64,000 nt of DNA from Phycisphaerales bacterium (GCA_026647365.1 JAPKGW010000015.1:4177-68176); one strand, 5' to 3'. Counted from the first letter of the stretch, positions 1 through 64,000 are shown. Numbers and translations are program-made. Notes: generated from the sequence alone by a model not told the origin.

Positions 1-260
1 GGGTATGAATTGTTTGAAGGAAAGTACGCGTAGAAGCTGGGCGACTGCCAATGAGTGATGCCGGGCATGATGCGGGTCTCAAAGTCGCGCCACATCGCCT
101 CCCACGATTCGCCCTTCTGAGGCAGGGGCGCCTCGACGCTGCGGCGAACTTCGCCGGGAAGGGCGCGCGACAGCACCGGGTACTTCTCGCACTCCTCCAG
201 ATACTCTGCGATCCAATCGATAAGATCGTGTCCGGCATGGCGGAACTCTTCGGCCGTCAT
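1..260 (-). CDS. PLP-dependent group II (aromatic-L-amino-acid/DDC-like) decarboxylase, N-terminal part; gene continues beyond left edge
   Basis: Not in the ORF track because there is no stop in the window. Manual reverse translation from ATG 260-258 gives MTAEEFRHAGHDLIDWIAEYLEECEKYPVLSRALPGEVRRSVEAPLPQKGESWEAMWRDFETRIMPGITHWQSPSFYAYFPSNNSYP. The block 'PGITHWQSP.F.AYFP' is the hallmark N-terminal motif of DDC-type decarboxylases. Confidence 0.75.
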   Translation of the reverse strand, partial: MTAEEFRHAGHDLIDWIAEYLEECEKYPVLSRALPGEVRRSVEAPLPQKGESWEAMWRDFETRIMPGITHWQSPSFYAYFPSNNSY

Positions 261-406
261 GCCCAGCCGCGCCGGCCCGCTCCGAGGTGTTTCCCGCATG
301 TCCGGATTGTTGGATGGTATTTCGCGGGGGGCGCGTGAGGCCGACTCTTCCCCGGTACCAGAGTGCGGCGGCGTTGGCGCCCGGTTTCCCCAATAATGCA
401 TCGCCC

Positions 407-1114
407 ATGATCCTCACAAACGCGAGCGCTCGAACACGAAGCCTTATTGCCCTGGCCCTGCTTGCGCCGGCACCGACACTTGGGGTGCTCATGGCGATGC
501 ACTTCCTGCCGGGCCCCGCCGGGCAGGCGATCTACGGCCTCTCCAAGGCGTGGATTCTCCTGCTGCCCCTGCTCTGGCTGCTGCTTGTTTATCGCGGTCC
601 GATCCATGTCACCTCACCGCTACAGGCGCGCGGCCTGCCGCTGGGCCTCGCGTCGGGACTGCTCATCAGCGCTGTCATCGTCGGAGCGTACATGACGCTC
701 GGGGAGGCGTGGATCGATTCCGAGGCTCTGCGCGCCGTGGCTGAGCGCAACGGCCTGACGGTGGAGTCGAAGTACATCGCCCTTGCAGCCTACCTCTGCT
801 TCGTCAATTCACTTCTGGAGGAGTACGTCTGGCGGTGGTTCGTCTTTCATCACTGCGCTGTGCTTGTCTCGAAGCGGCCGGCGGTGCTCCTGTCGGGCCT
901 GCTCTTCACCGTGCATCACGTGTTCGCACTGGGACTCCAGTTCGACTGGCGCCTGACGCTGCTCGGCTCGATGGGCGTATGCATCGGCGGAGTCGTGTGG
1001 TCGTGGCTGTATCTGAAATACGAATCCGTCTGGCCGGGGTGGGTCAGCCACCTGCTGGTGGACGTGGCGATCTTCGCCGTGGGATGGCGCGTGATTTTCG
1101 TCGAGAGCCTGTGA
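407..1114 (+). CDS. CPBP family intramembrane glutamic endopeptidase (CAAX protease/Abi type)
   Basis: ORF 287-1114 is multi-TM. It carries 'LLEEYVWRWF' (EExxxR), 'FTVHHVF' (FxxxH) and 'SHLLVD' (HxxxD/N). ATG 407 (MILTNASARTRS...) is preferred because the upstream 40 codons are Arg/Pro-rich. Confidence 0.8.
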   Translation: MILTNASARTRSLIALALLAPAPTLGVLMAMHFLPGPAGQAIYGLSKAWILLLPLLWLLLVYRGPIHVTSPLQARGLPLGLASGLLISAVIVGAYMTLGEAWIDSEALRAVAERNGLTVESKYIALAAYLCFVNSLLEEYVWRWFVFHHCAVLVSKRPAVLLSGLLFTVHHVFALGLQFDWRLTLLGSMGVCIGGVVWSWLYLKYESVWPGWVSHLLVDVAIFAVGWRVIFVESL

Positions 1115-1438
1115 CGTGCATGTGTACCCCGGTAAAGCGACGCTTCGAGAGCACGGGCCACGCCGGTGCGCTATGCAGGACGTGCGAATCCGAACGTTGT
1201 TTCACTCGACGACGTATTCACTTGGCCGCAGTGCCTCCCTCGGGGCAACGGCACTTAACGGTTTTCACACAGGTTCTTCGAGAGAGATCAGAGTCCAGGC
1301 GCTCATCACAGTGGCTCACAGGCAGAAAGTCAGACCGACTGGGCAGCCGGAGTCCGATTGAAAGCCCGCCGGCACGGAGATCCGGATGGAATTCTGCATG
1401 TCCGTGACTGCGGCCACCTCTCCTGCAAGGATTCCGGC

Positions 1439-1996
1439 ATGAAGGCGAAACCCGATCGCAAGCCGGTGAAGTGGCGTCTGAAGGCTGGGGCGACGTGGCA
1501 CGATAAGCTGCACAGGGAGCATCCGAGCCATGGGCGTGTGGTCGAGTTGCCGCCGGCGCAGCAGAAGGCCGAAGCGAAGACGCTGCTCATTCCGCGCCCG
1601 CTCGACATCAATGCGCTGGTGAAACGGGTGCCCAAGGGCCGGCTCGTCACCGTGACGCAGATTCGCGAGGCGCTGGCGAAGCGAGCCGGGGCAGACAACG
1701 CGTGCCCGCTGACCACCGGCATCTTCCTTCGCATCGTCGCCGAGACAGCGGAGGAACAGCGGCGCGAGGGACGCAAGCGGCTGACGCCGTGGTGGCGGGT
1801 GATCGACGGCTCAGGCGCGCTGCGCGAGCGCTTTCCCGAGGGCGTCAAGGCGCAGGCGGTGCACCTTCGGGCGGAGGGGCATGCAATCTCGCGTGGCCGA
1901 CGCAAGCAGACTCACCTCGTCGAGGATTTCCAGGATTCGCTCGTTCGGATAAGCGTGGATCATGGGCGCTCAGAAGTCGCGCGGAGACTAGGATGA
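1439..1996 (+). CDS. MGMT-family DNA-binding protein, alkyltransferase-like (ATL): catalytic Cys replaced by Trp
   Basis: ORF 1358-1996, internal ATG 1439 preceded by AAGGA. It has an MGMT-type HTH ('VTQIREALAKRAG...CPLTTGIFLRIV') followed by 'TPWWRVI' where true alkyltransferases have 'PCHRV'. Confidence 0.7.
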   Translation: MKAKPDRKPVKWRLKAGATWHDKLHREHPSHGRVVELPPAQQKAEAKTLLIPRPLDINALVKRVPKGRLVTVTQIREALAKRAGADNACPLTTGIFLRIVAETAEEQRREGRKRLTPWWRVIDGSGALRERFPEGVKAQAVHLRAEGHAISRGRRKQTHLVEDFQDSLVRISVDHGRSEVARRLG

Positions 1997-2036
1997 TGGC
2001 GCTTCCATTCGCCATCGTTGCCGGCAGGGGGAGAAC

Positions 2037-3014
2037 ATGTCGCAGTACACGTTCATCAGGAAATTTCTCATCGCGTCCGCAGCCGTCGCCATCGTCGCTA
2101 CGGGAGAGGTGAGCGGCGATGTCAATCTCGGTCACGTGGTGACCTTCGGCGACAGCCTGACAGACAACCAGACCATCCTGCCGCGCTACACGGGCCTTCC
2201 GGCGACGCTCTACGGCCACGACCCGATGCAACTGGTGTTCGACAAGAACCACCGGCCGGGCAACGAGTTGTCCGACTATGCAGTGGCGGGCTTCACGTCG
2301 TCGCAGGTCGGCCTGCAGATTGACCTCTACCAGTTCAACACGTTCTTCGGATTCGAGCAGCACGCGACGCTGTTCCAACTGGAGATGGGCGGCAACGACC
2401 TGCTGAATAACGACTCGCTGCTCTACAACAACGCCCCCGGAACGAACGGCTCGGCAGACCGCGTCATCACGGACCTGATCCGCAACTGGCGCCTCTCCGC
2501 GCAAGACCTGGCGAGCACGGCGCGGCGGGATGCGCGGGCCGTCGTGTGGACCATTCCGGACATCACTCTCACGCCGCGCTACTGGCAGGCGCTGACGCCG
2601 ACGCAGGAGGCGAACCTGCGCGCCCACACGCAGCGGGCCAACCGCTTTATCCGGGCGCTGGGGCGGTTCGACAACGTCGCGGTGCTCGACGTATGGGCGA
2701 TTCTGCGGGAGTTGGCGGCGAATCCGCCGCGCCTGGGCGAGGTGCAGTTGCTCGGCCCGCCGCATCATGGCGAGACGACGCACCTCTTCGCCGACGAGAT
2801 TCACCCGACGGCGGTAAGCAACGCTCTCATCGCCAACGAGATCATTGCGTTGATGAATCAGAAGTGGGATGCAGGCTTCGAGTTCTACTCCGAAGCGGAA
2901 CTGATTGATTTTGCGATCAACGGCGGGTGGCGCATTCCTTCGCCGGGCGGGGCCGCGGTGATCTTGATCGGCGCCTGCATCGTCGTTCCAGCGCGGCGGC
3001 GACGGGCGGCATGA
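2037..3014 (+). CDS. SGNH/GDSL hydrolase with PEP-CTERM-like C-terminal sorting tail
   Basis: Block I 'VVTFGDSLTDN', block III 'EMGGNDLL', block V 'ADEIHPT' (DxxH). N-terminal signal-like segment. The C-terminus 'IPSPGGAAVILIGACIVVPARRRRAA' reads as Pro motif + TM + Arg cluster. Confidence 0.85.
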   Translation: MSQYTFIRKFLIASAAVAIVATGEVSGDVNLGHVVTFGDSLTDNQTILPRYTGLPATLYGHDPMQLVFDKNHRPGNELSDYAVAGFTSSQVGLQIDLYQFNTFFGFEQHATLFQLEMGGNDLLNNDSLLYNNAPGTNGSADRVITDLIRNWRLSAQDLASTARRDARAVVWTIPDITLTPRYWQALTPTQEANLRAHTQRANRFIRALGRFDNVAVLDVWAILRELAANPPRLGEVQLLGPPHHGETTHLFADEIHPTAVSNALIANEIIALMNQKWDAGFEFYSEAELIDFAINGGWRIPSPGGAAVILIGACIVVPARRRRAA

Positions 3015-3709
3015 TCCCGCCGGACTTCACGTCGCGCCTCGCGGCCATCGGTGTTGAGATCGAACCCGGCGAGGCCGCACGCCTCGACGCTTATCTCAGC
3101 CACCTGCTCGAGACAAACAGGAAGTTCAATCTCACGGCGGTGCGCGATGAGGCGCAGGCGTGGGAGAGGCACATCCTTGACAGCCTGACGCTGGTCGGGC
3201 CCGTTGAGGGCGCCGCGGCACGGGAAGTGGCCGACGTGGGCAGCGGCGGCGGGCTGCCGGGCATTCCACTGGCCATCTGTTTACCTGAGGTCCGGTTTAC
3301 GCTCATCGAGGCGACGGGCAAGAAAGCGGCGTTTCTGCGCGAGTGCATCCAGCGTCACGGTCTGGCCAACGTCGAGGTCGTTCAGGAGCGGGCGGAAACG
3401 GCGGGCCAGGACCACCGGCGATTCCGGGAGCGATTCGACGTGGTGATGGCGCGCGCGGTCGGGCCGCTGCGCGTGCTGGCTGAGTTGACAGTGCCGCTGG
3501 CGAAGGTTGGCGGCTTCGTCTTCGCGGTCAAGGGTGAAAGGGCGGAAGGTGAACTGGCGGAAGCGAGGGCGGCTCTGCACGCACTGCACGCGGCGCATGC
3601 ACGGACGATCGCGACGCCGACGGGTCGCATTGTCGTCCTAGAAAAGTTGCGCAAGACGCCGCGGATGTATCCGAGGGCGCCGGGTGAGCCGAAGCGCCGG
3701 CCTCTTTGA
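3011..3709 (+). CDS. rsmG: 16S rRNA (guanine527-N7)-methyltransferase RsmG/GidB
   Basis: 'FNLTAVRDEAQAWERHILDSL', SAM motif 'DVGSGGGLPGIPLAI', 'LIEATGKKAAFL'. ATG 3011 overlaps the upstream stop (ATGA). Confidence 0.85.
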   Translation: MIPPDFTSRLAAIGVEIEPGEAARLDAYLSHLLETNRKFNLTAVRDEAQAWERHILDSLTLVGPVEGAAAREVADVGSGGGLPGIPLAICLPEVRFTLIEATGKKAAFLRECIQRHGLANVEVVQERAETAGQDHRRFRERFDVVMARAVGPLRVLAELTVPLAKVGGFVFAVKGERAEGELAEARAALHALHAAHARTIATPTGRIVVLEKLRKTPRMYPRAPGEPKRRPL

Positions 3710-3768
3710 GGCGAAGGCGAAAGCGGAGATCGGGCGCTCGAGGAAGGCCGGTGCGTCAGTGAGGACGA

Positions 3769-4347
3769 CTAATACACCAGCGCGAGAACTTCTTCGATCA
3801 CGGCGATGGCCTGGCGGAGGTTGAATGGCTTCTTAAGGAAGCTGTCAAAGCCCGACATGCGGAGTTGATGCGTCTGGCCGTCGGTGAGTTTGGAACTCAT
3901 GCCGATGATCTTGGTCATCTGGAGGTCGTCCTGCGAGCGAACCATTTTTGCGAGGCCGCGGCCGTCGATGCGTTCGAGGTCGATGTCGGTGAGGAGAACG
4001 TTGGGGCGGAAGCGTTCGCACTCGATGCCCGCGCCGAAACTAGTGATGGCGGAACGGACCTCGTAGTTGCCGTGCTCGGTGAGGAGTTTCTGGAGGGTGT
4101 CGACGATCTCCTGCTCGCCGTCGACGACGAGGATGCGCGTCTGGCCGCTGACGAGTCCGTCGAGAGGGATGCCGTGCTGCTTCATGAAGCGGATGAGGCC
4201 GTTGAGGGGGATGCGCCGGTCCTTGGAGCCGGGAATCCGATAACCCCGCAACTGACCTGAGTCAAACCATTTCGAGACTGTTCGCGGGGCGACGTTGCAG
4301 ATCTTGGCGACTTCCCCGGTCGTCAGCACATCTTTCTCGCGCGGCAT
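3769..4347 (-). CDS. Response regulator with N-terminal excisionase/MerR-type HTH and C-terminal receiver domain
   Basis: 'LTTGEVAKICNVAPRTVSKWFDSGQLRGYRIPGSKDRRI' (HTH_17-like), then REC ('RILVVDGE', 'VLLTDIDL', 'IIGMSS', 'LKKPF'). Start set at ATG 4347 (MPREKDV...). Confidence 0.75.
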   Translation of the reverse strand: MPREKDVLTTGEVAKICNVAPRTVSKWFDSGQLRGYRIPGSKDRRIPLNGLIRFMKQHGIPLDGLVSGQTRILVVDGEQEIVDTLQKLLTEHGNYEVRSAITSFGAGIECERFRPNVLLTDIDLERIDGRGLAKMVRSQDDLQMTKIIGMSSKLTDGQTHQLRMSGFDSFLKKPFNLRQAIAVIEEVLALVY

Positions 4348-4479
4348 AGTTCTGTCCCTCGATGAAACCGTCGCAACCCGTGAAACCCCCCGGGCATGAA
4401 CAACAGGCAACATCGGAACAAACGGCAGTCGGGTTGAGGGTTGAAAGCCCCGGCAACGCAGAGTTGAGGGCAACGGCGG

Positions 4480-5514
4480 CTATCGGGCCATCGCCGATTC
4501 GCGCTCGCTCGCTTCCACGACTCGTTCGAGTTCGTTGTCGGTCATCCAGGGCAGGTCGGCGAGGCGGCGGCGAAGGGAGTCGGGAAAGGGGCGGCCGGCC
4601 CGCTCATGAGGCGGACGCGACTTCCAGCGCCGATGCATCCAGAAATACTGCTCCGGGGCGGAGCGGACCATCTGTTCGATCGAGCGTGTGTACCGGGCGG
4701 TGATGAAGTAGAGAGGATCGGGCTGGTCCTGCCAGTCGGCCGGCTCGATCACGTCGGAGAGATCAATCTCGTAGCGAAAGCAGTCGGGCCGCAGACGCCG
4801 CGCCATGCCGCAGAGGATCGGCGTGCGGTAACGCATGGCGAGCAGTCCGATGGACTTGTAGGCGGACGCAAGGCGGCCGAAGAAGGGAACGAACAGGCCG
4901 CGGTCGCCGGCGTTCTGGTCGGCAATGAAGGCAACGCGGCGCCCCTGCTCGATGAGTGAAGCGGCGTGTTCAGTCGCGCCGAACTTCGTGAGAATCGTCA
5001 TGCCGCGCTTCTGGCGCACGTCGAGGAGCCAGTCATTGATGCGCGGCAGGTCGAGGGGGCGCGCCAGGGCGGTCACGGGATACCCCACCGTGGCAAGCGT
5101 GAATCCGAGCAACTCAAAATTGCCGCAATGGCCCGAGAGGAGAATGACCGGCGCTTTGCCCGTAAGGTGCTCCATTGCGTCGCGCACCTCGCCGAATCGC
5201 ACGTAGTTCGGCCACGTGGAGGGCGTAATCAATCGGGGCGTGAAGATCACCTCGGCCGAGAAGGTCTGGAAGAGGTGGCGCATGGAGCCGCGTGCAAGGC
5301 CCTCGAGTCGATCCGCATCGAGTTGCGGCCAACTCTGCCGCAGATGATCGAGGCAGCGCTCGCGCCTGCGTCGATCGAAGCGGTACCACAGGTCGCCGAC
5401 TGATCCGACGACAGCCATGACCTCATCGACCGTGAAGCACTGCATCGCGGTGCCCAGCATGCGCAGGGCCAGGTAGGCGGCCTGGTTGACGAGAAAGGAT
5501 TCGTTGCGGGCCAC
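4480..5514 (-). CDS. Lipid A biosynthesis (LpxL/HtrB-type) lysophospholipid acyltransferase
   Basis: Acyltransferase H(x)4(D/E) box 'LLSGHCGNFELLG'. Size and layout are typical of Kdo2-lipid IVA late acyltransferases. Confidence 0.7.
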   Translation of the reverse strand: MARNESFLVNQAAYLALRMLGTAMQCFTVDEVMAVVGSVGDLWYRFDRRRRERCLDHLRQSWPQLDADRLEGLARGSMRHLFQTFSAEVIFTPRLITPSTWPNYVRFGEVRDAMEHLTGKAPVILLSGHCGNFELLGFTLATVGYPVTALARPLDLPRINDWLLDVRQKRGMTILTKFGATEHAASLIEQGRRVAFIADQNAGDRGLFVPFFGRLASAYKSIGLLAMRYRTPILCGMARRLRPDCFRYEIDLSDVIEPADWQDQPDPLYFITARYTRSIEQMVRSAPEQYFWMHRRWKSRPPHERAGRPFPDSLRRRLADLPWMTDNELERVVEASERESAMAR

Positions 5515-5613
5515 GGCTTTGTGTCGAAGATCGACCGGCGTTGCCGGCTGACTCCATGAAAAGCCCCGTGCGCGGGCACGGGGCGGGCGATGCGGAAGGA
5601 CCGTCTGCGGCGC

Positions 5614-6975
5614 TCAGTTGCCGTAGTAGCCGATCAACGTGAGCAGCCGGTTCTGGTTGAGAACGGGGATGGAGAGGCGCTCGGCCCGCGAGAGGTAGTT
5701 CTGGTAATCGTCATAGAACTGCCGCTCCTGGCGGTAGCGCTGAATCTCGGGCGGGGTGGCATCGTTGCGCGGCGGGCGAGGCAGAGCGGGCTCGACGCCG
5801 AGGACGACGTAGTCGAGATCGCCGGCAAACTCGGTGCGGATCACGCCGCCCCATTCGCGTATGCGGTTGCTCACGATTTCGGTCTCGCGGTCGCTCGGAC
5901 CGTCTTCCCCGTCGAGGTCGAACCGGCCGAAGAGGAAGAAGGCGTGCTGTTTGCGCTTGTCGTAGACAGGATTGATGATGAGGTCGCCCTCGACGACGGC
6001 GCGGCCCGGCGTGGAGCGGATGATGCGCGCGGTCGAAGTCGTGTCGCCGATGCGGGTCACCTCGATGGTGGCCTTGCCGGGTGGGACGCGACCCTCGGCG
6101 TCGGGCCTCATCTCCGAAAGCGATCCGTAGACGTTGAAGGTGATGCCCAGCACGAGGTGGTCCTTGCGACCGAGGTCGATGAACACCTCGTCGTTGCCGG
6201 CGAGGCGCACGATCGCGCCGTCCACGTCGTCGCGGTTGCTCACGGTGGTCTCGCGGACGCGGCTCTGAAGCGAACTGACGGTGTCGGAAAGTTCAACGAT
6301 GGTGACGTCGCGTCGTTCGATCTGCTCGTTGAGACCGGCGATCTGCTGCTCGAACTGGCTGCGGACGTCGCGTACGCGCTGCTGCATGTCGCGTTCGGAG
6401 GCCTCGATCTGCGCCTGGTAGCGGTCGGCCCGCTCCTTGAGCCGCTGGATTTCTGCGTTGAGCGTGGCGAAGGCGAGTTGCTGCTCTTTCTGCTGGGATT
6501 CGCGCCGGGCGACTTCTTCACCGACGCGGGTGAGTGCGGTCGCAAGTTCGCGCTCGAGGGCGGCAATGCGGTCGTCGCGGTCGCTCACCTGCGTGCGGAG
6601 GGTGGTGACGAGGCCGGTGAGGGATTCGCCCTCGCGCAGGCCGAGTTGCTGAAGTTGCGTGCTGAGGCGCGCGGGAGAGAGATTCTGGTTGCCGGCCACG
6701 TCGCGCATCATGGTCTGAATCTGCTCGCGGAGATACATGACGACGCTGCGGTTGGCGGCGAGGGCCTCGGACTTGAGGCGGTTGATGTCGTCGCGATTGC
6801 GTTCGTCGCCGCGGATGAACTCGCGTGCCGCACTTTCGGCTGCCTGGCGCGCCTGGGCCTCCTTGTCGGCCTTCGTATAGAAGAGCATGAGCAGGAGCAG
6901 CAGGGTGATGGTGAGCATGATGAAGATGACCAGGGCCACCAGCACGCCCATTCCGCTGTTCGATCGTGACGCCAT
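5614..6975 (-). CDS. Hypothetical N-terminally membrane-anchored coiled-coil protein with BRCT-like C-terminal module
   Basis: The N-terminal TM segment is 'GVLVALVIFIMLTITLLLLLMLFY'. About 200 aa of heptad-like Q/E/R-rich sequence follows. The C-terminus is 'FFLFGRFDL...REWGGVIRTEFAGDLDYVVLGVEP'. GC3 is strongly high, and the opposite-strand ORF 5590-6969 looks like a shadow. Confidence 0.65.
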   Translation of the reverse strand: MASRSNSGMGVLVALVIFIMLTITLLLLLMLFYTKADKEAQARQAAESAAREFIRGDERNRDDINRLKSEALAANRSVVMYLREQIQTMMRDVAGNQNLSPARLSTQLQQLGLREGESLTGLVTTLRTQVSDRDDRIAALERELATALTRVGEEVARRESQQKEQQLAFATLNAEIQRLKERADRYQAQIEASERDMQQRVRDVRSQFEQQIAGLNEQIERRDVTIVELSDTVSSLQSRVRETTVSNRDDVDGAIVRLAGNDEVFIDLGRKDHLVLGITFNVYGSLSEMRPDAEGRVPPGKATIEVTRIGDTTSTARIIRSTPGRAVVEGDLIINPVYDKRKQHAFFLFGRFDLDGEDGPSDRETEIVSNRIREWGGVIRTEFAGDLDYVVLGVEPALPRPPRNDATPPEIQRYRQERQFYDDYQNYLSRAERLSIPVLNQNRLLTLIGYYGN

Positions 6976-7312
6976 GATTGAAACCTCCTGAGGTCCGAAC
7001 CGGCAATCGGCTCGGCCTGAGTCAACGGCTCCGGTGCCGCCGGGCTTGCCAGAATCCCGCGCGGCGCATCCCCCACGGACCTCCAGGAGGCCCGCATGGG
7101 TCCAACACTGTCGCGCCCTCAGGCCGCGTCGTCAAGTGTCTGCAGGTGGGGATTTTGCATCCAACGAACCGCTGGGGGCGTTCTTTGAAGGGCATACCCC
7201 CGCGAGCGCACTCGTAGGCATCCTACGCCTCTCTCCCGAAAACGGGGTTGAGCACCTGCATGCGGGGCGAGGATTTCCCAGAGAATTCGCGGCCGGCTCG
7301 CTCCGGAGCCGC

Positions 7313-8893
7313 TCAGAGTCTCACCGCACTCACGCCGAGCAAGGCGTGCTGGAGCAGGCTTGCCAGCCCGAGGAAGGTGAGGAAACTCACCGAATCAGTT
7401 ACCATGGTCAGGAAGATCGTCGAACCCGTCGCGGGGTCGTACTCCCAGTAGTCCAGGAGCAGAGGCATCGCCGAACCGACCAGGCATCCCGCCCCCACCG
7501 AAACCGTCATGGCCACGGCGATGATCACGCCCAGCGTCCATGGCACCTGCTGGAGACCCGCGAGCGAGACCCCGGCGACCACTGCGCCGACCACCGTCCC
7601 GACGAGCAGCCCGTTCAGCACGCCGACGGTCACTTCGCGCCGGACCAGCGGCCAGGAGCGCCGACCTCGCACTTCGCCGAGCACTAGCCCGCGCAGGGTG
7701 ACAGCAAGGCTCTGCTGCCCGGCGTTGCCGGCCTGATTGGCGATCACCGGCATCATGACCGCGAGAATGGCAAGGTGGGCGATGAGATAGTCAAACTGGA
7801 GTACAACAACCGCGGCCACCATGGACGTGAAGACGTTGATGACCAGCCAGGGGAAGCGCCCGCGGAACTTGCGCCAAACGCTGCTGTAGACCGCCTCGCC
7901 GACACCGGCGCCGACCATCTTGTACGCATCTTCGGTGTGTTCGGCCCGGATGATGTCCAGGACGTCGTCCACCGTCACCACGCCAAGCAGCCGGCGCGAC
8001 AAGTCGACGACCGGCATTTCCGTGTAGTCGTATCGCTCGAAGGCGGCGGCAATATCCTCGCGATCGGTTTCGGGCCTCAGGTAGTCGATCTCTTCGTCGA
8101 TCAGGCCGCGAACGGGGTCTTCGGCGGACGCGGTCAGGAGAGCCTTGGGCGAGATCGTGCCGACGAGATGCCGCCGCGCGTCCACGCAATAGACCTGGTT
8201 GAACTCGATGTCATGCTGGCGGCGGAGGGAGTCGATCGCTTCAGACACGTTGGCGTCCTGGTCCACGCAGACGAACTCGGTCTTCATCATGCCGCCCGCC
8301 GTCTCGGGATCGAATCGCATCAACTGCTTGAGTTGGACGGCGCGGCGAGGCTCGATGTCGTCGAGAATCGGCTCTCGCTCCTCTTCAGGCAGAGCCTGGA
8401 GGATGTCCACCGCATCGTCGGCCTCCATGCGGTCGAGGTAGCGTGCGACGGTGGCGGGGCCATAGTCGGTAAAGACCTGCCGGAGGATTTCGGCGGCCCA
8501 GTGCGTCTCCATCGCGGCGAGGTCCGCGGCCGCGTCATCCTCGGGAAGGCGGACAACGACGTTGGCGGCTGCGTCGGAGGCGATCTCCTCGAGGGCATCG
8601 GCGGCGTCTGCCGGCTCGAGGGCGGTCAGCGCCGGCGCCAGCACGTCGAGGCTCACTTCCTCCGGCTCGGCGAGGAGTCGGGCGACCTCCTGGTCGCGCG
8701 TCGAGTCCGCCGTAACGTCTTCGAGAACTGGGCGGGCCGCATTGTCGGATGTGGACGGCGATGCGACATCATGGGCCGACGACGCCGCGTCGGAAAGGGG
8801 CGGCGCAGGGCTGTCGGAGCAACGCGGCGGCGTCCCCGCCTCGTCGCCGTGCGCCTTATGGACGGGATGGACCTTGTCCTGCTCCGGCGGCAT
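7313..8893 (-). CDS. mgtE: Magnesium transporter MgtE
   Basis: MgtE N-domain ('DAVDILQALPEEEREPILDDI'), CBS pair and C-terminal 5-TM MgtE domain. It has a long acidic low-complexity N-terminus. The start is uncertain (8893 or 8992). Confidence 0.85.
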   Translation of the reverse strand: MPPEQDKVHPVHKAHGDEAGTPPRCSDSPAPPLSDAASSAHDVASPSTSDNAARPVLEDVTADSTRDQEVARLLAEPEEVSLDVLAPALTALEPADAADALEEIASDAAANVVVRLPEDDAAADLAAMETHWAAEILRQVFTDYGPATVARYLDRMEADDAVDILQALPEEEREPILDDIEPRRAVQLKQLMRFDPETAGGMMKTEFVCVDQDANVSEAIDSLRRQHDIEFNQVYCVDARRHLVGTISPKALLTASAEDPVRGLIDEEIDYLRPETDREDIAAAFERYDYTEMPVVDLSRRLLGVVTVDDVLDIIRAEHTEDAYKMVGAGVGEAVYSSVWRKFRGRFPWLVINVFTSMVAAVVVLQFDYLIAHLAILAVMMPVIANQAGNAGQQSLAVTLRGLVLGEVRGRRSWPLVRREVTVGVLNGLLVGTVVGAVVAGVSLAGLQQVPWTLGVIIAVAMTVSVGAGCLVGSAMPLLLDYWEYDPATGSTIFLTMVTDSVSFLTFLGLASLLQHALLGVSAVRL

Positions 8894-9055
8894 GGTGAAG
8901 AGTGTAGGTCGATGAGTGCGGCGGGCTGAGTGCGAGCATGCGCGCGATGCGCTGTGGTCTGGCGTAGGCCACCCGCCGCACCTCATCAACATGCCGGCGC
9001 CTGACGATGCCCAGCCGGGCTGTACTCATCACGGCCGGCCTACCGTTGCGAGGCC

Positions 9056-10804
9056 ATGCGGCGGAGATTCATCGGACAACAGTTTCTGATCCTCCTGCTC
9101 CTCGCGCTCCTGGGCGTCTTCCTCATCTGGCCCGTCGCGCTCACGGTGCGCGGCGCTTTCATGGACGCCGACGGCGGCTGGTCGCTCGAGCCGCTGCGCC
9201 TGGTCTTCACCGATCCGGCGCTGCGACGAGGTCTGCTCAACTCCGGGCTGATCGCGGCGGCGACGACGGTCGTGAGCCTGCTCATGGCGCTTCCCCTGGC
9301 GGTGCTCGCATCGCGTTACGACTTCTTCGGCCGGGGCGCTCTGGGCGCGCTGGTCCTGGTGCCGATGGTGCTGCCTCCCTTCGTCGGCGCAATCGGGATG
9401 AAGCACCTGCTCGGCCGTTTCGGCGCGATCAATGCGCTGCTGGGCACGGACTGGGACGTACTCGGCGTCGGCCGATTGTGGGGCGTGGTGCTCGTGGAGG
9501 CGCTGCACCTCTATCCGATCGTCTATCTCAACGCGCTGGCGGCGCTGGCGAATCTCGATCCGACGCTGGAGGAGGCGGCGCGGAATCTTGGCGCCTCGCG
9601 CTGGATGCGCTTCCGCCGCGTGATGCTGCCCCTGATCCGTCCCGGTCTCTTCGCCGGCTGCACAATCGTCTTCATCTGGTCGTTCACGGAACTCGGGACG
9701 CCGTTGATGTTCGATCTTCGGCACGTCCTGCCCGTGCAGGTGTTCTATCAACTCAAGGAGATGGAATCGTCGGCGCAGCCTTACGCGCTCACGGTCGTGA
9801 TGCTGGCGTCGGCGATGCTGCTCTATGTCGCGGGCCGGGGCCTCTTCGGACACCGCGGACACGCGATGTACGGCAGGGCCTCAAGCCGTTCAGAGGCAAA
9901 GCGGCTGGGCCCGGTCGGGGCGCTCGCGGCCTGGGGCGCGTCTGCTCTCGTGATCGTGCCGGCGATCCTGCCGCACCTGGGCGTCGTCGCCGCGAGTCTG
10001 AGCGAACCCGGGCAGTGGTACCGCTCGGTCGCGCCGCAGGCATGGACGACGGAGCACTATGTTCACGCCCTGGGCCACTCGCTGGCGATGGGATCGATCA
10101 CCAATTCCCTCAGGTACGCAGTCCTTGCCATGGCCGTCACGCTGGTGGCGGGCACGGCGATTGGCTATCTGATCGTGCGCGGGCGGGCGTACGGCGGTCG
10201 GCTGCTCGATGGGCTGGCGATGCTGCCCCTGGCGGTTCCGGGGCTGGTGCTGGCCTTCGGTTACGTGGCGATGACGCTTCATCCGCCTTTTTCATGGCGA
10301 GGCGAGGGCGCCGGCTCGGGCGGCTTTCAGGCGTGGCTGGCGCCGATCATGGCACGCTTTGACGTGCTCGGACCCGAGGCCGATCCCATGCTGCTGCTGG
10401 TGATCGCCTATGCCGTGCGACGCCTGCCTTACATGGTCAGGTCGGTGACGGCCGGGCTTGAGCAGACGCCGGCCGACCTGGAGGACGCGGCACGAAACCT
10501 CGGCGCGGGACCGCTCCGCGCCTCAATGGCGATCACGCTGCCGCTGATCATGGCCAATCTCATCGCAGGCGGGCTGCTCGTCTTCAGTTTCTCGATGCTC
10601 GAAGTTTCCGATTCGCTCATCCTGGCACAGCGCGAGATCCACTACCCGATGACCAAGGCGATCTACACGCTGCATCAGCGCCTGGGCGACGGCGAATACC
10701 TGGCCTCGGCCATGGGCGTGTGGGGGATGCTGCTGCTGATTGTGACGCTGGCGGGCGCGTCGGTGCTGATGGGACGAAAAGCCGGTGCGCTGTTTCGCAT
10801 CTGA
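9056..10804 (+). CDS. ABC transporter permease, fused double BPD-type domain (iron(III)/thiamine-type)
   Basis: 582 aa and ~12 TM, with two EAA loops: 'LEEAARNLGASRWMRFRRVMLPLIRPG' and 'LEDAARNLGAGPLRASMAITLPLIMAN'. No ATPase or binding-protein gene is adjacent. Confidence 0.8.
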   Translation: MRRRFIGQQFLILLLLALLGVFLIWPVALTVRGAFMDADGGWSLEPLRLVFTDPALRRGLLNSGLIAAATTVVSLLMALPLAVLASRYDFFGRGALGALVLVPMVLPPFVGAIGMKHLLGRFGAINALLGTDWDVLGVGRLWGVVLVEALHLYPIVYLNALAALANLDPTLEEAARNLGASRWMRFRRVMLPLIRPGLFAGCTIVFIWSFTELGTPLMFDLRHVLPVQVFYQLKEMESSAQPYALTVVMLASAMLLYVAGRGLFGHRGHAMYGRASSRSEAKRLGPVGALAAWGASALVIVPAILPHLGVVAASLSEPGQWYRSVAPQAWTTEHYVHALGHSLAMGSITNSLRYAVLAMAVTLVAGTAIGYLIVRGRAYGGRLLDGLAMLPLAVPGLVLAFGYVAMTLHPPFSWRGEGAGSGGFQAWLAPIMARFDVLGPEADPMLLLVIAYAVRRLPYMVRSVTAGLEQTPADLEDAARNLGAGPLRASMAITLPLIMANLIAGGLLVFSFSMLEVSDSLILAQREIHYPMTKAIYTLHQRLGDGEYLASAMGVWGMLLLIVTLAGASVLMGRKAGALFRI

Positions 10805-10879
10805 GGCGGGAGCGTACTCCAGGCTCGCGTATGAAGGTCTGCGGAAAGCGGAGTCTGAACCCAGTTCTCCGGCGGCGGA

Positions 10880-11707
10880 CTAACTTGCGTCGGAAACCGC
10901 AGATGGCCTCGGCCGGGCGCCGGCCCACAGGGCCATGAACTCGGCGCGCGTGCGAACGCACAGATTTTCGTAGATGCACTTGGTGTGGTCGTGGATGGTG
11001 TGCTCGCTTCGTTCAAGGCGGCCGGCGATGTCGCGCTTGCTCAGTCCCTGGGCGAGAAGTTCGGCGACCCGCCGCTGCCCGGGCGTGAGGCGCGCCAGCA
11101 GCGAGGCAGCCCTTGCACGATCTCCGTTGGTCGCCTCGAGGTAGAAGTATTCGGCCGCGCGCCAGGCCTGGGTGAGCAACGCCCGACGGCCCGCGTCCTC
11201 CGCCAGCGCCCGCTCCTGCGACCAGATGGAAAGGAAGAATGTGCGGGTGCGCCCGTTGCCGGATAATCCGGCCGCGAGCGGTCCGCCGACGTAATCGAGT
11301 GATTCGACGCCGAGGCGGCGCCAGTACGCCTCCATCGTGCGCTTCTGGTCGTCCGTGTCATAACGATGGCGCGTGAGCCGGCCGCAGACCAGAGACGGCG
11401 CAGACTGAGCGACCATCCCCGGCGTGACGCCCGCGTCGGAGAGAGTGACCATGAATTGCCTTTTCCACCGATCGATCGCATCAGCCTGGGCGGCACTGAC
11501 GCCCAGGTATACGCGCTCCCAGGTGGCGTCGTCGGCCCCTGTTCCGTCCCACAGGGAAACGATCTGCCGCGGAGCGAGGTGACGGCGTACGGCCTCGGCG
11601 GCTTCACGAAGCCACCCATCGGGTGTGGATTCGTGGACCCGGGAGAAGGCGATGATGCAGTCGGTCAGTGCTTTGAGTTGGTCCCGCTGGTCGGTGGTGG
11701 CGACCAT
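10880..11707 (-). CDS. LuxR-family transcriptional regulator (C-terminal HTH)
   Basis: 'LTPGQRRVAELLAQGLSKRDIAGRLERSEHTIHDHTKCIYENLCVRTRAEFMALW'. ATG 11707 is preceded by AGGGGA. Confidence 0.75.
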   Translation of the reverse strand: MVATTDQRDQLKALTDCIIAFSRVHESTPDGWLREAAEAVRRHLAPRQIVSLWDGTGADDATWERVYLGVSAAQADAIDRWKRQFMVTLSDAGVTPGMVAQSAPSLVCGRLTRHRYDTDDQKRTMEAYWRRLGVESLDYVGGPLAAGLSGNGRTRTFFLSIWSQERALAEDAGRRALLTQAWRAAEYFYLEATNGDRARAASLLARLTPGQRRVAELLAQGLSKRDIAGRLERSEHTIHDHTKCIYENLCVRTRAEFMALWAGARPRPSAVSDAS

Positions 11708-11905
11708 TGATGTGTCCCCTGACAGATGTGGAGCGCCCCGGAACCGGTCGCCGTCAGTTGCGGCCGGCGCGTGGCGATGGGCGAGCCGTATCCTGTGAAC
11801 CGTTGGGCGATGCACGGTATTTCATACCGGGATGCGATATCCGCGTTGCAACCGTCGGGCGATTCGCTCCTCACCCCCCCCGCCGCTCCAGCCTACCATC
11901 GCTTC

Positions 11906-13114
11906 ATGTCCGTTTCGGATCAGCACCTCGATCGCCTCCTTCGGGGCATTGCGGCAGTCTACACCCGGGCCGAGTTGGGACGCAAACTGGAGGCGTCGCG
12001 GCGCGCCGGCCGGCCCCTGCGTGTCAAACTCGGCCTCGACCCCTCCAGCCCGGACATCCACCTCGGGCACACGGTCGTCCTCGGCCTGATGCGCCGCTTT
12101 CAGGATCTCGGCCACGTCGCCGTGCTGATCATCGGCGACTACACGGCCCGCATCGGCGATCCCTCGGGCAAGACCAGGACTCGACCCATGCTTACCGAGG
12201 CGGAGATCGACGCCAATGCCCGAACCTACCTGGAACAGGCCACGCGAGTCCTGGATGCCGATCCGAAGCGCCTGGAAGTCCGCCGCAACAGCGAGTGGCT
12301 CTCGAAACTGACTTTCGCCGACACCCTCCGCCTTGCCAGCCAGATGACCGTCGCGCGCATGCTTGAGCGCGACACATTCGAGAAGCGCTACAGGAGCGGC
12401 CAGCCCATCGCCCTGCATGAGTTCCTTTATCCGCTGATGCAGGGGTGGGACTCAGTGTGCATCAAGGCCGACGTCGAGCTCGGGGGGACCGATCAGACCT
12501 TCAACAACCTCGTCGGACGCGACTTCCAGGTCGCCAACGGCCAGGAGCCGCAGGTCGTCATCACGATGCCCATCCTCCGCGGCCTCGACGGGCACGAGAA
12601 GATGAGCAAATCGCTGGGCAACTACATCGGCGTGAGCGAGAGCCCCGACGACATGTTCGGCAAGACGATGTCGATCCCCGATGCGATCATGCACGAGTGG
12701 TTCACGCTGTGCACGGCGATCGATCCGGCGGAGGTCGCTCTGCTCTGCGATTCGACTCGCACGCATCCGCGCGAGGCGAAGGACCGGCTCGCGCGCGCGA
12801 TCGTCGAGCGCTTTCACGGCCCGGCGGCCGCAGAGGGGGCGTCACGGGAGTTTGCCTCGCGCTTCAGCGCCGGCAACCTGCCCAGCGATCTCGAAACACG
12901 CTCGGTGGCGAAGGGTGAGATGGTGCTCGTCGATCTCATCCGCGAAGTCGGCTTCGCCGCGAGCAACAGCGAGGCGCGGCGGCTGGTAACCCAGGGGGCC
13001 GTGAGTGTTGATGAGACCAGGGCGACGGAGGCATCGGCCCCGGTGCACATCGGCAACGACGGCATTGTCCTGCGCGTCGGCAAGCGCCGCATCTGCCGCG
13101 TTGTCGTAAAATGA
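11906..13114 (+). CDS. tyrS: Tyrosine--tRNA ligase
   Basis: HIGH motif 'DIHLGHTV', 'KMSKSLGNYIG', C-terminal S4-like 'EARRLVTQGAVSVDE'. ATG 11906 (MSVSDQHLDRLL...). Confidence 0.9.
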   Translation: MSVSDQHLDRLLRGIAAVYTRAELGRKLEASRRAGRPLRVKLGLDPSSPDIHLGHTVVLGLMRRFQDLGHVAVLIIGDYTARIGDPSGKTRTRPMLTEAEIDANARTYLEQATRVLDADPKRLEVRRNSEWLSKLTFADTLRLASQMTVARMLERDTFEKRYRSGQPIALHEFLYPLMQGWDSVCIKADVELGGTDQTFNNLVGRDFQVANGQEPQVVITMPILRGLDGHEKMSKSLGNYIGVSESPDDMFGKTMSIPDAIMHEWFTLCTAIDPAEVALLCDSTRTHPREAKDRLARAIVERFHGPAAAEGASREFASRFSAGNLPSDLETRSVAKGEMVLVDLIREVGFAASNSEARRLVTQGAVSVDETRATEASAPVHIGNDGIVLRVGKRRICRVVVK

Positions 13115-13147
13115 TCGACAGGTCTCCCTTCCCGAGGAGCATGATCC

Positions 13148-13687
13148 ATGAACCGAATCCACCGCAGCGCCTCCGCCACGCGCATCATTCCTTCGCCCGT
13201 CGGCGCATTCGTCCTCACGCTTGCCTCCGACGGCTCGCTCCGCTCGCGCTGGCGCGAACTCTCGGAGTTGCGCGAAGCGAGCGAACGATCGCACGGCAAC
13301 TCGACGTGGCTTGACGACGTGGCCGAGCGGTTGCGCGCCTACTTCGCCGGACGTGATGTACCGGACTGGTCGGACGTGCCGACGCCCGACGGTCCGCCCT
13401 TTCACCGCGCGTGTTGGGAAGCGTGCCGGCGCATCGGTCACGGCGAAGTGATGACGTACGCCGATCTCGCCGAAGCGGCCGGCTCGCCGATGGCCTCGCG
13501 CGCCGCCGGACAGGCGATGCGGTCCAATCCCCTTCCAGTGATCGTCCCCTGCCACCGCGTCGTGGGAAGTGGCGGACGCCTGCACGGCTACGCCGGCACC
13601 ACCGAAGGAGACAGCGTTGCACTGCGCATCAAGCGCGGCCTTCTGGAACTTGAACGGCTCGCGATGCCCCTCCTCGCCGGGCGATAG
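13148..13687 (+). CDS. ogt: Methylated-DNA--protein-cysteine S-methyltransferase
   Basis: Canonical active site 'VIVPCHRVVGSGGRLHGYAG' preceded by HTH 'MTYADLAEAAGSPMASRAAGQAMRSNP'. Confidence 0.85.
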   Translation: MNRIHRSASATRIIPSPVGAFVLTLASDGSLRSRWRELSELREASERSHGNSTWLDDVAERLRAYFAGRDVPDWSDVPTPDGPPFHRACWEACRRIGHGEVMTYADLAEAAGSPMASRAAGQAMRSNPLPVIVPCHRVVGSGGRLHGYAGTTEGDSVALRIKRGLLELERLAMPLLAGR

Positions 13688-13815
13688 CGTTAGCCGCAGA
13701 ACTGCGGGGCCGGCGCAGTGTCACGGCACACCCTGCGCCCTGCGTCAACGCCTGACGCCTCTGCTGCTCGTGCAGACTGGCGCCTGCGGTTGGTTTGCGC
13801 GCACACTCGCTTGCA

Positions 13816-16188
13816 TTACTTCTTCGGCGCGCCTGCCTTGATCTTCGCGCGCATCTCGTCGTCAAGTTTCTCGAGGCCGCCTTCACTGCGGACCACGATC
13901 GCGGTGTCGGGGCTGACCATCACGACGATGAAGCGGCCGGCAGCGAGGGCCTTGCGCAGGTCGGGGCGCAGGGCGATGAGGTCGAAGTAGGCATCGGACC
14001 CGAATGTGATCTCGATCGCCTTGGCTTCTTCGGTAAGGCCGGAATCGACGAGGTAGCCGGAGACGAGGGCGAAGGTGCGGCCGTCGATGCGGCGGACGCT
14101 CAGGAAGGACGTGTTGACATTCTGCTCTTCGAGGGCCTGCGCTTCGCGCGCGCGGGCCTGGCGGGCTGCGACGCGGAAGGCTCGCTCGCCGGCGGCATCG
14201 GCGGGAACGCCACCGACGCCTCCTTCCATACCGCCGCCTCTGCCGCCGAAGAAGAAGTCGCTCTCAAAGCCTTCGGCCGCCCGATCGCGCTGCAGGGACT
14301 CGGCCTCGCGCAGCGATTCGTCCGTGACGACCCGCCTCACTGTGTCAAGCGCCGGCGCCGTGCTGGCGGGAATCTGCATCGTCAACGGTTCTGCTCTCTC
14401 CATTCCCATCGGACGATCCGCAAGCCGGCCATCGCGCAACTCGGGCGCGACCAGCCAACTCGTGTAGGGCGTCTGCAGACTGTACTTCGTAGCAAGGTCA
14501 ACAATCTCGCGCACCATCTCCGTCGATTCGCCGTCGAGGCGGATGCGGTCGATGAGGTAGGCGATCTTCCGCCCCGCCCAGAGGCGCGGCACGTAGGCCG
14601 CATCCTCCACCGGCTCGAACGAGACATTCGGCCAGGTGTACTCGATCTCCTTGCCGCCTCGCTTCGCCTTGAGCGTCACGCGGCCCTTGACGGCCTTCTC
14701 AAACTGCCCGGCCAGGAGAATCTGACGCCCGTGATACAGGTCCCCCAGCGTCGGCGGGTACTGCTCGGTAATTACCGCATCGGGCAACGTGAGGCGCAGG
14801 TCGGTGAGCACCGGCTCGCTGAAGACGGAGAAGAAGTCGCCGAGGCTGTGCTCGAGATTCTCGCCGGGCTGGACGTAAGTCGGTATGCCGCCGTAGCCGG
14901 TTGCGAGTGCATCGAGAAGTTTGGTGTTCACATCATGTCCGACGCCGAATGGGAAGAGGCGAACCGATCCGCGAAAGTCCTTCGTCTCGCGCGCGAACAT
15001 GTCCTCGATGACCTCGCGCGTCTGATCGCCTTTCCCGTCGGTAAGGAAGATGATGACGAAGGGCCGGCCGGCGGCGCCGGCGTCGCGCAGGCCCAGCGCG
15101 GCCTTGAGAGCATCGTTGATGTTCGTGCCGCCGCTGGGCTTGAAGGTCTTGATGCGCCCGATCGCCTCGTCGCGGGCGGCCTTGTCCGCCTGGCGCAGTT
15201 CGCTGAAGACGAGATCGAAGCCCGTCGAGAAGCGCACGATCGAGAAGCGGTCCACATCCTCCAGGCGGTTGACGCAGTAGGAGAGGGCCTGCTTTGCCTG
15301 CTCCATCTTGTCGTCGCTAGCCATCGAGCCGGAGGTGTCCACGACGAAGACGTAGTCCTGCGGCACCTGCACGGCATCATCCCAGATCGGCTTGGGGGCA
15401 AGCAGGAGCAGGAAGTGCCCCGGCTCATCCCCGCTCTCGCGGTACGCCACGACGGAAAGCCCCACGTCGCGCTGCTGCGCGTCATAGAGCAGAATGAAGT
15501 CGTCGGCGAGGCTGACCTTGTTGCGCTCGAACGCCACGCGGGCTTTCGTGTCGCCGTCGCGGACCACTTCGACCTCGTGCGTCGGCGACCAGATGCCGCG
15601 CAGCGGCGTGCTTGATGAAAGCGTTACATCGAAGCGCACTGTGCCGTGGGCGATGCTGTTCTCGCCGGGCGTGCGCAGGGGATACTGGTATCGCCACATC
15701 TCGGCCACGGTGTCCGTTACCTGCTGATAGGAGAGTTGAATCTCCGTCGTCGCCCCCGGCTCGATGGGGAAGATGCGGGCGCGGAGCAGGCGCCGGCCGA
15801 TGAACTCGATCAGCCCCGGATCGCGGTTGCCGCGCACGATGCGCTCGTAGATCTCGCGGGCCTTGTCGGCGGGGAGAACCTCGCCCTCGACCATCTTGCC
15901 GTTGAATGTCATGCGGAAGTCGGTCAGGTCCGCCCCTTCTGGGATCGGGAAGATGTACGTCGCCTCAAGTCGCTGGCGTGAGGTGTTGAGGAAGGTCTGA
16001 TTGATGGTGGTAAGGGCCACGCGGTCGGTGATACCGATGCGCACGAGGTGGTCCTCGATGCGCAACGGATTGGGCCGTGCGCCCTCGACAACGAGCACGC
16101 CTGACGCCTCCGCGGTGGATACGTGCATGAGGATGAAGAGCGAGGAGCACAGGGTCAGGGCGATGAGCAGACGGGTACGGAACTTCAT
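13816..16188 (-). CDS. VIT domain + von Willebrand factor type A domain secreted protein
   Basis: Signal peptide from ATG 16188 (MKFRTRLLIALTL..., GGGAGG RBS). N-terminal VIT-like region. vWA MIDAS motif 'YVFVVDTSGSMASDDKMEQAK'. Confidence 0.85.
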   Translation of the reverse strand: MKFRTRLLIALTLCSSLFILMHVSTAEASGVLVVEGARPNPLRIEDHLVRIGITDRVALTTINQTFLNTSRQRLEATYIFPIPEGADLTDFRMTFNGKMVEGEVLPADKAREIYERIVRGNRDPGLIEFIGRRLLRARIFPIEPGATTEIQLSYQQVTDTVAEMWRYQYPLRTPGENSIAHGTVRFDVTLSSSTPLRGIWSPTHEVEVVRDGDTKARVAFERNKVSLADDFILLYDAQQRDVGLSVVAYRESGDEPGHFLLLLAPKPIWDDAVQVPQDYVFVVDTSGSMASDDKMEQAKQALSYCVNRLEDVDRFSIVRFSTGFDLVFSELRQADKAARDEAIGRIKTFKPSGGTNINDALKAALGLRDAGAAGRPFVIIFLTDGKGDQTREVIEDMFARETKDFRGSVRLFPFGVGHDVNTKLLDALATGYGGIPTYVQPGENLEHSLGDFFSVFSEPVLTDLRLTLPDAVITEQYPPTLGDLYHGRQILLAGQFEKAVKGRVTLKAKRGGKEIEYTWPNVSFEPVEDAAYVPRLWAGRKIAYLIDRIRLDGESTEMVREIVDLATKYSLQTPYTSWLVAPELRDGRLADRPMGMERAEPLTMQIPASTAPALDTVRRVVTDESLREAESLQRDRAAEGFESDFFFGGRGGGMEGGVGGVPADAAGERAFRVAARQARAREAQALEEQNVNTSFLSVRRIDGRTFALVSGYLVDSGLTEEAKAIEITFGSDAYFDLIALRPDLRKALAAGRFIVVMVSPDTAIVVRSEGGLEKLDDEMRAKIKAGAPKK

Positions 16189-16347
16189 GGCAGCCTCCCG
16201 GGAGCGGGCGTGAGCCGCCCCCATCCTCTAGACGCACGACCCGGCCTCCTGTTAGCCCGAATCGGCGATTGCCGCCGCAAATGGTGATTCCGGCGGTCGA
16301 CGACTATGATCGAGCCGATGCCGGGCCATGTCGCCCGGCCTGTATCC

Positions 16348-16420
16348 GGGGCCGTAGCTCAATTGGGAGAGCACTGCCTTTGCAAGGCAGGGGTTAGGGG
16401 TTCGAGCCCCCTCGGCTCCA
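16348..16420 (+). tRNA. tRNA-Ala (anticodon UGC)
   Basis: A 73-nt cloverleaf folded by hand. Acceptor GGGGCCG/CGGCTCC with the G3:U70 Ala identity pair, anticodon loop cTTTGCAAg, T-arm AGGGG-TTCGAGC-CCCCT. CCA is not encoded. Confidence 0.95.
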
Positions 16421-16527
16421 TTCGACTCCGCGGCGGTGCATGGGGGTCCTTCCCCGTGCGGACGGCGCGCACCCGGAGAGCACCCCACGATTCGCAGAGC
16501 CTCATCGCGGGCGTCGTCGTGTCTCCA

Positions 16528-17907
16528 TCAATCCAGCTTGTACTCCCACCCCTTGCGGTAGGTCTTGCTGATGAAAGCGTTGGCGGATTCGTTGTTCGTA
16601 AACTTCATCGAATCGGGGTTGTAGAGCAATCGCCCGCCGACCTTCTGCGCCACGCAGCCCAGCAGAATCATCTCGGTGAACGGCCCGGCGTAGGCGAAGT
16701 TGCTCTTGGGGAAGTCGTAGGGCTTTTCGCCGGTGCAGGCGAGGTACCACTCCTTGTGATGACCGTCGGCGGAGCGCTCGATCATCTGCGGCGCCTTGCC
16801 GAACTCCTCGTGCCGCGCTGCGGGGAGTAGTCGCGGCGGGGCCTTGGCGTTCGGCAGGCAGATCATCTTGCCCTTGCTGCCGATGTACAGCGCGCCCTCG
16901 CTGGTCATCTGCACGTCGGCGGCGAGTTCTTCGGGTCGATCCGGCTTGCGGCCGCCATCGTGCCAGTAGAGCACGAACGCAGGGCGGTCGCCCGCCGCGG
17001 GGAACTCGTAGCGCACGGTGCTGGCTTTGTTGTACATCTCGCCGTCACCAATCGGTTCGCCGGCGACGAGTTCGACCGCGGTCGGGTAGCCGGGGTTCAT
17101 CGCCCAGTAGACGGGATCGACCTCATGGCAGGCCATGTCGCCCAGCGCGCCGCAGCCGAAGTCCCACCAGCCGCGCCAGTTGAAAGGGTGATACAGTCCG
17201 CCCCAGCGGTCGGCGGGGTTATGGCGGTACGGACGCTCGGGCGCCGGGCCGAGCCAATTGTCCCAGTCCATCGTGGAGGGGATTGCTTCTGCGCCTTCAG
17301 GGCGCGGCAGACCCTGCCGCCACCACGGCCGATCCGTCCACACGTGCGCTTCCTTCAAGTCGCCGATGGCGCCGCTGCGCAGGTAGTCGATGGTGAGGCG
17401 GAGTTCTTCGGAGGCGTGGCCCTGGTTGCCCATCTGCGTGGCTAGTTTATATTTCTTCTGCGCGAGCGTGAGTTGCCGCGCTTCCCACGGCGTGTGGGTG
17501 AGGGGCTTCTGCGTGTAGACGTGCTTGCCGAGGCTCATCGCGATCATCGTGGCGGGGAAGTGATGATGGTCAGGCGTGCCGACCATCACGGCGTCGATGT
17601 CCGCATGATGCTTGTCGAACATTCGCCGATAGTCTGTGAAGCCCGCGGCGGAAGACCAGCGTTCGACGGCCGGACCCCAGCGCGTCTGGTCGGGATCGGT
17701 GAAGCACGGGCAGCCCGCGCCGAGCGCGGCGAGGGGCGCGATGTGCTGTCCGCCGGCGATCCCGCCCACGCCGACATACGCGACGTTCAGGCGGGCGTTG
17801 GCGCCGAAGATGCGCCCATACGACGATGCGGTCATCGCCCATGCGGTCGCGGCGGCGGAAGTCTGCAGGAATTGACGGCGAGTGATGGTGCAGCGGATGG
17901 TGTTCAT
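16528..17907 (-). CDS. Gfo/Idh/MocA-family oxidoreductase with twin-arginine (Tat) signal
   Basis: 'TRRQFLQTSAAATAWA' Tat motif. Rossmann segment 'LNVAYVGVGGIAGGQH'. It has the typical planctomycete periplasmic dehydrogenase architecture. Confidence 0.85.
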   Translation of the reverse strand: MNTIRCTITRRQFLQTSAAATAWAMTASSYGRIFGANARLNVAYVGVGGIAGGQHIAPLAALGAGCPCFTDPDQTRWGPAVERWSSAAGFTDYRRMFDKHHADIDAVMVGTPDHHHFPATMIAMSLGKHVYTQKPLTHTPWEARQLTLAQKKYKLATQMGNQGHASEELRLTIDYLRSGAIGDLKEAHVWTDRPWWRQGLPRPEGAEAIPSTMDWDNWLGPAPERPYRHNPADRWGGLYHPFNWRGWWDFGCGALGDMACHEVDPVYWAMNPGYPTAVELVAGEPIGDGEMYNKASTVRYEFPAAGDRPAFVLYWHDGGRKPDRPEELAADVQMTSEGALYIGSKGKMICLPNAKAPPRLLPAARHEEFGKAPQMIERSADGHHKEWYLACTGEKPYDFPKSNFAYAGPFTEMILLGCVAQKVGGRLLYNPDSMKFTNNESANAFISKTYRKGWEYKLD

Positions 17908-18153
17908 GGTGCATCACTATACCGCCCGGCAAGGCCGCGGGGCGAGGGAAACCAACCCGAAGTCATGGCTGGGCGCTGTGCCCCAGGCGACGCTCCGATC
18001 GCGCAGGGTGGAGTCCAGGGCTCTGCCGATTCCTCAGCGACCACAGGGAATCGGAGTGACTTCAGGGACGGGCGATCGTCGCCATGCCCGGCGCCGCGGC
18101 GGGGCGAGCGATCGCAGAGGCGATTAGGTCTCGTGCAAAGGAACGCGCAACAG

Positions 18154-18248
18154 AAAACAAACGGGACAGGTACATTTATTTCTGCCAGAAAACCTCGTGT
18201 AACTCATTGATACTCAACGACATAAAATGTACCTGTCCCGTTTGTTTT
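18154..18248. repeat. AT-rich 95-bp element bounded by perfect 24-bp inverted repeats (hairpin / MITE-like / terminator)
   Basis: AAAACAAACGGGACAGGTACATTT (18154-18177) and its exact reverse complement (18225-18248) flank a 47-nt AT-rich spacer. It lies 3 bp past the stop of the antiporter gene. Confidence 0.9.
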
Positions 18249-18250
18249 GC

Positions 18251-19537
18251 CTAGGCGCCGGGTTCATCAGGCCTGAGCCAGCGGCGCAGGATCGGGCCGA
18301 TCGTCAGACCTTGCACAATGATTGAGAACACCACCACGACGTAAGTCATCACGAGGATCGCGTCGGTCACGCGGCCGTCCACGTGCCCCCTGAGCGCATC
18401 GCGCATGGCAAGAGCGAGTGCAACGGAGATGCCGCCGCGCAGCCCGCCCCAGGTGAGCAGTTTGACCGCATGCGGCACCCGGCGCGGCCGCGGCAGGATG
18501 CTCATCGGAATGCCGACGGAAATGAACCGGGCCGCGAGCACCGTCGGCACCGCCAGCACGCCCGCCAGCACGTACCGCCCTTCAACGGTGAGGACCAGCA
18601 CTTCCAGGCCGATGAGCACGAAGAGAACGGCGTTGAGAATCTCATCGACGAGCTCCCAGAAGGTGTCAAGGTGCTCGCGCGTCCTGTCGGACATGGCGAA
18701 GGAGCGGCCATGGTTACCGATGAGCAGGCCCGCGACGACCATAGCGATCGGTCCGGAGAGGTGCCAGACGTAGGCGACGCTGTAACCGCCTGTCACGAGC
18801 GCAAGGGTGATGAGGATCTCGACCTGGTAGTTCTCGACATCCTTGAGCATGCGATAGGCGATGAGGCCGATGACGAACCCGAAGACGGCACCGGCGACGA
18901 CCTCTTTAAGAAAGAGCATGGCGACGGAGGAAAGTCCGACAGGCTCATCGCCGTGCCCCGCGCCGGCGAAGCCGAGCAGAGCGAGAAAGACGACCACTCC
19001 CACGCCGTCGTTGAAGAGCGATTCGCCGGCGATCTTTATTTCAAGATCCTTCGGCGCCGCGATTGACTTGAGAATCCCCAGGACCGCGATCGGATCGGTC
19101 GGCGAGATCAGGGCGCCGAAGAGCAGGCAGTGGATGAGATCGGCGGGCATGCCGACGAGTTGGAAGATGCACCACGTCGCGCCGCCGACAAGGGCCGTTG
19201 AGATGACGATGCCGATCGAGGCAAGCGTGCCGATGACGAGGCGATGGCGGGCGAGATCGTCAAGGTTGATGTGCAAGGCGCCGGCGAAGAGGAGGTACCC
19301 GAGCATGCCGTGCAGGAGCGTCTCGTCGAAATCGACGGATTCGAGGAGGTGCTCGGCCGCATCGCGGACGGCTGGAACGAACGCGCCCACGACGATGAGC
19401 GCGGTGGAAAGGAACATGGCGAGAATCATCAGCCCGATGGTCGTCGGCAGACCGAGGAAGCGGTGATTGACGTAACTGAACAGGGCCGCGAGGGTGATGA
19501 GAATCGCGATGATCTCAAAGAGGCCGATGTGTTCCAT
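18251..19537 (-). CDS. Cation:proton (Na+/H+) antiporter, CPA1/NhaP-like
   Basis: 428 aa and ~12 TM, with 'SPTDPIAV' and 'GESLFNDGVGVVVF', motifs characteristic of Na+/H+ exchangers. Confidence 0.8.
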   Translation of the reverse strand: MEHIGLFEIIAILITLAALFSYVNHRFLGLPTTIGLMILAMFLSTALIVVGAFVPAVRDAAEHLLESVDFDETLLHGMLGYLLFAGALHINLDDLARHRLVIGTLASIGIVISTALVGGATWCIFQLVGMPADLIHCLLFGALISPTDPIAVLGILKSIAAPKDLEIKIAGESLFNDGVGVVVFLALLGFAGAGHGDEPVGLSSVAMLFLKEVVAGAVFGFVIGLIAYRMLKDVENYQVEILITLALVTGGYSVAYVWHLSGPIAMVVAGLLIGNHGRSFAMSDRTREHLDTFWELVDEILNAVLFVLIGLEVLVLTVEGRYVLAGVLAVPTVLAARFISVGIPMSILPRPRRVPHAVKLLTWGGLRGGISVALALAMRDALRGHVDGRVTDAILVMTYVVVVFSIIVQGLTIGPILRRWLRPDEPGA

Positions 19538-19653
19538 GGGTGGGGAGTGTATGCGGAGAGGTCAGGTCCGGAGCCATGCCCACGATGAGGCTCTGCGAAT
19601 CATGGGGTGCGTCAGCACGCGACCGATCAACCTCTGCGCCCACCGCGGAGACT

Positions 19654-20970
19654 TCAGTCTGCCGCGCGGCTGAGGATGGTTGAGCCGACGATCGTGCCCG
19701 CGGCGCCGATGGCGAGGAGGACGGCGCAGGGCAGGAGCATCTCAGTGAGCGAGAAGCCGCGCCAGATCGCGCCCTCGAGCGCGAGCACGCCCCACTTCAC
19801 CGGGCTGAAGTGGCTGAGGGTCTGCAGGACGGGCGGCATGAAGGCGAGGGGGATCATCCCGCCGCCGAAGAGCGCCATCGTGACGTTGGCCCCCCACGCC
19901 GCCCCGCCGACCGCCTCTTCGCTGCGTCCGATCACGCTCATGAGCATCATGATGCCCACGAAACAGCACGCGACGCACACAACCGCCAGCGCGAGCAGCA
20001 GGTAGTTTCCAGGCCTCATTCCCAGCGCCAGACCCAGCGCGATCATCAGGACGTTCACGCCGATGACGGCCGCGAAGCATGCTGCGCCTTTGCCGGCGAG
20101 AATGTGAAAGCGCGCGATCGGCGCGACCTTGAGGCGCGCGAACGTTCCCTGCGTGCGCTCGCGCACCATCGTAATGGCGAAGGAAGCGGCGCAGGCGAGC
20201 ACGCCCCAGAGCATGGCGGAAGGGAAACTGATGTCCCAGGGGGAGCGGATGCGGTCAAGAAGTTCGTTGGGTCTCTTCGGCGCGGTAACGTCAATCATCT
20301 TGATCTCGACGAGTCGCATTGCGGGACGGCCCTCGCCCCCGCCTTCGGCTTCCAGCCCTTGGTTGAGTGCATCGAGCGAGCCGAGAAAAGTGTCGAGCGT
20401 GCCCATGAAACCGCTGAGCAGCAGTCGCGCCGCGGGCGTGAGGTCTTCGCTCTCGAGGATTTCGCGGCGGGTCTGTTCGAGCATGGGGCGAATGGAGTCG
20501 GGGTCCATGAAGCGTTCGCCCATGAGTTCGCCGCTCGCCTGCATGATGATTCCCTTGAGCAGGCCTGCCTCCGAGGAGCGCGAGGGATCGACGCCGAGTT
20601 CGATCGCGGGCTGCTCCATCCACATGATGCCCGCCGTCTCGCCGAAGCCTGCGGGCAGGCCGATGAAGCCGAGCAGCCGGCCGCGCCGGACGGCGTCGAT
20701 CACGGCGGCGCGGTCGCCGGCGTCGGTGCGCACCTTGACGTTGCCCGTGTCTTCGAGAGCCTTGATGAATCGGCGCGACATCTCGCTCTGATCCGAGTCG
20801 ATCACCGCGACTTCGAGTTGGACCGACTCGGCATCGGTGGAAAAGGACGAACTCACGTAGCCGAACAGCACGCCCATGAGCACGGGGAATACGAGGATGA
20901 AGAAAAACCCGATCTTGTCATGCGCGACGATGCGCAGGTCCTTGACCGCGATAAGCAGTATGGCACGCAT
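19654..20970 (-). CDS. ABC-2 type exporter permease
   Basis: N-terminal TM, large extracytoplasmic loop, C-terminal 5-TM bundle. The start overlaps the upstream ATPase stop at 20970. Confidence 0.75.
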   Translation of the reverse strand: MRAILLIAVKDLRIVAHDKIGFFFILVFPVLMGVLFGYVSSSFSTDAESVQLEVAVIDSDQSEMSRRFIKALEDTGNVKVRTDAGDRAAVIDAVRRGRLLGFIGLPAGFGETAGIMWMEQPAIELGVDPSRSSEAGLLKGIIMQASGELMGERFMDPDSIRPMLEQTRREILESEDLTPAARLLLSGFMGTLDTFLGSLDALNQGLEAEGGGEGRPAMRLVEIKMIDVTAPKRPNELLDRIRSPWDISFPSAMLWGVLACAASFAITMVRERTQGTFARLKVAPIARFHILAGKGAACFAAVIGVNVLMIALGLALGMRPGNYLLLALAVVCVACCFVGIMMLMSVIGRSEEAVGGAAWGANVTMALFGGGMIPLAFMPPVLQTLSHFSPVKWGVLALEGAIWRGFSLTEMLLPCAVLLAIGAAGTIVGSTILSRAAD

Positions 20971-21890
20971 CAGTCCCGCAGACTCCTGCCGGTGAGGGAG
21001 AGGAAGACGGTTTCCAGGTTGGGCCGCGTCACGTTGAGCGTGGCGAAGATCACGCCCGCGCCGGCGAGGCGGCTGACCGCTTCGAGCGGACGTTCAGACA
21101 TGAAGCAAAGGTGGAGCCCGTCGAGCGCCGCGGGAAGGACGGAGGGATCGGGAGGCGGCCCGGCAAGGTCGGCCGCCACCATCGACGCCCCGCCGTGCGC
21201 AATCACGAGCGAATCGAGCGTGTCGAGCGCGAGCAGCCGGCCGTGGTCCATGATGGCGATGCGGTCGCAGAGGCGCTGCGCCTCTTCCATGTAATGAGTG
21301 GTGTAGATGATGGTGCGGCCTTGCGCCTTCAACTGCTCGATGCACTCGAAGATGTGGTTGCGCGACTGGGGATCGACGCCGACGGTCGGCTCATCGAGCA
21401 GAAGGACGGGGGGATCATGCACAAGCGCGCAGGCGAGATTGAGGCGGCGCTTCATTCCGCCGGAGAAGGTCCTGACGAGGTGTCGCCGGCGGTCTTCCAG
21501 CCGGGCGAAGCGCAGCGCCCAGTCGATGCGGGCGTTGAGTTGTTCGCCGGCCAGTCCGTAGAGGGCGCCGAAGAAGGCGAGATTGCGCTCGGCAGAGAGG
21601 ACGTCGTACAGCGCGAGCGACTGGGGCGCGAGTCCGATGAGGCGGCGGACCGAAGCACCTTGCGCGATGTCGCGCCCGTCGATGGTGACGCGCCCGCCGT
21701 CGGCCGCGAGGGCGCCGACGATGATGCTGATGGTGGTGGACTTGCCGGCGCCGTTGGGCCCGAGCAGGCCGAAGGTCTCGCCGCGCCGCACCTCGAAGGA
21801 CACGTCCTGCACAGCGTTGAGATTGCCGAAGGACTTTGACAGGCGCTCGACGACAATCATGGCGATCTGCGCGTCTCTCGCGTCGCACAT
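20970..21890 (-). CDS. ABC transporter ATP-binding protein
   Basis: Walker A 'GLLGPNGAGKST', signature 'FSGGMKRRLNLA', Walker B 'VLLLDEPTVGVD'. Start is ATG 21890 (GAGG RBS) or 21860. Confidence 0.85.
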   Translation of the reverse strand: MCDARDAQIAMIVVERLSKSFGNLNAVQDVSFEVRRGETFGLLGPNGAGKSTTISIIVGALAADGGRVTIDGRDIAQGASVRRLIGLAPQSLALYDVLSAERNLAFFGALYGLAGEQLNARIDWALRFARLEDRRRHLVRTFSGGMKRRLNLACALVHDPPVLLLDEPTVGVDPQSRNHIFECIEQLKAQGRTIIYTTHYMEEAQRLCDRIAIMDHGRLLALDTLDSLVIAHGGASMVAADLAGPPPDPSVLPAALDGLHLCFMSERPLEAVSRLAGAGVIFATLNVTRPNLETVFLSLTGRSLRD

Positions 21891-21898
21891 GGACGGCC

Positions 21899-23014
21899 TC
21901 ACTCGAAGAGAGGCGTGCTTCGCAGCCGCTTCGCCTCGGTCCCGTCGTGCAAGGTGAAAGACCCGCCCGGCAGCATGCACGCGCTGCCCCACTTGCCGTC
22001 TTTGCGCAGGGCGTACATGGTTACGTTGAAGTTGGGCCTGCCGGCGCCGGTAAGCAACGAGCGGCGCTTCGTGTGGTCCGCGATCCACTGGAGGGTTTTG
22101 AGGCAGGCCTCCCGCGGTTCGAGGCCGGCGGCCATATGCTGGACGGTCTGGAACGCGCCACAGGACTGGATGACCGCCTCGCCGCGCCCCGTCGCGCCCG
22201 CCGCGCCCACCTCATTATCCACGAACATCCCCGCCCCGACGATCGGCGAATCGCCGACGCGGCCGGGAATTTTGTAACTCAATCCGCTCGTTGTCGTACA
22301 CGCGCCGACGTCGCCGGCCGAACTCAACGCCGCGCAGTGAATCGTGCCGTAGTGCCACGGGATTCCGAGTTGCTCGGCCATCTCGGCCCGGGCGTCGCGC
22401 TCAAGGTGCTGCTCCTCGTTGAGCCAGTCGTCGTCGGTGTTGAGGTTCTCCTTCCACTTGAGCCACGCTTCGCGGGCGCGCTCGGTGAGAAGGTTCTCCT
22501 CCTTGAAGCCGTGCGCTTTCGCAAACGCCAGCGCCCCCGCGCCGACGATGAGCACGTGATCGGTGCGGCGCATGACGCGCAGGGCGACCTGAGCGGGGTT
22601 GCGGATGTTCTCGATGGCGGCGACGGCGCCGGCCTTGTGCGATGGGCCATGCATCACGCTGGCGTCGAGTTGCACGACGCCCGCCTCGTTGGGCAGGCCG
22701 CCATACCCGACGCTCATGTCGCCTGGATCATCTTCGACCAGCGTCACGCCGGCGACGACGGCGTCGACGGGGTCGGCGCCGCGCAGCAACTCCTCCATTG
22801 CCCTGGTCACCGCGGGCAGGCCATTGCCGCTGCTGATGACGACAGGTCCGGCGCGGCGGGCCTCGCGCCGCCAGTCGCCGCGCGTGGTCGCGGCCGAAGC
22901 CGGAGTGGACTTCAGCATCAGCGGGACGGCCGCCGTCGCTCCTGCCGCCAGAAATGTGCGTCGATCGATATCGCTCATGGCGAGAGCGTAGCGGTAACCC
23001 AGGCGCATCGCCAT
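21899..23014 (-). CDS. Ntn-hydrolase asparaginase-2 family (N4-(beta-N-acetylglucosaminyl)-L-asparaginase / isoaspartyl peptidase-like), Tat signal
   Basis: 'DIDRRTFLAAGATAAVPL' Tat motif. Also 'YGTIHCAAL', 'GACTTTSGLSYKIPGRVGDSPIVGAG'. An alternative start is ATG 22978. Confidence 0.75.
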   Translation of the reverse strand: MAMRLGYRYALAMSDIDRRTFLAAGATAAVPLMLKSTPASAATTRGDWRREARRAGPVVISSGNGLPAVTRAMEELLRGADPVDAVVAGVTLVEDDPGDMSVGYGGLPNEAGVVQLDASVMHGPSHKAGAVAAIENIRNPAQVALRVMRRTDHVLIVGAGALAFAKAHGFKEENLLTERAREAWLKWKENLNTDDDWLNEEQHLERDARAEMAEQLGIPWHYGTIHCAALSSAGDVGACTTTSGLSYKIPGRVGDSPIVGAGMFVDNEVGAAGATGRGEAVIQSCGAFQTVQHMAAGLEPREACLKTLQWIADHTKRRSLLTGAGRPNFNVTMYALRKDGKWGSACMLPGGSFTLHDGTEAKRLRSTPLFE

Positions 23015-23106
23015 GTCCGGATGCCGCCGCCGCGAGACAAGTCGGACCCGACCCGTCGTATACTTGATTCAGAGATACCCACCAAGGCCGCAGGAAGACA
23101 GGACGC

Positions 23107-24558
23107 ATGCTCTTTCGCCAGATTTACGACGACCGCCTCGCGCAGGCAGCCTACCTCATCGGCTGCCAGGCGACGGGCGAGGCGATCATCATCGACCCGC
23201 AGCGCGACATCGACCGCTACCTCCGCGAGGCGCAGCGGCACGGGTTGCGAATCGTTGCCGCGGCCGAGACGCACATTCATGCCGACTACCTCTCCGGCCT
23301 GCGCCAGTTCGGCGAAGCGGGCGCGCGGCTCTACGTCTCAGACTGCGGCGATGCGGACTGGAAGTATCAGTGGCTCGATCAGCGCAGCAGCGGCGGTGCG
23401 TACGACGCGGTCAGACTCAACGACGGCGACACGTTCCGCATCGGCGGCATTGAGTTCCGCGCCGTCCATACCCCCGGCCATACGCCCGAGCACATCTGCT
23501 TCCTCGTTACCGATCGCGGCGGCAAGGCCGATGAACCGATGGGACTCCTGTCGGGCGACTTCGTTTTCGTCGGGGACACGGGCCGGCCTGATCTGCTCGA
23601 AAGCGCCGTGGGTGTTGCCGGCGCGCAGGAGGCGTCGGCAAGGCAGTTGTTTCAGTCCGCCGGCCGCTTTGCGCAACTGCCTGACTTCCTCCAGGTCTGG
23701 CCCGCGCATGGGGCGGGCAGCGCCTGCGGCAAGGCGCTGGGAGCGGTGCCTCAGACGACGGTCGGCTATGAGAAGCGCTTCAACCCCGCCATCCGCCTTG
23801 CGGGCGACCGCGATGCGTTTCTCGACTATGTTCTCAGGGGCCAGCCGGAGCCGCCGATGTACTTCGCGCGCATGAAGACGCTCAACCGCGATGGCGCGCC
23901 GGTGCTCAAGGCACTGCCGCACCCGCGGGCGCTGACGCCGCGCGACCTCGAAACGCTGCCGCGCGAGACGGTCGTGCTCGACACGCGGCCGTGGCGCATC
24001 TTCCGTGAAGCGCACCTGCCCGGAAGTCTCTTCACTCCGTTTGACTCGTCATTCCCGACGATCCCCGGCTGCTACGTTCAAGCCGAAGATCGAATCATCC
24101 TGCTCATTGATGAAGCGATGCTCGAAGAGGCGGTGCGCCTGCTCATCCGCATCGGCCTCGATCGCATCGAGGGTTTCATCGCGCCGGAGGTGTTCGAGGA
24201 ATACCGTCGCGCCGCGGGTCGCGTCGAGTCGATCGAGGAAGTGAACGTTGCTGCCGTGTCGGATCGTATCAACCGCGGCGAGGCAAACGTCCTCGACGTG
24301 CGCCGCCTCGTCGAGCACCAGGAGGGCCACGTCGCCGGCAGCACTAACATCGCCCACACGCGCCTCATGGCCCGCGTCAAGGAACTCGAGCCCGGCGCTG
24401 ACCTGATCGTCCACTGCCGCAGCGGCGTGCGTTCGTCTTATGCGTGCGCGTACTTGAAGCGACTTGGCTTCACGCCGACGAATCTTGCGGGCGGCTTTCT
24501 CGCGTGGGAGCGCGCGGGGCAGCCGGTGGAAACGGCTCCACGCGTCGCGTCGGCGTAA
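23107..24558 (+). CDS. MBL-fold hydrolase fused to rhodanese domains (persulfide dioxygenase-sulfurtransferase type)
   Basis: Metal motif 'AAETHIHADYLSG', 'HTPGHTPEH'. C-terminal rhodanese active site 'IVHCRSGVRSSYA'. Confidence 0.8.
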   Translation: MLFRQIYDDRLAQAAYLIGCQATGEAIIIDPQRDIDRYLREAQRHGLRIVAAAETHIHADYLSGLRQFGEAGARLYVSDCGDADWKYQWLDQRSSGGAYDAVRLNDGDTFRIGGIEFRAVHTPGHTPEHICFLVTDRGGKADEPMGLLSGDFVFVGDTGRPDLLESAVGVAGAQEASARQLFQSAGRFAQLPDFLQVWPAHGAGSACGKALGAVPQTTVGYEKRFNPAIRLAGDRDAFLDYVLRGQPEPPMYFARMKTLNRDGAPVLKALPHPRALTPRDLETLPRETVVLDTRPWRIFREAHLPGSLFTPFDSSFPTIPGCYVQAEDRIILLIDEAMLEEAVRLLIRIGLDRIEGFIAPEVFEEYRRAAGRVESIEEVNVAAVSDRINRGEANVLDVRRLVEHQEGHVAGSTNIAHTRLMARVKELEPGADLIVHCRSGVRSSYACAYLKRLGFTPTNLAGGFLAWERAGQPVETAPRVASA

Positions 24559-24616
24559 CTCGGCACGGAGTCGCGAAAGGCGCGGAGAGAGCCGGGAGTG
24601 AGAGCAGCGGTGTCAC

Positions 24617-24832
24617 TTAACGAATTCTGACGTCGCCCCCGAAGAGCATCAGCACGAGCCCGATGTCGGCCAGAGCCGTGGTGATGGTGAACGGAGCGGG
24701 GTGGTCGATCGCGAGCGAGATGCTCAGCCCGCCTGCCACGAACGCCAGTGCCAGGATCACTCCCTTGAGGCCGAGTTCTTCGGCATTGGCGTAGAGCAGA
24801 ATGACGAACAGGACCGGAAGTCCGATTGTCAT
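24617..24832 (-). CDS. Small hypothetical membrane protein (71 aa, 2 TM)
   Basis: Hydrophobic two-helix profile and high GC3. No recognisable motif. Confidence 0.45.
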   Translation of the reverse strand: MTIGLPVLFVILLYANAEELGLKGVILALAFVAGGLSISLAIDHPAPFTITTALADIGLVLMLFGGDVRIR

Positions 24833-25079
24833 GCGCCGCCTCCTCGATGCAGCAGTCTACCGCGGTCCGGCGCAGGTCGCGTGTCCTGCGAAGCGCACAG
24901 CGGGACACGCGGCCGGAGCATTGGCGTCCCGCCCGTGCAAACGTGCGACCGCGCCCGCAGCGAGCCCGAAGCGTGAGCGAATCGGGAGGTTCCACGAGCC
25001 GCGTCGGCTACGATATGCTTGCGGACCTGTGCGCCGCCGACTCACCATCCCCGTGAAAGCCGGTTGAAGGGGCGTCCCC

Positions 25080-25445
25080 ATGACCTACGTCGACGGATTT
25101 CTCATCCCGCTGCCCACGAAGAACCTCGCCCGCTACCGCCGCATCGCCCGCGCCGCGTGCAAGATCTGGATGGAGTACGGCGCGCTCGAATACCGTGAGT
25201 GCGCCGGCGACGACCTCGACATCAAGGGCGTCATCCCCTTCACCAAACCGGCGCAGTGCAGGAAGGGCGAGACTGTCATCTTCGCCTGGATCGTGTACAA
25301 GAACAAGGCCCAGCGCGACCGCATCAACGCGAGAGTATGCAAGGACCCGCGCATCGCGAAGATGATGGGAACCGATCCGAAAAAGTTTCCCTTCGACTGC
25401 AAGCGCATGGTCTACGGCGGATTCAAGACCATCGTCGAGGCCTGA
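25080..25445 (+). CDS. DUF1428 family protein
   Basis: 'MTYVDGFLIPLPTKNLARYRRIARAACKIWMEYGALEYRECAGDDL' matches my recollection of the DUF1428 N-terminal signature. Confidence 0.7.
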   Translation: MTYVDGFLIPLPTKNLARYRRIARAACKIWMEYGALEYRECAGDDLDIKGVIPFTKPAQCRKGETVIFAWIVYKNKAQRDRINARVCKDPRIAKMMGTDPKKFPFDCKRMVYGGFKTIVEA

Positions 25446-25496
25446 CGCGACACTCTCCCCTCGCCAACTCTGATTTCATTCACCGAGGATTGAACC

Positions 25497-26675
25497 ATGA
25501 CCGCAGTCCGAGTTCTCGTCGGCACGAAAAAGGGCGCCTTCATCATCACTTCCGACGCCGCGCGAAAGAAGTGGACCATCTCTCCCCCGCTCTTCGCCGG
25601 GTGGGAGATCTATCACCTCAAAGGCTCAAAGGCCGACCCGAACCGCCTCTACGCCTCGCAGTCCAGCGGCTGGTTCGGCCAGATCATCCAGCGCTCCGAC
25701 GACGGCGGCAGGACTTGGACCATCCCCGGCGGCGAGAAGGTGCCCAGCCCGACCGACCCCCCTGGCGGCCAGAGCAACAAGTTCGTCTACGACACCTCCG
25801 CCGAAACCGGTAAGCCCCTCACCACGCACATGTGGTATGACGGCACGCAGCATCCGTGGGAGTTCAAGCGCGTCTGGCACATCGAGCCTTCCCTCACCGA
25901 CCCTGACCTCGTCTATGCCGGAGTCGAAGACGCCGCGATCTTCCGCTCGACCGACGGCGCCAAGACCTGGCACGAACTCGCCGGCCTGCGCGGCCATCCT
26001 TCAGGTCAGACCTGGGGCCCCGGCGCGGGCGGTCTCGGCCTGCACACCATCCTCCTCGACCCGACCAATCCGAAACGCATCTACATCGCCATCTCCGCCG
26101 CCGGCGCCTTCCGCACCGACGACGGCGGCAAGACGTGGAAACCGATTAACCGCGGCCTCAAGTCGCAGTACATTCCCGATCCCGACGCCGAGACCGGGCA
26201 CTGCATCCACAACATGGCCCTGCACCCCTCGCGCCCCGGCACACTCTTCATGCAGAAGCACTGGGACGTCTGCCGCAGCGACGACGCCGGCGACCACTGG
26301 CGCGAAGTCAGCGGCAATCTGCCGACCGACTTCGGCTTCCCCATCGCCGTCCACGCGCACGAGCCGGAGACGATCTACGTCGTGCCCATCAAGAGCGACT
26401 CCGAGCATTTTCCGCCCGATGGGAAGTTGCGCGTCTACCGCAGCCGCACCGGCGGCAACGAATGGGAAGCCCTCACCAACGGCCTTCCGCAGAAGGACTG
26501 CTACGTCAACGTCCTGCGCGACGCCATGTCCACCGACACGCTCGACCCTTGCGGCATCTACTTCGGCACAACAGGCGGACAGGTCTACGCGTCGGCGGAC
26601 AACGGGGACACATGGACGACGATCGCGCGCGATCTGCCCGCCGTGTTGAGCGTGGAGGTGCAGACAATCAAGTAG
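25497..26675 (+). CDS. BNR/Asp-box repeat beta-propeller protein (sialidase-like fold, no signal peptide)
   Basis: Five Asp-boxes: 'SDDGGRTW', 'STDGAKTW', 'TDDGGKTW', 'SDDAGDHW', 'SADNGDTW'. Confidence 0.8.
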
Positions 26676-26889
26676 AGCCCGAATCGCGCCGGCCGTCGGC
26701 GCTGGTTCACGGAGGGCGGCAATTGCAACGCGATACATGACGCCGGGTACCTTGAGAACGCGATCCGGTATGTCATCAAAGGTCAGAAGCACGAAGCGCG
26801 AGCAAGGAATCGCGGTCGTCGGCGCTCCCATTATCCTTGCTCGCGCTGCGGGCTCCGGCGGCGATCCCCCCGCGACGCGGAGTTTCACA

Positions 26890-27192
26890 ATGATCCGCAT
26901 CACCATCCCCTTCCATCTTCGCACACTCGCTCGTGTGGAGGGGGAAGTGTCACTCGACATCGGCGGCGAGGCTGCGCCGACGCGCGCGATGGTCCTCGAC
27001 GCCCTCGAAGAGCGCTACCCCATGTTGCGAGGCACAATCCGCGACCACATCACCAAACAGCGCCGCCCCTTCATCCGCTTCTACGCCTGCCGGCAGGACC
27101 TCACGCACGAACCCGACGACGCCCCCCTGCCCGACCCCGTCGCCCGCGGCGAAGAACCGTTCATGATCGTCGGCGCCATCGCGGGCGGGTGA
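26890..27192 (+). CDS. MoaD/ThiS-like ubiquitin-fold protein ending in Gly-Gly
   Basis: 100 aa from ATG 26890 ([14 protein letters not shown]...), C-terminus '...[10 protein letters not shown]'. Confidence 0.7.
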
Positions 27193-27298
27193 ACGCCGCA
27201 TGCAGAATGGTGATGAGGGCTTTCAGCCTGCGCGAACGTGCCTTGAACCAGGCCCCGCGCGTCCGTGCGGGTCAGACACCCCCGCGCGCCACGTCTGC

Positions 27299-27694
27299 TC
27301 ATTTCAACCGTTCGAGCCGGCCCTTGCGCTTGACGATGTTCCTGTAGTCCCACTGAATCTCGATCGCCTTGGCCAGCCACCTCTGCAGATCAGCGGCTGC
27401 GATCTGGTCGACGGCCGTATAGCGCGCCTCCGCGGCTTTGAAACTCCCCTCGGCCTTCAGGGCGGGCTCATCGAAGGACTGCCCGCTCCAGAACAGCAGG
27501 CGGATGCAGTCCTTGAGTTTGCTGTAGCCGACAATCGGGTTGCCCTCGAGGAACCACACCGGATGCCGGTGCCAGATCTTGTTCTCCGCCTCCGGCAGAC
27601 TCCGCTCGATCGTCCGGCTGAGGGCATCGCAGATGCGCTTGTCCCCGGCCGACAGGGTCGCGTTGTACGCCCGAATGTCCTTGTGAATCGCCAC
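27299..27694 (-). CDS. DUF1801 (YdhG-like) domain protein
   Basis: 'DKRICDALSRTIERSLPEAENKIWHRHPVWFLEGNPIVGYSKLKDCIRLLFWSG'. GTG 27694 is preceded by GGAGCGAGG, and the upstream part of the ORF runs into a repeat element. Confidence 0.6.
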   Translation of the reverse strand: MAIHKDIRAYNATLSAGDKRICDALSRTIERSLPEAENKIWHRHPVWFLEGNPIVGYSKLKDCIRLLFWSGQSFDEPALKAEGSFKAAEARYTAVDQIAAADLQRWLAKAIEIQWDYRNIVKRKGRLERLK

Positions 27695-27751
27695 GCCTCG
27701 CTCCGTCGTTGAAGGCGCAAGTATACCGGGTCGTGGGAAACACAACGCGGC

Positions 27752-27926
27752 GTAGGGTGGGATAGGCGATGCTCCGGGAGCGCATCCCACCAGGTTGGAC
27801 GATCGACCCTCAAAGCAGTCCCGAATCCCCGCCCCGGCCGCCCGCAGCCTACCCGCTCACGTCGGCACCGGTGCCAGCCCGACAAAGGTGTGATGCGCTT
27901 CCAAAGCCGCGCTTATCCCACCCTAC
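27752..27926. repeat. MITE-like element, family B (175 bp, ~40-bp imperfect terminal inverted repeats GTAGGGTGGGATA...)
   Basis: The left end GTAGGGTGGGATAGGCGATGCTCCGGGAGCGCATCCCACC matches the reverse complement of the right end GGTGTGATGCGCTTCCAAAGCCGCGCTTATCCCACCCTAC at about 32/40 positions. Confidence 0.8.
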
Positions 27927-27965
27927 CGCCGAGCCCATGCTACTTGCTGTAGGGTGGGAAAGGCG

Positions 27966-28099
27966 GGTGCCGTGGTCCGCAGGGAGGTTCAGCGACCGAA
28001 GGGCAACGTCGTCGCGCGGACAGGCGATCATTCTTATTCGATTGTCGATCGCGCGCCCGCGTGGCCCGCGCTCCCAAAGCGTCGCTTGACCACGGCACC
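27966..28099. repeat. MITE-like element, family A copy 1 (134 bp, 12-bp TIR GGTGCCGTGGTC/GACCACGGCACC)
   Basis: Perfect 12-bp terminal inverted repeats. Near-identical to 28719-28852. Confidence 0.85.
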
Positions 28100-28171
28100 T
28101 CGGCAGGTTGTTCAAAGTGGAGTCTAAGCCACATCATCTGCTCCTTAAGACTGAAAGGGTGTTGCGAGCCA

Positions 28172-28304
28172 GTTGCCGTAGTGCAAAGGGAGGGTTGCGA
28201 TCTGAGGGCCACGGCGATGGCGCGTTCGTCAGCCAGCGTACGTTGATTGTCTCCCGCACGCTCGCGTGGCCCGCGCTCCCAAAGCGTCGCTTGACCACGG
28301 CACC
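28172..28304. repeat. MITE-like element, family A copy 2 (diverged left half)
   Basis: The right ~55 bp (CTCGCGTGGCCCGCGCTCCCAAAGCGTCGCTTGACCACGGCACC) is identical to copy 1. The left half is recognisably related but mutated. Confidence 0.7.
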
Positions 28305-28608
28305 CGGCGATCGCAGCCGCACTGCGAGTCAGGCAGGCAGCCCTCAGAGCCGGCCAGCCCGCTCCAGTCGCCGACCCCGCCCTCTCGAAACTGATTTCAC
28401 CGCCCCCGCAAGCCAATCGGCCCCGCCCGGGAGCCGCTGGTTAACTCTCAAGAGTCCCCGCGCGTGCCTTCCGATACGACTCCCGCAACGCGCGGCGGAC
28501 TCTCCGCACTTCCCGCCCCCTCTCCCGCCACGCCGCAATGCCTGCCCCTGCCTCACACTTCCCCGCACGCCCCGGCAGACTCCTTCCCCGTACCTTGCGT
28601 TTCCTCAG

Positions 28609-28669
28609 CCCTCCCGCGCGTTTCCCCCGTCCAGCGCGAAGAGAGGAGGAAGGAAACGACAAAGCCCCG
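28609..28669. repeat. ~60-bp direct repeat, family C copy 1 (internal CGTTTCC/GGAAACG hairpin)
   Basis: CCCTCCCGCGCGTTTCCCCCGTCCAGCGCGAAGAGAGGAGGAAGGAAACGACAAAGCCCCG. The second copy is at 28867-28927. Confidence 0.8.
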
Positions 28670-28718
28670 TAGCGATGGCAAGCGCCAGAGACCGCATCAA
28701 GGCAAAGAGTGCTCCGAG

Positions 28719-28852
28719 GGTGCCGTGGTCCGCAGGGAGGCTCTGCGACCGGAGGGCCACGCCGTCGCGCGGACGCGCGATCATTCTCATTCGATTGTCG
28801 ATCGCGCGCTCGCGTGGCCCGCGCTCTCAAAGCGTCGCTTGACCACGGCACC
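28719..28852. repeat. MITE-like element, family A copy 3
   Basis: 134 bp with the same perfect 12-bp TIRs and only a few substitutions relative to copy 1. Confidence 0.85.
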
Positions 28853-28866
28853 TGGCAATTCCCCCG

Positions 28867-28927
28867 CCCTCCCGCGAGTTTCCCCCGTCCGGCGCGAAGT
28901 TACGAGGAAGGAAACGACACAGCCCCG
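28867..28927. repeat. ~60-bp direct repeat, family C copy 2
   Basis: CCCTCCCGCGAGTTTCCCCCGTCCGGCGCGAAGTTACGAGGAAGGAAACGACACAGCCCCG. Confidence 0.8.
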
Positions 28928-28997
28928 ACTCGCACTACTCTGGCCGGAACAAGAAACGCCGCCCACCCCAAGCCGGCGGCCCAAAGCCATGACCGCC

Positions 28998-29126
28998 TCC
29001 CACCGGGTTGGACGACCGACCTTCAAGGCACACCCGAATCCCCCGCCCCAACCCGCCCGCGTCCGCACCGATGCCCGCCGAACAAAGGTGCGATGCGCTT
29101 CCAGAGCCGCGATTATTCCACCCTAC
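28998..29126. repeat. MITE-like element, family B copy 2 (left TIR missing)
   Basis: Aligns to 27789-27926 (…CCCACCGGGTTGGACGACCGACC…GATGCGCTTCCAGAGCCGCGATTATTCCACCCTAC). Confidence 0.75.
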
Positions 29127-29231
29127 AATTCCGGGCTACTTGCTTGGTCGTGTCGATGAAGCGACGCGCGCGGCGCGTCGTGGCCCGCCGATCGTTTCCG
29201 GTTTGCATGCGCGAACCTACCCTGTGTTGTC

Positions 29232-30011
29232 ATGAACCCCACTCAAGAGCCGGATCGGTGGCGCGCGAGAACCAGGCTTGTGAGCCCGGCCGCGATCTGC
29301 CTGCTGGCCGGGTTCGCCATGACCGTTGTGGTGGCATGGGGCTTGGCTATCTGGCAGGGCGCGACGTGGCAAGACGGTGCCGCGCGGATGCGCGGCGTGC
29401 GCGCCCGCAACCCCGGCGCGGGCGAGGGGACCGGGTGGCTGACAGTCGACCGATCCAGCACAACCGGCGCCGTTTTCTTTGAAGCCTTCGCGCTACCCGG
29501 GGGCGGTTCCGTCGCCTCTCGCCCGCCCGGCGCTTCGCCCGACTCGCTGCCCGAGGACGTTGTGCCCCGATGGGCTCGCTCGCACGTCCTTCGGTGGACA
29601 CGCGGGCACTGGCCGCCGACTTACCCGACGGGTCATGCGTACATCGACGCACGCGGCTGGCCTATGCTCGCCCTGTGGTGCGACTATGAACTCGTGCGCC
29701 CGGCAACAGGCGGGTTCGCCATGCACGCACACGGCGGGGTTGAACTCACCGGCCTGAAGCGGGTCAAGGGCTCCTCCTTCGGGGCCGTGTATCCGGTCGC
29801 GCTGCCGCTGCGGCCGCGCTGGGTCGGGCTGCTCGCCAACTCGCTCCTGTACGGCGCGGCCGTCGGCGTGGTTGCGTTTGGTGCCAGCGCGATCAGACTT
29901 CGCCTTCGGCGCCAGGCCGGGCTGTGCGAGCGGTGCGGGTATGACCTGCGGGGTTCGTTCGATGGACAGGGCCGCAGCGTGTGCCCGGAGTGCGGCAGTA
30001 GTAGCGATTGA
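29232..30011 (+). CDS. Hypothetical membrane protein with C-terminal zinc-ribbon (CxxCGYDLRG...CPECG)
   Basis: N-terminal TM 'AAICLLAGFAMTVVVAWGLAIW', second TM near the C-terminus, then 'CERCGYDLRGSFDGQGRSVCPECG'. GC3 is high. Confidence 0.55.
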   Translation: MNPTQEPDRWRARTRLVSPAAICLLAGFAMTVVVAWGLAIWQGATWQDGAARMRGVRARNPGAGEGTGWLTVDRSSTTGAVFFEAFALPGGGSVASRPPGASPDSLPEDVVPRWARSHVLRWTRGHWPPTYPTGHAYIDARGWPMLALWCDYELVRPATGGFAMHAHGGVELTGLKRVKGSSFGAVYPVALPLRPRWVGLLANSLLYGAAVGVVAFGASAIRLRLRRQAGLCERCGYDLRGSFDGQGRSVCPECGSSSD

Positions 30012-30106
30012 CCGTGAATCTGCACCTCGGCAGCGGCCTCCCATCGGCTGCCGAACGGCGTAGCATTGCCGGCTCAACCGCAAAAGCCCTGCTTCAGACA
30101 AGATAC

Positions 30107-30160
30107 CAGGGTGGGATAAGCAACGCCTTGGGAGCGCATCCGACCGGCCGACAATCGATG
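30107..30160. repeat. Solo family-B terminal repeat
   Basis: CAGGGTGGGATAAGCAACGCCTTGGGAGCGCATCCGACCGG matches the left TIR of the 27752 element. Confidence 0.7.
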
Positions 30161-30161
30161 C

Positions 30162-30644
<483 letters not shown>

Positions 30645-31047
30645 GAAAGCGCCTCCGCAGGCCGGTCTGGCCGGGATCACGGTACGGCCGTCAGGGTCGA
30701 CGGTCCAGAGCGGGGGGCGGCAGGGCAATCGCGTTGTCCGGAAGCGACTCAGTGCATGCCCCTCCCCCCGCTTTGCGGTGGAGGGGAAGGGGCGGGGGCG
30801 ACCGGATGGCGTGAGGTCTTCGAGTCGCGCATTCCGCACAAGTTTCAGATGCACCCCCCCCACCCCGGCCCTCCCCCGCAGAGCCGGGGGAGGGAGTGAA
30901 TCGGCGGCCTATGAAATCGCGATCGCCCAGCGGGCGAGGGCGGGGATGGCGGCTGCGACCTGCTTGGGCTACTCTTCACCTTCCCGTGGAGCGACCCCGT
31001 TGACTCGCGGGAACCACCACCGCATTCAACGACGAGAGGAGCAGATC

Positions 31048-31665
31048 ATGAAGAACCAGAATAGACTGATTGCAGCCGCCTCGCTGGCGCTGGCGGCGCT
31101 CATCGGCGCCGGCGTGGCCGCTATGCCCGCGGCGCCGCAAGATCCTCCACAGAATCCCCCCCAGGACGCGCCGGACGAGGCGATGATGTTCCCCGAGCCG
31201 GGCGAGCATCACAAGTGGCTCGAACAACTCGTCGGATCCTGGACGGTCGAGTCGGAGATGGGCGGAGAGGGCATGCCGCCGATGAAGGCGACCGGCACCG
31301 ACACGGTTCGCTCGCTCGGCGGGCGGTGGGTCATCTGCGAACTCAAAAGCGAAATGCCCGGCATGGGCGCGATGCAGGCCGTGCTGACCATCGGCTACGA
31401 CTCCGAGACCGGCAAGTACCAGGGCACGTGGGTTGACTCCGTCTCTGATCTGCTCTGGATCTATGAGGGAACGCTCGACGCGACGCGGAAGATTCTTACG
31501 CTCGAGGCCGAAGGCCCCAACATGATGGATCCCGCTGCCGGAAGGACGCGCTATCGCGACGTGATCGAGTTCAAGAGCGATGTGCATCGCACGCTCACGT
31601 CCTTCGCCCTCGTCGATGGCGAGTGGGTGCAGTTCGTCACGGCGAACTACCGCAAGGTGAAGTGA
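31048..31665 (+). CDS. DUF1579 domain secreted protein
   Basis: ATG 31048 with a GAGGAG RBS and a signal peptide. Also 'HKWLEQLVGSWTVE', 'LGGRWVICE', 'GYDSETGKYQGTWVDSVS'. Confidence 0.7.
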   Translation: MKNQNRLIAAASLALAALIGAGVAAMPAAPQDPPQNPPQDAPDEAMMFPEPGEHHKWLEQLVGSWTVESEMGGEGMPPMKATGTDTVRSLGGRWVICELKSEMPGMGAMQAVLTIGYDSETGKYQGTWVDSVSDLLWIYEGTLDATRKILTLEAEGPNMMDPAAGRTRYRDVIEFKSDVHRTLTSFALVDGEWVQFVTANYRKVK

Positions 31666-31940
31666 GGCGTGATCAGGCCGCAGTAGCCCCCGCGCGGCCG
31701 GGGAGACAGCCTCCCGCGCGAGGTTGAGCCGGAGAACAGTTGATCAGGCGACCGCAGGTGTCGAGGACGCCAGCCTCGATCGCTGCACGAGTGCGCGCCG
31801 GCTCTCTCACCTGGTCACCTGCTCCACTTTTCACCTGCTCTATTGCCGCATTGCGGCAATCGGGGCGACTGGCACTCGTTTGAACCGGTCGGAACCCTCA
31901 TTGAGCGATATGTGGCGGCATTCGTCGGCCCTTCGGATGA

Positions 31941-33209
31941 TCACTGGCGACTCGCGGAGCGCCTTGCGCGAGCCTGTGCTTGACGAGGCGGCTGTTTCAG
32001 GCGGTAGTAGCCCGTCTTTGGAGCCCCTGTGAACTCGATCTGGTCGCCCAGGTCGGCCAGATCGCGTTTCGCCGTCGCGCGAGACACCTTGAACTCCCGC
32101 TCGATGTCCTTGCGCCTGACCTGACGGCCGGCCCTCAATGCGGCGAGCGCCCACTTGTGCCGCGCATTTAGCACGACAACCTTCGGCTGACCTGCACCGT
32201 CGTCCGTTACGGGGTCATTTACAGGGTCATCCGCGCCGCGCGCTGCCGCGACCGGGAGACTCTCCGGCGCCTTTCGACCGTGGCGATGGCCGTTTCCATT
32301 GCGGAATACGGGGTCATCGATTCCCTTTACAGGGTCATCGCTGGCGGCTTCGGTCAGACGGGACATGCCGTTGGACTCGCTGGGTGGGCATCGGACTTCC
32401 GATGCATCGCGCACGATGATCTTCGAAGTAAACCGATAGCCAAGCCCGTCCGTGTTCTCGATGACATCGCTTCGGCCACAATCGATCCCGCGCTCATGCC
32501 GAAGCCGCTTTCGCACCTTGCCACGGAATGTGGCGATCGCTTCCGTGGCAGCATTCTGGCCTCGAAGCGCTTTCGCTGCTCGGGCCAGATCCGCGCCGCT
32601 GATGCTCCGGTACCGGCCGTCTGGATATGTCGTTCGAAGCTCGTCGAGGATTGTTCGCATGATGCCTGATGCGACATCCCCACAGACCCTTACGCCGCAC
32701 AGGTCAACCCTGTCAGGGTAGAACACCAGTTCGCCGCCCTCGAAGGGTCTGAGCGGCGCCGCTTCAGCCCGCGAGCCAGATTGGTTGCCAGCGGCTTTCA
32801 TTCGGGGCTCGAGCACCTTTCGGACTACCGATGGGAGAGTCCTCCCCGTCTCTGGAAACGGCTTCGAGATGAACTCGTTGGCACCGAGTCGCACGAACTC
32901 GGTCGTGCGGTCCACACAGACGCTTGAGTGAGCGGTAATCACGATCACCGGCAGATCGACCGACGAATACCGCTCCCGGACTTGCCGGAGCAGATTGGCT
33001 CCACACTCAATCGAGGCCCCTCCTCGCCCGCGGCGAGCCGGAATGTGGAGATCGAGAAGAACATAGTCGAGGCGACTCACACCGAGCGCCTCGATCGCCT
33101 CCTCCTGACTGGCCACGCTTGTGAATGTGTGCCCGAGCGAGTACAGTGCATCTTCGATGGATCGAACGATTCGATCATCATCCTCGACGATCAGTGCCCT
33201 GATCTCCAT
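31941..33209 (-). CDS. Response regulator: REC + OmpR/PhoB-type winged helix + Asp/Pro-rich linker + extra C-terminal HTH
   Basis: The REC domain has 'ALIVEDDD', 'YVLLDLHIP', 'VIVITAHSS' and 'FISKPF'. The wHTH is 'LVFYPDRVDLCGVRV...VRKRLRHE...GLGYRFTSKI'. The C-terminal HTH-like segment is 'RKDIEREFKVSRATAKRDLADL'. The ATG shares 1 nt with the kinase stop (TGATG). Confidence 0.85.
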   Translation of the reverse strand: MEIRALIVEDDDRIVRSIEDALYSLGHTFTSVASQEEAIEALGVSRLDYVLLDLHIPARRGRGGASIECGANLLRQVRERYSSVDLPVIVITAHSSVCVDRTTEFVRLGANEFISKPFPETGRTLPSVVRKVLEPRMKAAGNQSGSRAEAAPLRPFEGGELVFYPDRVDLCGVRVCGDVASGIMRTILDELRTTYPDGRYRSISGADLARAAKALRGQNAATEAIATFRGKVRKRLRHERGIDCGRSDVIENTDGLGYRFTSKIIVRDASEVRCPPSESNGMSRLTEAASDDPVKGIDDPVFRNGNGHRHGRKAPESLPVAAARGADDPVNDPVTDDGAGQPKVVVLNARHKWALAALRAGRQVRRKDIEREFKVSRATAKRDLADLGDQIEFTGAPKTGYYRLKQPPRQAQARARRSASRQ

Positions 33210-34351
33210 CAGGTCACCCTCCCTGCCATCGCGGAAGGCAATCGAATTGTCACGGTGGTGCCGGCCCCCTCCTCACTCTCAATCGTGAGCGTGCCGCCAT
33301 GTGCGTCGATCTTCCGCATCGCGTTGGGCAGGCCGTATCCCGTGCTGTTTCGCTTGTTCTTGTTCCGGCGGCCTGGTGTGTGCAGGTAAAGCATCCTGCC
33401 TTCCTCTTCCGAGAACCCCATGCCATTGTCGCGTACGATCACGCTCACACAATCGCTGCCTTCGGCGGCATGTATCTCGATCCGACTGGGGGGATCGCTC
33501 GCGTCCCTGAACATAAACGCCTCGAAGGCGTTCTTCAGGACATTGGCAAACGCAGCAACGAGTTGGTGCTCGGCCGCTTCGACGACGATGCGATCCGCGA
33601 CGTCGATGTTCACTCCCACGAGGTTCGGGTCGATTCCGTTCAATCGACGCACGCTCGCTTTGGCCTGATCCAGCGCCTTGGCGACGAGAGAACGAAGGGG
33701 GAGCTTCTTGAAGGCAAGATCGAGCGGTTCGGTGAACTGCTCCATGTCCCGGATCGTGCGTTCCAGGTGGTTGAGCCCGTCCTGAATGTTCCCCACCCGC
33801 CGTCCTTGAGGAGCACCCGCGGCACTGATCATTGACGCGACATTGGATTTCAGATGGGTGACGATGTTCCGCAGGTCATGCACCATCGCGCCCACGAGTT
33901 GCTCGTTGAACCGGCGGCAAAGCCGCCACGCCTCCTGTGCGGCTGGCCTGCCGTATCGGTTCTCGATGGCGTCGAGTTCCGCAGCAATCTGATCTGCCCC
34001 CGCGATGGCTCTCGCTCGCGTTCGTGCTGCCGTGCGGCGCTTCTCAATCGCCTTCGAGGCACGCTGGCGCACGAACGCATTCTCATCTCCGCCCAAGTTG
34101 CTCCTGAGCGTGTCGAAGAGCGGCTCCGGCACGATCTCGAGCAGTCCGGCCACAGCGTGTCGAACCTCGGGCTTGGGGTCGGACGCGAGGATCAACACTG
34201 CGGCGAGGGCGTCTGGTGCGGGCGACGGCCCGTCGATGTGATCACGCAGCCAGTGCGCCAGCTCGACGCGCCGGGGCCAGGGCACGGCCTCTTGACCCGA
34301 CAACACTGAAGCCAGATCGGCCGCCGACGCATTGGGTTCAACCAGCGTCAT
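33209..34351 (-). CDS. Soluble sensor histidine kinase with N-terminal HEAT-like repeats
   Basis: No TM segment. HEAT-like repeats 'DPKPEVRHAVAGLLEI' and 'GDENAFVRQRASKAIEK'. H-box 'MVHDLRNIV', N-box 'VLKNAFEA', G1 'DNGMGF', G2 'GYGLP'. The ATG overlaps the ATPase stop (ATGA). Confidence 0.85.
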   Translation of the reverse strand: MTLVEPNASAADLASVLSGQEAVPWPRRVELAHWLRDHIDGPSPAPDALAAVLILASDPKPEVRHAVAGLLEIVPEPLFDTLRSNLGGDENAFVRQRASKAIEKRRTAARTRARAIAGADQIAAELDAIENRYGRPAAQEAWRLCRRFNEQLVGAMVHDLRNIVTHLKSNVASMISAAGAPQGRRVGNIQDGLNHLERTIRDMEQFTEPLDLAFKKLPLRSLVAKALDQAKASVRRLNGIDPNLVGVNIDVADRIVVEAAEHQLVAAFANVLKNAFEAFMFRDASDPPSRIEIHAAEGSDCVSVIVRDNGMGFSEEEGRMLYLHTPGRRNKNKRNSTGYGLPNAMRKIDAHGGTLTIESEEGAGTTVTIRLPSAMAGRVT

Positions 34352-36276
34352 GATCTGGCCCTGTATCGCTCATGCCGGCATTGGAACGCCTTGTCACCTC
34401 CTTCGAGCAGATTCACGATCTCGTCCCTGCACTCATCGACTGTGCCCTGTCGCACTATCCAGGCCTTCCGTTCGTCCGCCGCCAGCACAAAGACGCGCTC
34501 GGCATCCCCCAGCACCGGGATGTTCGGATTGTGGGTCACGAAGATCATCTGTCGCATCGCCTTGATCCGCGCGATGCTTTGGACGACGCACTCGACGATG
34601 TACCCGTTGTCGATGTTGTCCTCGGGCTGGTCAATAAGCAGGGGCCGTTCGCTCTCCAGGAGCAGGATCGGCAGGATCGTCGTACACTTCTGACCTTTGG
34701 AAAGCCGCTGCGATTCGCGGAACTCCTCGCCGACCTTGAGTTCGATGCGGGGCAGGTCGGAGAGCTCGACCGACTCCAGATCGAGCAGGGCCTTTGATTC
34801 CTTCAGGGCCTCGACGACCTTCTGCGCCTGCTCGCCGTTCAGTTCCGCCTCGTTCACGAGACGATGGAGATCACCAGCCCGAATGATTTCGGCCAACTGC
34901 GCCGGCCAGCAGGCGCTGGTCAACTTGTCTGCGACAACCCCCTGCTTGAGACGGTTGTTCCGAAGGGCATCCTCAAGGAGTCTGCGATAGTGGCGGCGAT
35001 CGCCAGCCTCCGTCACGGTGACGCGGATGTTGCCGCTCATGGCGCCCGTGATCCGCTCCGCGATGCCCCGGCGTACGGCGAATCTCGTGTTGCGCAGGTC
35101 GGAGAGGCGTTCGAGAAGTTCCTTCCTCTCTGACAGAACGTCCTCCAGCCTGCGAATCCTCTCATCCCGAGTCCGCTGCTTGGCGAGCAGATCGTTGCGG
35201 AGCCGCTCGAGGCGAGAGCGCTCCGCCGCTTGCGACCGCGCCTTCTGGTGCTTGTCCATGATCGCCTGAAAGTCAAGTTCCTGCTGGTCGTGCGCGAGGG
35301 ACAAGTCCTCGCCCGCCGACCGAACAGCCTTTCGCGTGCGCTTCACGAGATCGACGCAGGATCCGAGGGCGGCATCGACTTCAGTACCGCAGTCGCCGAC
35401 GATCTTCCTGATTGCGTCGATGGCCTCAGCGTTGGGTCCGCCACGGACCCCGTCCGCGAAGACCTGCCGAACACCGCCCTTGATCTGTCCGCGTACCTCA
35501 CCCAAGGCACCGGCGTACTCCGACAGAAACTCCGCAATGCCGCTGACGGCTCGCTTTTCGCGGTCCCGCAGAGCCTTTAGAGTGTGGGCTCGATCGACGC
35601 CATCGACATCCTTTCCTCCTGGGTCTGCGTACCCCTTGAGTTTCTCCTCGACGCTGGGCAGCGCGGCCAGTTCCTCCGCCAGACTTGCGATCTGCGATTG
35701 AAGCGGCCCGATCGTGCCCGCATTCGAGTCCAGCGCATGCTCGATGGATCGAATCTCCTCGCCGACCTTCTCGATTTCATCGGACTCGAAGTTGTCGAGC
35801 AGGACGAGCTGTGACGAACCGCAGTCCGCGATCGATTCGATCTCGTTCTGGCTGTAGACATCCACATGCAGGATGCCGCCTCTGCGGAGCGAGATCTCTG
35901 TTGGCTTCCGATCCGCGTCGAGGACGATCGGATCCTCACCGAACGAGCGCGTGACGACGAATTCGATTCCGTCACGGGTCGCCGCCGTGGCCTCGACCCT
36001 GCCGCCGCCAAGGTTGTGGGCGAGGAGCGACTCAGCCCGCTTCGACGCTCCCTCACTGTCCAGCGTGGTCGACCCGGCGAAAACAAAGCGCACCAGTTCG
36101 AGTACGGTGGTCTTGCCCGTGCCTCGGCCACCAATGATGCAGTTCAAGCCGGCGCTCAACTCGATCTCGGCGCCATCGAGGAAGCCTCCGACGAAGCGGA
36201 TCGCCTTGATCAGCGGAGTCGATGCCTCGCCTTCGAGACGGTTTGAGTTCGCTTGGCTTCCGGTGATCTGCGTCAT
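34348..36276 (-). CDS. SMC/Rad50/RecN-like ABC-type ATPase with long helical insert
   Basis: Walker A 'IIGGRGTGKTTVLE'. A ~330-aa helical/coiled-coil-like middle. Signature-like 'LSKGQKCTTIL', Walker B/D-loop 'PLLIDQPEDNIDN', H-loop 'IFVTHNPNIPV'. Confidence 0.85.
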   Translation of the reverse strand: MTQITGSQANSNRLEGEASTPLIKAIRFVGGFLDGAEIELSAGLNCIIGGRGTGKTTVLELVRFVFAGSTTLDSEGASKRAESLLAHNLGGGRVEATAATRDGIEFVVTRSFGEDPIVLDADRKPTEISLRRGGILHVDVYSQNEIESIADCGSSQLVLLDNFESDEIEKVGEEIRSIEHALDSNAGTIGPLQSQIASLAEELAALPSVEEKLKGYADPGGKDVDGVDRAHTLKALRDREKRAVSGIAEFLSEYAGALGEVRGQIKGGVRQVFADGVRGGPNAEAIDAIRKIVGDCGTEVDAALGSCVDLVKRTRKAVRSAGEDLSLAHDQQELDFQAIMDKHQKARSQAAERSRLERLRNDLLAKQRTRDERIRRLEDVLSERKELLERLSDLRNTRFAVRRGIAERITGAMSGNIRVTVTEAGDRRHYRRLLEDALRNNRLKQGVVADKLTSACWPAQLAEIIRAGDLHRLVNEAELNGEQAQKVVEALKESKALLDLESVELSDLPRIELKVGEEFRESQRLSKGQKCTTILPILLLESERPLLIDQPEDNIDNGYIVECVVQSIARIKAMRQMIFVTHNPNIPVLGDAERVFVLAADERKAWIVRQGTVDECRDEIVNLLEGGDKAFQCRHERYRARS

Positions 36277-36691
36277 GACAGTGTCCTCGATGGGGTGAGA
36301 TGCAGCGGGGACCGCTCAGGCCCGAATCGCCCGCTTCGTGGAGCGATGTGGGCCAATATAGTCGGTTGACGTTAGGGTGTCAAACCGCGACACAGATCTC
36401 TATCTCCGTGCGACGAAGGCCGATTCTTGCCTCCGAGAATCGGAGCACAGAATCCCATTCAAATGCCTCGTCCTGTCTCAAGTTGGCGGCCAACGCCGGA
36501 GCCACGATCGCGTCCGTCCATCAGTCAGATCCGATCACGAATGGTCGACCGTCCCATCCCGCCTTGGCAGCACCCCTGCGCGGCACCGATCCATCAGTCT
36601 TTCAAGATCGCGAACCACCGGGTCAGTGCGGCTGCTGCCGTCGCACTGACCGAGAGTAGCGTCGACATCTCGGCGCTGATACGCTGCCGCT

Positions 36692-37813
36692 ATGATGAGC
36701 GACCCTCTCCGAACTCCGCCGACCTCCAAAGCCCTCCTGTCGCCAGGTCCGAGTCTCGCAAAACGACTGGCACGCCTCCTCGGCCAGCCGTTCAAACTCA
36801 CCGGCAAGACCAGAACGGACGGATCGAACCTCCGAAAAGTCGTCACGAGCGCGCTGGCGGCGGGCAGTCTGCCTCCACCGGCGGTGGAAGGTGCGTGGAG
36901 GTGCGTCGTTCCAAAGAAGAAGGGTGTTCCTCGACTCCTCCTTGAGTTTGTGGACACATACATCGTCACGACCGGGTCGTCCTACAACCTCCAAGTCTGG
37001 AATCGCAATCCCAGCGAACCCACGCCGCAGATCGAGTACGCCGACGGATCTCACCTGCGAGCCAACGATGTGCGGCTCATTCTGGTTCGTGTCGACCCAA
37101 CCAAAGCGTTGATCCGCACCGTCATCGTGATGACTCCGGACTATGTCGTTGAGCACTTCGGCAAGTTCGGAAAGCAGACTGTCAAGGAGCAGCTCATCAT
37201 CACGAACAGTGCCAGGTCCGAGGTGCTGAAGCGGCAACCACCAGTGCTCTTCTATCCCGACGAGGCGGGGGTGGCGACGATCCCCCCTGTCGACCTCTCA
37301 AACGCCGAAATGCATGCGTGCCCCAATGCCGAAGGCGTTCTCTCTCTTGACCGCATCCGCCAACTCGTGGTCCCCGCACTGATCGGCCGGCGGATTGACC
37401 CCGGTGCAACCAAGAATCGCGGGCAGGAGCTGGAGCGCATCGTTGCCGAAGTCCTGGGGTACAGGCCATCCGAGCAAGACTTACTCGCCGGCGGCTACCC
37501 TGATCTCAGGCACCAAGCACTTGAGGTCAAGGTGCAGGATGCGCCGACCGTCGATCTGGGGAGATACTCTCCGCAGTTTGATGAGCCTGTGCCCGACTGC
37601 GGCGCCTTTACGACGCGCACGACCCGATACCTCATCTCGCTGATGGATGCATCGACCGGTATCTGCAAGGGACTCATCCTTTGCCCCGGCTCCAAACTCG
37701 GCGCTCACTTTGTATATGTCGGCGAGCAGAGCTTCAAGTGCCAACGATCCATTCCGATGGCGTTCTTCTCCGCATTCGAGGGTCAAGCGGTTTTCAACCC
37801 GCCGTACCCGTGA
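36692..37813 (+). CDS. Putative type II restriction endonuclease (PD-(D/E)xK, MutH/Sau3AI-like core)
   Basis: 'NRGQELERIVAEVLGY...GGYPDLRHQALEVKVQ' resembles the MutH/Sau3AI catalytic block (G..E..LG...PD...E.K). It is convergent with, and overlaps, the methyltransferase gene. Confidence 0.55.
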   Translation: MMSDPLRTPPTSKALLSPGPSLAKRLARLLGQPFKLTGKTRTDGSNLRKVVTSALAAGSLPPPAVEGAWRCVVPKKKGVPRLLLEFVDTYIVTTGSSYNLQVWNRNPSEPTPQIEYADGSHLRANDVRLILVRVDPTKALIRTVIVMTPDYVVEHFGKFGKQTVKEQLIITNSARSEVLKRQPPVLFYPDEAGVATIPPVDLSNAEMHACPNAEGVLSLDRIRQLVVPALIGRRIDPGATKNRGQELERIVAEVLGYRPSEQDLLAGGYPDLRHQALEVKVQDAPTVDLGRYSPQFDEPVPDCGAFTTRTTRYLISLMDASTGICKGLILCPGSKLGAHFVYVGEQSFKCQRSIPMAFFSAFEGQAVFNPPYP

Positions 37814-39527
37814 CGGCCACTGCACCAACACCAAACGCGGCCGCGACGAGAAGGTCAATCTCCGACTCGATGGCTGCGACATCGAGCTCGCCACTGCCCG
37901 GATGGATCAGATTCCGGACCAGCCGAATGATCTCGTTCGACTCAGCGGACTTCCTGTCGGGCAGAGGGTACTGCTGGACATACTGCGTAAGGTAGCGCCG
38001 CCGCTGGGCATACAGGCGATTCTGAAAGCAGAGCTCGTGGTACCGAGCCATCGTTGACGAATTGGCCACTCCAAGAATCAGGAAAAGCAGTTCGATGTCG
38101 CGCGGGTCGTTCGCTGTGATCCAATAGCAGTTGCCGTCGACAATGCTCTCCTGGTCATCGAGGAAGAAGCGTGCGTCCGGGCTGATGTCCGGGAAGACGA
38201 TTTTCGGCTCCGCCCAGGCAGCGGGATCTTGCGGCACCCAGATCTCGTACCAGAGGCGCCCCGCGTCAAGGACGTACTTCCGCGATTCGAGTCGCTCCCG
38301 GTGATGGACGAGATACCGCCAAGCCCGTGACTCCTCAGCAAAGCGCACGGCGCGGCGCTCGCCGTCACGCACCTCATGAGTGTAGAGCACCCGGAGCAGA
38401 TCGGCACCGCTTCGGGACGGAACCCAACGAGCCGCATTCCGCTGGGAGAGAAGCGGCCGAAGATGCCGATCTTCCGGCCGCCGTTCCGCGGGCACATCAT
38501 CCCAATCATCGCGTATGAACACCTTGTCCGCCGTGGTCTTGATGCCGACGCGCACCCGAGCCACATCCGCTATTCGACACGCTGCGCTTCGGTCGACCGC
38601 CCGCACCCACTCACCCTCGTCTGATGTATGCATCGTCCAAGGCTGCGAAGAGTCCGGTGGTGCTTCGAGTCTGCCGGTCGAGACCTCGAACAGGGTTCCG
38701 TTCACGCGATACCGGCCATCTTTCGGAACGGCGATCGCAGCCGGGATGGACTCCACGAGCGTGGCAGTCGGCCCCTCACTCGTCGTCGAGTAGACTCGCG
38801 TGAACTCCGCCCGCATCGGCTCGTCGCTCAGCCTCGGAACATCTCGTCGCACGCCAAAGATCAGGGCCGGGAGCACGGCGGCTCCAAACAGCTTTGTGTC
38901 TCCGAGGTCGACGATCTCCAAGAGATCAAACTGGCTGCGGAGAAATCGCCTGGTCGATGCGCCTGCCTTCGTTGTGAGAAACCGATTCGAAGTGATTACG
39001 CCGAGCACTCCACCTGGTCGTAGCGATTCGGCCATCGCCACGAGGAATGCCTGATAGAGATCCACTCGACCTTCCAGCCCGAACTTGGCCGCCAGATGCT
39101 GAGCACGCTGAGCACCGAGCACTTGCGTGCGGACGTACGGCGGATTGGCGATCACGACTTCAACCGGATCGATCGGCGGCAGGGACGCGAACATCGTGCC
39201 ATCGTCCACGAGGTCGAGAAAGTCCCCCATCTTCAAGTCCGCAGGTGGAACGTCCTCCATCGTCGCGATCCGACGGGTGAGCGTGTCAAAGGATCCGATG
39301 TCGTCCTCGATGCCGACTAATGTGCTGCGCCGGCGTACTTCGGCAGGTAGCGCCTGCGCCATTGCCACAAGCAGGTTGCCGTCTCCACATGCCGGATCAA
39401 GTATGCGTAACGGCCCCTCGAAGCGCCACAGCTGTTGCGTCAGCCGCTGCGCTACCAGATCCGCAAGCGGCTTGGGGGTGAAGTGGGCGCCGGTCTGCTT
39501 TTGCTTGTCACGAGGCGTGGCATACAT
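37794..39527 (-). CDS. N6-adenine DNA methyltransferase (Eco57I/TaqI-like, gamma class)
   Basis: 'GAHFTPKPLADLV', motif I 'ILDPACGDGNLL', motif IV 'VIANPPYVRTQ', large C-terminal target-recognition region. Confidence 0.85.
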   Translation of the reverse strand: MYATPRDKQKQTGAHFTPKPLADLVAQRLTQQLWRFEGPLRILDPACGDGNLLVAMAQALPAEVRRRSTLVGIEDDIGSFDTLTRRIATMEDVPPADLKMGDFLDLVDDGTMFASLPPIDPVEVVIANPPYVRTQVLGAQRAQHLAAKFGLEGRVDLYQAFLVAMAESLRPGGVLGVITSNRFLTTKAGASTRRFLRSQFDLLEIVDLGDTKLFGAAVLPALIFGVRRDVPRLSDEPMRAEFTRVYSTTSEGPTATLVESIPAAIAVPKDGRYRVNGTLFEVSTGRLEAPPDSSQPWTMHTSDEGEWVRAVDRSAACRIADVARVRVGIKTTADKVFIRDDWDDVPAERRPEDRHLRPLLSQRNAARWVPSRSGADLLRVLYTHEVRDGERRAVRFAEESRAWRYLVHHRERLESRKYVLDAGRLWYEIWVPQDPAAWAEPKIVFPDISPDARFFLDDQESIVDGNCYWITANDPRDIELLFLILGVANSSTMARYHELCFQNRLYAQRRRYLTQYVQQYPLPDRKSAESNEIIRLVRNLIHPGSGELDVAAIESEIDLLVAAAFGVGAVAVTGTAG

Positions 39528-39653
39528 ACAACACCCTAACTCCTGTGGTCCCTTGAGTCAACCCCACTGGTCGAAGTCCGTCGAACCGCATCCGCGATCA
39601 TCGTAGGTCTCTTGAAGCCGCGCCCGTTCGCTTCCCTCAGCGAAAGCCCTCGC

Positions 39654-40244
39654 TCATTCACGATCGAGGACGAGCCTCAGCCGCGCCCACTCGCGCCATG
39701 GCTCGCTCTCGCCGCGCATGGCGATCTCTTCGAGGAGGCTGCGCGTGCGGTCGTCGGTGCGGCGGTGGCGGAGCTGGAGGCGCGCCAGGGCCTGGGTGGT
39801 CGCGATGTGACCGGGGTAGACCTCCAAGGCTGAGTCGCAGGCGGCGAGGGCTTCGTCGATGCGTCCGGCGCGCTCAAGGGTCAGCGCCAGGTTGAGGCGC
39901 GGATCGGGATGGCCGGGCATGAGTTTACGGGCCCACTCGAACTCGTTGGCGGCTTCGTAGAGTTCGCCGCGTGTGAGGTGCAGAACGCCGAGATTGTTGT
40001 GCGCCGGCCCGTGGTAGAGATCATGGGTGAGCGCTTCGCGGAACAGTTCCTCGGCGCGGTCGGGATCGCTCTCCATCAGGTCGGCGGCCTGACGGGTGAG
40101 GCGCTGGGCCTCCAGGGGATTGCGCATCGCTTCGCGCGGCGCGGAGTAGGGGCCGACCGTTCGGCTGCCGGTGCAACCGATCGGCAGCAATGCCAGTACC
40201 AGGATCAGCGCGGCGCCAAGGATCGCTTGCGTGTCGTTGTTCAT
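39654..40244 (-). CDS. TPR-repeat probable lipoprotein (last gene of T2SS operon)
   Basis: ATG 40244. 'ILGAALILVLALLPIGCTGS' signal with a Cys. At least three TPR units ('ALTHDLYHGPAHNNLGVLHLTRGELYEAANEFEWARKLMPGHPDPRLNLALTLERAGRIDEAL'). Confidence 0.7.
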   Translation of the reverse strand: MNNDTQAILGAALILVLALLPIGCTGSRTVGPYSAPREAMRNPLEAQRLTRQAADLMESDPDRAEELFREALTHDLYHGPAHNNLGVLHLTRGELYEAANEFEWARKLMPGHPDPRLNLALTLERAGRIDEALAACDSALEVYPGHIATTQALARLQLRHRRTDDRTRSLLEEIAMRGESEPWREWARLRLVLDRE

Positions 40245-40267
40245 GGTCTGCTCGCTTTCCTTCCCTG

Positions 40268-40795
40268 CTACGTTCGCGCGAGATACACCGCGCTGATGTG
40301 GAGCCGCAGATCGTACAGGTCGGGTTCCTTCGGATCGCGGCGGTGGGTCAGTTCGAGACGGCCTGTGGACCATTGGTCCTGGACCAGATGCCATCGCTCG
40401 AGCAGTTGCCCGATCTGAGCCGGCGTAAGCCGTTCAAGGCTGATCGCCATCGACTGCCGCCGAAGAGCCGGTTCACCGCCCTGGGCGTTCGTCACCGAAG
40501 CGTCAACTCCCTCGCCGATGCCCTGAAGGCGATCGGTGGGTATCCCCGCATCGACGAGTGCCGCGTTCACCAGTGCGAGCACATCGGCCTTGGGGCGCTC
40601 GCGCCAGGCGACGACCTCCCGCCTGGCCCGCAGCTCGATGACCTCGGACGCGTCGCGCCTGAGTTGCTCGAACGCCGCGATCGCCGCCTCGTGTCGTTGC
40701 CGCGCCGCAGCGACTCGATTGACCTGCACGGCGATCATGCACAGCGATCCAGTGACGGCAAGCATGATGATCAGGGATGGGCGCATGCGGGTCAT
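40268..40795 (-). CDS. GspM-like T2SS inner-membrane protein
   Basis: 175 aa, single N-terminal TM plus periplasmic domain. Assigned by position after the L-like gene, with a 4-nt overlap. Confidence 0.5.
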   Translation of the reverse strand: MTRMRPSLIIMLAVTGSLCMIAVQVNRVAAARQRHEAAIAAFEQLRRDASEVIELRARREVVAWRERPKADVLALVNAALVDAGIPTDRLQGIGEGVDASVTNAQGGEPALRRQSMAISLERLTPAQIGQLLERWHLVQDQWSTGRLELTHRRDPKEPDLYDLRLHISAVYLART

Positions 40796-41709
40796 GGACG
40801 GCTCCCGTCGGCGATGTCGCGTGAGGCCGAGCGGCGGGTCAGCCGCCAGGTCAACCTCACTCCGTCACTCACTGTGCTGATCTGGGGCTGGCGAGCCTCC
40901 CATTCGTCGGGCAGTTGGAACGCGGAGACGAATCCCTGCGCCGCCGGGGCGGTGGGAAGCAGACCGATGAGCGTGACCGACGCGGGCGTGACACTGATCG
41001 ACTCGGTCATGATCGGCTGGTCGGTCGGCCAGCGCTGGAGCAGGGCCGCAAGTGTGTGTCCGGATTGGGGCTCCTCGAGATCCGATGATTGAGCGGCGCG
41101 GCCTCTGGTGCGTTCAAGCTGACGCAATTCGGCCACGAGGCGCAGAGGCATTGGTTGGGTCGATGGCGCGGAGATCTCCGGAGGATAGAGATCGTCATAG
41201 ACGGCTTGACTTTTCGCCTGCATCTCCACGATGGCACGATTCCAAGCATCGATGCGACGCTCGGCGCCGAGCACAACGGCCAGCAGGAGCAGCGCGGCTA
41301 CCACCGCCGATTCACCGATGAACCGGCGGCGCTCTCGCCGCACCAACGTCGGCTCGTGGAGGCCGGTCAGCAGGTTGATCGGGCGTGGACCAACGGGGCA
41401 CTCTGGCACCACCTCCTCGGGAATCCCATCTGGACTGAGCGTGAGCGCTTCGCGGAGCGACAGGTCTGTGGTCAGCCGCTCGTGTTCAATACCGCAGGCG
41501 ATGAATCGATTGTCGCCCAGCGGCAGGTAGACCGCGTGGACGCGTTCGATCGGCACAGGCAGGTCGGACTCGAACAAGTATCCGAGGGCTCGCGAATCGG
41601 GTCCACGCTGAAAGAACCTCCTCGGCAATACTGAAGCGTCAAGCAATGCCCAGTAGAAGCGATGGGCCGGCCAGGTGATGTGGCGCTGCGGTTGGGAGGC
41701 GGGACTCAT
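40792..41709 (-). CDS. GspL-like T2SS protein (cytoplasmic domain + TM + periplasmic domain)
   Basis: 305 aa with central TM 'AVVAALLLLAVVLGA'. Assigned by operon position. Overlaps both neighbours by 4 nt. Confidence 0.5.
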   Translation of the reverse strand: MSPASQPQRHITWPAHRFYWALLDASVLPRRFFQRGPDSRALGYLFESDLPVPIERVHAVYLPLGDNRFIACGIEHERLTTDLSLREALTLSPDGIPEEVVPECPVGPRPINLLTGLHEPTLVRRERRRFIGESAVVAALLLLAVVLGAERRIDAWNRAIVEMQAKSQAVYDDLYPPEISAPSTQPMPLRLVAELRQLERTRGRAAQSSDLEEPQSGHTLAALLQRWPTDQPIMTESISVTPASVTLIGLLPTAPAAQGFVSAFQLPDEWEARQPQISTVSDGVRLTWRLTRRSASRDIADGSRP

Positions 41710-42248
41710 GGATGCTCCTCATCCGACGCGCCGAGCGTGAGATGCGTATCGGAACCCGACGGCGGCGGGGTGATCGAGAGCCGGAGCGCTCGCGATCCGT
41801 CGCGCAGATCGACGCCGCCGGAGTCCACCTGGAGGACCTCCAGTCGGCCGATGCGATCGCCGGCTGCGGCGATGTGAAGTCGATCCGCTCCCATCTCGTA
41901 CAGGGCGGCGAGGTAACGCTGTGACTCAGTGATGATGGCGATCAACTCGAGGTTGGGCGGCGGCGCAGGCGGCTCGCGATTCGCGGCCAGCGCCTTCTCC
42001 GACTGAGTCGGCGCATTCCACAGTCGAACCTGGAACACCGATGCGTCGAAGGGCGGTTCGGGAGCGCCCGGGCCGGGCGTCGATGCTGAATCCCCCTCGC
42101 GCGCGAACCCCACCGAGTTGGCCGCGTCAGGGATGCGAATGGGGGCGAGCGCCCAGACGAACGCGATCCCGGCCGCGACGGCTCCGGCGGAGCCGGTGAT
42201 GGCGCGCCTTCGACGCCAGGTGCGAATTGGATCAGTCAGGGATGACAC
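41706..42248 (-). CDS. GspC/PilP-like T2SS protein (TM + Pro-rich linker + HR-like beta domain)
   Basis: TM 'AVAAGIAFVWALAP', Pro-rich linker, C-terminal 'AAGDRIGRLEVLQVDSGGVDLRDGSRALRL'. The start is uncertain: GTG 42248 was chosen to avoid a 98-nt overlap with gspK, while the ORF maximum is 42329. Confidence 0.4.
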   Translation of the reverse strand: MSSLTDPIRTWRRRRAITGSAGAVAAGIAFVWALAPIRIPDAANSVGFAREGDSASTPGPGAPEPPFDASVFQVRLWNAPTQSEKALAANREPPAPPPNLELIAIITESQRYLAALYEMGADRLHIAAAGDRIGRLEVLQVDSGGVDLRDGSRALRLSITPPPSGSDTHLTLGASDEEHP

Positions 42249-43125
42249 AGCGCTGCACACACTCCCATCTGCCGGAGACGAGCCGATAGACACTCCACCA
42301 TGATCGTCGGGCTGAGCCGACGCGCACATCGATCCGCGCGGCCCAGGAGGAACTGGAACCTACCAGACGCGGCGCATGGCTGGAGGCGCCTTGGCGCTCG
42401 CCCTCAGGGGCTCGCGGAAGTGGAGCGAGCCGTCCCTCGCGACGGGCGGCCACAATGACTTCGAGGCCCCCGCGCCCGGCCGCCGCCAGTGCCGCCTCGA
42501 GAAGCGGCATGGGAGCGGTGTTCACATTGATCGAGCCACTCTCTCCGTTGGGATGCGTCGCGATCCACGCGCCGATGGAGAGCACATCGCTCTCATCCGG
42601 CGACGGAAATGCGCTTCGGAGCGCGGAGCGGTCCAGTTCGAAGGGATCAAGCGCGAACTGATCCAAGCCGACCGGTTCCGCTCGAGGAGCACGGGAAGAA
42701 TTGATCCGTTCGAGGATGCCACCGGGGACTGCGGCGCGCAGGGGCGATCCTGCCCCGACCGCGCCGAAGGGCGCCATGCCGCACTGATCCCATGCCGTGA
42801 GGCGAATCTCGTAGACGGAACCGTCGAACTGCCAGTGTTCATGGAGCACATCAACGCGCGGGCTCATCGCTTCAAGGTCCAGAACGATCTTGCTTGATTC
42901 CTCCGAGAGCCAGTTCTGAAGCGGCCCCGCTTCGAGTTGAGCACGGATCGAGTCGGCCACCCGGCCCTGCTCCGAGAGCCGCTCCTGCACACTTGCGAGC
43001 AGAGCGCGCTGCGTGAATCCGACCGTGACGGGAACGATGAGGACGATCATCGCGAGGACGAGCAGGAGCGCCACACCGTGTCGGCGCGGCTCGAGACGAC
43101 GCGTTGCCAGGGCGGTCACGGCCAT
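42232..43125 (-). CDS. gspK: T2SS minor pseudopilin GspK
   Basis: 'RHGVALLLVLAMIVLIVPVTV' N-terminus typical of GspK. The size (297 aa) and position after gspJ fit. Confidence 0.65.
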   Translation of the reverse strand: MAVTALATRRLEPRRHGVALLLVLAMIVLIVPVTVGFTQRALLASVQERLSEQGRVADSIRAQLEAGPLQNWLSEESSKIVLDLEAMSPRVDVLHEHWQFDGSVYEIRLTAWDQCGMAPFGAVGAGSPLRAAVPGGILERINSSRAPRAEPVGLDQFALDPFELDRSALRSAFPSPDESDVLSIGAWIATHPNGESGSINVNTAPMPLLEAALAAAGRGGLEVIVAARREGRLAPLPRAPEGERQGASSHAPRLVGSSSSWAARIDVRVGSARRSWWSVYRLVSGRWECVQRCVIPD

Positions 43126-43631
43126 GTGAACCTCCTGCTCAACGCCTCGCCGTGGCGCGAGGCGATGGTCACGCTCAACACGCGCTGCTCTTCATCCCAC
43201 TCGACGCGCCACTCAGCGACGCCGCCGAGCAATAGTCGATCTCTCGCTGACATGGATCGCGCGGGCGATGTGATGGCGAGTACGAGTCTCTCTGCCGTTC
43301 GGTCGAAGCGGTATTCGTGGATCGCCGGACCCGGAGAATCCGGCGCCTGGGCTGAGGTGCTTCGAGTCCTGATGCGAAGCCGCGACGGCTCGATGACTTC
43401 GACGCGCGGCCGCGATTCGGAGTTCCGTGCGGCGGGCTCCAAGTCGCCGCAGGTGAGATCATCCTCAATTGCGGCGAGGACCCGCAGCGCCGCCGATCGC
43501 CACTCCAGTCGAGGCCCGCGATCGGCTGACAAGCGCGAGACGGTCACAAGCCACGAGGTGAGCAGCGAGCACAAGGCGCCGAGCAGCGCCAGGGCCGCAA
43601 GCAGTTCGAGGATGGTCATGCCGCGTCGCAT
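43116..43631 (-). CDS. gspJ: T2SS minor pseudopilin GspJ-like
   Basis: Prepilin-type N-terminus 'RRGMTILELLAALALLGAL'. The ATG shares 1 nt with the gspI stop. Confidence 0.6.
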   Translation of the reverse strand: MRRGMTILELLAALALLGALCSLLTSWLVTVSRLSADRGPRLEWRSAALRVLAAIEDDLTCGDLEPAARNSESRPRVEVIEPSRLRIRTRSTSAQAPDSPGPAIHEYRFDRTAERLVLAITSPARSMSARDRLLLGGVAEWRVEWDEEQRVLSVTIASRHGEALSRRFTWP

Positions 43632-44038
43632 CACGGTGAGGGGATCTCCTTCGGCAGCGCGACATAGCGCCACGCGATCACATCCGCGCAGGAAAAGGCG
43701 ATCCAGGCGTGCGCCGGCTCGTCGCCAGAGGCTTCTGGAATGACTCTGCGGATGCGCACCGGTGGACGCCCTGTGTCATCGGGCCAGTCGGCTGCGAAGT
43801 CCGCGCTCGAGTCAGCGATGATGCGTTCGCGGAAACCCTCATCGTCGAGCAGTCGGTCCGCCAGGCGCTCCAGCGCCAGGATGTCGATCGGTGCGGCGTC
43901 TTTGGACTCGGCTGCGGACATCGCCGGCACAGTGCGCAACAGCGCGGCGCAGACGCTGCTGAGGATCGCAAGCAGCACCGTAGCGGCGAGCACCTCGATC
44001 AGCGTCATGGCGCGTCGCTGGTCGGCGCGGCGGCTCAT
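43631..44038 (-). CDS. gspI: T2SS minor pseudopilin GspI-like
   Basis: 'RRAMTLIEVLAATVLLAIL' prepilin N-methylation motif. 135 aa. Confidence 0.65.
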   Translation of the reverse strand: MSRRADQRRAMTLIEVLAATVLLAILSSVCAALLRTVPAMSAAESKDAAPIDILALERLADRLLDDEGFRERIIADSSADFAADWPDDTGRPPVRIRRVIPEASGDEPAHAWIAFSCADVIAWRYVALPKEIPSP

Positions 44039-44536
44039 TCAGACGCCTCCTTCGAAATCGATCCGAGTGAATTGGCCCGTGAGGCCGTGCAGGAGCCATC
44101 GCTCGGCTGGCGCGCCCTCGCCGGCGATCTCGACGGTCGCGTCCGCGCTGCGGCCGGCGCGATCAATGTACAGACCACCAAGGGATGGTCCTCCCGTCTC
44201 CTCTCCACCAATGAATCGAATCGCCGTCCCATGTGGCAGTGAGAGGGACGCCGACCACGCGCCCTTGGGAGCGATCGCCAGGTTCGCGGCGAGGTGAGAA
44301 CCATCGTCAAGGACGCGAATGATCGCGGCGCACCCTTGCGTGCGCGCCGCGATTCGGGTCTGGGCGTCCAGGTTCATGAGTCCCCAGCGGGCTGATTGCA
44401 TTGCCCCGCCCCGGTCGGCGCGCGCCAGCGAAACCACGGCCACCGGAGCGATCAGGCCGAGGAGCATCACCACCGCAAGCATCTCGACGAGTGTGAAGCC
44501 GCCCGCGTGCGAAGTTGTTCCTCCACGCGGCTTCAT
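44039..44536 (-). CDS. gspH: T2SS minor pseudopilin GspH-like
   Basis: 'GGFTLVEMLAVVMLLGLI'. 165 aa. Confidence 0.65.
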   Translation of the reverse strand: MKPRGGTTSHAGGFTLVEMLAVVMLLGLIAPVAVVSLARADRGGAMQSARWGLMNLDAQTRIAARTQGCAAIIRVLDDGSHLAANLAIAPKGAWSASLSLPHGTAIRFIGGEETGGPSLGGLYIDRAGRSADATVEIAGEGAPAERWLLHGLTGQFTRIDFEGGV

Positions 44537-44994
44537 TGGTCGTTCCTTCCTCGCAGGCTCGCTGATGAGAGATCGGCGTTCTCCCCTTCGCCGCCGGGCT
44601 GCCCGTCCGCTCCGTAGGAGAGAATCTCGAAGGGATGCCCGTCGGGACCGGGCATGACATAGAGGTAACCGCGTCCCCAGGGATCGACGAGCTGGTCAGC
44701 GGTCACGAAGTAGGAAGCGGTCGGAGCGGCATGGGGAGCGCTGAGCACGGCCAGGCCGAGTTCGTTGCTCGGCCAGTCGCTCTTCTCGATGCGATAGGTC
44801 TCAACCTTGCCGACGAGCAGGCCGATGCCGCTCTTGGCGAGTTCGTGCTTCGCCTTGCCGAACGCCCCGGAGAACCCGACGAGCAGCGTCGTCGCGATCA
44901 GGCCGAGAATCACGACCACGGCCAGGACTTCCACGAGCGTCATGCCGCGAGAACTCGGCGCGACGGGACGACGAAGCGGATGGGTGGTGTTCAT
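44533..44994 (-). CDS. gspG: T2SS major pseudopilin GspG
   Basis: ATG 44994 overlaps the gspF stop (ATGA). 'RGMTLVEVLAVVVILGLIA' and the GspG C-terminal block 'DPWGRGYLYVMPGPDGHPFEILSYGADGQPGGEGENAD'. Confidence 0.9.
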   Translation of the reverse strand: MNTTHPLRRPVAPSSRGMTLVEVLAVVVILGLIATTLLVGFSGAFGKAKHELAKSGIGLLVGKVETYRIEKSDWPSNELGLAVLSAPHAAPTASYFVTADQLVDPWGRGYLYVMPGPDGHPFEILSYGADGQPGGEGENADLSSASLRGRNDQ

Positions 44995-46238
44995 CGAATC
45001 ACCTCCTGGAGCCGTGTGAGCGGAAGCACAGCGGCGAGGACCACGGTGCCCACAAGTGTGGCCAGGCAGAGGATGGCCGCGGGCTCGAGTAATGTGGCGA
45101 GCCGCGCGATCTGCCGCTCGGTGCGTCGCTCGTCGCGCTGGGCCATGCGTTCGAGGGTGGCTTCCAACTCGCCCGCCGCCTGGCCGCTGTGAAGCAATCG
45201 CCGGAACTGAGGCGTGAACCATGCCGCGTCGTCGAGTGCTTCCGCCAGGTCGCCGCCCTGTTCAATCTCTTCGGCTGCCTGCATCACCACACGGTTCAAG
45301 GCCATTGGAAGTGTGGTGGAAAGCACGCGAAGGGCCTCAACCGCCGGTACTCCCGCTCGCAGCAGATCCGCCAGGTTCTGAGAGAACTGGGCGACGGCCC
45401 AAGTGCGTAGCACACGCGGCGTAAGAGAAGCGGCGATGCGCGCCGCCCACGGCGACCGCTGGACCGCGGCACGGAGCCCGATCGCGGCGCCTGCCGCCAA
45501 CACGACCACTGTGAGCAGGACAATGGCGCCCCAGTGAGCGACGAACTGACCCGTCTGCATTACCCAGCGCGTCAGAATTGGAACCTCGATATTCGCCGTC
45601 GAAAGCAGATTCGCGAGGTCAGGCAGCGTCTTAACGCTCAGGAACACCGCCACGCCGATCGCGGCCACGGTGATGATGGCGGGATACGTGAGCGCTGCCA
45701 GAAGTTGGTGGCCCAGTTGCCCGGCTCGCGCTTCGCGCTCGGCCATGTGCTTAAGCACGTCCGGCAGCATGCCGCCATGCTGCCCCGATTCGACCATGGC
45801 GCAGTCGATCGCGTCGAACCATGAAGGATGACTCGCCATCGCTTGCGCCGGGCTCGCGCCGCTGCGCATCGCCTCGCGCCATTCGATGAGCATCGTCCGG
45901 CGCGATCGATTGGTCCAGCGGTCCCGCTCCTCGCTCATCACTTCGAGGCACTCGACCAGCGGAAGCCCTGACTCCAATAACGAGCAGAGGCCCTCGTAGA
46001 TCTCCGCCCGCTGGTCGCGCCGGCGCCGCCGCAGATGGCGGCTCCAAGCCTGGCGCAGGTGAGACGGCAATGCCAGCGGTCTCCGCGCCCGTCGGAGTTC
46101 GACGACCTGCCAGCCGATGCGCCGCAGGGAAGTGCGAACCTCGGCCGCGGTCTCGGCCATGAGTTCGCCTCGACGCGGAGCCAGCGCCTGCCCCGCCTCC
46201 CTTCGCACCGCAGTGTATCGCCACAGTTCCATCGCCAC
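44991..46238 (-). CDS. gspF: T2SS inner-membrane platform protein GspF
   Basis: 415 aa with two T2SF repeats and three TM segments in the typical arrangement. Confidence 0.9.
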   Translation of the reverse strand: MAMELWRYTAVRREAGQALAPRRGELMAETAAEVRTSLRRIGWQVVELRRARRPLALPSHLRQAWSRHLRRRRRDQRAEIYEGLCSLLESGLPLVECLEVMSEERDRWTNRSRRTMLIEWREAMRSGASPAQAMASHPSWFDAIDCAMVESGQHGGMLPDVLKHMAEREARAGQLGHQLLAALTYPAIITVAAIGVAVFLSVKTLPDLANLLSTANIEVPILTRWVMQTGQFVAHWGAIVLLTVVVLAAGAAIGLRAAVQRSPWAARIAASLTPRVLRTWAVAQFSQNLADLLRAGVPAVEALRVLSTTLPMALNRVVMQAAEEIEQGGDLAEALDDAAWFTPQFRRLLHSGQAAGELEATLERMAQRDERRTERQIARLATLLEPAAILCLATLVGTVVLAAVLPLTRLQEVIR

Positions 46239-46244
46239 TCCAAA

Positions 46245-47711
46245 TCAGACCATCTGCACCACGCGATGCACTTCGAGGGGAATCGTCACTCCCTCATCCA
46301 CGAGCCGCTGTCCCTCTTCGCCCAGCGTACGCATCCCCGCCTCTCTTGCGGCGGTGCGGATCGACGCGAGCGGGGCGCCCTCCGTGATCAGATGTCGCAG
46401 TCGCTCATCGAGCGGCATGAATTCGAAGAGGCCGGTGCGCCCCTTCAATCCCGTCCCGAAGCACTCCGCGCAGCCCTTGCCTTCGCACGCTCGGTGCGTC
46501 GTGCGCACCAGTCGCTGCGCCAGCACGGCGCTGAGCGAAGCGCTCACGAGGTACGGCTCCACGCCCAGGTCCACCAGGCGCGTCACGGCGCTGGGAGCGT
46601 CGTTCGTGTGCAATGTCGAGAAGACCAGGTGCCCCGTCAGGCTCGACTGGATCGCCACCCGCGCCGTTTCGGCATCGCGGATCTCGCCGACCATGATCAC
46701 ATCCGGGTCTTGCCGCAGGATGTGCCGAAGCCCCGTCGGGAAGGTGATGCCCTTTTTGCTGTTGACCTGCATCTGGCTTACCGCGAGTCCGACGGTCGCG
46801 AGTTCATACTCGATCGGGTCTTCGATCGTCATGATGTTCTGCCGAGGCGAGGCGGTGCGGCGCAGCGTTGCGTAAAGCGTCGTTGTCTTGCCGCTGCCGG
46901 TGGGGCCCGTTACCAGGATGATCCCATTGCTCTGGGTCGCCCGCTCTAGGAACGCCGCCGCGACTTTGGCGCGCATCCCTAGGCGCTCGAAGTCGCACAA
47001 CTGCTGCGTCGAATCGAGCAGCCGCACTACGGCGCGCTCCCCGTAACTCGTCGGCACCGTGCTCAGGCGCAGATCGACCGGGCGATTCCCAATCGTCACC
47101 GTCGCCCGCCCATCCTGCGGGATGCGCTGCTGGGCGATGTCCATCCGCCCCATGACTTTAATGCGGCTCACCACCGCGGAAGTCACTTCGGGAGTGAGTT
47201 CATGCACGTCATGCAACACGCCGTCCACGCGGTAGCGCACAATGGTTCGGTCGCTCAGTGGCTGAATGTGCATATCGCTGGCGCCCTTGCCCAGCGCCTC
47301 GAAGAGCATGGCGTCGACCAGTTGGATCACCGGCCCCTTGCCCTGAGTCGAAAGCAGATCGCGGTCGGCCTGCTCAAGCCAGCGCGCCACGGATTGTGAC
47401 CCGCTCGCGGACTCCGCGCCTGAATCGACCGTTGCGGACTGACCATTCCATCCCGATGACTTCCTGTGCTGCGAGTACGCCTCATCGATCATGCAGGCGA
47501 TCGTCTCAGCCTCGCCGATCGTGGACCGCACGCGCACCTCAAGAAACGCCCCGACATTGTGGATCGCGGCCGGACTGGTTGCCTCGCTCACGAGGAGGTT
47601 GAGTTCCCCGCCCTCCCGTTCGAAGCCGAGGATGAGATGCCGGCGCGCAAAGTCCCGCTCGATGCGCTCAAGGAAGACTTCATCGACAGTTAACGCCGCC
47701 ATTGTCATCAA
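46245..47711 (-). CDS. gspE: T2SS ATPase GspE
   Basis: N-terminal T2SSE_N-like domain, Walker A 'GPTGSGKTTTLYA', 'MVGEIRD', 'GHLVFSTLHTND', tetra-Cys-like 'CEGKGCAECFGTG'. Confidence 0.9.
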   Translation of the reverse strand: MMTMAALTVDEVFLERIERDFARRHLILGFEREGGELNLLVSEATSPAAIHNVGAFLEVRVRSTIGEAETIACMIDEAYSQHRKSSGWNGQSATVDSGAESASGSQSVARWLEQADRDLLSTQGKGPVIQLVDAMLFEALGKGASDMHIQPLSDRTIVRYRVDGVLHDVHELTPEVTSAVVSRIKVMGRMDIAQQRIPQDGRATVTIGNRPVDLRLSTVPTSYGERAVVRLLDSTQQLCDFERLGMRAKVAAAFLERATQSNGIILVTGPTGSGKTTTLYATLRRTASPRQNIMTIEDPIEYELATVGLAVSQMQVNSKKGITFPTGLRHILRQDPDVIMVGEIRDAETARVAIQSSLTGHLVFSTLHTNDAPSAVTRLVDLGVEPYLVSASLSAVLAQRLVRTTHRACEGKGCAECFGTGLKGRTGLFEFMPLDERLRHLITEGAPLASIRTAAREAGMRTLGEEGQRLVDEGVTIPLEVHRVVQMV

Positions 47712-47738
47712 CTCACCCCGTTCATCCGCTCGGTCGGT

Positions 47739-49979
47739 TCACCGGATCACCCGCGGCTCCACGACCGGCCAGCCGTCATCGACCCCGCCCGCCGCGAGCG
47801 GCGCTTCGCTCAGGTACCGCAGATCCTCAAAGTCCAGCCGCCTCAGCACTGAGGGGCGGATGAAGATGTAGAAGCGCGAGCGGTTCTCCGTGCGCGAGCG
47901 GTTCCTGAAGAGTTCACCCACCAGGGGAATGCCCCCCAGCCCCGGCACCTGCGAGACACCTTTGCTCTGGCTCGTGACTTCGATCCCGCCCAAGGCCACG
48001 ACATAGCCATCGGGAATCGTCGCCACACTCTGGAGCCGATTCTCCTGCCGCGGCGGCGGCAGGGAGGGATCGGTCGACTCGCCCACGAAGGAACTGAGCG
48101 TGACGGAGTACTCCATGATCATGTGGTCCCCCTCGGCGATCTGCGGCTTGACCGTCACCACCGTGCCGGCGTCCTGCGTCCCGCCGAAGGAGGTCGTCGC
48201 GATCGTGTCGAAGGCGTTGATGCTCACGAAGGGCTGCTGGAGGACCGAGTTGAGCGACGCCTGCTGGTTGTTGTTGACGAGGAGTTTGGGCACGTTGAGC
48301 GACCGGCCGTCGTTGATGGTCTGCAGCGCCCGCAAGACGACACTGAAATCCCCGGGGCTGAGGACCAGCGCGCTGCCGCCCCGCGCGTTGCCGACGCTCC
48401 GCACGGCGTCGGTCACACTGCTCAGGCCGAAGAGCGAGGACAAGGTGATGCGTACGTCGCCGCTGACCTCGATCTTCTCGAGTTCAACGCCCAGGTCGAG
48501 CGTCTGGCTCTCGCTCAGACTGACGATGAGGATCTCGACCATGACTTGGGGCTGGCGCACGTCCATCTCGCGAATGAGCCGCTCAACCTGCTCGAGCAGC
48601 CGCGGTTCGCCGATGGCGATGATCGTGCTCGTTGTCTCGTCGGCTGTGAGCGTCAGAGCGGGCCGATCTGTTGTGCCTGTCCGGGCAGGGTTGATGGACT
48701 GAGTTCGCTGCGACGGGGTCGATGACTCGTCCTCCGGAGGCGCCTGGGGTTCGCGCTGAGGCGAGCCGGGGACAAGGCGCGGCGCCTCTGTGCGCTGCGA
48801 ATCACCGCGTGGGGATAGAGTAGGTGGCACCGAGTCAGGGCCCGATTCAGCCGCCTCGGCCAGCACTCCGCTGCTCATGAGGCGCTCGAGCACGGCGATG
48901 ACCTCGCCCACCGGCCGGTTGCGCACCTGGAAGGTCCGCAGGGGCCGACGCGCCTCCGCGGGCAGGGCGTTGAGTCGATCGACGAGGGACTGGACTTCTT
49001 CGTGCTGCAGCGCCGTCGCCGTGAGGATGATCGAACCCGTGAGCGGGTCTCGAATGAGTCGCCACTGGTCCCCGCCGCCGCCGGCCGGCTTTGCGACCTG
49101 CTCGATCAGCGCCGCCACTTCATCGAGGCCGAAGTAGCGCGGGCTGTACGTCCGCGTCTCCACCGGCGGAACCCGGTCGAACCGCGCGATCAGTGACCGC
49201 CACCCATCCACTTCACTCTCGGGCGCGATGAGCACAACCGCCCGGTCCCCCGGCTCGGCAATCACTCGGCCTCGGGTGGTGCGAGCCTCGACGAGGTCGC
49301 GCGCCGCAGCGATCGAGGTCAGCACCGCCGCGAGCCGCGTCGCCGGCAGGTGCGCGAGTTCAACGCGCTCCACGACCGACACCGCGCCCGGCGTGTCAAG
49401 CGCCTTGAGCAGTTCCAGCGCCTGCTCGACGCGCGGCCGCAGGTCGGCGATGAGAAGGAGATTGCTGTTGCCGAGTGTGGCCACAGTGCTGCCGCTGCGC
49501 GAGAGGACCGTCTTGATCGCTTCGCTCGTCTCCTTGATAGGCTGATGCTCGACCCGCACGACTACGGCGACAAAGCCCGACGGCGTGTCCGTCTTCGCGG
49601 CGATGTCGCTCACCTCGGCCAGTCCCGCCGCATCCGCCAGACGCACCACACTGAGCATCTTTCGCCCGTCGGCTCCACGCAGGCGCACGGTCGTGAAGCC
49701 GCGCAGGCCCAGCACCCGGTTGGTCAGTTCCCACAACTCGCCGTCCGTGAGCGATTCGGTGAGGCGCAATGTGACTTTGCCCTTGAGGACCGAGGCGTCG
49801 TACTCGACTGTCAGATCAAGCCGCTGGGCGCAGAGGTCAACGAGACGAGCGAGGTCCACCTCGCCCTGGAGCTGTACGCGCGAAGGAGGCTGTCCTGCGC
49901 CGAACACGAGAGCAGGCCGAGCCGTCGTGATGGCCATGAACACCAGAATGCCCAGCACTCGGCGCATAGGAACTGACAT
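47739..49979 (-). CDS. gspD: T2SS outer-membrane secretin GspD
   Basis: Signal peptide, N0-N3-like repeats, and a secretin domain ending 'VPGLGGIPLVGELFRNRSRTENRSRFYIFIRPSVL'. Confidence 0.9.
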   Translation of the reverse strand: MSVPMRRVLGILVFMAITTARPALVFGAGQPPSRVQLQGEVDLARLVDLCAQRLDLTVEYDASVLKGKVTLRLTESLTDGELWELTNRVLGLRGFTTVRLRGADGRKMLSVVRLADAAGLAEVSDIAAKTDTPSGFVAVVVRVEHQPIKETSEAIKTVLSRSGSTVATLGNSNLLLIADLRPRVEQALELLKALDTPGAVSVVERVELAHLPATRLAAVLTSIAAARDLVEARTTRGRVIAEPGDRAVVLIAPESEVDGWRSLIARFDRVPPVETRTYSPRYFGLDEVAALIEQVAKPAGGGGDQWRLIRDPLTGSIILTATALQHEEVQSLVDRLNALPAEARRPLRTFQVRNRPVGEVIAVLERLMSSGVLAEAAESGPDSVPPTLSPRGDSQRTEAPRLVPGSPQREPQAPPEDESSTPSQRTQSINPARTGTTDRPALTLTADETTSTIIAIGEPRLLEQVERLIREMDVRQPQVMVEILIVSLSESQTLDLGVELEKIEVSGDVRITLSSLFGLSSVTDAVRSVGNARGGSALVLSPGDFSVVLRALQTINDGRSLNVPKLLVNNNQQASLNSVLQQPFVSINAFDTIATTSFGGTQDAGTVVTVKPQIAEGDHMIMEYSVTLSSFVGESTDPSLPPPRQENRLQSVATIPDGYVVALGGIEVTSQSKGVSQVPGLGGIPLVGELFRNRSRTENRSRFYIFIRPSVLRRLDFEDLRYLSEAPLAAGGVDDGWPVVEPRVIR

Positions 49980-50026
49980 GACCCTCCAACTCCCGGTGTG
50001 TCAGCGGCATCACCGAAGCGGGGTGT

Positions 50027-50728
50027 TCAGTTCCCCGCGAAGACTGCTTCAATCCCCACGAGATGAGTCGCGAGCCTTTGCCCGGCGACAATGACCTCCA
50101 TCTCCGATCGAATCGCCGCCAGCCGCTGCGCCTTGGAGGGATCAAAGACTTCGCCGCGCCGAATCGCCCTCGCCTCGGCGATGAGGCACTCCTCCAGTTC
50201 GGCCGCCTCCGGAGGCAAGTGCGGCAGAACCTTCATAGCGGGAGGAATGGCGCAGCCTCGCGACCGGCAGCACGTCTGCAAAGCCGCGACTTGTGAGGGC
50301 GACACCCCCTCAAGCGCCGCCTCGACCAGTTCGGACCGGACCGACGCGACCTGCGCATCCGCCTCTTCGCATGCCTGGCGCGCCGAGGCGTAGGTCGAAC
50401 GCAACTCCGGATGGCCGGGGTTCAGAGCGAGCTGCTCGGCCGCGACCGTCATCGCTTCGCACGACTGGTTGGAATCGAACTTCGCGGTGGAGAGAGCGGT
50501 GCGAAGGGTCGTCGCGGCGGACAGACGAACGAGCAACTCTCCCGCACTCTCCGCATCGAAGCCAGCGACGGCGAGGGTTGCAGGATCGAATCCCAACTCG
50601 ACCGCCAGGTCTGCGGACTCGTGAAGAGCGTTGTGGGCCATTTCGATCGTTGAGGTGGTGCGAAAGAGACCGAAAGAAGCGCCCGCAGCACCAAGCAACG
50701 CCAGGATCAAGAATGCCAACTTCATCAC
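50027..50728 (-). CDS. Hypothetical secreted helical protein, first gene of the T2SS operon
   Basis: Signal peptide 'MMKLAFLILALLGAAGASFG'. Ala/Glu-rich helical sequence with 4 Cys. No recognisable motif. 48 bp upstream of gspD. Confidence 0.5.
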   Translation of the reverse strand: MMKLAFLILALLGAAGASFGLFRTTSTIEMAHNALHESADLAVELGFDPATLAVAGFDAESAGELLVRLSAATTLRTALSTAKFDSNQSCEAMTVAAEQLALNPGHPELRSTYASARQACEEADAQVASVRSELVEAALEGVSPSQVAALQTCCRSRGCAIPPAMKVLPHLPPEAAELEECLIAEARAIRRGEVFDPSKAQRLAAIRSEMEVIVAGQRLATHLVGIEAVFAGN

Positions 50729-50845
50729 GACACCTCCCGTTCAACCACGATGGTCACACTGCGCTGTTGAGGGACCGCGCCCAAACAGCCCGCATAGCAT
50801 GACGGATCGTGTAGGAAAAGTCAAGGCGAGTGCGACAGGCTTGGA

Positions 50846-50856
50846 TTATCCACAAT
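50846..50856 (+). promoter_or_regulatory. TTATCCACAAT motif (perfect DnaA-box 9-mer), copy 1
   Basis: Exact TTATCCACA at 50846-50854 in the divergent intergenic region. The function is not established. Confidence 0.3.
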
Positions 50857-50934
50857 GACCTGATTTGAGTCGGATCGCGTAGGTCATTGGCACATAGCAA
50901 CTTGCGGCCGTTTTGGCGATGGCAGCAGGCCAGT

Positions 50935-50945
50935 TTATCCACAAT
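50935..50945 (+). promoter_or_regulatory. TTATCCACAAT motif, copy 2
   Basis: Exact TTATCCACA at 50935-50943, in the same orientation, 89 bp from copy 1. Confidence 0.3.
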
Positions 50946-50958
50946 TGAGAGCATGGCC

Positions 50959-50988
50959 TTGACGACCCCGCGGCGTATCCGGTATACT
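50959..50988 (+). promoter_or_regulatory. Sigma70-like promoter candidate (TTGACG-N18-TATACT) for the DUF1573/Rhs transcription unit
   Basis: -35 at 50959-50964, -10 at 50983-50988. The ATG of the downstream ORF is at 51000, which implies a near-leaderless mRNA. Confidence 0.35.
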
Positions 50989-50999
50989 GCGATCCGAGC

Positions 51000-52244
51000 A
51001 TGGATGCTCCTCACAGACACGAAAGCGAGGGACTCTTGCTTCGTCGCCACGGGATCATCCACCTCCTTTCCGCCACCTTGTGCGCAGGGGCACTGTCGAT
51101 TCCGGCATTGGTGTGGTCGGGATCGGTCGATTTCGACGGCATCACGGCGGATGATCCCCCCACATCGCTGGTCACCCGTCCGTTCGTTGGCGCCAGCGGT
51201 CCCCCGAGCGACCCGATTGCAGCCGAGCCGCCCCCCGCGAATGGTTCGGGGACTGAACGCAAAAGGGCCGCAGCCGATGCGGACTTGGACGGCGATATGA
51301 TCGTCTTCGATCCGCCGATGGTCGACTTCGGGCGCGTCCTCGTTGGCTCAGTGGTCAGTCAGGTGGTCTGGATCATCAATGGGTCGGATTTCCCGGTTAT
51401 CGTGATGGAGACGAAGTCCACCTGCGGCTGCACAGTCGCCCGGATGACTGAATGGACCATTGCTGCGGGAGACGGGATTCCCACACGAATTGAACTGGTC
51501 GTGCCCCGCCGCGCATCGACCATTCAGAAGCAAGTGCGATTCCGATTCGGCGACGGACAGCCGGATCGTGTGTTGACGGTGAAGGCGCACGCGGTGCAGC
51601 CGGTCGTTCTGAGCCCGGAGTACCTTCGTGCGGACAACCTCGGCATTACCCGAGTCGTGGTTGAATCGACGGACAGTCAGCCATTCAGGATCCTCGGCGC
51701 AACACCATCAATACTCACTGATCCTGATGGGAGCAACGCGTCCATCCTGCATGAAGTAGGAATCGACAGGCTCCTCTGGTATGCCACGGGACAGCCCGAC
51801 CGAATCGACCTGCAACTCGATCATCCCGAAGCCAGTTCAGTGTCACTTTCCGTACGAGTGTCCTCGCTTCGGTCCGGTCACCGGTCCATTGATCAACCTT
51901 CGAGTCACGCGCGCGTCAAGATCATCCCACCGCCCAGACTGATGCTGTCCACAGATCGTCTCAGATTCGGCAAGGTGTCAGAGGAAGCGCCAAGCCAACT
52001 CGAACTAGCCATACTGGGGTCATTCGCTCCCGACACTCAGCCGGATCTCCGGATGGATTCTGGGCTGGCGGACTTAATGCTCGTTAGCATCGAGCACACC
52101 GCGGACGGCCTGACACTCTCCCTTCAACTCACGCCAAGGCCGGACCAAGCCGGCTACCTGCGCAGCGAGCTCGCCGTTCGAATCGGGGCTGCCCGCGCCT
52201 GGTGTGATGTGTTTGCCGCAGTAAACCTCACGACACGCGACTGA
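51000..52244 (+). CDS. DUF1573 (PapD-like Ig fold) repeat protein with N-terminal signal anchor
   Basis: 'FDPPMVDFGRVLVGSVVSQVVWIINGSDFPVIVMETKSTCGCTVA' is the DUF1573 signature (…CGCT). Two further Ig-like repeats follow. Confidence 0.7.
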   Translation: MDAPHRHESEGLLLRRHGIIHLLSATLCAGALSIPALVWSGSVDFDGITADDPPTSLVTRPFVGASGPPSDPIAAEPPPANGSGTERKRAAADADLDGDMIVFDPPMVDFGRVLVGSVVSQVVWIINGSDFPVIVMETKSTCGCTVARMTEWTIAAGDGIPTRIELVVPRRASTIQKQVRFRFGDGQPDRVLTVKAHAVQPVVLSPEYLRADNLGITRVVVESTDSQPFRILGATPSILTDPDGSNASILHEVGIDRLLWYATGQPDRIDLQLDHPEASSVSLSVRVSSLRSGHRSIDQPSSHARVKIIPPPRLMLSTDRLRFGKVSEEAPSQLELAILGSFAPDTQPDLRMDSGLADLMLVSIEHTADGLTLSLQLTPRPDQAGYLRSELAVRIGAARAWCDVFAAVNLTTRD

Positions 52245-52262
52245 AAGGGGCCATACTATACT

Positions 52263-55200
52263 ATGATGCATGTCCTCGCGATTCGCCAAGTATTGCGGCT
52301 TTCCCTGTGTTGGATGGCTGTCTGCCTCGGCGCGGACGGCGGTGCCTCGGCACAGGTCGCTCAGGATCTCACCTGCGAAGTAGTTCTATACGATGGTAAC
52401 GGTGGCGAAGTCGAAACGTGCTGTTTCGCTTGCGATAGCCAAGTCAACATCACAGTCACTCGTGGCTTTTGGTGGTCAGCCTGCGTCAATGGCGAGTGCC
52501 AGGATCCGTCAAGTGCCCAATGGATTGAGTACGATGTGATAAGCGCCACTATCCCGTTTTTCAGATGCAACGAGACTACCGCAAGCCCGTCCGACAACAC
52601 GGTGAGCTTTCGAGGCGTCGTCGGATTGAGTGAGTTCACGTTGGGCCATCCGAGATTCCAGGATTGCGACTCGGAAGAGTATGAGGGTGATGAACTTGAA
52701 GTGCTGGTAGTGTTCTACGGTGGTAATAGCCTCGGCGCGGACCCAACATGGACCGTAAGAGCATATTACCCGCCACGGACAAACTTGGACGCTTACGGTA
52801 CTCCGGATGAAGTTTGGTCATCTTTCGACGGTGGCGCCCTCGAACCGAATACCTCCTGCAACGAAGGCTCTTGGTATTACCAAAAGACTGTGTGCCTAGA
52901 CATGGAATCAGGATTTTGTGATGTGCCGCACCCAGTTACATGCGTTGACGGTTGTGACTGGTGTCCCGAAGGGGAAGATGTATTCGAGCAAACGAATGTA
53001 GACCTCTCCGTGTTCGGTCTCTCATCTCAACCTCTGGATTGCGATGATCTGAAGGAGCTCATAACGAATCCATTTAAGTGCAACCTAGGAGGGTCGTTGA
53101 CACCCGTTGAAATCCTTGAACTGCTCTACAACACAGACGGAGAGTGTGGGCCCCCTTGGACATGTGAGTCAATCGTCATTTGCCTCCTCGACATCCTCGA
53201 GCGAGCACTCACTGAGCAAGAAGCCGAAGCGGTCATCGATCAGCTCGACGAGTGGTTTACGGGCGAGAACGAGTGCCCGGACGGCAGCGCTATCACGAAT
53301 CCGCCAAATCCGGATGATGTGCTCGACGGCAGGGACGACAAGTTCCCGACGACCTGCCCGGACGGTGCGGGCGAACTTTCGGCATCGCCCGTTCACCTGT
53401 TCTCCGGCTCGAAAGCGGAAACCGTCATCGAACTGAACGTGCCGCTTCTCGGCGATGATTTTCAGGTGATTCGAACCTACACCAGCAACCCCGCCTACGG
53501 CGGCGCTGGGTTGGTCGGCGAGGGCTGGACGCTCTCCTGCTTTGACTACCTCGTGCCCGCGTATGTCATACACATCGGCTTCGCCTGGGGCGATCCTCGC
53601 GAATGGAGGGCCGCTGGCGGTGGTGTGTACTACCTCAGTGGCGGCTCGGCAGGGCTCGAAGAGACGACACTGAATTCAGTGCCAGTCTACAAGGAGACAC
53701 ATGAGGGTGAGCTGATTCGGTATTACCATCGGAGCGATTCGGGCACCTTTGCGCCACTCAAAGGCATGCTCTATCAGGAAGAAGACTGGTACGGCAACAT
53801 CCGAAGGTACGACTACAACACCGGCTACGGCAAGCCTCGCCTCGAAAGCATCTTCCTTGGCGGGACTGACGAGGCCACCTCCGAGGCGGTCATTCGCTTC
53901 ATGTGGGATCTTGGACACCCGAAGGGACGCCTGCTCTACATGCAGGTGCTTCGGTGGGAGAGCACGGTCCTGCGAGAGATCGAGAAGGTCAGCTATCTCT
54001 ATCAGGCGGATGGCGTGAACAATCACCTCGGCTCTCCCGGCGACCTGCTCCAGGTGACCCACCGGACGCACTTGGATCGCGTTGAGAGCGGTCCGAGCGT
54101 TTCGCACGAGCGCATCACCCAGTACCGGTACCATCGAGAGGGTGTGACGCCGGGCACGAGCGACGACCGCCTCGAAGTCGAGGGCGGCAACCACCAGCTC
54201 AAACTCGTCATCAATCCTGAGCAGATCGAGTATATCGCCCAGCGGCGCAATGAGGAGTCGGGCGGTACGCTTTATCCTGTTCTGAGCAAGGCGCTCAAGG
54301 AGACTGCGGCAGACCTGCTTGAGGCCGCGGACGACGATGAAGTCTTCTCGCCCACCGTAGGCGATCCAATTCTGCTCATCGACCTGGCGAGCAAGATCAT
54401 TGGATACGAGACCTCCGGACTCGGTCGCGTGGCGACGCAGTTCCTCCAGACCGGCGGCTGCGGCTGTAGCGGCGCTAGCGCGCAGGGTCTCAAGCAGACT
54501 TACACATACTTCACGAACGGGACGAACGACGAGTATCGCACCGTCAAGATCCTTGAGGAGCTGTACGACGAGTCCGTGCCTGGGTACATCACATTCCGTA
54601 CGCTCTACTACGACGTCGAGGGCCTCCAGTCGTCGCCGACAGGGCCCTACACGGCGCCGTACCTTGTGAACCGGGCGGTTGTCGAACCGACGGGCGACCA
54701 AAGGGAATGGGTCTGGCACTACGAGTACAACACCGGCAGCGATCGCACGCTCAAGTTCATGATGACGCCATCCGCGATGTCCGCTTACACGCCGGCCGAC
54801 GCGACGAATCCGGCGTCCTACACGGCGCACACGGATGAAGGACTCGTGTACGCCTACACATTCGAGGACTATCGCCTCGAAGAGACACGACTCGGCGAGG
54901 GCAAGCACAGCAACACAGTCGGCGACTACACGCTCATCACCAAGACAACCTACAACGCCACGCGCGAGTGGCTGCCCGATTCGATCGAGCGGTTCCGCGT
55001 GGCCGGATCGACCAACGCTGACGATGTCGAGAAGACGCTCTTCGAGTACGGCTTCTTCAGCTCGACCGACCGCGTCGCATGGATTCGCATCAAGACCGAG
55101 GCAGAGCTGGTCAGCGAGAATGGCCCGGGCATTTCCGGCGGATACTACGAATCATATGAACTCTACAGTTCCTCCGGCGAGAATATCTGGAGTCGTGCAG

Positions 55201-58200
55201 CAGATCACTCGCTCACGAACCGCACTTTCGACGCAGCCCACGGTCGCGTCACGAGCATCGTGCGGAACGCGGCACAGTCCGGGCTGCCGGGTTGGGGCGG
55301 CAGCGGGCACGAGGGACTGACCTACTCGGGCTGGACCGACCGGAACGCCGACGGCGGCGCCGTCGAAACTGAGTATGTCTACGACCTCCTCGGTCGCCAA
55401 ATCGAGCGCATCGCACCCGGAGGAATCTCGTCATACACGGTGCGCGAGACGCGCTCCATCGAGTCGCGGCCCTACATGTTGTACTACGCGGAGGTCATGC
55501 TTCCTCCGAAGGAGGGATCGGAGTTCAGCGGCGATGTGCGGATTGCGTGGTTCAACGCCGGCGGCGAGGTTATCGGCTCGAGCAATCATAAGATCACCGC
55601 GATCGTCACGACTCCGACGATTGACTACACCCTCACGGATGAACTCGGTCGCTCACGGGTGACTCATTTGCTCTCGGGCCTCGTGGAGAAGCGAGAAGAC
55701 TGGCACGATGTCGACCAGGATCCGTACGCCACTGCATACACGTACGACGATGCCGGACGACTCAAGACCATGACCGATCCGATCGGCACGATCACAGAGA
55801 ATGCCGCATACGATGTCCTCGGTCGTGTGCTCAAGGTCAAGGTCGGGCAGACCGGTGGGAGCAATGTGACGGTCGCCGAGTACTTCTACGACTTCGACCA
55901 CGGTGGCTCATTCGGCAGCCCCGCGCAAGGCCTGGGCAACGGCAACCTGACCTATGTGCGCGAGCATGTCGGTGTCAGCACCGTACGCGACACGCTGCGC
56001 GACTTCGATTTCCGCGACCGGCCGTATCGGACGCTCAACGAAATCTCGCCCCACGAATTCGTGGCCTACGACAATCTCAGTCGCATCGTCGAGCGCGGCG
56101 TGTTCGATGCCACGCCAACAGGCATCGGAACTCCTCTGGGCAACCGCGGCCTCTTTGTGAAGACGCACTACAGCCAGCGCGGACTCGTCTATCGACAGTC
56201 GATCGCGACCGATCCGACCAGCGGCGACCCCGAGTTCCTTCAAACCAATTCCTGGTTCGACCCCAACGGCCGCACAGTCGTTCAGTGGTCGCCCAACTCG
56301 CCGATCATCAAGCGCGAGTTCGACGGCCTCGGTCGCACGGCTGCATCATACGTCGTGCGCGACGCGACGCTTTATGCCTATGGTCCGGGCAGGAACAGCA
56401 CTCCGCCCATCGACGATGACGGAAGCCTATCTCCGAGTCTCCCATACGACATCGTGCTGGAGCAGACGGAATACGAATACACGGCCGACGATCGACTGGA
56501 GTTCGTCACGGCCCTGCGCCGGGTTCACGACGCCACGGCCAGCGGGCCGCTGACCTACAACGGGGCCGGCGAAACGCCTCTCGGCGTGCCGACCTACGTC
56601 GGTCACTACTACGACGACTTCAATCGCCGCATCCGCACCGTCAACATCGGCACGAACGACACCACCGACGATCGTTTCAGCGCCGGCAACGCCCCGCCGT
56701 CCTGGCCCCCGGGCGAGGTTCCCGAGTGGGACGACATCGACTTTGAGGATTTCCTCGTCAGCGCCACCGAGTACGACGAGCGTGGAAGACCCTTCCTCTC
56801 CGTCGATCCCGAAGGCAAGCAGACGCGAATCTTCTTCGACGCCATGCATCGCCGGATCGCCGTGGCGGAGAACTACGTCAACGCAGAGGTGACGGAGTGG
56901 TCGTCGGGCAACGGCCGCTGGACCATCACGGGCGTCGGCGGCTCCTCCGGCGAAACCGATGAGGACCGGGTGACCAGCTTCGTCTATGACGGCGCGGGCA
57001 ACATCGTCAAGCAAATTGCCCACATTCCAGGCGGCGATCTCCAGGAAACGCACTACCTCTACGAGGCCGCCCCGGCCAATCTCCTCAGCGAGGTTCGCTA
57101 CCCGAATGAGTCGACCGGCGTCGCCGGGACGACGCGCGAGTACAAGGTGCTCTACACCTACAACCGCCTCGGAGAACTTGCCTCGGTCGCGGACCAGAAC
57201 GAAACGCTCCATGAGTACGAACGCGATGAACTGGGCCGGGTCACGTTGGACGCCGTGACCGTGATAAGCACTCCGATTGATAACTGGGTGCTCGCCATAG
57301 GTGTGGACTATGACGACTTCGGCCGATTGGAGAAGGTCACCTCTTACACCGACGAGACTGCGACCACGATCAAGAACCAGGCAGAATTCGCCTACACCCC
57401 GCTCTGGCAGATCAAGGAGGTCTACCAGGACCACGACAGCGCGGTTGCCTATGACGGCTCAGGCGTGCCCACCGGCAACACCGTGCGCGTCCGCTACGCC
57501 TACTCCACCGCCGACATCGACTCAGGCAATTACAGCCGCCTGAGCACCATCACATATCCAGATGGTTCGGCGTACAACCAGTCCTACGGCACGACTTCCG
57601 CCGATCTCGACGACCACATCAGCCGCCTCACGCACATGCGCGTCGGCAGCACCGGACCGAACACGGTCGAATACCGGCACCTCGGTCTCGGCATGGTCGC
57701 CGAGGTAGACTACCCCGCCCCCGACATTCAGCTTGACCGGACTGTGAGCCACGACGGCAAGCGGCGGATGCAGTCTTACACCAGCCAGAACGCCGGCATC
57801 TACCCCGGCTGGGACCGCTTCGGCCGCGTCAAGAAGCACGCCTGGGTCGATGGCGGCTACACGACCGGCAGCGGCGGCAATCCCGACCGCCCGCCCCTCG
57901 TCGAGATCGACTACACCTACGACCGATCGAGCAATCGCCTCACCCGCACCGACGCGCGCCCCGGCGCGTCGTGGGCCGACCGCGACTTCCGCTATGAGTA
58001 TGACGGCCTCGATCGCCTCGTGCAGGCGGACCGCGGGGCCGAGGGGGGCTCATGGTCCTCTGCCGTGGGCGGTCAGAAGTGGGCGCTTGACATGCTCGGC
58101 AACTGGGATTCCATCTGGAATGACTCCAACGGCGATGGGAACTACACCTCATCCAGCCCCGACGAAGAGACCGAACGCACCCACAACTTCGCCAACGAGA

Positions 58201-59921
58201 TCGAGGAGATCGGCGTCATCCCCTTCGCCTACGACAAGGCCGGGAACATGACCGAGCAGGGCCTGCCCGCGACGGCCACCAAGTACTACACCCACGACGC
58301 CTGGAATCGCCTGACCGAAGTCAAGATCGACGCGGCCGTGCTCGGGCAGTACGAGTACAATGCCCTGCATTGGCGCGGCGTGAAGCGGGCTCGCTCGCCG
58401 GGTTCGGGCAGCCTTGACGAGATGCGCCTCATGTACTACTCCGCCAACTGGCAACTTCTTGAGGAACGCATCGACCGCTCGTGGACCTCGGGCTTCACCG
58501 AGGATGAGCGCGCCCAGACCTTCTGGGGCAAGCGGTACATCGATGATGCCGTGGGGCGAAGGCGCGACCGCGACGCCAACGGCACCTGGGACAACAGTTT
58601 CTTCTACGTGACCGACGCGCAATTTAGCACGGTGGCGATGGCCCTGCCCAACGCCGGCATCGTCGAGCGCATCACCTACGACGCCTACGGCAAGGCGCGG
58701 CATCACTTCGGCGGAGACGTCACCGGTGACGGCGCGGCGACGGCCGCGGCCGATGACGCCGCGCTGGTCACGACCATCGGTCTGGGAAGCAACTCAATCG
58801 GCCAGGCGAACTACAAGGCCGAGCAGGATCTGAACCGCGACGGCACAATCAGCACGGCTGACCGCACGACCCTTGCTGCCTTGACTGGCGGGGCGGATCA
58901 GGCGGCGCTGGCGAGCGGGATGGTTTCCTTCGTGTCCACGGGCAGCGGCGGCTCGACGCGCCACGGGCCGGACAATCCGATCGCGTGGGACGGGTATGTG
59001 TTCAACGCTGAGACGGGGCAGTATCTCGTCCGATTTCGCTGGTACGACCCCGTGCTGGGAAGGTGGTTGGAGAGAGACCTGCTGGAGTACATAACTGGAT
59101 TCAATCTATACGAATACGTGCTAGCGTCTCCTGCAACAATCTTGGATCCGACTGGGTTACAGCCCCCAGTGAAAGAAACCGTTACTGTCCCCGGCGCATC
59201 GAGAATCAGAGTGTATACTGAGGTTTGCGGAAAGGGAAGTTGGGCAGAGTTAAAGGTAATGGAAGTTCAAGGCAAGACCGTCCGCGAACTCGTCCGATGG
59301 AGATGGACGCAGGCAACGGGTGCCATTGTTGAAGAGATGATGCATGGAGGTAGCAAACTCCCTGGAATCACCAATACTGCCGTTCGCAGGTGTGTCGAAG
59401 ATCGACTCGGGGCCATTCTTGAGAAGATGCTTGACAGAGCGCATTCTCTAGCAGGACGATCCGTGGGCACAGGAGGAGCAGCGGGAGCCGCTGGAGGGCG
59501 CACGATTCGAGGTGGGGGTTCATGGTCGATTGGGGGGGCGTTGTTCTTCTTCCTGTCGGTTCTGGATATGACTGCCTCAGAGGCAAGCGCTGCCACAATT
59601 CCACCTGACTGGTATCCGGTGTGCGAGGAAATTGAACTCAGCGAAGCAGAAGCCGCGGCGCTGTTGGCCGATCTCCAAAGTGCCGTTGGCGAAGCGATTG
59701 CAGATTGCAGTGCTGAAGAACCAGCCGCGTGCTCGCCTACTTGTCCGCCCGGCTTTGTTCCATATGTTGTTGGTGTTGGTGACACATGCTGGTCCTTGTG
59801 GCGACAACGAACGAATAGGACTCGCTCGTGGAATAGCGCCAAAGCCGAATGCGCGCGATCTGCGAAGAGCAGGGACGCCAACAAGCTCGATGTCGGTGAA
59901 ACGATCTGCGTGCCGGAGTAG
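52263..59921 (+). CDS. Rhs/YD-repeat protein (2552 aa) with signal peptide, Cys-rich N-terminal region, inserted dockerin-like pair, Rhs core end (DPTGL) and unknown C-terminal domain
   Basis: The Rhs shell starts at 'PVHLFSGSKAETVIELNVPLLGDDFQVIRTYTS'. Many YD repeats follow ('YTYDDAGRL', 'YDVLGRV', 'YDGLDRL', 'YDKAGNM'). The core end is 'RFRWYDPVLGRWLERD...NLYEYVLASPATILDPTGL'. Confidence 0.9.
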   Translation: MMHVLAIRQVLRLSLCWMAVCLGADGGASAQVAQDLTCEVVLYDGNGGEVETCCFACDSQVNITVTRGFWWSACVNGECQDPSSAQWIEYDVISATIPFFRCNETTASPSDNTVSFRGVVGLSEFTLGHPRFQDCDSEEYEGDELEVLVVFYGGNSLGADPTWTVRAYYPPRTNLDAYGTPDEVWSSFDGGALEPNTSCNEGSWYYQKTVCLDMESGFCDVPHPVTCVDGCDWCPEGEDVFEQTNVDLSVFGLSSQPLDCDDLKELITNPFKCNLGGSLTPVEILELLYNTDGECGPPWTCESIVICLLDILERALTEQEAEAVIDQLDEWFTGENECPDGSAITNPPNPDDVLDGRDDKFPTTCPDGAGELSASPVHLFSGSKAETVIELNVPLLGDDFQVIRTYTSNPAYGGAGLVGEGWTLSCFDYLVPAYVIHIGFAWGDPREWRAAGGGVYYLSGGSAGLEETTLNSVPVYKETHEGELIRYYHRSDSGTFAPLKGMLYQEEDWYGNIRRYDYNTGYGKPRLESIFLGGTDEATSEAVIRFMWDLGHPKGRLLYMQVLRWESTVLREIEKVSYLYQADGVNNHLGSPGDLLQVTHRTHLDRVESGPSVSHERITQYRYHREGVTPGTSDDRLEVEGGNHQLKLVINPEQIEYIAQRRNEESGGTLYPVLSKALKETAADLLEAADDDEVFSPTVGDPILLIDLASKIIGYETSGLGRVATQFLQTGGCGCSGASAQGLKQTYTYFTNGTNDEYRTVKILEELYDESVPGYITFRTLYYDVEGLQSSPTGPYTAPYLVNRAVVEPTGDQREWVWHYEYNTGSDRTLKFMMTPSAMSAYTPADATNPASYTAHTDEGLVYAYTFEDYRLEETRLGEGKHSNTVGDYTLITKTTYNATREWLPDSIERFRVAGSTNADDVEKTLFEYGFFSSTDRVAWIRIKTEAELVSENGPGISGGYYESYELYSSSGENIWSRAADHSLTNRTFDAAHGRVTSIVRNAAQSGLPGWGGSGHEGLTYSGWTDRNADGGAVETEYVYDLLGRQIERIAPGGISSYTVRETRSIESRPYMLYYAEVMLPPKEGSEFSGDVRIAWFNAGGEVIGSSNHKITAIVTTPTIDYTLTDELGRSRVTHLLSGLVEKREDWHDVDQDPYATAYTYDDAGRLKTMTDPIGTITENAAYDVLGRVLKVKVGQTGGSNVTVAEYFYDFDHGGSFGSPAQGLGNGNLTYVREHVGVSTVRDTLRDFDFRDRPYRTLNEISPHEFVAYDNLSRIVERGVFDATPTGIGTPLGNRGLFVKTHYSQRGLVYRQSIATDPTSGDPEFLQTNSWFDPNGRTVVQWSPNSPIIKREFDGLGRTAASYVVRDATLYAYGPGRNSTPPIDDDGSLSPSLPYDIVLEQTEYEYTADDRLEFVTALRRVHDATASGPLTYNGAGETPLGVPTYVGHYYDDFNRRIRTVNIGTNDTTDDRFSAGNAPPSWPPGEVPEWDDIDFEDFLVSATEYDERGRPFLSVDPEGKQTRIFFDAMHRRIAVAENYVNAEVTEWSSGNGRWTITGVGGSSGETDEDRVTSFVYDGAGNIVKQIAHIPGGDLQETHYLYEAAPANLLSEVRYPNESTGVAGTTREYKVLYTYNRLGELASVADQNETLHEYERDELGRVTLDAVTVISTPIDNWVLAIGVDYDDFGRLEKVTSYTDETATTIKNQAEFAYTPLWQIKEVYQDHDSAVAYDGSGVPTGNTVRVRYAYSTADIDSGNYSRLSTITYPDGSAYNQSYGTTSADLDDHISRLTHMRVGSTGPNTVEYRHLGLGMVAEVDYPAPDIQLDRTVSHDGKRRMQSYTSQNAGIYPGWDRFGRVKKHAWVDGGYTTGSGGNPDRPPLVEIDYTYDRSSNRLTRTDARPGASWADRDFRYEYDGLDRLVQADRGAEGGSWSSAVGGQKWALDMLGNWDSIWNDSNGDGNYTSSSPDEETERTHNFANEIEEIGVIPFAYDKAGNMTEQGLPATATKYYTHDAWNRLTEVKIDAAVLGQYEYNALHWRGVKRARSPGSGSLDEMRLMYYSANWQLLEERIDRSWTSGFTEDERAQTFWGKRYIDDAVGRRRDRDANGTWDNSFFYVTDAQFSTVAMALPNAGIVERITYDAYGKARHHFGGDVTGDGAATAAADDAALVTTIGLGSNSIGQANYKAEQDLNRDGTISTADRTTLAALTGGADQAALASGMVSFVSTGSGGSTRHGPDNPIAWDGYVFNAETGQYLVRFRWYDPVLGRWLERDLLEYITGFNLYEYVLASPATILDPTGLQPPVKETVTVPGASRIRVYTEVCGKGSWAELKVMEVQGKTVRELVRWRWTQATGAIVEEMMHGGSKLPGITNTAVRRCVEDRLGAILEKMLDRAHSLAGRSVGTGGAAGAAGGRTIRGGGSWSIGGALFFFLSVLDMTASEASAATIPPDWYPVCEEIELSEAEAAALLADLQSAVGEAIADCSAEEPAACSPTCPPGFVPYVVGVGDTCWSLWRQRTNRTRSWNSAKAECARSAKSRDANKLDVGETICVPE

Positions 59922-59926
59922 GGCGC

Positions 59927-60412
59927 ATGAGCAGATGGCTTTATACTTTCGTCGTCTGTAGCGACCCGGTCCTAACACAGATTGCCTCGCTGATGGCGCA
60001 TGCCGATTCGCAGCATCTTGAAGTCCAGCGCGTTGAGTCATTGCTGTTGGGCGCACTGGAGCGGAATGCATCACCCGTGGCTTACTTTCGGATGATAATG
60101 GATGGGTGGAACTGTACGCACGAGCGATTGATGGAATTAGGAATGGTTTGCTGCGCAGATTTGCGCACCGATCTCATGCTATTAAGTCGGCAGCATTGGG
60201 TGCAACTCTCGATCTCAGAGGAATATGCCGCCAATGTATCCCAAGAGCAATGCGTGGATGCAGAACCCGGGGGATACGCCGTGCTTGCATTTAGGCGGGC
60301 GCTTGCTGACATGTTTGGGTTCATGCAGGGCACACACCGACCCGGCATCATATTATGTCGTTGCCTCGGTCCGAGTCGCGATGATCGAGATTATCGACCT
60401 AATATTATCTGA
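59927..60412 (+). CDS. Hypothetical protein, candidate cognate immunity protein for the Rhs C-terminal domain
   Basis: The ATG is 5 nt after the Rhs stop, with GGAG upstream. G+C is visibly lower, like the Rhs 3' end. No recognisable motif. Confidence 0.5.
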   Translation: MSRWLYTFVVCSDPVLTQIASLMAHADSQHLEVQRVESLLLGALERNASPVAYFRMIMDGWNCTHERLMELGMVCCADLRTDLMLLSRQHWVQLSISEEYAANVSQEQCVDAEPGGYAVLAFRRALADMFGFMQGTHRPGIILCRCLGPSRDDRDYRPNII

Positions 60413-60525
60413 GCCTTGGCGGCACTCGTGGCGGCTCGCCTCGCGAGACGCTGCGAGGTCTATCGCCGCTGCAACGATGCAGAAGTGGGCGCTGGACATG
60501 CTCGGCAACTGGGATTCCATCTGGA

Positions 60526-61767
60526 GGGCCCTCTGAACAACCTGGCGCAACCTTCGGGCGATGAATCGGTACAAGTGTTCGGCGGGATGGGCCTGCCGGA
60601 AGAGGAGTGATGAACATGGCTGAGCGGCGCAATGCGGATCGTGGCCTGATGGATGCATGGATGGATGGACTCGGCGGGCCGCGCACCACGGCGCTGCTTG
60701 ATCGGCTCGATGCGGCGGTGGCGTGGGATGCGCTGGTCAAGCCGATTCTCAAGTTGCCCGAGTATCAGCCCAATCCCAAAGGCGGCCGCCCGGCATGGCC
60801 GGCGCTGATGATGCTCAAGTGCATGATGCTGGCCAAGTGGTTCGGCCTCTCGGATGTGCAGTTGGAAGAGTGTCTGCGCGACCGCCTGTCGTTCCGCCGC
60901 TTCGTCGGCCTGTCGCTGAGCGACTCCACGCCTGATGAGACGACCTTCGTGGTCTTCCGCAAGCGCCTGCGCGAGGCGAGGCTGGATCGCCGCCTCTTCG
61001 ATGAAACGCTGCGTCAACTCGAGCAGCGCGGCCTGCTCGTCCATGACGGCACGCTCGTGGACGCGACCATCATCGAGCAGGCGCGAGGCAGCAAGCGTGA
61101 AGACGGCACGAGCACGCGCGATGACGAAGCGTCGTTCACCGCCAAGGGAGGCGAGACTTATTTTGGTTACAAAGGGCACATCGCCGCCGACCGCAGCGGC
61201 CTGGTGAAGGACTACCGCTTCTCCGACGCGGCTCCGCACGACAGCAACTTCATCGATGAACTCACGGCCGACGAGATGCAGATGGTGGTCGCGGACAGCG
61301 CCTACCGCAGCGCTGAGCGTGAGGCGGCACTGGAGGAGCGCGGCGTGTGCTGCGCGATCGCGTTCAAGCGCAAGCGTGGCCAGGGGGAGCTTCCGCCGCT
61401 GCTCAAGCGTATTAATAGGATGATTGCTTCGGTGCGTGCGGTGGTGGAGCATCCGTTTGCGTGGATGAAGAACGCGGGATACCGCAAAGTAAGATACCGG
61501 GGCCTGAGACGCAACGAACTGGACTTCGCCTTCAACCTGATCGCCTACAACTGGAAACGCAGCCTGAGTCTGGCCGGAGGCGGGTGAAGACGGCGCGCGA
61601 GGGTTGTTCAGAGGGGCGGCAAGCGGCAAATGGCCGCAACCCGGGCGAATCGCGGAGCAACGCCTGGCGATTCTGAACCGATTTCGACACCAGTGATGAA
61701 CCACGAACACCAACTCCGCTCGGATTTCAGTCATCGAACCTCATCGTGGAGGTTGTTCAGAGGTCCC
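60526..61767 (+). mobile_element. IS5-family insertion sequence (1242 bp) with 18-bp TIRs and 4-bp TSD (TGGA)
   Basis: IRL is GGGCCCTCTGAACAACCT. IRR reverse complement is GGGACCTCTGAACAACCT. TGGA occurs at 60522-60525 and 61768-61771, and the uninterrupted target sequence is visible in the paralogous Rhs copy (…CCATCTGGAATGAC…). Confidence 0.85.
60607..61587 (+). CDS. IS5-family (InsH-like) DDE transposase
   Basis: 'GGRPAWPALMMLKCMMLAKWFGLSDVQLEECLRDRLSFRRFVGLSLSDSTPDETTFVVFRKRL' (InsH N-terminal domain), then a DDE region '…LVDATIIE…ADSAYRS…'. Confidence 0.9.
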   Translation: MMNMAERRNADRGLMDAWMDGLGGPRTTALLDRLDAAVAWDALVKPILKLPEYQPNPKGGRPAWPALMMLKCMMLAKWFGLSDVQLEECLRDRLSFRRFVGLSLSDSTPDETTFVVFRKRLREARLDRRLFDETLRQLEQRGLLVHDGTLVDATIIEQARGSKREDGTSTRDDEASFTAKGGETYFGYKGHIAADRSGLVKDYRFSDAAPHDSNFIDELTADEMQMVVADSAYRSAEREAALEERGVCCAIAFKRKRGQGELPPLLKRINRMIASVRAVVEHPFAWMKNAGYRKVRYRGLRRNELDFAFNLIAYNWKRSLSLAGGG

Positions 61768-62305
61768 TGGAATGACTCCAACGGCGATGGGAACTACACC
61801 TCATCCAGCCCCGACGAAGAGACCGAACGCACCCACAACTTCGCCAACGAGATCGAAGAGATCGGCGGCACGATCCCCTTTGCGTACGACAAAGCCGGCA
61901 ACATGACCGAGCAGGGCCTGCCCGCGACAGCCACGAAATACTACACGCACGACGCGTGGAACCGCCTCACGGAAGTCAAGATTAACGCAGCCGTGCTCGG
62001 GCAGTACGAGTACAATGCCCTGCACTGGCGCAGCGTGAAGCGGGCTCGCTCGCCGGCCTTCGGCAGCCTTGATGAGATGCGGCTCATGTACTATTCCGCC
62101 AACTGGCAACTGCTTGATGACCGCATTGACCGCTCGTGGACCTCCGGGTTCACGGAAGTTGGGCGGGCGACTGACCGGTGGTATGCCCGCAAGAGGCATT
62201 GTACTCGCCACTCGTGCTTCTGTGAAAGCGCTCCTCATGCATCCCGCGCCTGACCACGCGCTCGTGAGTACGACCGACCTGTCGATCCCGGTCGCGGCGA
62301 TCGAA

Positions 62306-62368
62306 AACGTCCTGAATCTTGCGCACATTGACAAAGGGATAACGTCCTGTATCTTGCGCACATTGACA
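62306..62368. repeat. Tandem ~28-bp direct repeat AACGTCCTG[A/T]ATCTTGCGCACATTGACA (35-bp period)
   Basis: Copies at 62306-62333 and 62341-62368. Together they create TTGACA-N16-TATCTT on the + strand. Confidence 0.6.
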
Positions 62369-62468
62369 GAAGGGCTCTCCCGCGGGAAGGTTGTGTGATG
62401 TGACGTACACACCTTTCAGACGGAGAGGGCCTTACACAGAGCGTATCAGCGGCTTCTGGAAGTCCAAG

Positions 62469-63476
62469 TCAGGCGGAGCCGCGCTGTTGGCGGCAGCCCT
62501 TGCATCCGCGGCGCTGCTCCTCCCGCGCGTCTGCCAGGTCCAGCCCCGTCGCATCGTCGAAGCGGTGCGGGGCGATGGGTGGGCCGGAGGTGTTGGTGGT
62601 TTCGCGGGGGTTCGCTGCCATAGGGATCAGCGCCGGATTCGGGACGGCCGTCGTATCTGTCGATGCTTCAGGCCCATCACCTCCGCCGTTGAGCGAGGTC
62701 GGGCACTCCTCCTGGCAGGTCTCGTGGAGGTGGAGGGTGACGGTGCCGCCGGTGGCGTATGCCCGCGTTGGGTTGTTGGTGTACACGGGGTCGGCGCAGA
62801 GGCAGTTGCACGCGCCAAGCGCATTCGTGAAGGTCAGCGGGAAGGCGCTGTAGGCGGAGAGGTTGCGCGCGTCGAACGCGTGAGTGCCGAGGAAGAGCAG
62901 GCCGGTCGCCTCGCCGCCGGCGCCGGCGCCGAGCCAGATTGCGAGGATGAAGCGCAGATTCGCGTGGTCGTACGCCAGGTTGATGAGCAGCGTGCCGGTG
63001 TTGTAGAAGTTGAAGTTGCCGGTGCAGTTGAAGACGCCGATGTCGGTGTAGCGCGCGATCTGGAGGCCGGTGACGGTGTCGGTCGGCAATGCGCAACTCT
63101 GCCACACACGGCAGCGGCTGGCGTGCTCGCACAAGTCCTCCGGCGAGGGGATGATGACATGGCTCGGGTCGGTCGAGGCGCAGGCGAGTTTCTTGCCGGT
63201 GCGCGAGATGTTGGCGTTGTTGCCCAGGCCGATCGCCTTGTGCGGGCTGCCGCACTGAATGCAGGTGTTCTGGCAGGGCGTGATGTTCAGGTCGGCGGTG
63301 AAGCCGATGTAGCGCGTGGGAAACTCGCCGCACTCGGGCAGGTGGACCGTGTCCTGCCCGCAGGTGATCTGCTCGCAGCAGTCGCACAGGTCGCAGCAGC
63401 AGTTGAGCGAATACGCCAGGTTGCCGCTGGGCGCGAGAAGGAGGTTTCCGGATGGTCCGAGCACCAGCGCCATCAT
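62469..63476 (-). CDS. Hypothetical Cys-rich protein (335 aa, 23 Cys)
   Basis: N-terminus 'MMALVLGPSGNLLLAPSGNLAYSLNCCCDLCDCCEQITCG'. High GC3. The ATG overlaps the upstream gene stop (ATGA). No known motif recognised. Confidence 0.6.
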   Translation of the reverse strand: MMALVLGPSGNLLLAPSGNLAYSLNCCCDLCDCCEQITCGQDTVHLPECGEFPTRYIGFTADLNITPCQNTCIQCGSPHKAIGLGNNANISRTGKKLACASTDPSHVIIPSPEDLCEHASRCRVWQSCALPTDTVTGLQIARYTDIGVFNCTGNFNFYNTGTLLINLAYDHANLRFILAIWLGAGAGGEATGLLFLGTHAFDARNLSAYSAFPLTFTNALGACNCLCADPVYTNNPTRAYATGGTVTLHLHETCQEECPTSLNGGGDGPEASTDTTAVPNPALIPMAANPRETTNTSGPPIAPHRFDDATGLDLADAREEQRRGCKGCRQQRGSA

Positions 63477-64000
63477 TCACACTCGTCGAGGTTGAGATCA
63501 GAGGTGACCGACGCAGCGCCGCTCGATGAGACGCCGACGAGCACGCCACAGACGTTGCGATCGAAGGTGACGGTCGCACGGGTCAGCGTGACGCGGAGTT
63601 TCTTGGGCGTGCCGGCGACGATGGAGAGCGAGCCGCCGGTAACGACTGTGGCGTTCACCTGGCTGGCGGTCTGGAGATCGAATGCGGGGCAGCCGTTGCT
63701 GTCGAACACGAGGCACGACCCGAGACAACTGACGCCGGCGATGGACGGCAGGCGCGCGAAGGCCCGGCGGACGGGACTGAGCGACGACTCCACCCAGAGA
63801 ATCTGTGCCGCGCCGCTCACGCCGCTGTTGAGCCAGCCGGCCTGGCCCGGCGCGACATCGGCGTATTCATGGCCGGGGTCCACCATGCTGACCCTGGCGG
63901 GCACGACGCCGCCCATCGCGGCACGCACAATCGCGCCGGGCGCGGCCGTCTCCAGCAGAATGGCGAACTTCCCGGCGTGCTCGGCCTGCGGGAGGGCTCC
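63473..64000 (-). CDS. Hypothetical protein, 5' end probably outside window
   Basis: The frame stays open upstream of the track ATG (63928) to the window edge (…GALPQAEHAGKFAILLETAAPGAIVRAAMGGVVPARV…). It ends '…SDLNLDECE*'. Confidence 0.45.
   Translation of the reverse strand, partial: GALPQAEHAGKFAILLETAAPGAIVRAAMGGVVPARVSMVDPGHEYADVAPGQAGWLNSGVSGAAQILWVESSLSPVRRAFARLPSIAGVSCLGSCLVFDSNGCPAFDLQTASQVNATVVTGGSLSIVAGTPKKLRVTLTRATVTFDRNVCGVLVGVSSSGAASVTSDLNLDECE

Follow-up and report, generated by a model that had tools for sequence, protein, structure and literature searches.

An SMC/Rad50-like ATPase gene chained to a two-component pair in a Phycisphaerales bacterium: a probable invader-sensing signalling system

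The window analysed, a 64,000-nucleotide stretch of DNA from a Phycisphaerales bacterium (GCA_026647365.1 JAPKGW010000015.1:4177-68176), carries three chained, translationally coupled genes coding for an ABC ATPase, a histidine kinase, and a response regulator. They form a conserved unit: the genes always lie side by side, diverge in parallel, and are transferred together between defence islands and mobile elements. The triad most probably represents a signalling system, so far undescribed, that senses invaders, and its biological role is most likely defence or conflict between mobile elements, the case for defence being circumstantial and drawn from the neighbouring genes and the homology of the ATPase to Ppl. 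It is regarded here, with moderate confidence, as a self-contained, horizontally transferred cassette serving such a role, in which the ATPase would sense an invader and signal through a phosphorelay to a DNA-binding output. The three genes are:

34348-36276, minus strand: gene 1, ABC ATPase of the SMC/Rad50 fold and the TrlF/Ppl clade, devoid of the N-terminal effector domain (642 aa)
33209-34351, minus strand: gene 2, soluble histidine kinase (380 aa), its start overlapping the stop of gene 1 (ATGA)
31941-33209, minus strand: gene 3, response regulator (422 aa), its start overlapping the stop of gene 2 (TGATG)

The chaining of these minus-strand genes by ATGA and TGATG, proposed in the first-pass annotation, was reproduced with identical coordinates of the open reading frames. 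The ATPase/kinase junction reads ...AGATCATGACG... (ATGA overlap, 34348-34351) and the kinase/regulator junction ...CCTGATGGAG... (TGATG overlap, 33207-33211); in 12 gene-called contexts neighbouring triad genes either overlap by 1-38 nt or are at most 12 nt apart. Because homologous loci number in the hundreds, the triad is real, far beyond chance. Among loci fetched from metagenomes and IMG/VR, short contigs excluded, the order ATPase, kinase, regulator is kept in every long-enough locus with an ATPase at least 35% identical (84 loci), and it was found in 7 of 7 contexts reached via the ATPase as well as in three further ones reached via the kinase or the regulator. The concern that the neighbourhood might be conserved nowhere else is dispelled by its recurrence in unrelated genomes. 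The pairwise identities in 53 triads correlate with r = 0.92 for the ATPase and kinase and r = 0.84 for the ATPase and receiver. All homologues of the kinase and regulator with a context examined lie in a triad or a decayed triad, such as that of locus L171, save one prophage variant, which refutes the possibility of a housekeeping pair found without the ATPase.

Gene 1 codes for an ABC ATPase of the dimer type, with a coiled coil like those of SMC/Rad50 proteins; it belongs to the clade of Ppl and TrlF. Its conservation was read from two homologue alignments, A1 and A4 (n = 14 and 26, respectively), and its features are:

36106-36132, minus strand: Walker A GGRGTGKTT, residues 49-57; G49, R51, G52, G54, and K55 invariant in A1 and A4
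35041-35820, minus strand: antiparallel coiled-coil insert, residues 153-412, from AF2 secondary structure and conservation
34771-35028, minus strand: accessory alpha/beta domain, residues 417-502, lying after the coiled coil and ahead of the C-terminal head lobe (AF2, pLDDT ~90)
34522-34704, minus strand: C-terminal head motifs taken together; S526, G528, Q529, D549-D553, and H582 invariant
34687-34704, minus strand: signature LSKGQK, residues 525-530
34609-34641, minus strand: Walker B/D-loop LLIDQPEDNID, residues 546-556
34522-34542, minus strand: H-loop FVTHNPN, residues 579-585

The arrangement, with Walker A N-terminal, the signature, Walker B, and H-loop C-terminal, and an antiparallel coiled coil between them, is that of the SMC/Rad50/RecN-type ABC fold. 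T57 is invariant in A4 and nearly so in A1. Within the coiled coil a G-P-N motif (280-282) separates helices 275-279 and 283-341 of the AF2 model, G280 and N282 being invariant and P281 nearly invariant in A4, while in the accessory domain, which falls inside the region aligned with the TrlF profile, Y430, L438, and P458 are invariant. Pfam assigns AAA_23 and AAA_21 to the protein. In the AF2 model (pLDDT 80) the ABC head is split and is accompanied by ~260 aa of coiled coil and by the extra alpha/beta domain; the best Foldseek matches of the model are Rad50, MukB, Smc, JetC, and RecN (E 5e-11 to 6e-08). The four ATPase motifs named at annotation hold, their residues being invariant in homologues, and so does the SMC/Rad50/RecN-type architecture, on the strength of the model and Foldseek. 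The helical insert of ~330 aa does exist, but it is really the ~260-aa coiled coil plus an 85-aa domain. The protein is no orphan SMC: along its full length it is related to the ATPases TrlF, Spaf_1101, and Ppl.

This relationship was established with the NCBIfam models NF045780, NF045781, and NF042955 and the PADLOC Ppl model (PDLC02208). The TrlF_fam_ATP model (NF045780) scores 293.3 bits (E 6.3e-87) against a curated cut-off of 350, with residues 19-639 of the ATPase aligned to positions 286-944 of the 944-position profile; positions 1-285, the N-terminal domain of TrlF, are unmatched, and the ATPase begins only 18 residues before the aligned part. The NCBIfam E values for Spaf_1101 and Ppl are 5e-47 and 4e-29, respectively, and the PADLOC Ppl model gives 3e-23; the Ppl match attains 101 bits against a cut-off of 1000, spans profile positions 271-881, and lacks the PHP domain. 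The ATPase stays below all three curated cut-offs (TrlF, Spaf_1101, and Ppl). The homology spans the entire ATPase, so that its coiled coil, accessory domain, and C-terminal EGGxxAF motif are all covered, but TrlF, Spaf_1101, and Ppl each consist of one chain of 860-990 aa headed by an N-terminal domain of ~260-285 aa, whereas the window ATPase is devoid of that domain and is followed by the kinase and regulator genes. In one record the N-terminal domain of TrlF/Ppl-type proteins is annotated as PHP-like/histidinol-phosphatase; Pfam (E<0.001) failed to detect such a domain in two examples. Plasmid TrlF proteins are 883-896 aa long, and their genes are frequent on conjugative plasmids and have defence genes, brxL among them, as neighbours. 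The anti-phage activity of Ppl has been validated by experiment, its mechanism not being established (PMC11482910).

The kinase and the regulator encoded downstream comprise the following elements:

34022-34231, minus strand: HEAT-like module of the kinase, residues 41-110
33878-33880, minus strand: DHp phospho-acceptor H158 of the kinase
33227-33586, minus strand: catalytic domain of the kinase, residues 256-375
32787-33209, minus strand: receiver domain of the regulator; D10, D11, D53, T92, and K116 conserved
33051-33053, minus strand: phospho-acceptor D53 of the regulator
32400-32747, minus strand: OmpR/PhoB-type winged helix of the regulator, residues 155-270, from a structure match
32181-32393, minus strand: disordered linker of the regulator, residues 273-343
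31995-32180, minus strand: C-terminal HTH_11-like winged helix of the regulator, residues 344-405

Gene 2 codes for a classical HisKA-type kinase, with a DHp histidine and a catalytic domain containing N, G1, and G2 boxes. Its completeness, claimed at annotation, is confirmed by the conservation of H158, N270/N274, D308/G310/G312, and G338/G340 in at least 90% of 66 homologues. Pfam finds HATPase_c at 261-373 and HisKA at 150-207, the latter with 21.9 bits, under the curated cut-off of 26.9. No transmembrane segment was seen on reading the protein sequence. The kinase is catalytically intact and is judged to be cytoplasmic. The HEAT-like module was likewise recovered as Pfam HEAT_2 (45-102), though with 24 bits against a curated cut-off of 27.7, and outside the catalytic domain no part of the kinase is better conserved in the 66 homologues, where the module aligns without gaps. 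Its proposed function as a docking surface gains indirect support from this conservation and from a homologous module shared by sister-clade partners; conservation and domain sharing suggest a contact between the ATPase and the kinase.

Gene 3 codes for the cognate OmpR-type response regulator of this kinase. The receiver, OmpR-type winged helix, and second C-terminal HTH predicted for it are all upheld, the best Foldseek matches being full-length KdpE, VanR, MtrA, and RpaA (~270 aligned columns, E 1e-11). The Asp-pocket receiver followed by a winged helix is the plan of the OmpR/PhoB family, here with a second winged helix appended, while Pfam Trans_reg_C was not detected in the regulator by sequence. 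KdpE, VanR, MtrA, and RpaA share the receiver, the winged helix, and the conserved phospho-acceptor residues, but the window protein differs from them in the extra linker of ~70 aa with the second, HTH_11-like winged helix, in the cytoplasmic location of its cognate kinase, and in the ATPase gene lying ahead of the kinase gene.

The triad is bounded by sequences of its own:

36355-36383, minus strand: sigma70-like promoter TTGACA-17-TATATT, agreeing with the consensus at 11 of 12 positions; the ATPase ATG follows ~79 nt further on
31703-31940, minus strand: conserved non-coding 3' tail; homology with locus L004 stops at ~31703

The promoter is the sole such site within 31.5-37 kb. The promoter block and the ~240-nt 3' tail are common to the window and L004, whose ATPase is 83% identical, and both flanks differ; beyond the -35 box the two sequences show no relationship. 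By this comparison the promoter marks the 5' boundary of a mobile module, and the cassette moves as a block, from its own promoter to ~240 nt past the regulator gene. The tail, which in the window runs up to the 3' end of a convergent gene, contains GAGCAGGTGA/CAGGTGA in three direct copies (31808-31840) and CACCTG in inverted copies (~31755-31765); L004 and L056 likewise have three direct and three inverted copies after their regulator genes. At least six motif copies are present in 9 of 61 downstream regions, a figure to be compared with 5 of 55 for upstream regions and 4 of 121 for control windows. The link between regulator and repeat arrays is a candidate one, positional in nature, and the arrays are clear in a minority of loci. 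Counting against the preferred reading, the comparison with L004 revealed no conserved operator in the promoter of the cassette, and no conserved regulated gene was found downstream of the cassette across loci.

Upstream of the promoter, outside the cassette, lie two convergent genes:

36692-37813, plus strand: type II restriction enzyme (PADLOC REase_II 4e-14)
37794-39527, minus strand: Eco57I/TaqI_C-type N6-adenine methyltransferase (PADLOC MTase_II 2e-199)

The first-pass annotation considered control of this R-M pair by the regulator, and a fuller version would have the two-component pair govern adjacent R-M genes in an Ambrosia-like or C-protein-like manner with the ATPase as an R-M accessory. 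The divergent restriction gene lies 415 nt from the triad, R-M genes adjoin it also in L004, L009, and L010, and Ambrosia shows that a kinase with a receiver/winged-helix protein can govern R-M-like enzymes. However, other loci have different neighbours in place of the pair: the R-M type is different each time (type II, type I, SacI), and R-M genes are missing from L002, L006, L007, L008, L168, and L172. Because the neighbours vary, conservation of the cassette stops at its own -35 box, and the R-M promoter regions contain no cluster of CAGGTG, the sole repeated cassette-linked motif, R-M control is not supported; with the XRE or HNH partner absent as well, we consider it very unlikely.

The flanks of the triad as a whole contain R-M, Lamassu, OLD, Abi, WYL, TIR, transposase, and integrase genes, so the expected location in defence islands is borne out, and mobile elements are to be added to it. 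Besides the type II R-M of the window, the contexts comprise type I R-M with Abi_C, SacI R-M with Lamassu, type I R-M with Mrr, Schlafen, and HipA, sacsin with OLD, an SMEK protein, and IS elements with integrases; in L009 a complete Lamassu stands beside the triad as a separate system. Among the 94 nearest flanking ORFs of 33 loci, PADLOC (E<=1e-8) matches include WYL (five), HmaB (three), HmaC (two), MTase_II (three or more), REase_I, DUF499, E2, and PglX (two each), and Pfam adds TIR_2 and HNH_3 (two each). These defence genes speak against a housekeeping DNA-repair or chromosome-maintenance checkpoint, in which a RecN/Rad50-like sensor would signal damage to transcription in Planctomycetota. 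Such a function would suit the Rad50/RecN/SMC fold of the ATPase, the GO term 'double-strand break repair' given to relatives by PGAP, and the transcription-factor-like output protein, but the genomic position shifts even between loci with ATPases 83-88% identical, the local GC content of 0.61-0.63 is lower than that of the surroundings (0.65-0.68), copies occur on plasmids and proviral contigs, and one copy, L171, is decayed. It is thus extremely unlikely.

The triad is hosted by Planctomycetota chromosomes, metagenomes, and IMG/VR proviral contigs, 34 of the 71 IMG/VR matches holding the triad type of the window, and integrases and transposases stand beside many copies. The location of many loci inside mobile elements fits an element-regulatory role as well as defence: the triad may serve its carrier, the ATPase detecting damaged DNA, replication stress, or superinfection by another element and the regulator switching excision, replication, or transfer genes. 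One regulator class has arrays of 11-bp tandem repeats from ~15 nt past the regulator stop, then an AlpA/HTH_17 gene (~+140), then AAA_24 and SNF2-helicase genes, which are typical of element replication modules, and the regulator outputs across the family are mostly DNA-binding domains, one being a sigma54 activator. Nevertheless, many copies, those of the window, L004, and L006 included, have no adjoining element genes or same-orientation downstream gene, restriction or abortive-infection genes are commoner as neighbours, and the sister clades, with Ppl-type fusion, kinase-like, and PP2C outputs, resemble conflict effectors rather than element regulators. Service to the carrier element is accordingly held to be rather unlikely, and an invader-sensing system remains the preferred reading.

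Nothing corresponding to the triad turned up in PADLOC v2, in NCBIfam, or in the searchable literature, a set that did not include the main in-silico survey of ABC ATPase conflict systems (Krishnan et al. 2020, NAR 48:10045). None of the system-level models of PADLOC v2 and NCBIfam matches it, in agreement with the initial view that it is not a named system. In Lamassu (LmuB), Wadjet (JetC), and the OLD-type ABC ATPase systems Gabija, PARIS, and Septu, too, a coiled-coil/ABC ATPase senses or engages and a separate protein provides the output, but the partner is a nuclease or a kleisin-like subunit, never a phosphorelay. The structural matches of the ATPase to JetC, Rad50, MukB, and LmuB are at 10-14% sequence identity, and those to LmuB, AriA, PtuA, and GajA in PADLOC are weak and motif-level; the LmuB match is confined to the N-terminal motif (E 2e-6), and the LmuA and LmuC of a Lamassu/ABC-three-component set are absent. 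Precedents for phosphorelays in defence are Detocs and Ambrosia. Detocs (DtcABC), which Rousset et al. are said to have described in 2023, reportedly comprises a kinase, a buffer receiver protein, and a receiver-nucleosidase effector. Its kinase-to-receiver core in a defence-island system and its soluble kinase with a helical-repeat N-terminus resemble those of the triad, but it has no ABC ATPase, whereas the window has one receiver protein only, with DNA-binding outputs and no nucleosidase, together with the SMC-like ATPase. PADLOC gave generic receiver matches only and nothing Detocs-like for the triad, the inclusion of Detocs models in PADLOC v2 not being assured. Ambrosia (AbrR-AbrA-AbrB-AbrC-AbrD) is a validated defence system of five fixed genes, coding for an XRE regulator, an N6 methylase, a kinase, a receiver/winged-helix regulator, and an HNH nuclease, in which the kinase-type ATPase and the receiver/winged-helix regulator are proposed to switch on transcription upon infection (bioRxiv 10.1101/2025.09.30.679545). 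It shares with the triad the kinase, the receiver/winged-helix regulator, and the association with R-M-type genes, but it has no SMC-like ATPase, while the window has no XRE or HNH gene and its methylase and restriction neighbours are variable, outside the cassette, and not conserved with it.

In the proposed mechanism the ATPase would be the input device, whose heads and coiled coil would engage an invader cue in an ATP-dependent manner and thereby shift its conformation; the cue may be DNA that is foreign or broken, or else a protein of a phage or plasmid. The kinase would read this change via its N-terminal HEAT-like module, autophosphorylate on H158, and pass the phosphate to D53 of the regulator, which would then bind DNA via its two winged-helix domains; the GAGCAGGTGA arrays of the 3' tail are candidate sites within the cassette. 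The output would be based on transcription or DNA occupancy and not on a nuclease. It is worth mentioning, against a defence reading, that no toxic effector is recognisable among the components and that a purely DNA-binding output is unusual for defence.

Related systems combine the ATPase with other partners. In one sister clade, found on Klebsiella and Shinella plasmids, its partners are a kinase and a second protein in which a receiver is joined to a kinase-like domain, and in another it is paired with a PP2C phosphatase. The N-terminal helical module is the sole part common to the kinase partner and the PP2C partner (E 3e-23), and the HEAT region matches the sister-clade adaptor weakly in a profile comparison (P 0.0016, probability 16%). 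These partner swaps, together with the direct fusion to an N-terminal domain in Ppl and TrlF, support a constant ATPase sensor with an exchangeable output. Tentatively, and at somewhat less than even confidence, they may belong to a large unnamed immune or conflict family, in which a Ppl-core ATPase would be the input of a phosphorylation cascade, linked by a HEAT-like adaptor to a kinase or a PP2C phosphatase and to interchangeable regulator outputs. The outputs listed for it are OmpR-type DNA binding, a sigma54 activator, a protein-kinase-like domain, and several unknown domains. If this is true, the copy in the window would answer an invader by reprogramming transcription or occupying DNA, not by cutting, and would be the first two-component system to rely on a chromosome-maintenance-type ATPase for reading its stimulus.

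The ATPase, histidine kinase and response regulator genes of the window were recovered as open reading frames at exactly the positions assigned to them by the first-pass annotation. They form the following unit:

36383..36355, minus strand: near-consensus sigma70-type promoter, TTGACA-17-TATATT, ca. 79 nt 5' of the first ATG
34348-36276, minus strand: gene 1, ORF coding for the ATPase (642 aa)
33209-34351, minus strand: gene 2, ORF coding for the kinase (380 aa)
31941-33209, minus strand: gene 3, ORF coding for the regulator (422 aa)
31703-31940, minus strand: conserved non-coding tail 3' of the regulator gene, also present in loci L004 (12340-12580) and L056 (3420-3545)

The stop and start codons overlap at both junctions (ATGA between genes 1 and 2, TGATG between genes 2 and 3), with which the proposed translational coupling of the three genes is consistent; a GAGGA box can be read ahead of the gene 1 ATG and a GGAGG-like box ahead of that of gene 3. 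The promoter is the sole site of its kind within 31.5-37 kb. No conserved operator was found in it, and an Rfam scan of 31-37 kb gave nothing above noise. The G+C content of the segment from ca. 31 to 39.5 kb is 0.61-0.63 versus 0.65-0.68 on both sides, as is typical of an acquired island. Two more G+C dips, at 51000-54000 and 58000-61000 (0.57-0.58 versus ca. 0.65), may be other acquired segments. An apparently non-coding, repeat-rich stretch lies at 27750-29130, with three families of direct repeats of 78-136 nt (e.g., 27965-28100, 28170-28305 and 28718-28853) and a 40-nt inverted repeat (27752-27791 and 27887-27926).

Genomic contexts were taken from contigs encoding ATPase homologues and from profile-based scans of metagenome and viral collections. 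A scan of genome contigs with the single ATPase returned one near-identical locus only. Seven homologues (46-83% identical) were picked for their long contigs, and all seven are followed, in the same order, by a kinase of ca. 380 aa and a receiver protein of 214-422 aa, the seven triads being situated in seven differing neighbourhoods. The profile-based scans yielded 80 metagenome loci (from at least 580 matches) and 71 IMG/VR loci; in ORF analysis a HEAT-kinase and a receiver protein lie downstream of the ATPase in all 84 loci where the ATPase is at least 35% identical and the contig extends far enough downstream. Reverse searches from the regulator or the kinase land in triads again (proteins P0134, P0235 and P0165), the distant receiver relative of locus L166 having another arrangement within a prophage. 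In the 12 contexts with gene calls, successive genes of the triad overlap by 1-38 nt or stand no more than 12 nt apart. Pairwise identities over 53 complete triads are strongly correlated (r=0.92 for ATPase and kinase, r=0.84 for ATPase and receiver), and hence the three proteins are inherited together. No conserved fourth gene was found across the loci compared. The triad is almost certainly a real, conserved and mobile module.

Two loci depart from the complete arrangement. In L171 (5650-7200), reached through a match to the kinase, a decayed triad retains only ATPase residues 104-196 and regulator residues 1-42 around an intact-looking kinase, showing that loss of the cassette by erosion is possible. 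The prophage-like locus L166/L167 (2812-12922) has the order lambda-type portal, protease-capsid fusion, kinase, regulator and McrB-McrC, with a TIR protein nearby; its kinase (225 aa) has no HEAT module, and its regulator (727 aa) carries an insert of ca. 370 aa and is homologous to that of the window (51% in the receiver, 37% in the winged helix and 54% in the C-terminal HTH). It employs the same kinase and regulator lineage without the SMC-like ATPase.

The boundaries of the cassette are given by comparison with L004, a Phycisphaerales MAG in which the ATPase is 83% identical and the flanks are entirely unlike those of the window: type I restriction-modification (R-M) genes, Abi_C and a NucS-like gene precede the triad there, and the genes on its downstream side are unrelated. 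The aligned similarity begins just 5' of the promoter -35 box and extends ca. 240 nt past the regulator stop codon, so the mobile unit in the window spans about 36390 to 31703. The adjoining R-M pair lies outside it:

36692-39527: type II restriction enzyme and methyltransferase (PADLOC REase_II, 4e-14; MTase_II, 2e-199)

The restriction gene runs convergently with the Eco57I/TaqI_C-type methyltransferase gene, the two overlapping by 20 nt at their 3' ends (37794-37813); the same upstream R-M context is found in L001, a locus with an 88% identical ATPase. The neighbours of the triad differ from locus to locus and include:

Window: type II R-M
L004: type I R-M and Abi_C
L009: SacI-type R-M and a complete Lamassu
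L010: type I R-M with Mrr, Schlafen and HipA
L165: sacsin-like giant ATPase and OLD
L011: SMEK protein
L002, L007, L008, L168 and L172: IS66, IS21, rve and Mutator transposases, and tyrosine integrases

Locus L002 is the copy of Pirellula sp. SH-Sr6A (CP011272). A survey of the 94 nearest flanking ORFs of 33 non-redundant loci (PADLOC, E<=1e-8) found, among others, HmaB (3), HmaC (2), type II methylases (at least 3), type I restriction subunits (2), DUF499 (2), E2-like proteins (2) and PglX (2), to which Pfam added TIR_2 (2), HNH_3 (2) and ResIII (3); the yardstick for these counts is the low share that defence genes usually make up of bacterial genomes. The commonest flanking family is that of WYL-domain (WYL and WCX) regulators, with 5 of the 94 ORFs (flanks of L002-L056, alignment A3). 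The window triad type accounts for about half of the IMG/VR matches, so that proviral or other mobile DNA often carries the cassette or lies next to it.

The domain calls made earlier for the three proteins were borne out by Pfam, structural models and the conservation of catalytic residues. The ATPase matches Pfam AAA_23 and AAA_21. Its full length aligns with the NCBIfam 'TrlF family AAA-like ATPase' (E 6e-87, 293 bits, the curated cut-off being 350 bits), and it also matches the Spaf_1101 family (5e-47, NCBIfam) and the anti-phage protein Ppl (4e-29 in NCBIfam, 3e-23 in PADLOC). Since only positions 286-944 of the TrlF profile are aligned, the protein is the ATPase core of the TrlF/Spaf_1101/Ppl clade devoid of an N-terminal domain of ca. 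285 aa. It falls below the cut-offs of all three families and lacks the domain that defines them, and is a relative of these families, not a member. In an AlphaFold2 model built from 26 homologues (pLDDT 80) the ABC head is split, the coiled coil has ca. 260 residues, and residues 417-502 form an additional alpha/beta domain; the closest solved structures, at 10-14% identity, are Rad50, MukB, Smc, JetC, RecN, RecF and LmuB. The Walker A, signature, Walker B and H-loop residues are invariant throughout the family.

The N-terminus of the kinase is HEAT-like (Pfam HEAT_2, 24 bits, slightly below the cut-off); HisKA (21.9 bits, likewise below its cut-off of 26.9 bits) and HATPase_c domains follow. 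Across 66 homologues, conservation is at least 90% at H158 and in the N, G1 and G2 boxes; outside the catalytic domain, no other gap-free part is as well conserved as the HEAT region (41-110). In the regulator, D10, D11, D53, T92 and K116 of the receiver domain are conserved. Pfam finds nothing in residues 155-270, while the model superposes on full-length OmpR/PhoB regulators (KdpE, VanR, MtrA, RpaA and PrrA; E ca. 1e-11 over ca. 270 columns); a disordered linker (273-343) and a C-terminal HTH_11-like winged helix follow.

At E<=1e-3 the ATPase profile matches 8,559 representatives of 50%-identity clusters, a number that falls to 2,353 at E<=1e-30; stand-alone proteins of 620-650 aa make up almost all of the best 150. 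The type of partner varies with the ATPase clade:

Clade a (window type): HEAT-kinase and regulator with a variable C-terminus, four main output classes
Clade b: shorter kinase, and receiver with a TCAD9/APH-type kinase-like domain fused to it; on plasmids of Klebsiella pneumoniae (IncF) and Shinella, and on contigs from soil and IMG/VR
Clade c: a single PP2C/SpoIIE phosphatase of ca. 370 aa; metagenome contigs
Clade d: TrlF/Ppl N-terminal fusions of 860-990 aa, without kinase or regulator

The winged helix of the window regulator is found in 31 of the 64 complete regulators of clade a, one regulator being a sigma54 AAA+ activator. Clade d is common on conjugative plasmids, and one of its members adjoins brxL. 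The plasmid-borne variant is represented by L011 (K. pneumoniae plasmid NZ_CP054974, 38405-42550) and L012 (Shinella plasmid NZ_CP015743), with an ATPase of 611-616 aa, a kinase of ca. 300 aa and a 480-aa receiver-TCAD9/APH kinase-like fusion; a SMEK-domain gene and IS elements are its neighbours. The Klebsiella proteins bear only generic names in PGAP, and megablast found no match to this variant in complete E. coli genomes. The PP2C phosphatase lies directly 3' of the ATPase in L059, L072, L074, L077, L086 and ca. 10 more loci, the ATPases of this clade being 31-34% identical. An N-terminal helical module, the first 100-146 residues of the PP2C partner, has a homologue at the N-terminus of the short kinases of clade b (40% identity over 146 aa, E 3e-23); what stays constant in the partner is thus this adaptor, to which exchangeable enzymes are joined. 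A relationship between the adaptor and the HEAT region of the window kinase has weak support (hhalign P 0.0016, probability 16%).

In the window, the tail 3' of the regulator gene carries GAGCAGGTGA/CAGGTGA three times in direct orientation (31808-31840), with inverted copies ca. 50 nt beyond, and folds into a long imperfect hairpin (z -2.8). Three direct GAGCAGGTGA-like and three inverted copies, ca. 50-70 nt apart, recur in L004 and L056. In L056 these repeats come after a canonical terminator, which makes a role at the DNA level seem more likely than one as structured RNA. A reading as an integron attC-like site was dropped, the GTTRRRY core being absent. No CAGGTG sites through which the regulator might act were found in the promoter regions of the R-M genes; the suggestion that the R-M pair is its target is unsupported.

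Different short repeats, spaced by 10-11 or 21-22 bp, lie directly 3' of the regulator gene in L027, L104, L124, L121 and L128. Arrays, defined as at least six copies of an 8-mer per 300 nt with one mismatch allowed, occur in 9 of 61 downstream regions versus 4 of 121 control windows and 5 of 55 upstream regions; they are enriched downstream, yet present in a minority of loci, and are candidate regulator sites at most. A class of 255-aa regulators is followed, from ca. 15 nt after the stop codon, by four to six 11-bp tandem units (e.g., CGATCCATCAC; L116 8340-8400, L128 11144-11200, L111, L114, L117, L127 and L121) and, at ca. +140, by an AlpA/HTH_17 gene and then AAA_24 and SNF2-helicase genes. 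These units may serve a mobile element as iterons or operators, or may be bound by the regulator. The main rival explanation, that the module serves the mobile element carrying it, draws on this class, in which the arrays precede the AlpA-like gene and the replication genes of such an element. The reading we prefer, which has somewhat better than even standing, is that of an ATPase-sensed phosphorelay with an invader-related role. It takes up what the sequences show: the intact catalytic residues of ATPase, kinase and receiver, the close linkage and joint inheritance of the three genes, the DNA-binding output, the mobility, the neighbourhoods of defence and mobile-element genes, and the kinship with Ppl. 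The ATPase would act as the sensor, the HEAT-like module would link it to the kinase, and phosphotransfer from H158 to D53 would switch on DNA binding by the regulator. The interpretation advanced in the first-pass annotation is supported in part: the conserved neighbourhood and the lack of a matching named system stand, and control of the R-M pair is unsupported.

By PADLOC v2 and the NCBIfam cut-offs the triad falls in no named system, and PADLOC v2 has no model for its kinase or regulator beyond generic receiver matches. Detocs, a phosphorelay defence, and Ambrosia share the phosphorelay principle with the triad but are built of different components, while Lamassu, Wadjet, Gabija and PARIS share with it only the principle of an ABC/SMC ATPase with an output protein. 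Identity with the kinase/receiver system of DefensePredictor was rejected, that system being of the purine-phosphorylase (Detocs-like) type. The searchable literature on kinase, regulator, ATPase and defence yielded no description of the triad, though an earlier in-silico mention is possible. We file it as an ATPase-anchored defence-island system with phosphorelay output, an added candidate in the small set of phosphorelay-based defences.

If this reading is true, the triad joins SMC/Rad50-type ATPases and two-component phosphorelays, well-studied machineries between which we know of no cross-talk. It would also give a handle on how infection is sensed by the uncharacterised anti-phage protein Ppl, with the advantage that in the triad the sensor is physically apart from the output and phosphotransfer is easily measured. 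With 2,353 clusters for the ATPase profile (50% identity, E<=1e-30) this is a large family, and a Klebsiella plasmid carries a tractable version of it. Since its output is a transcription factor, the triad could provide inducible, as opposed to constitutive or suicidal, immunity.
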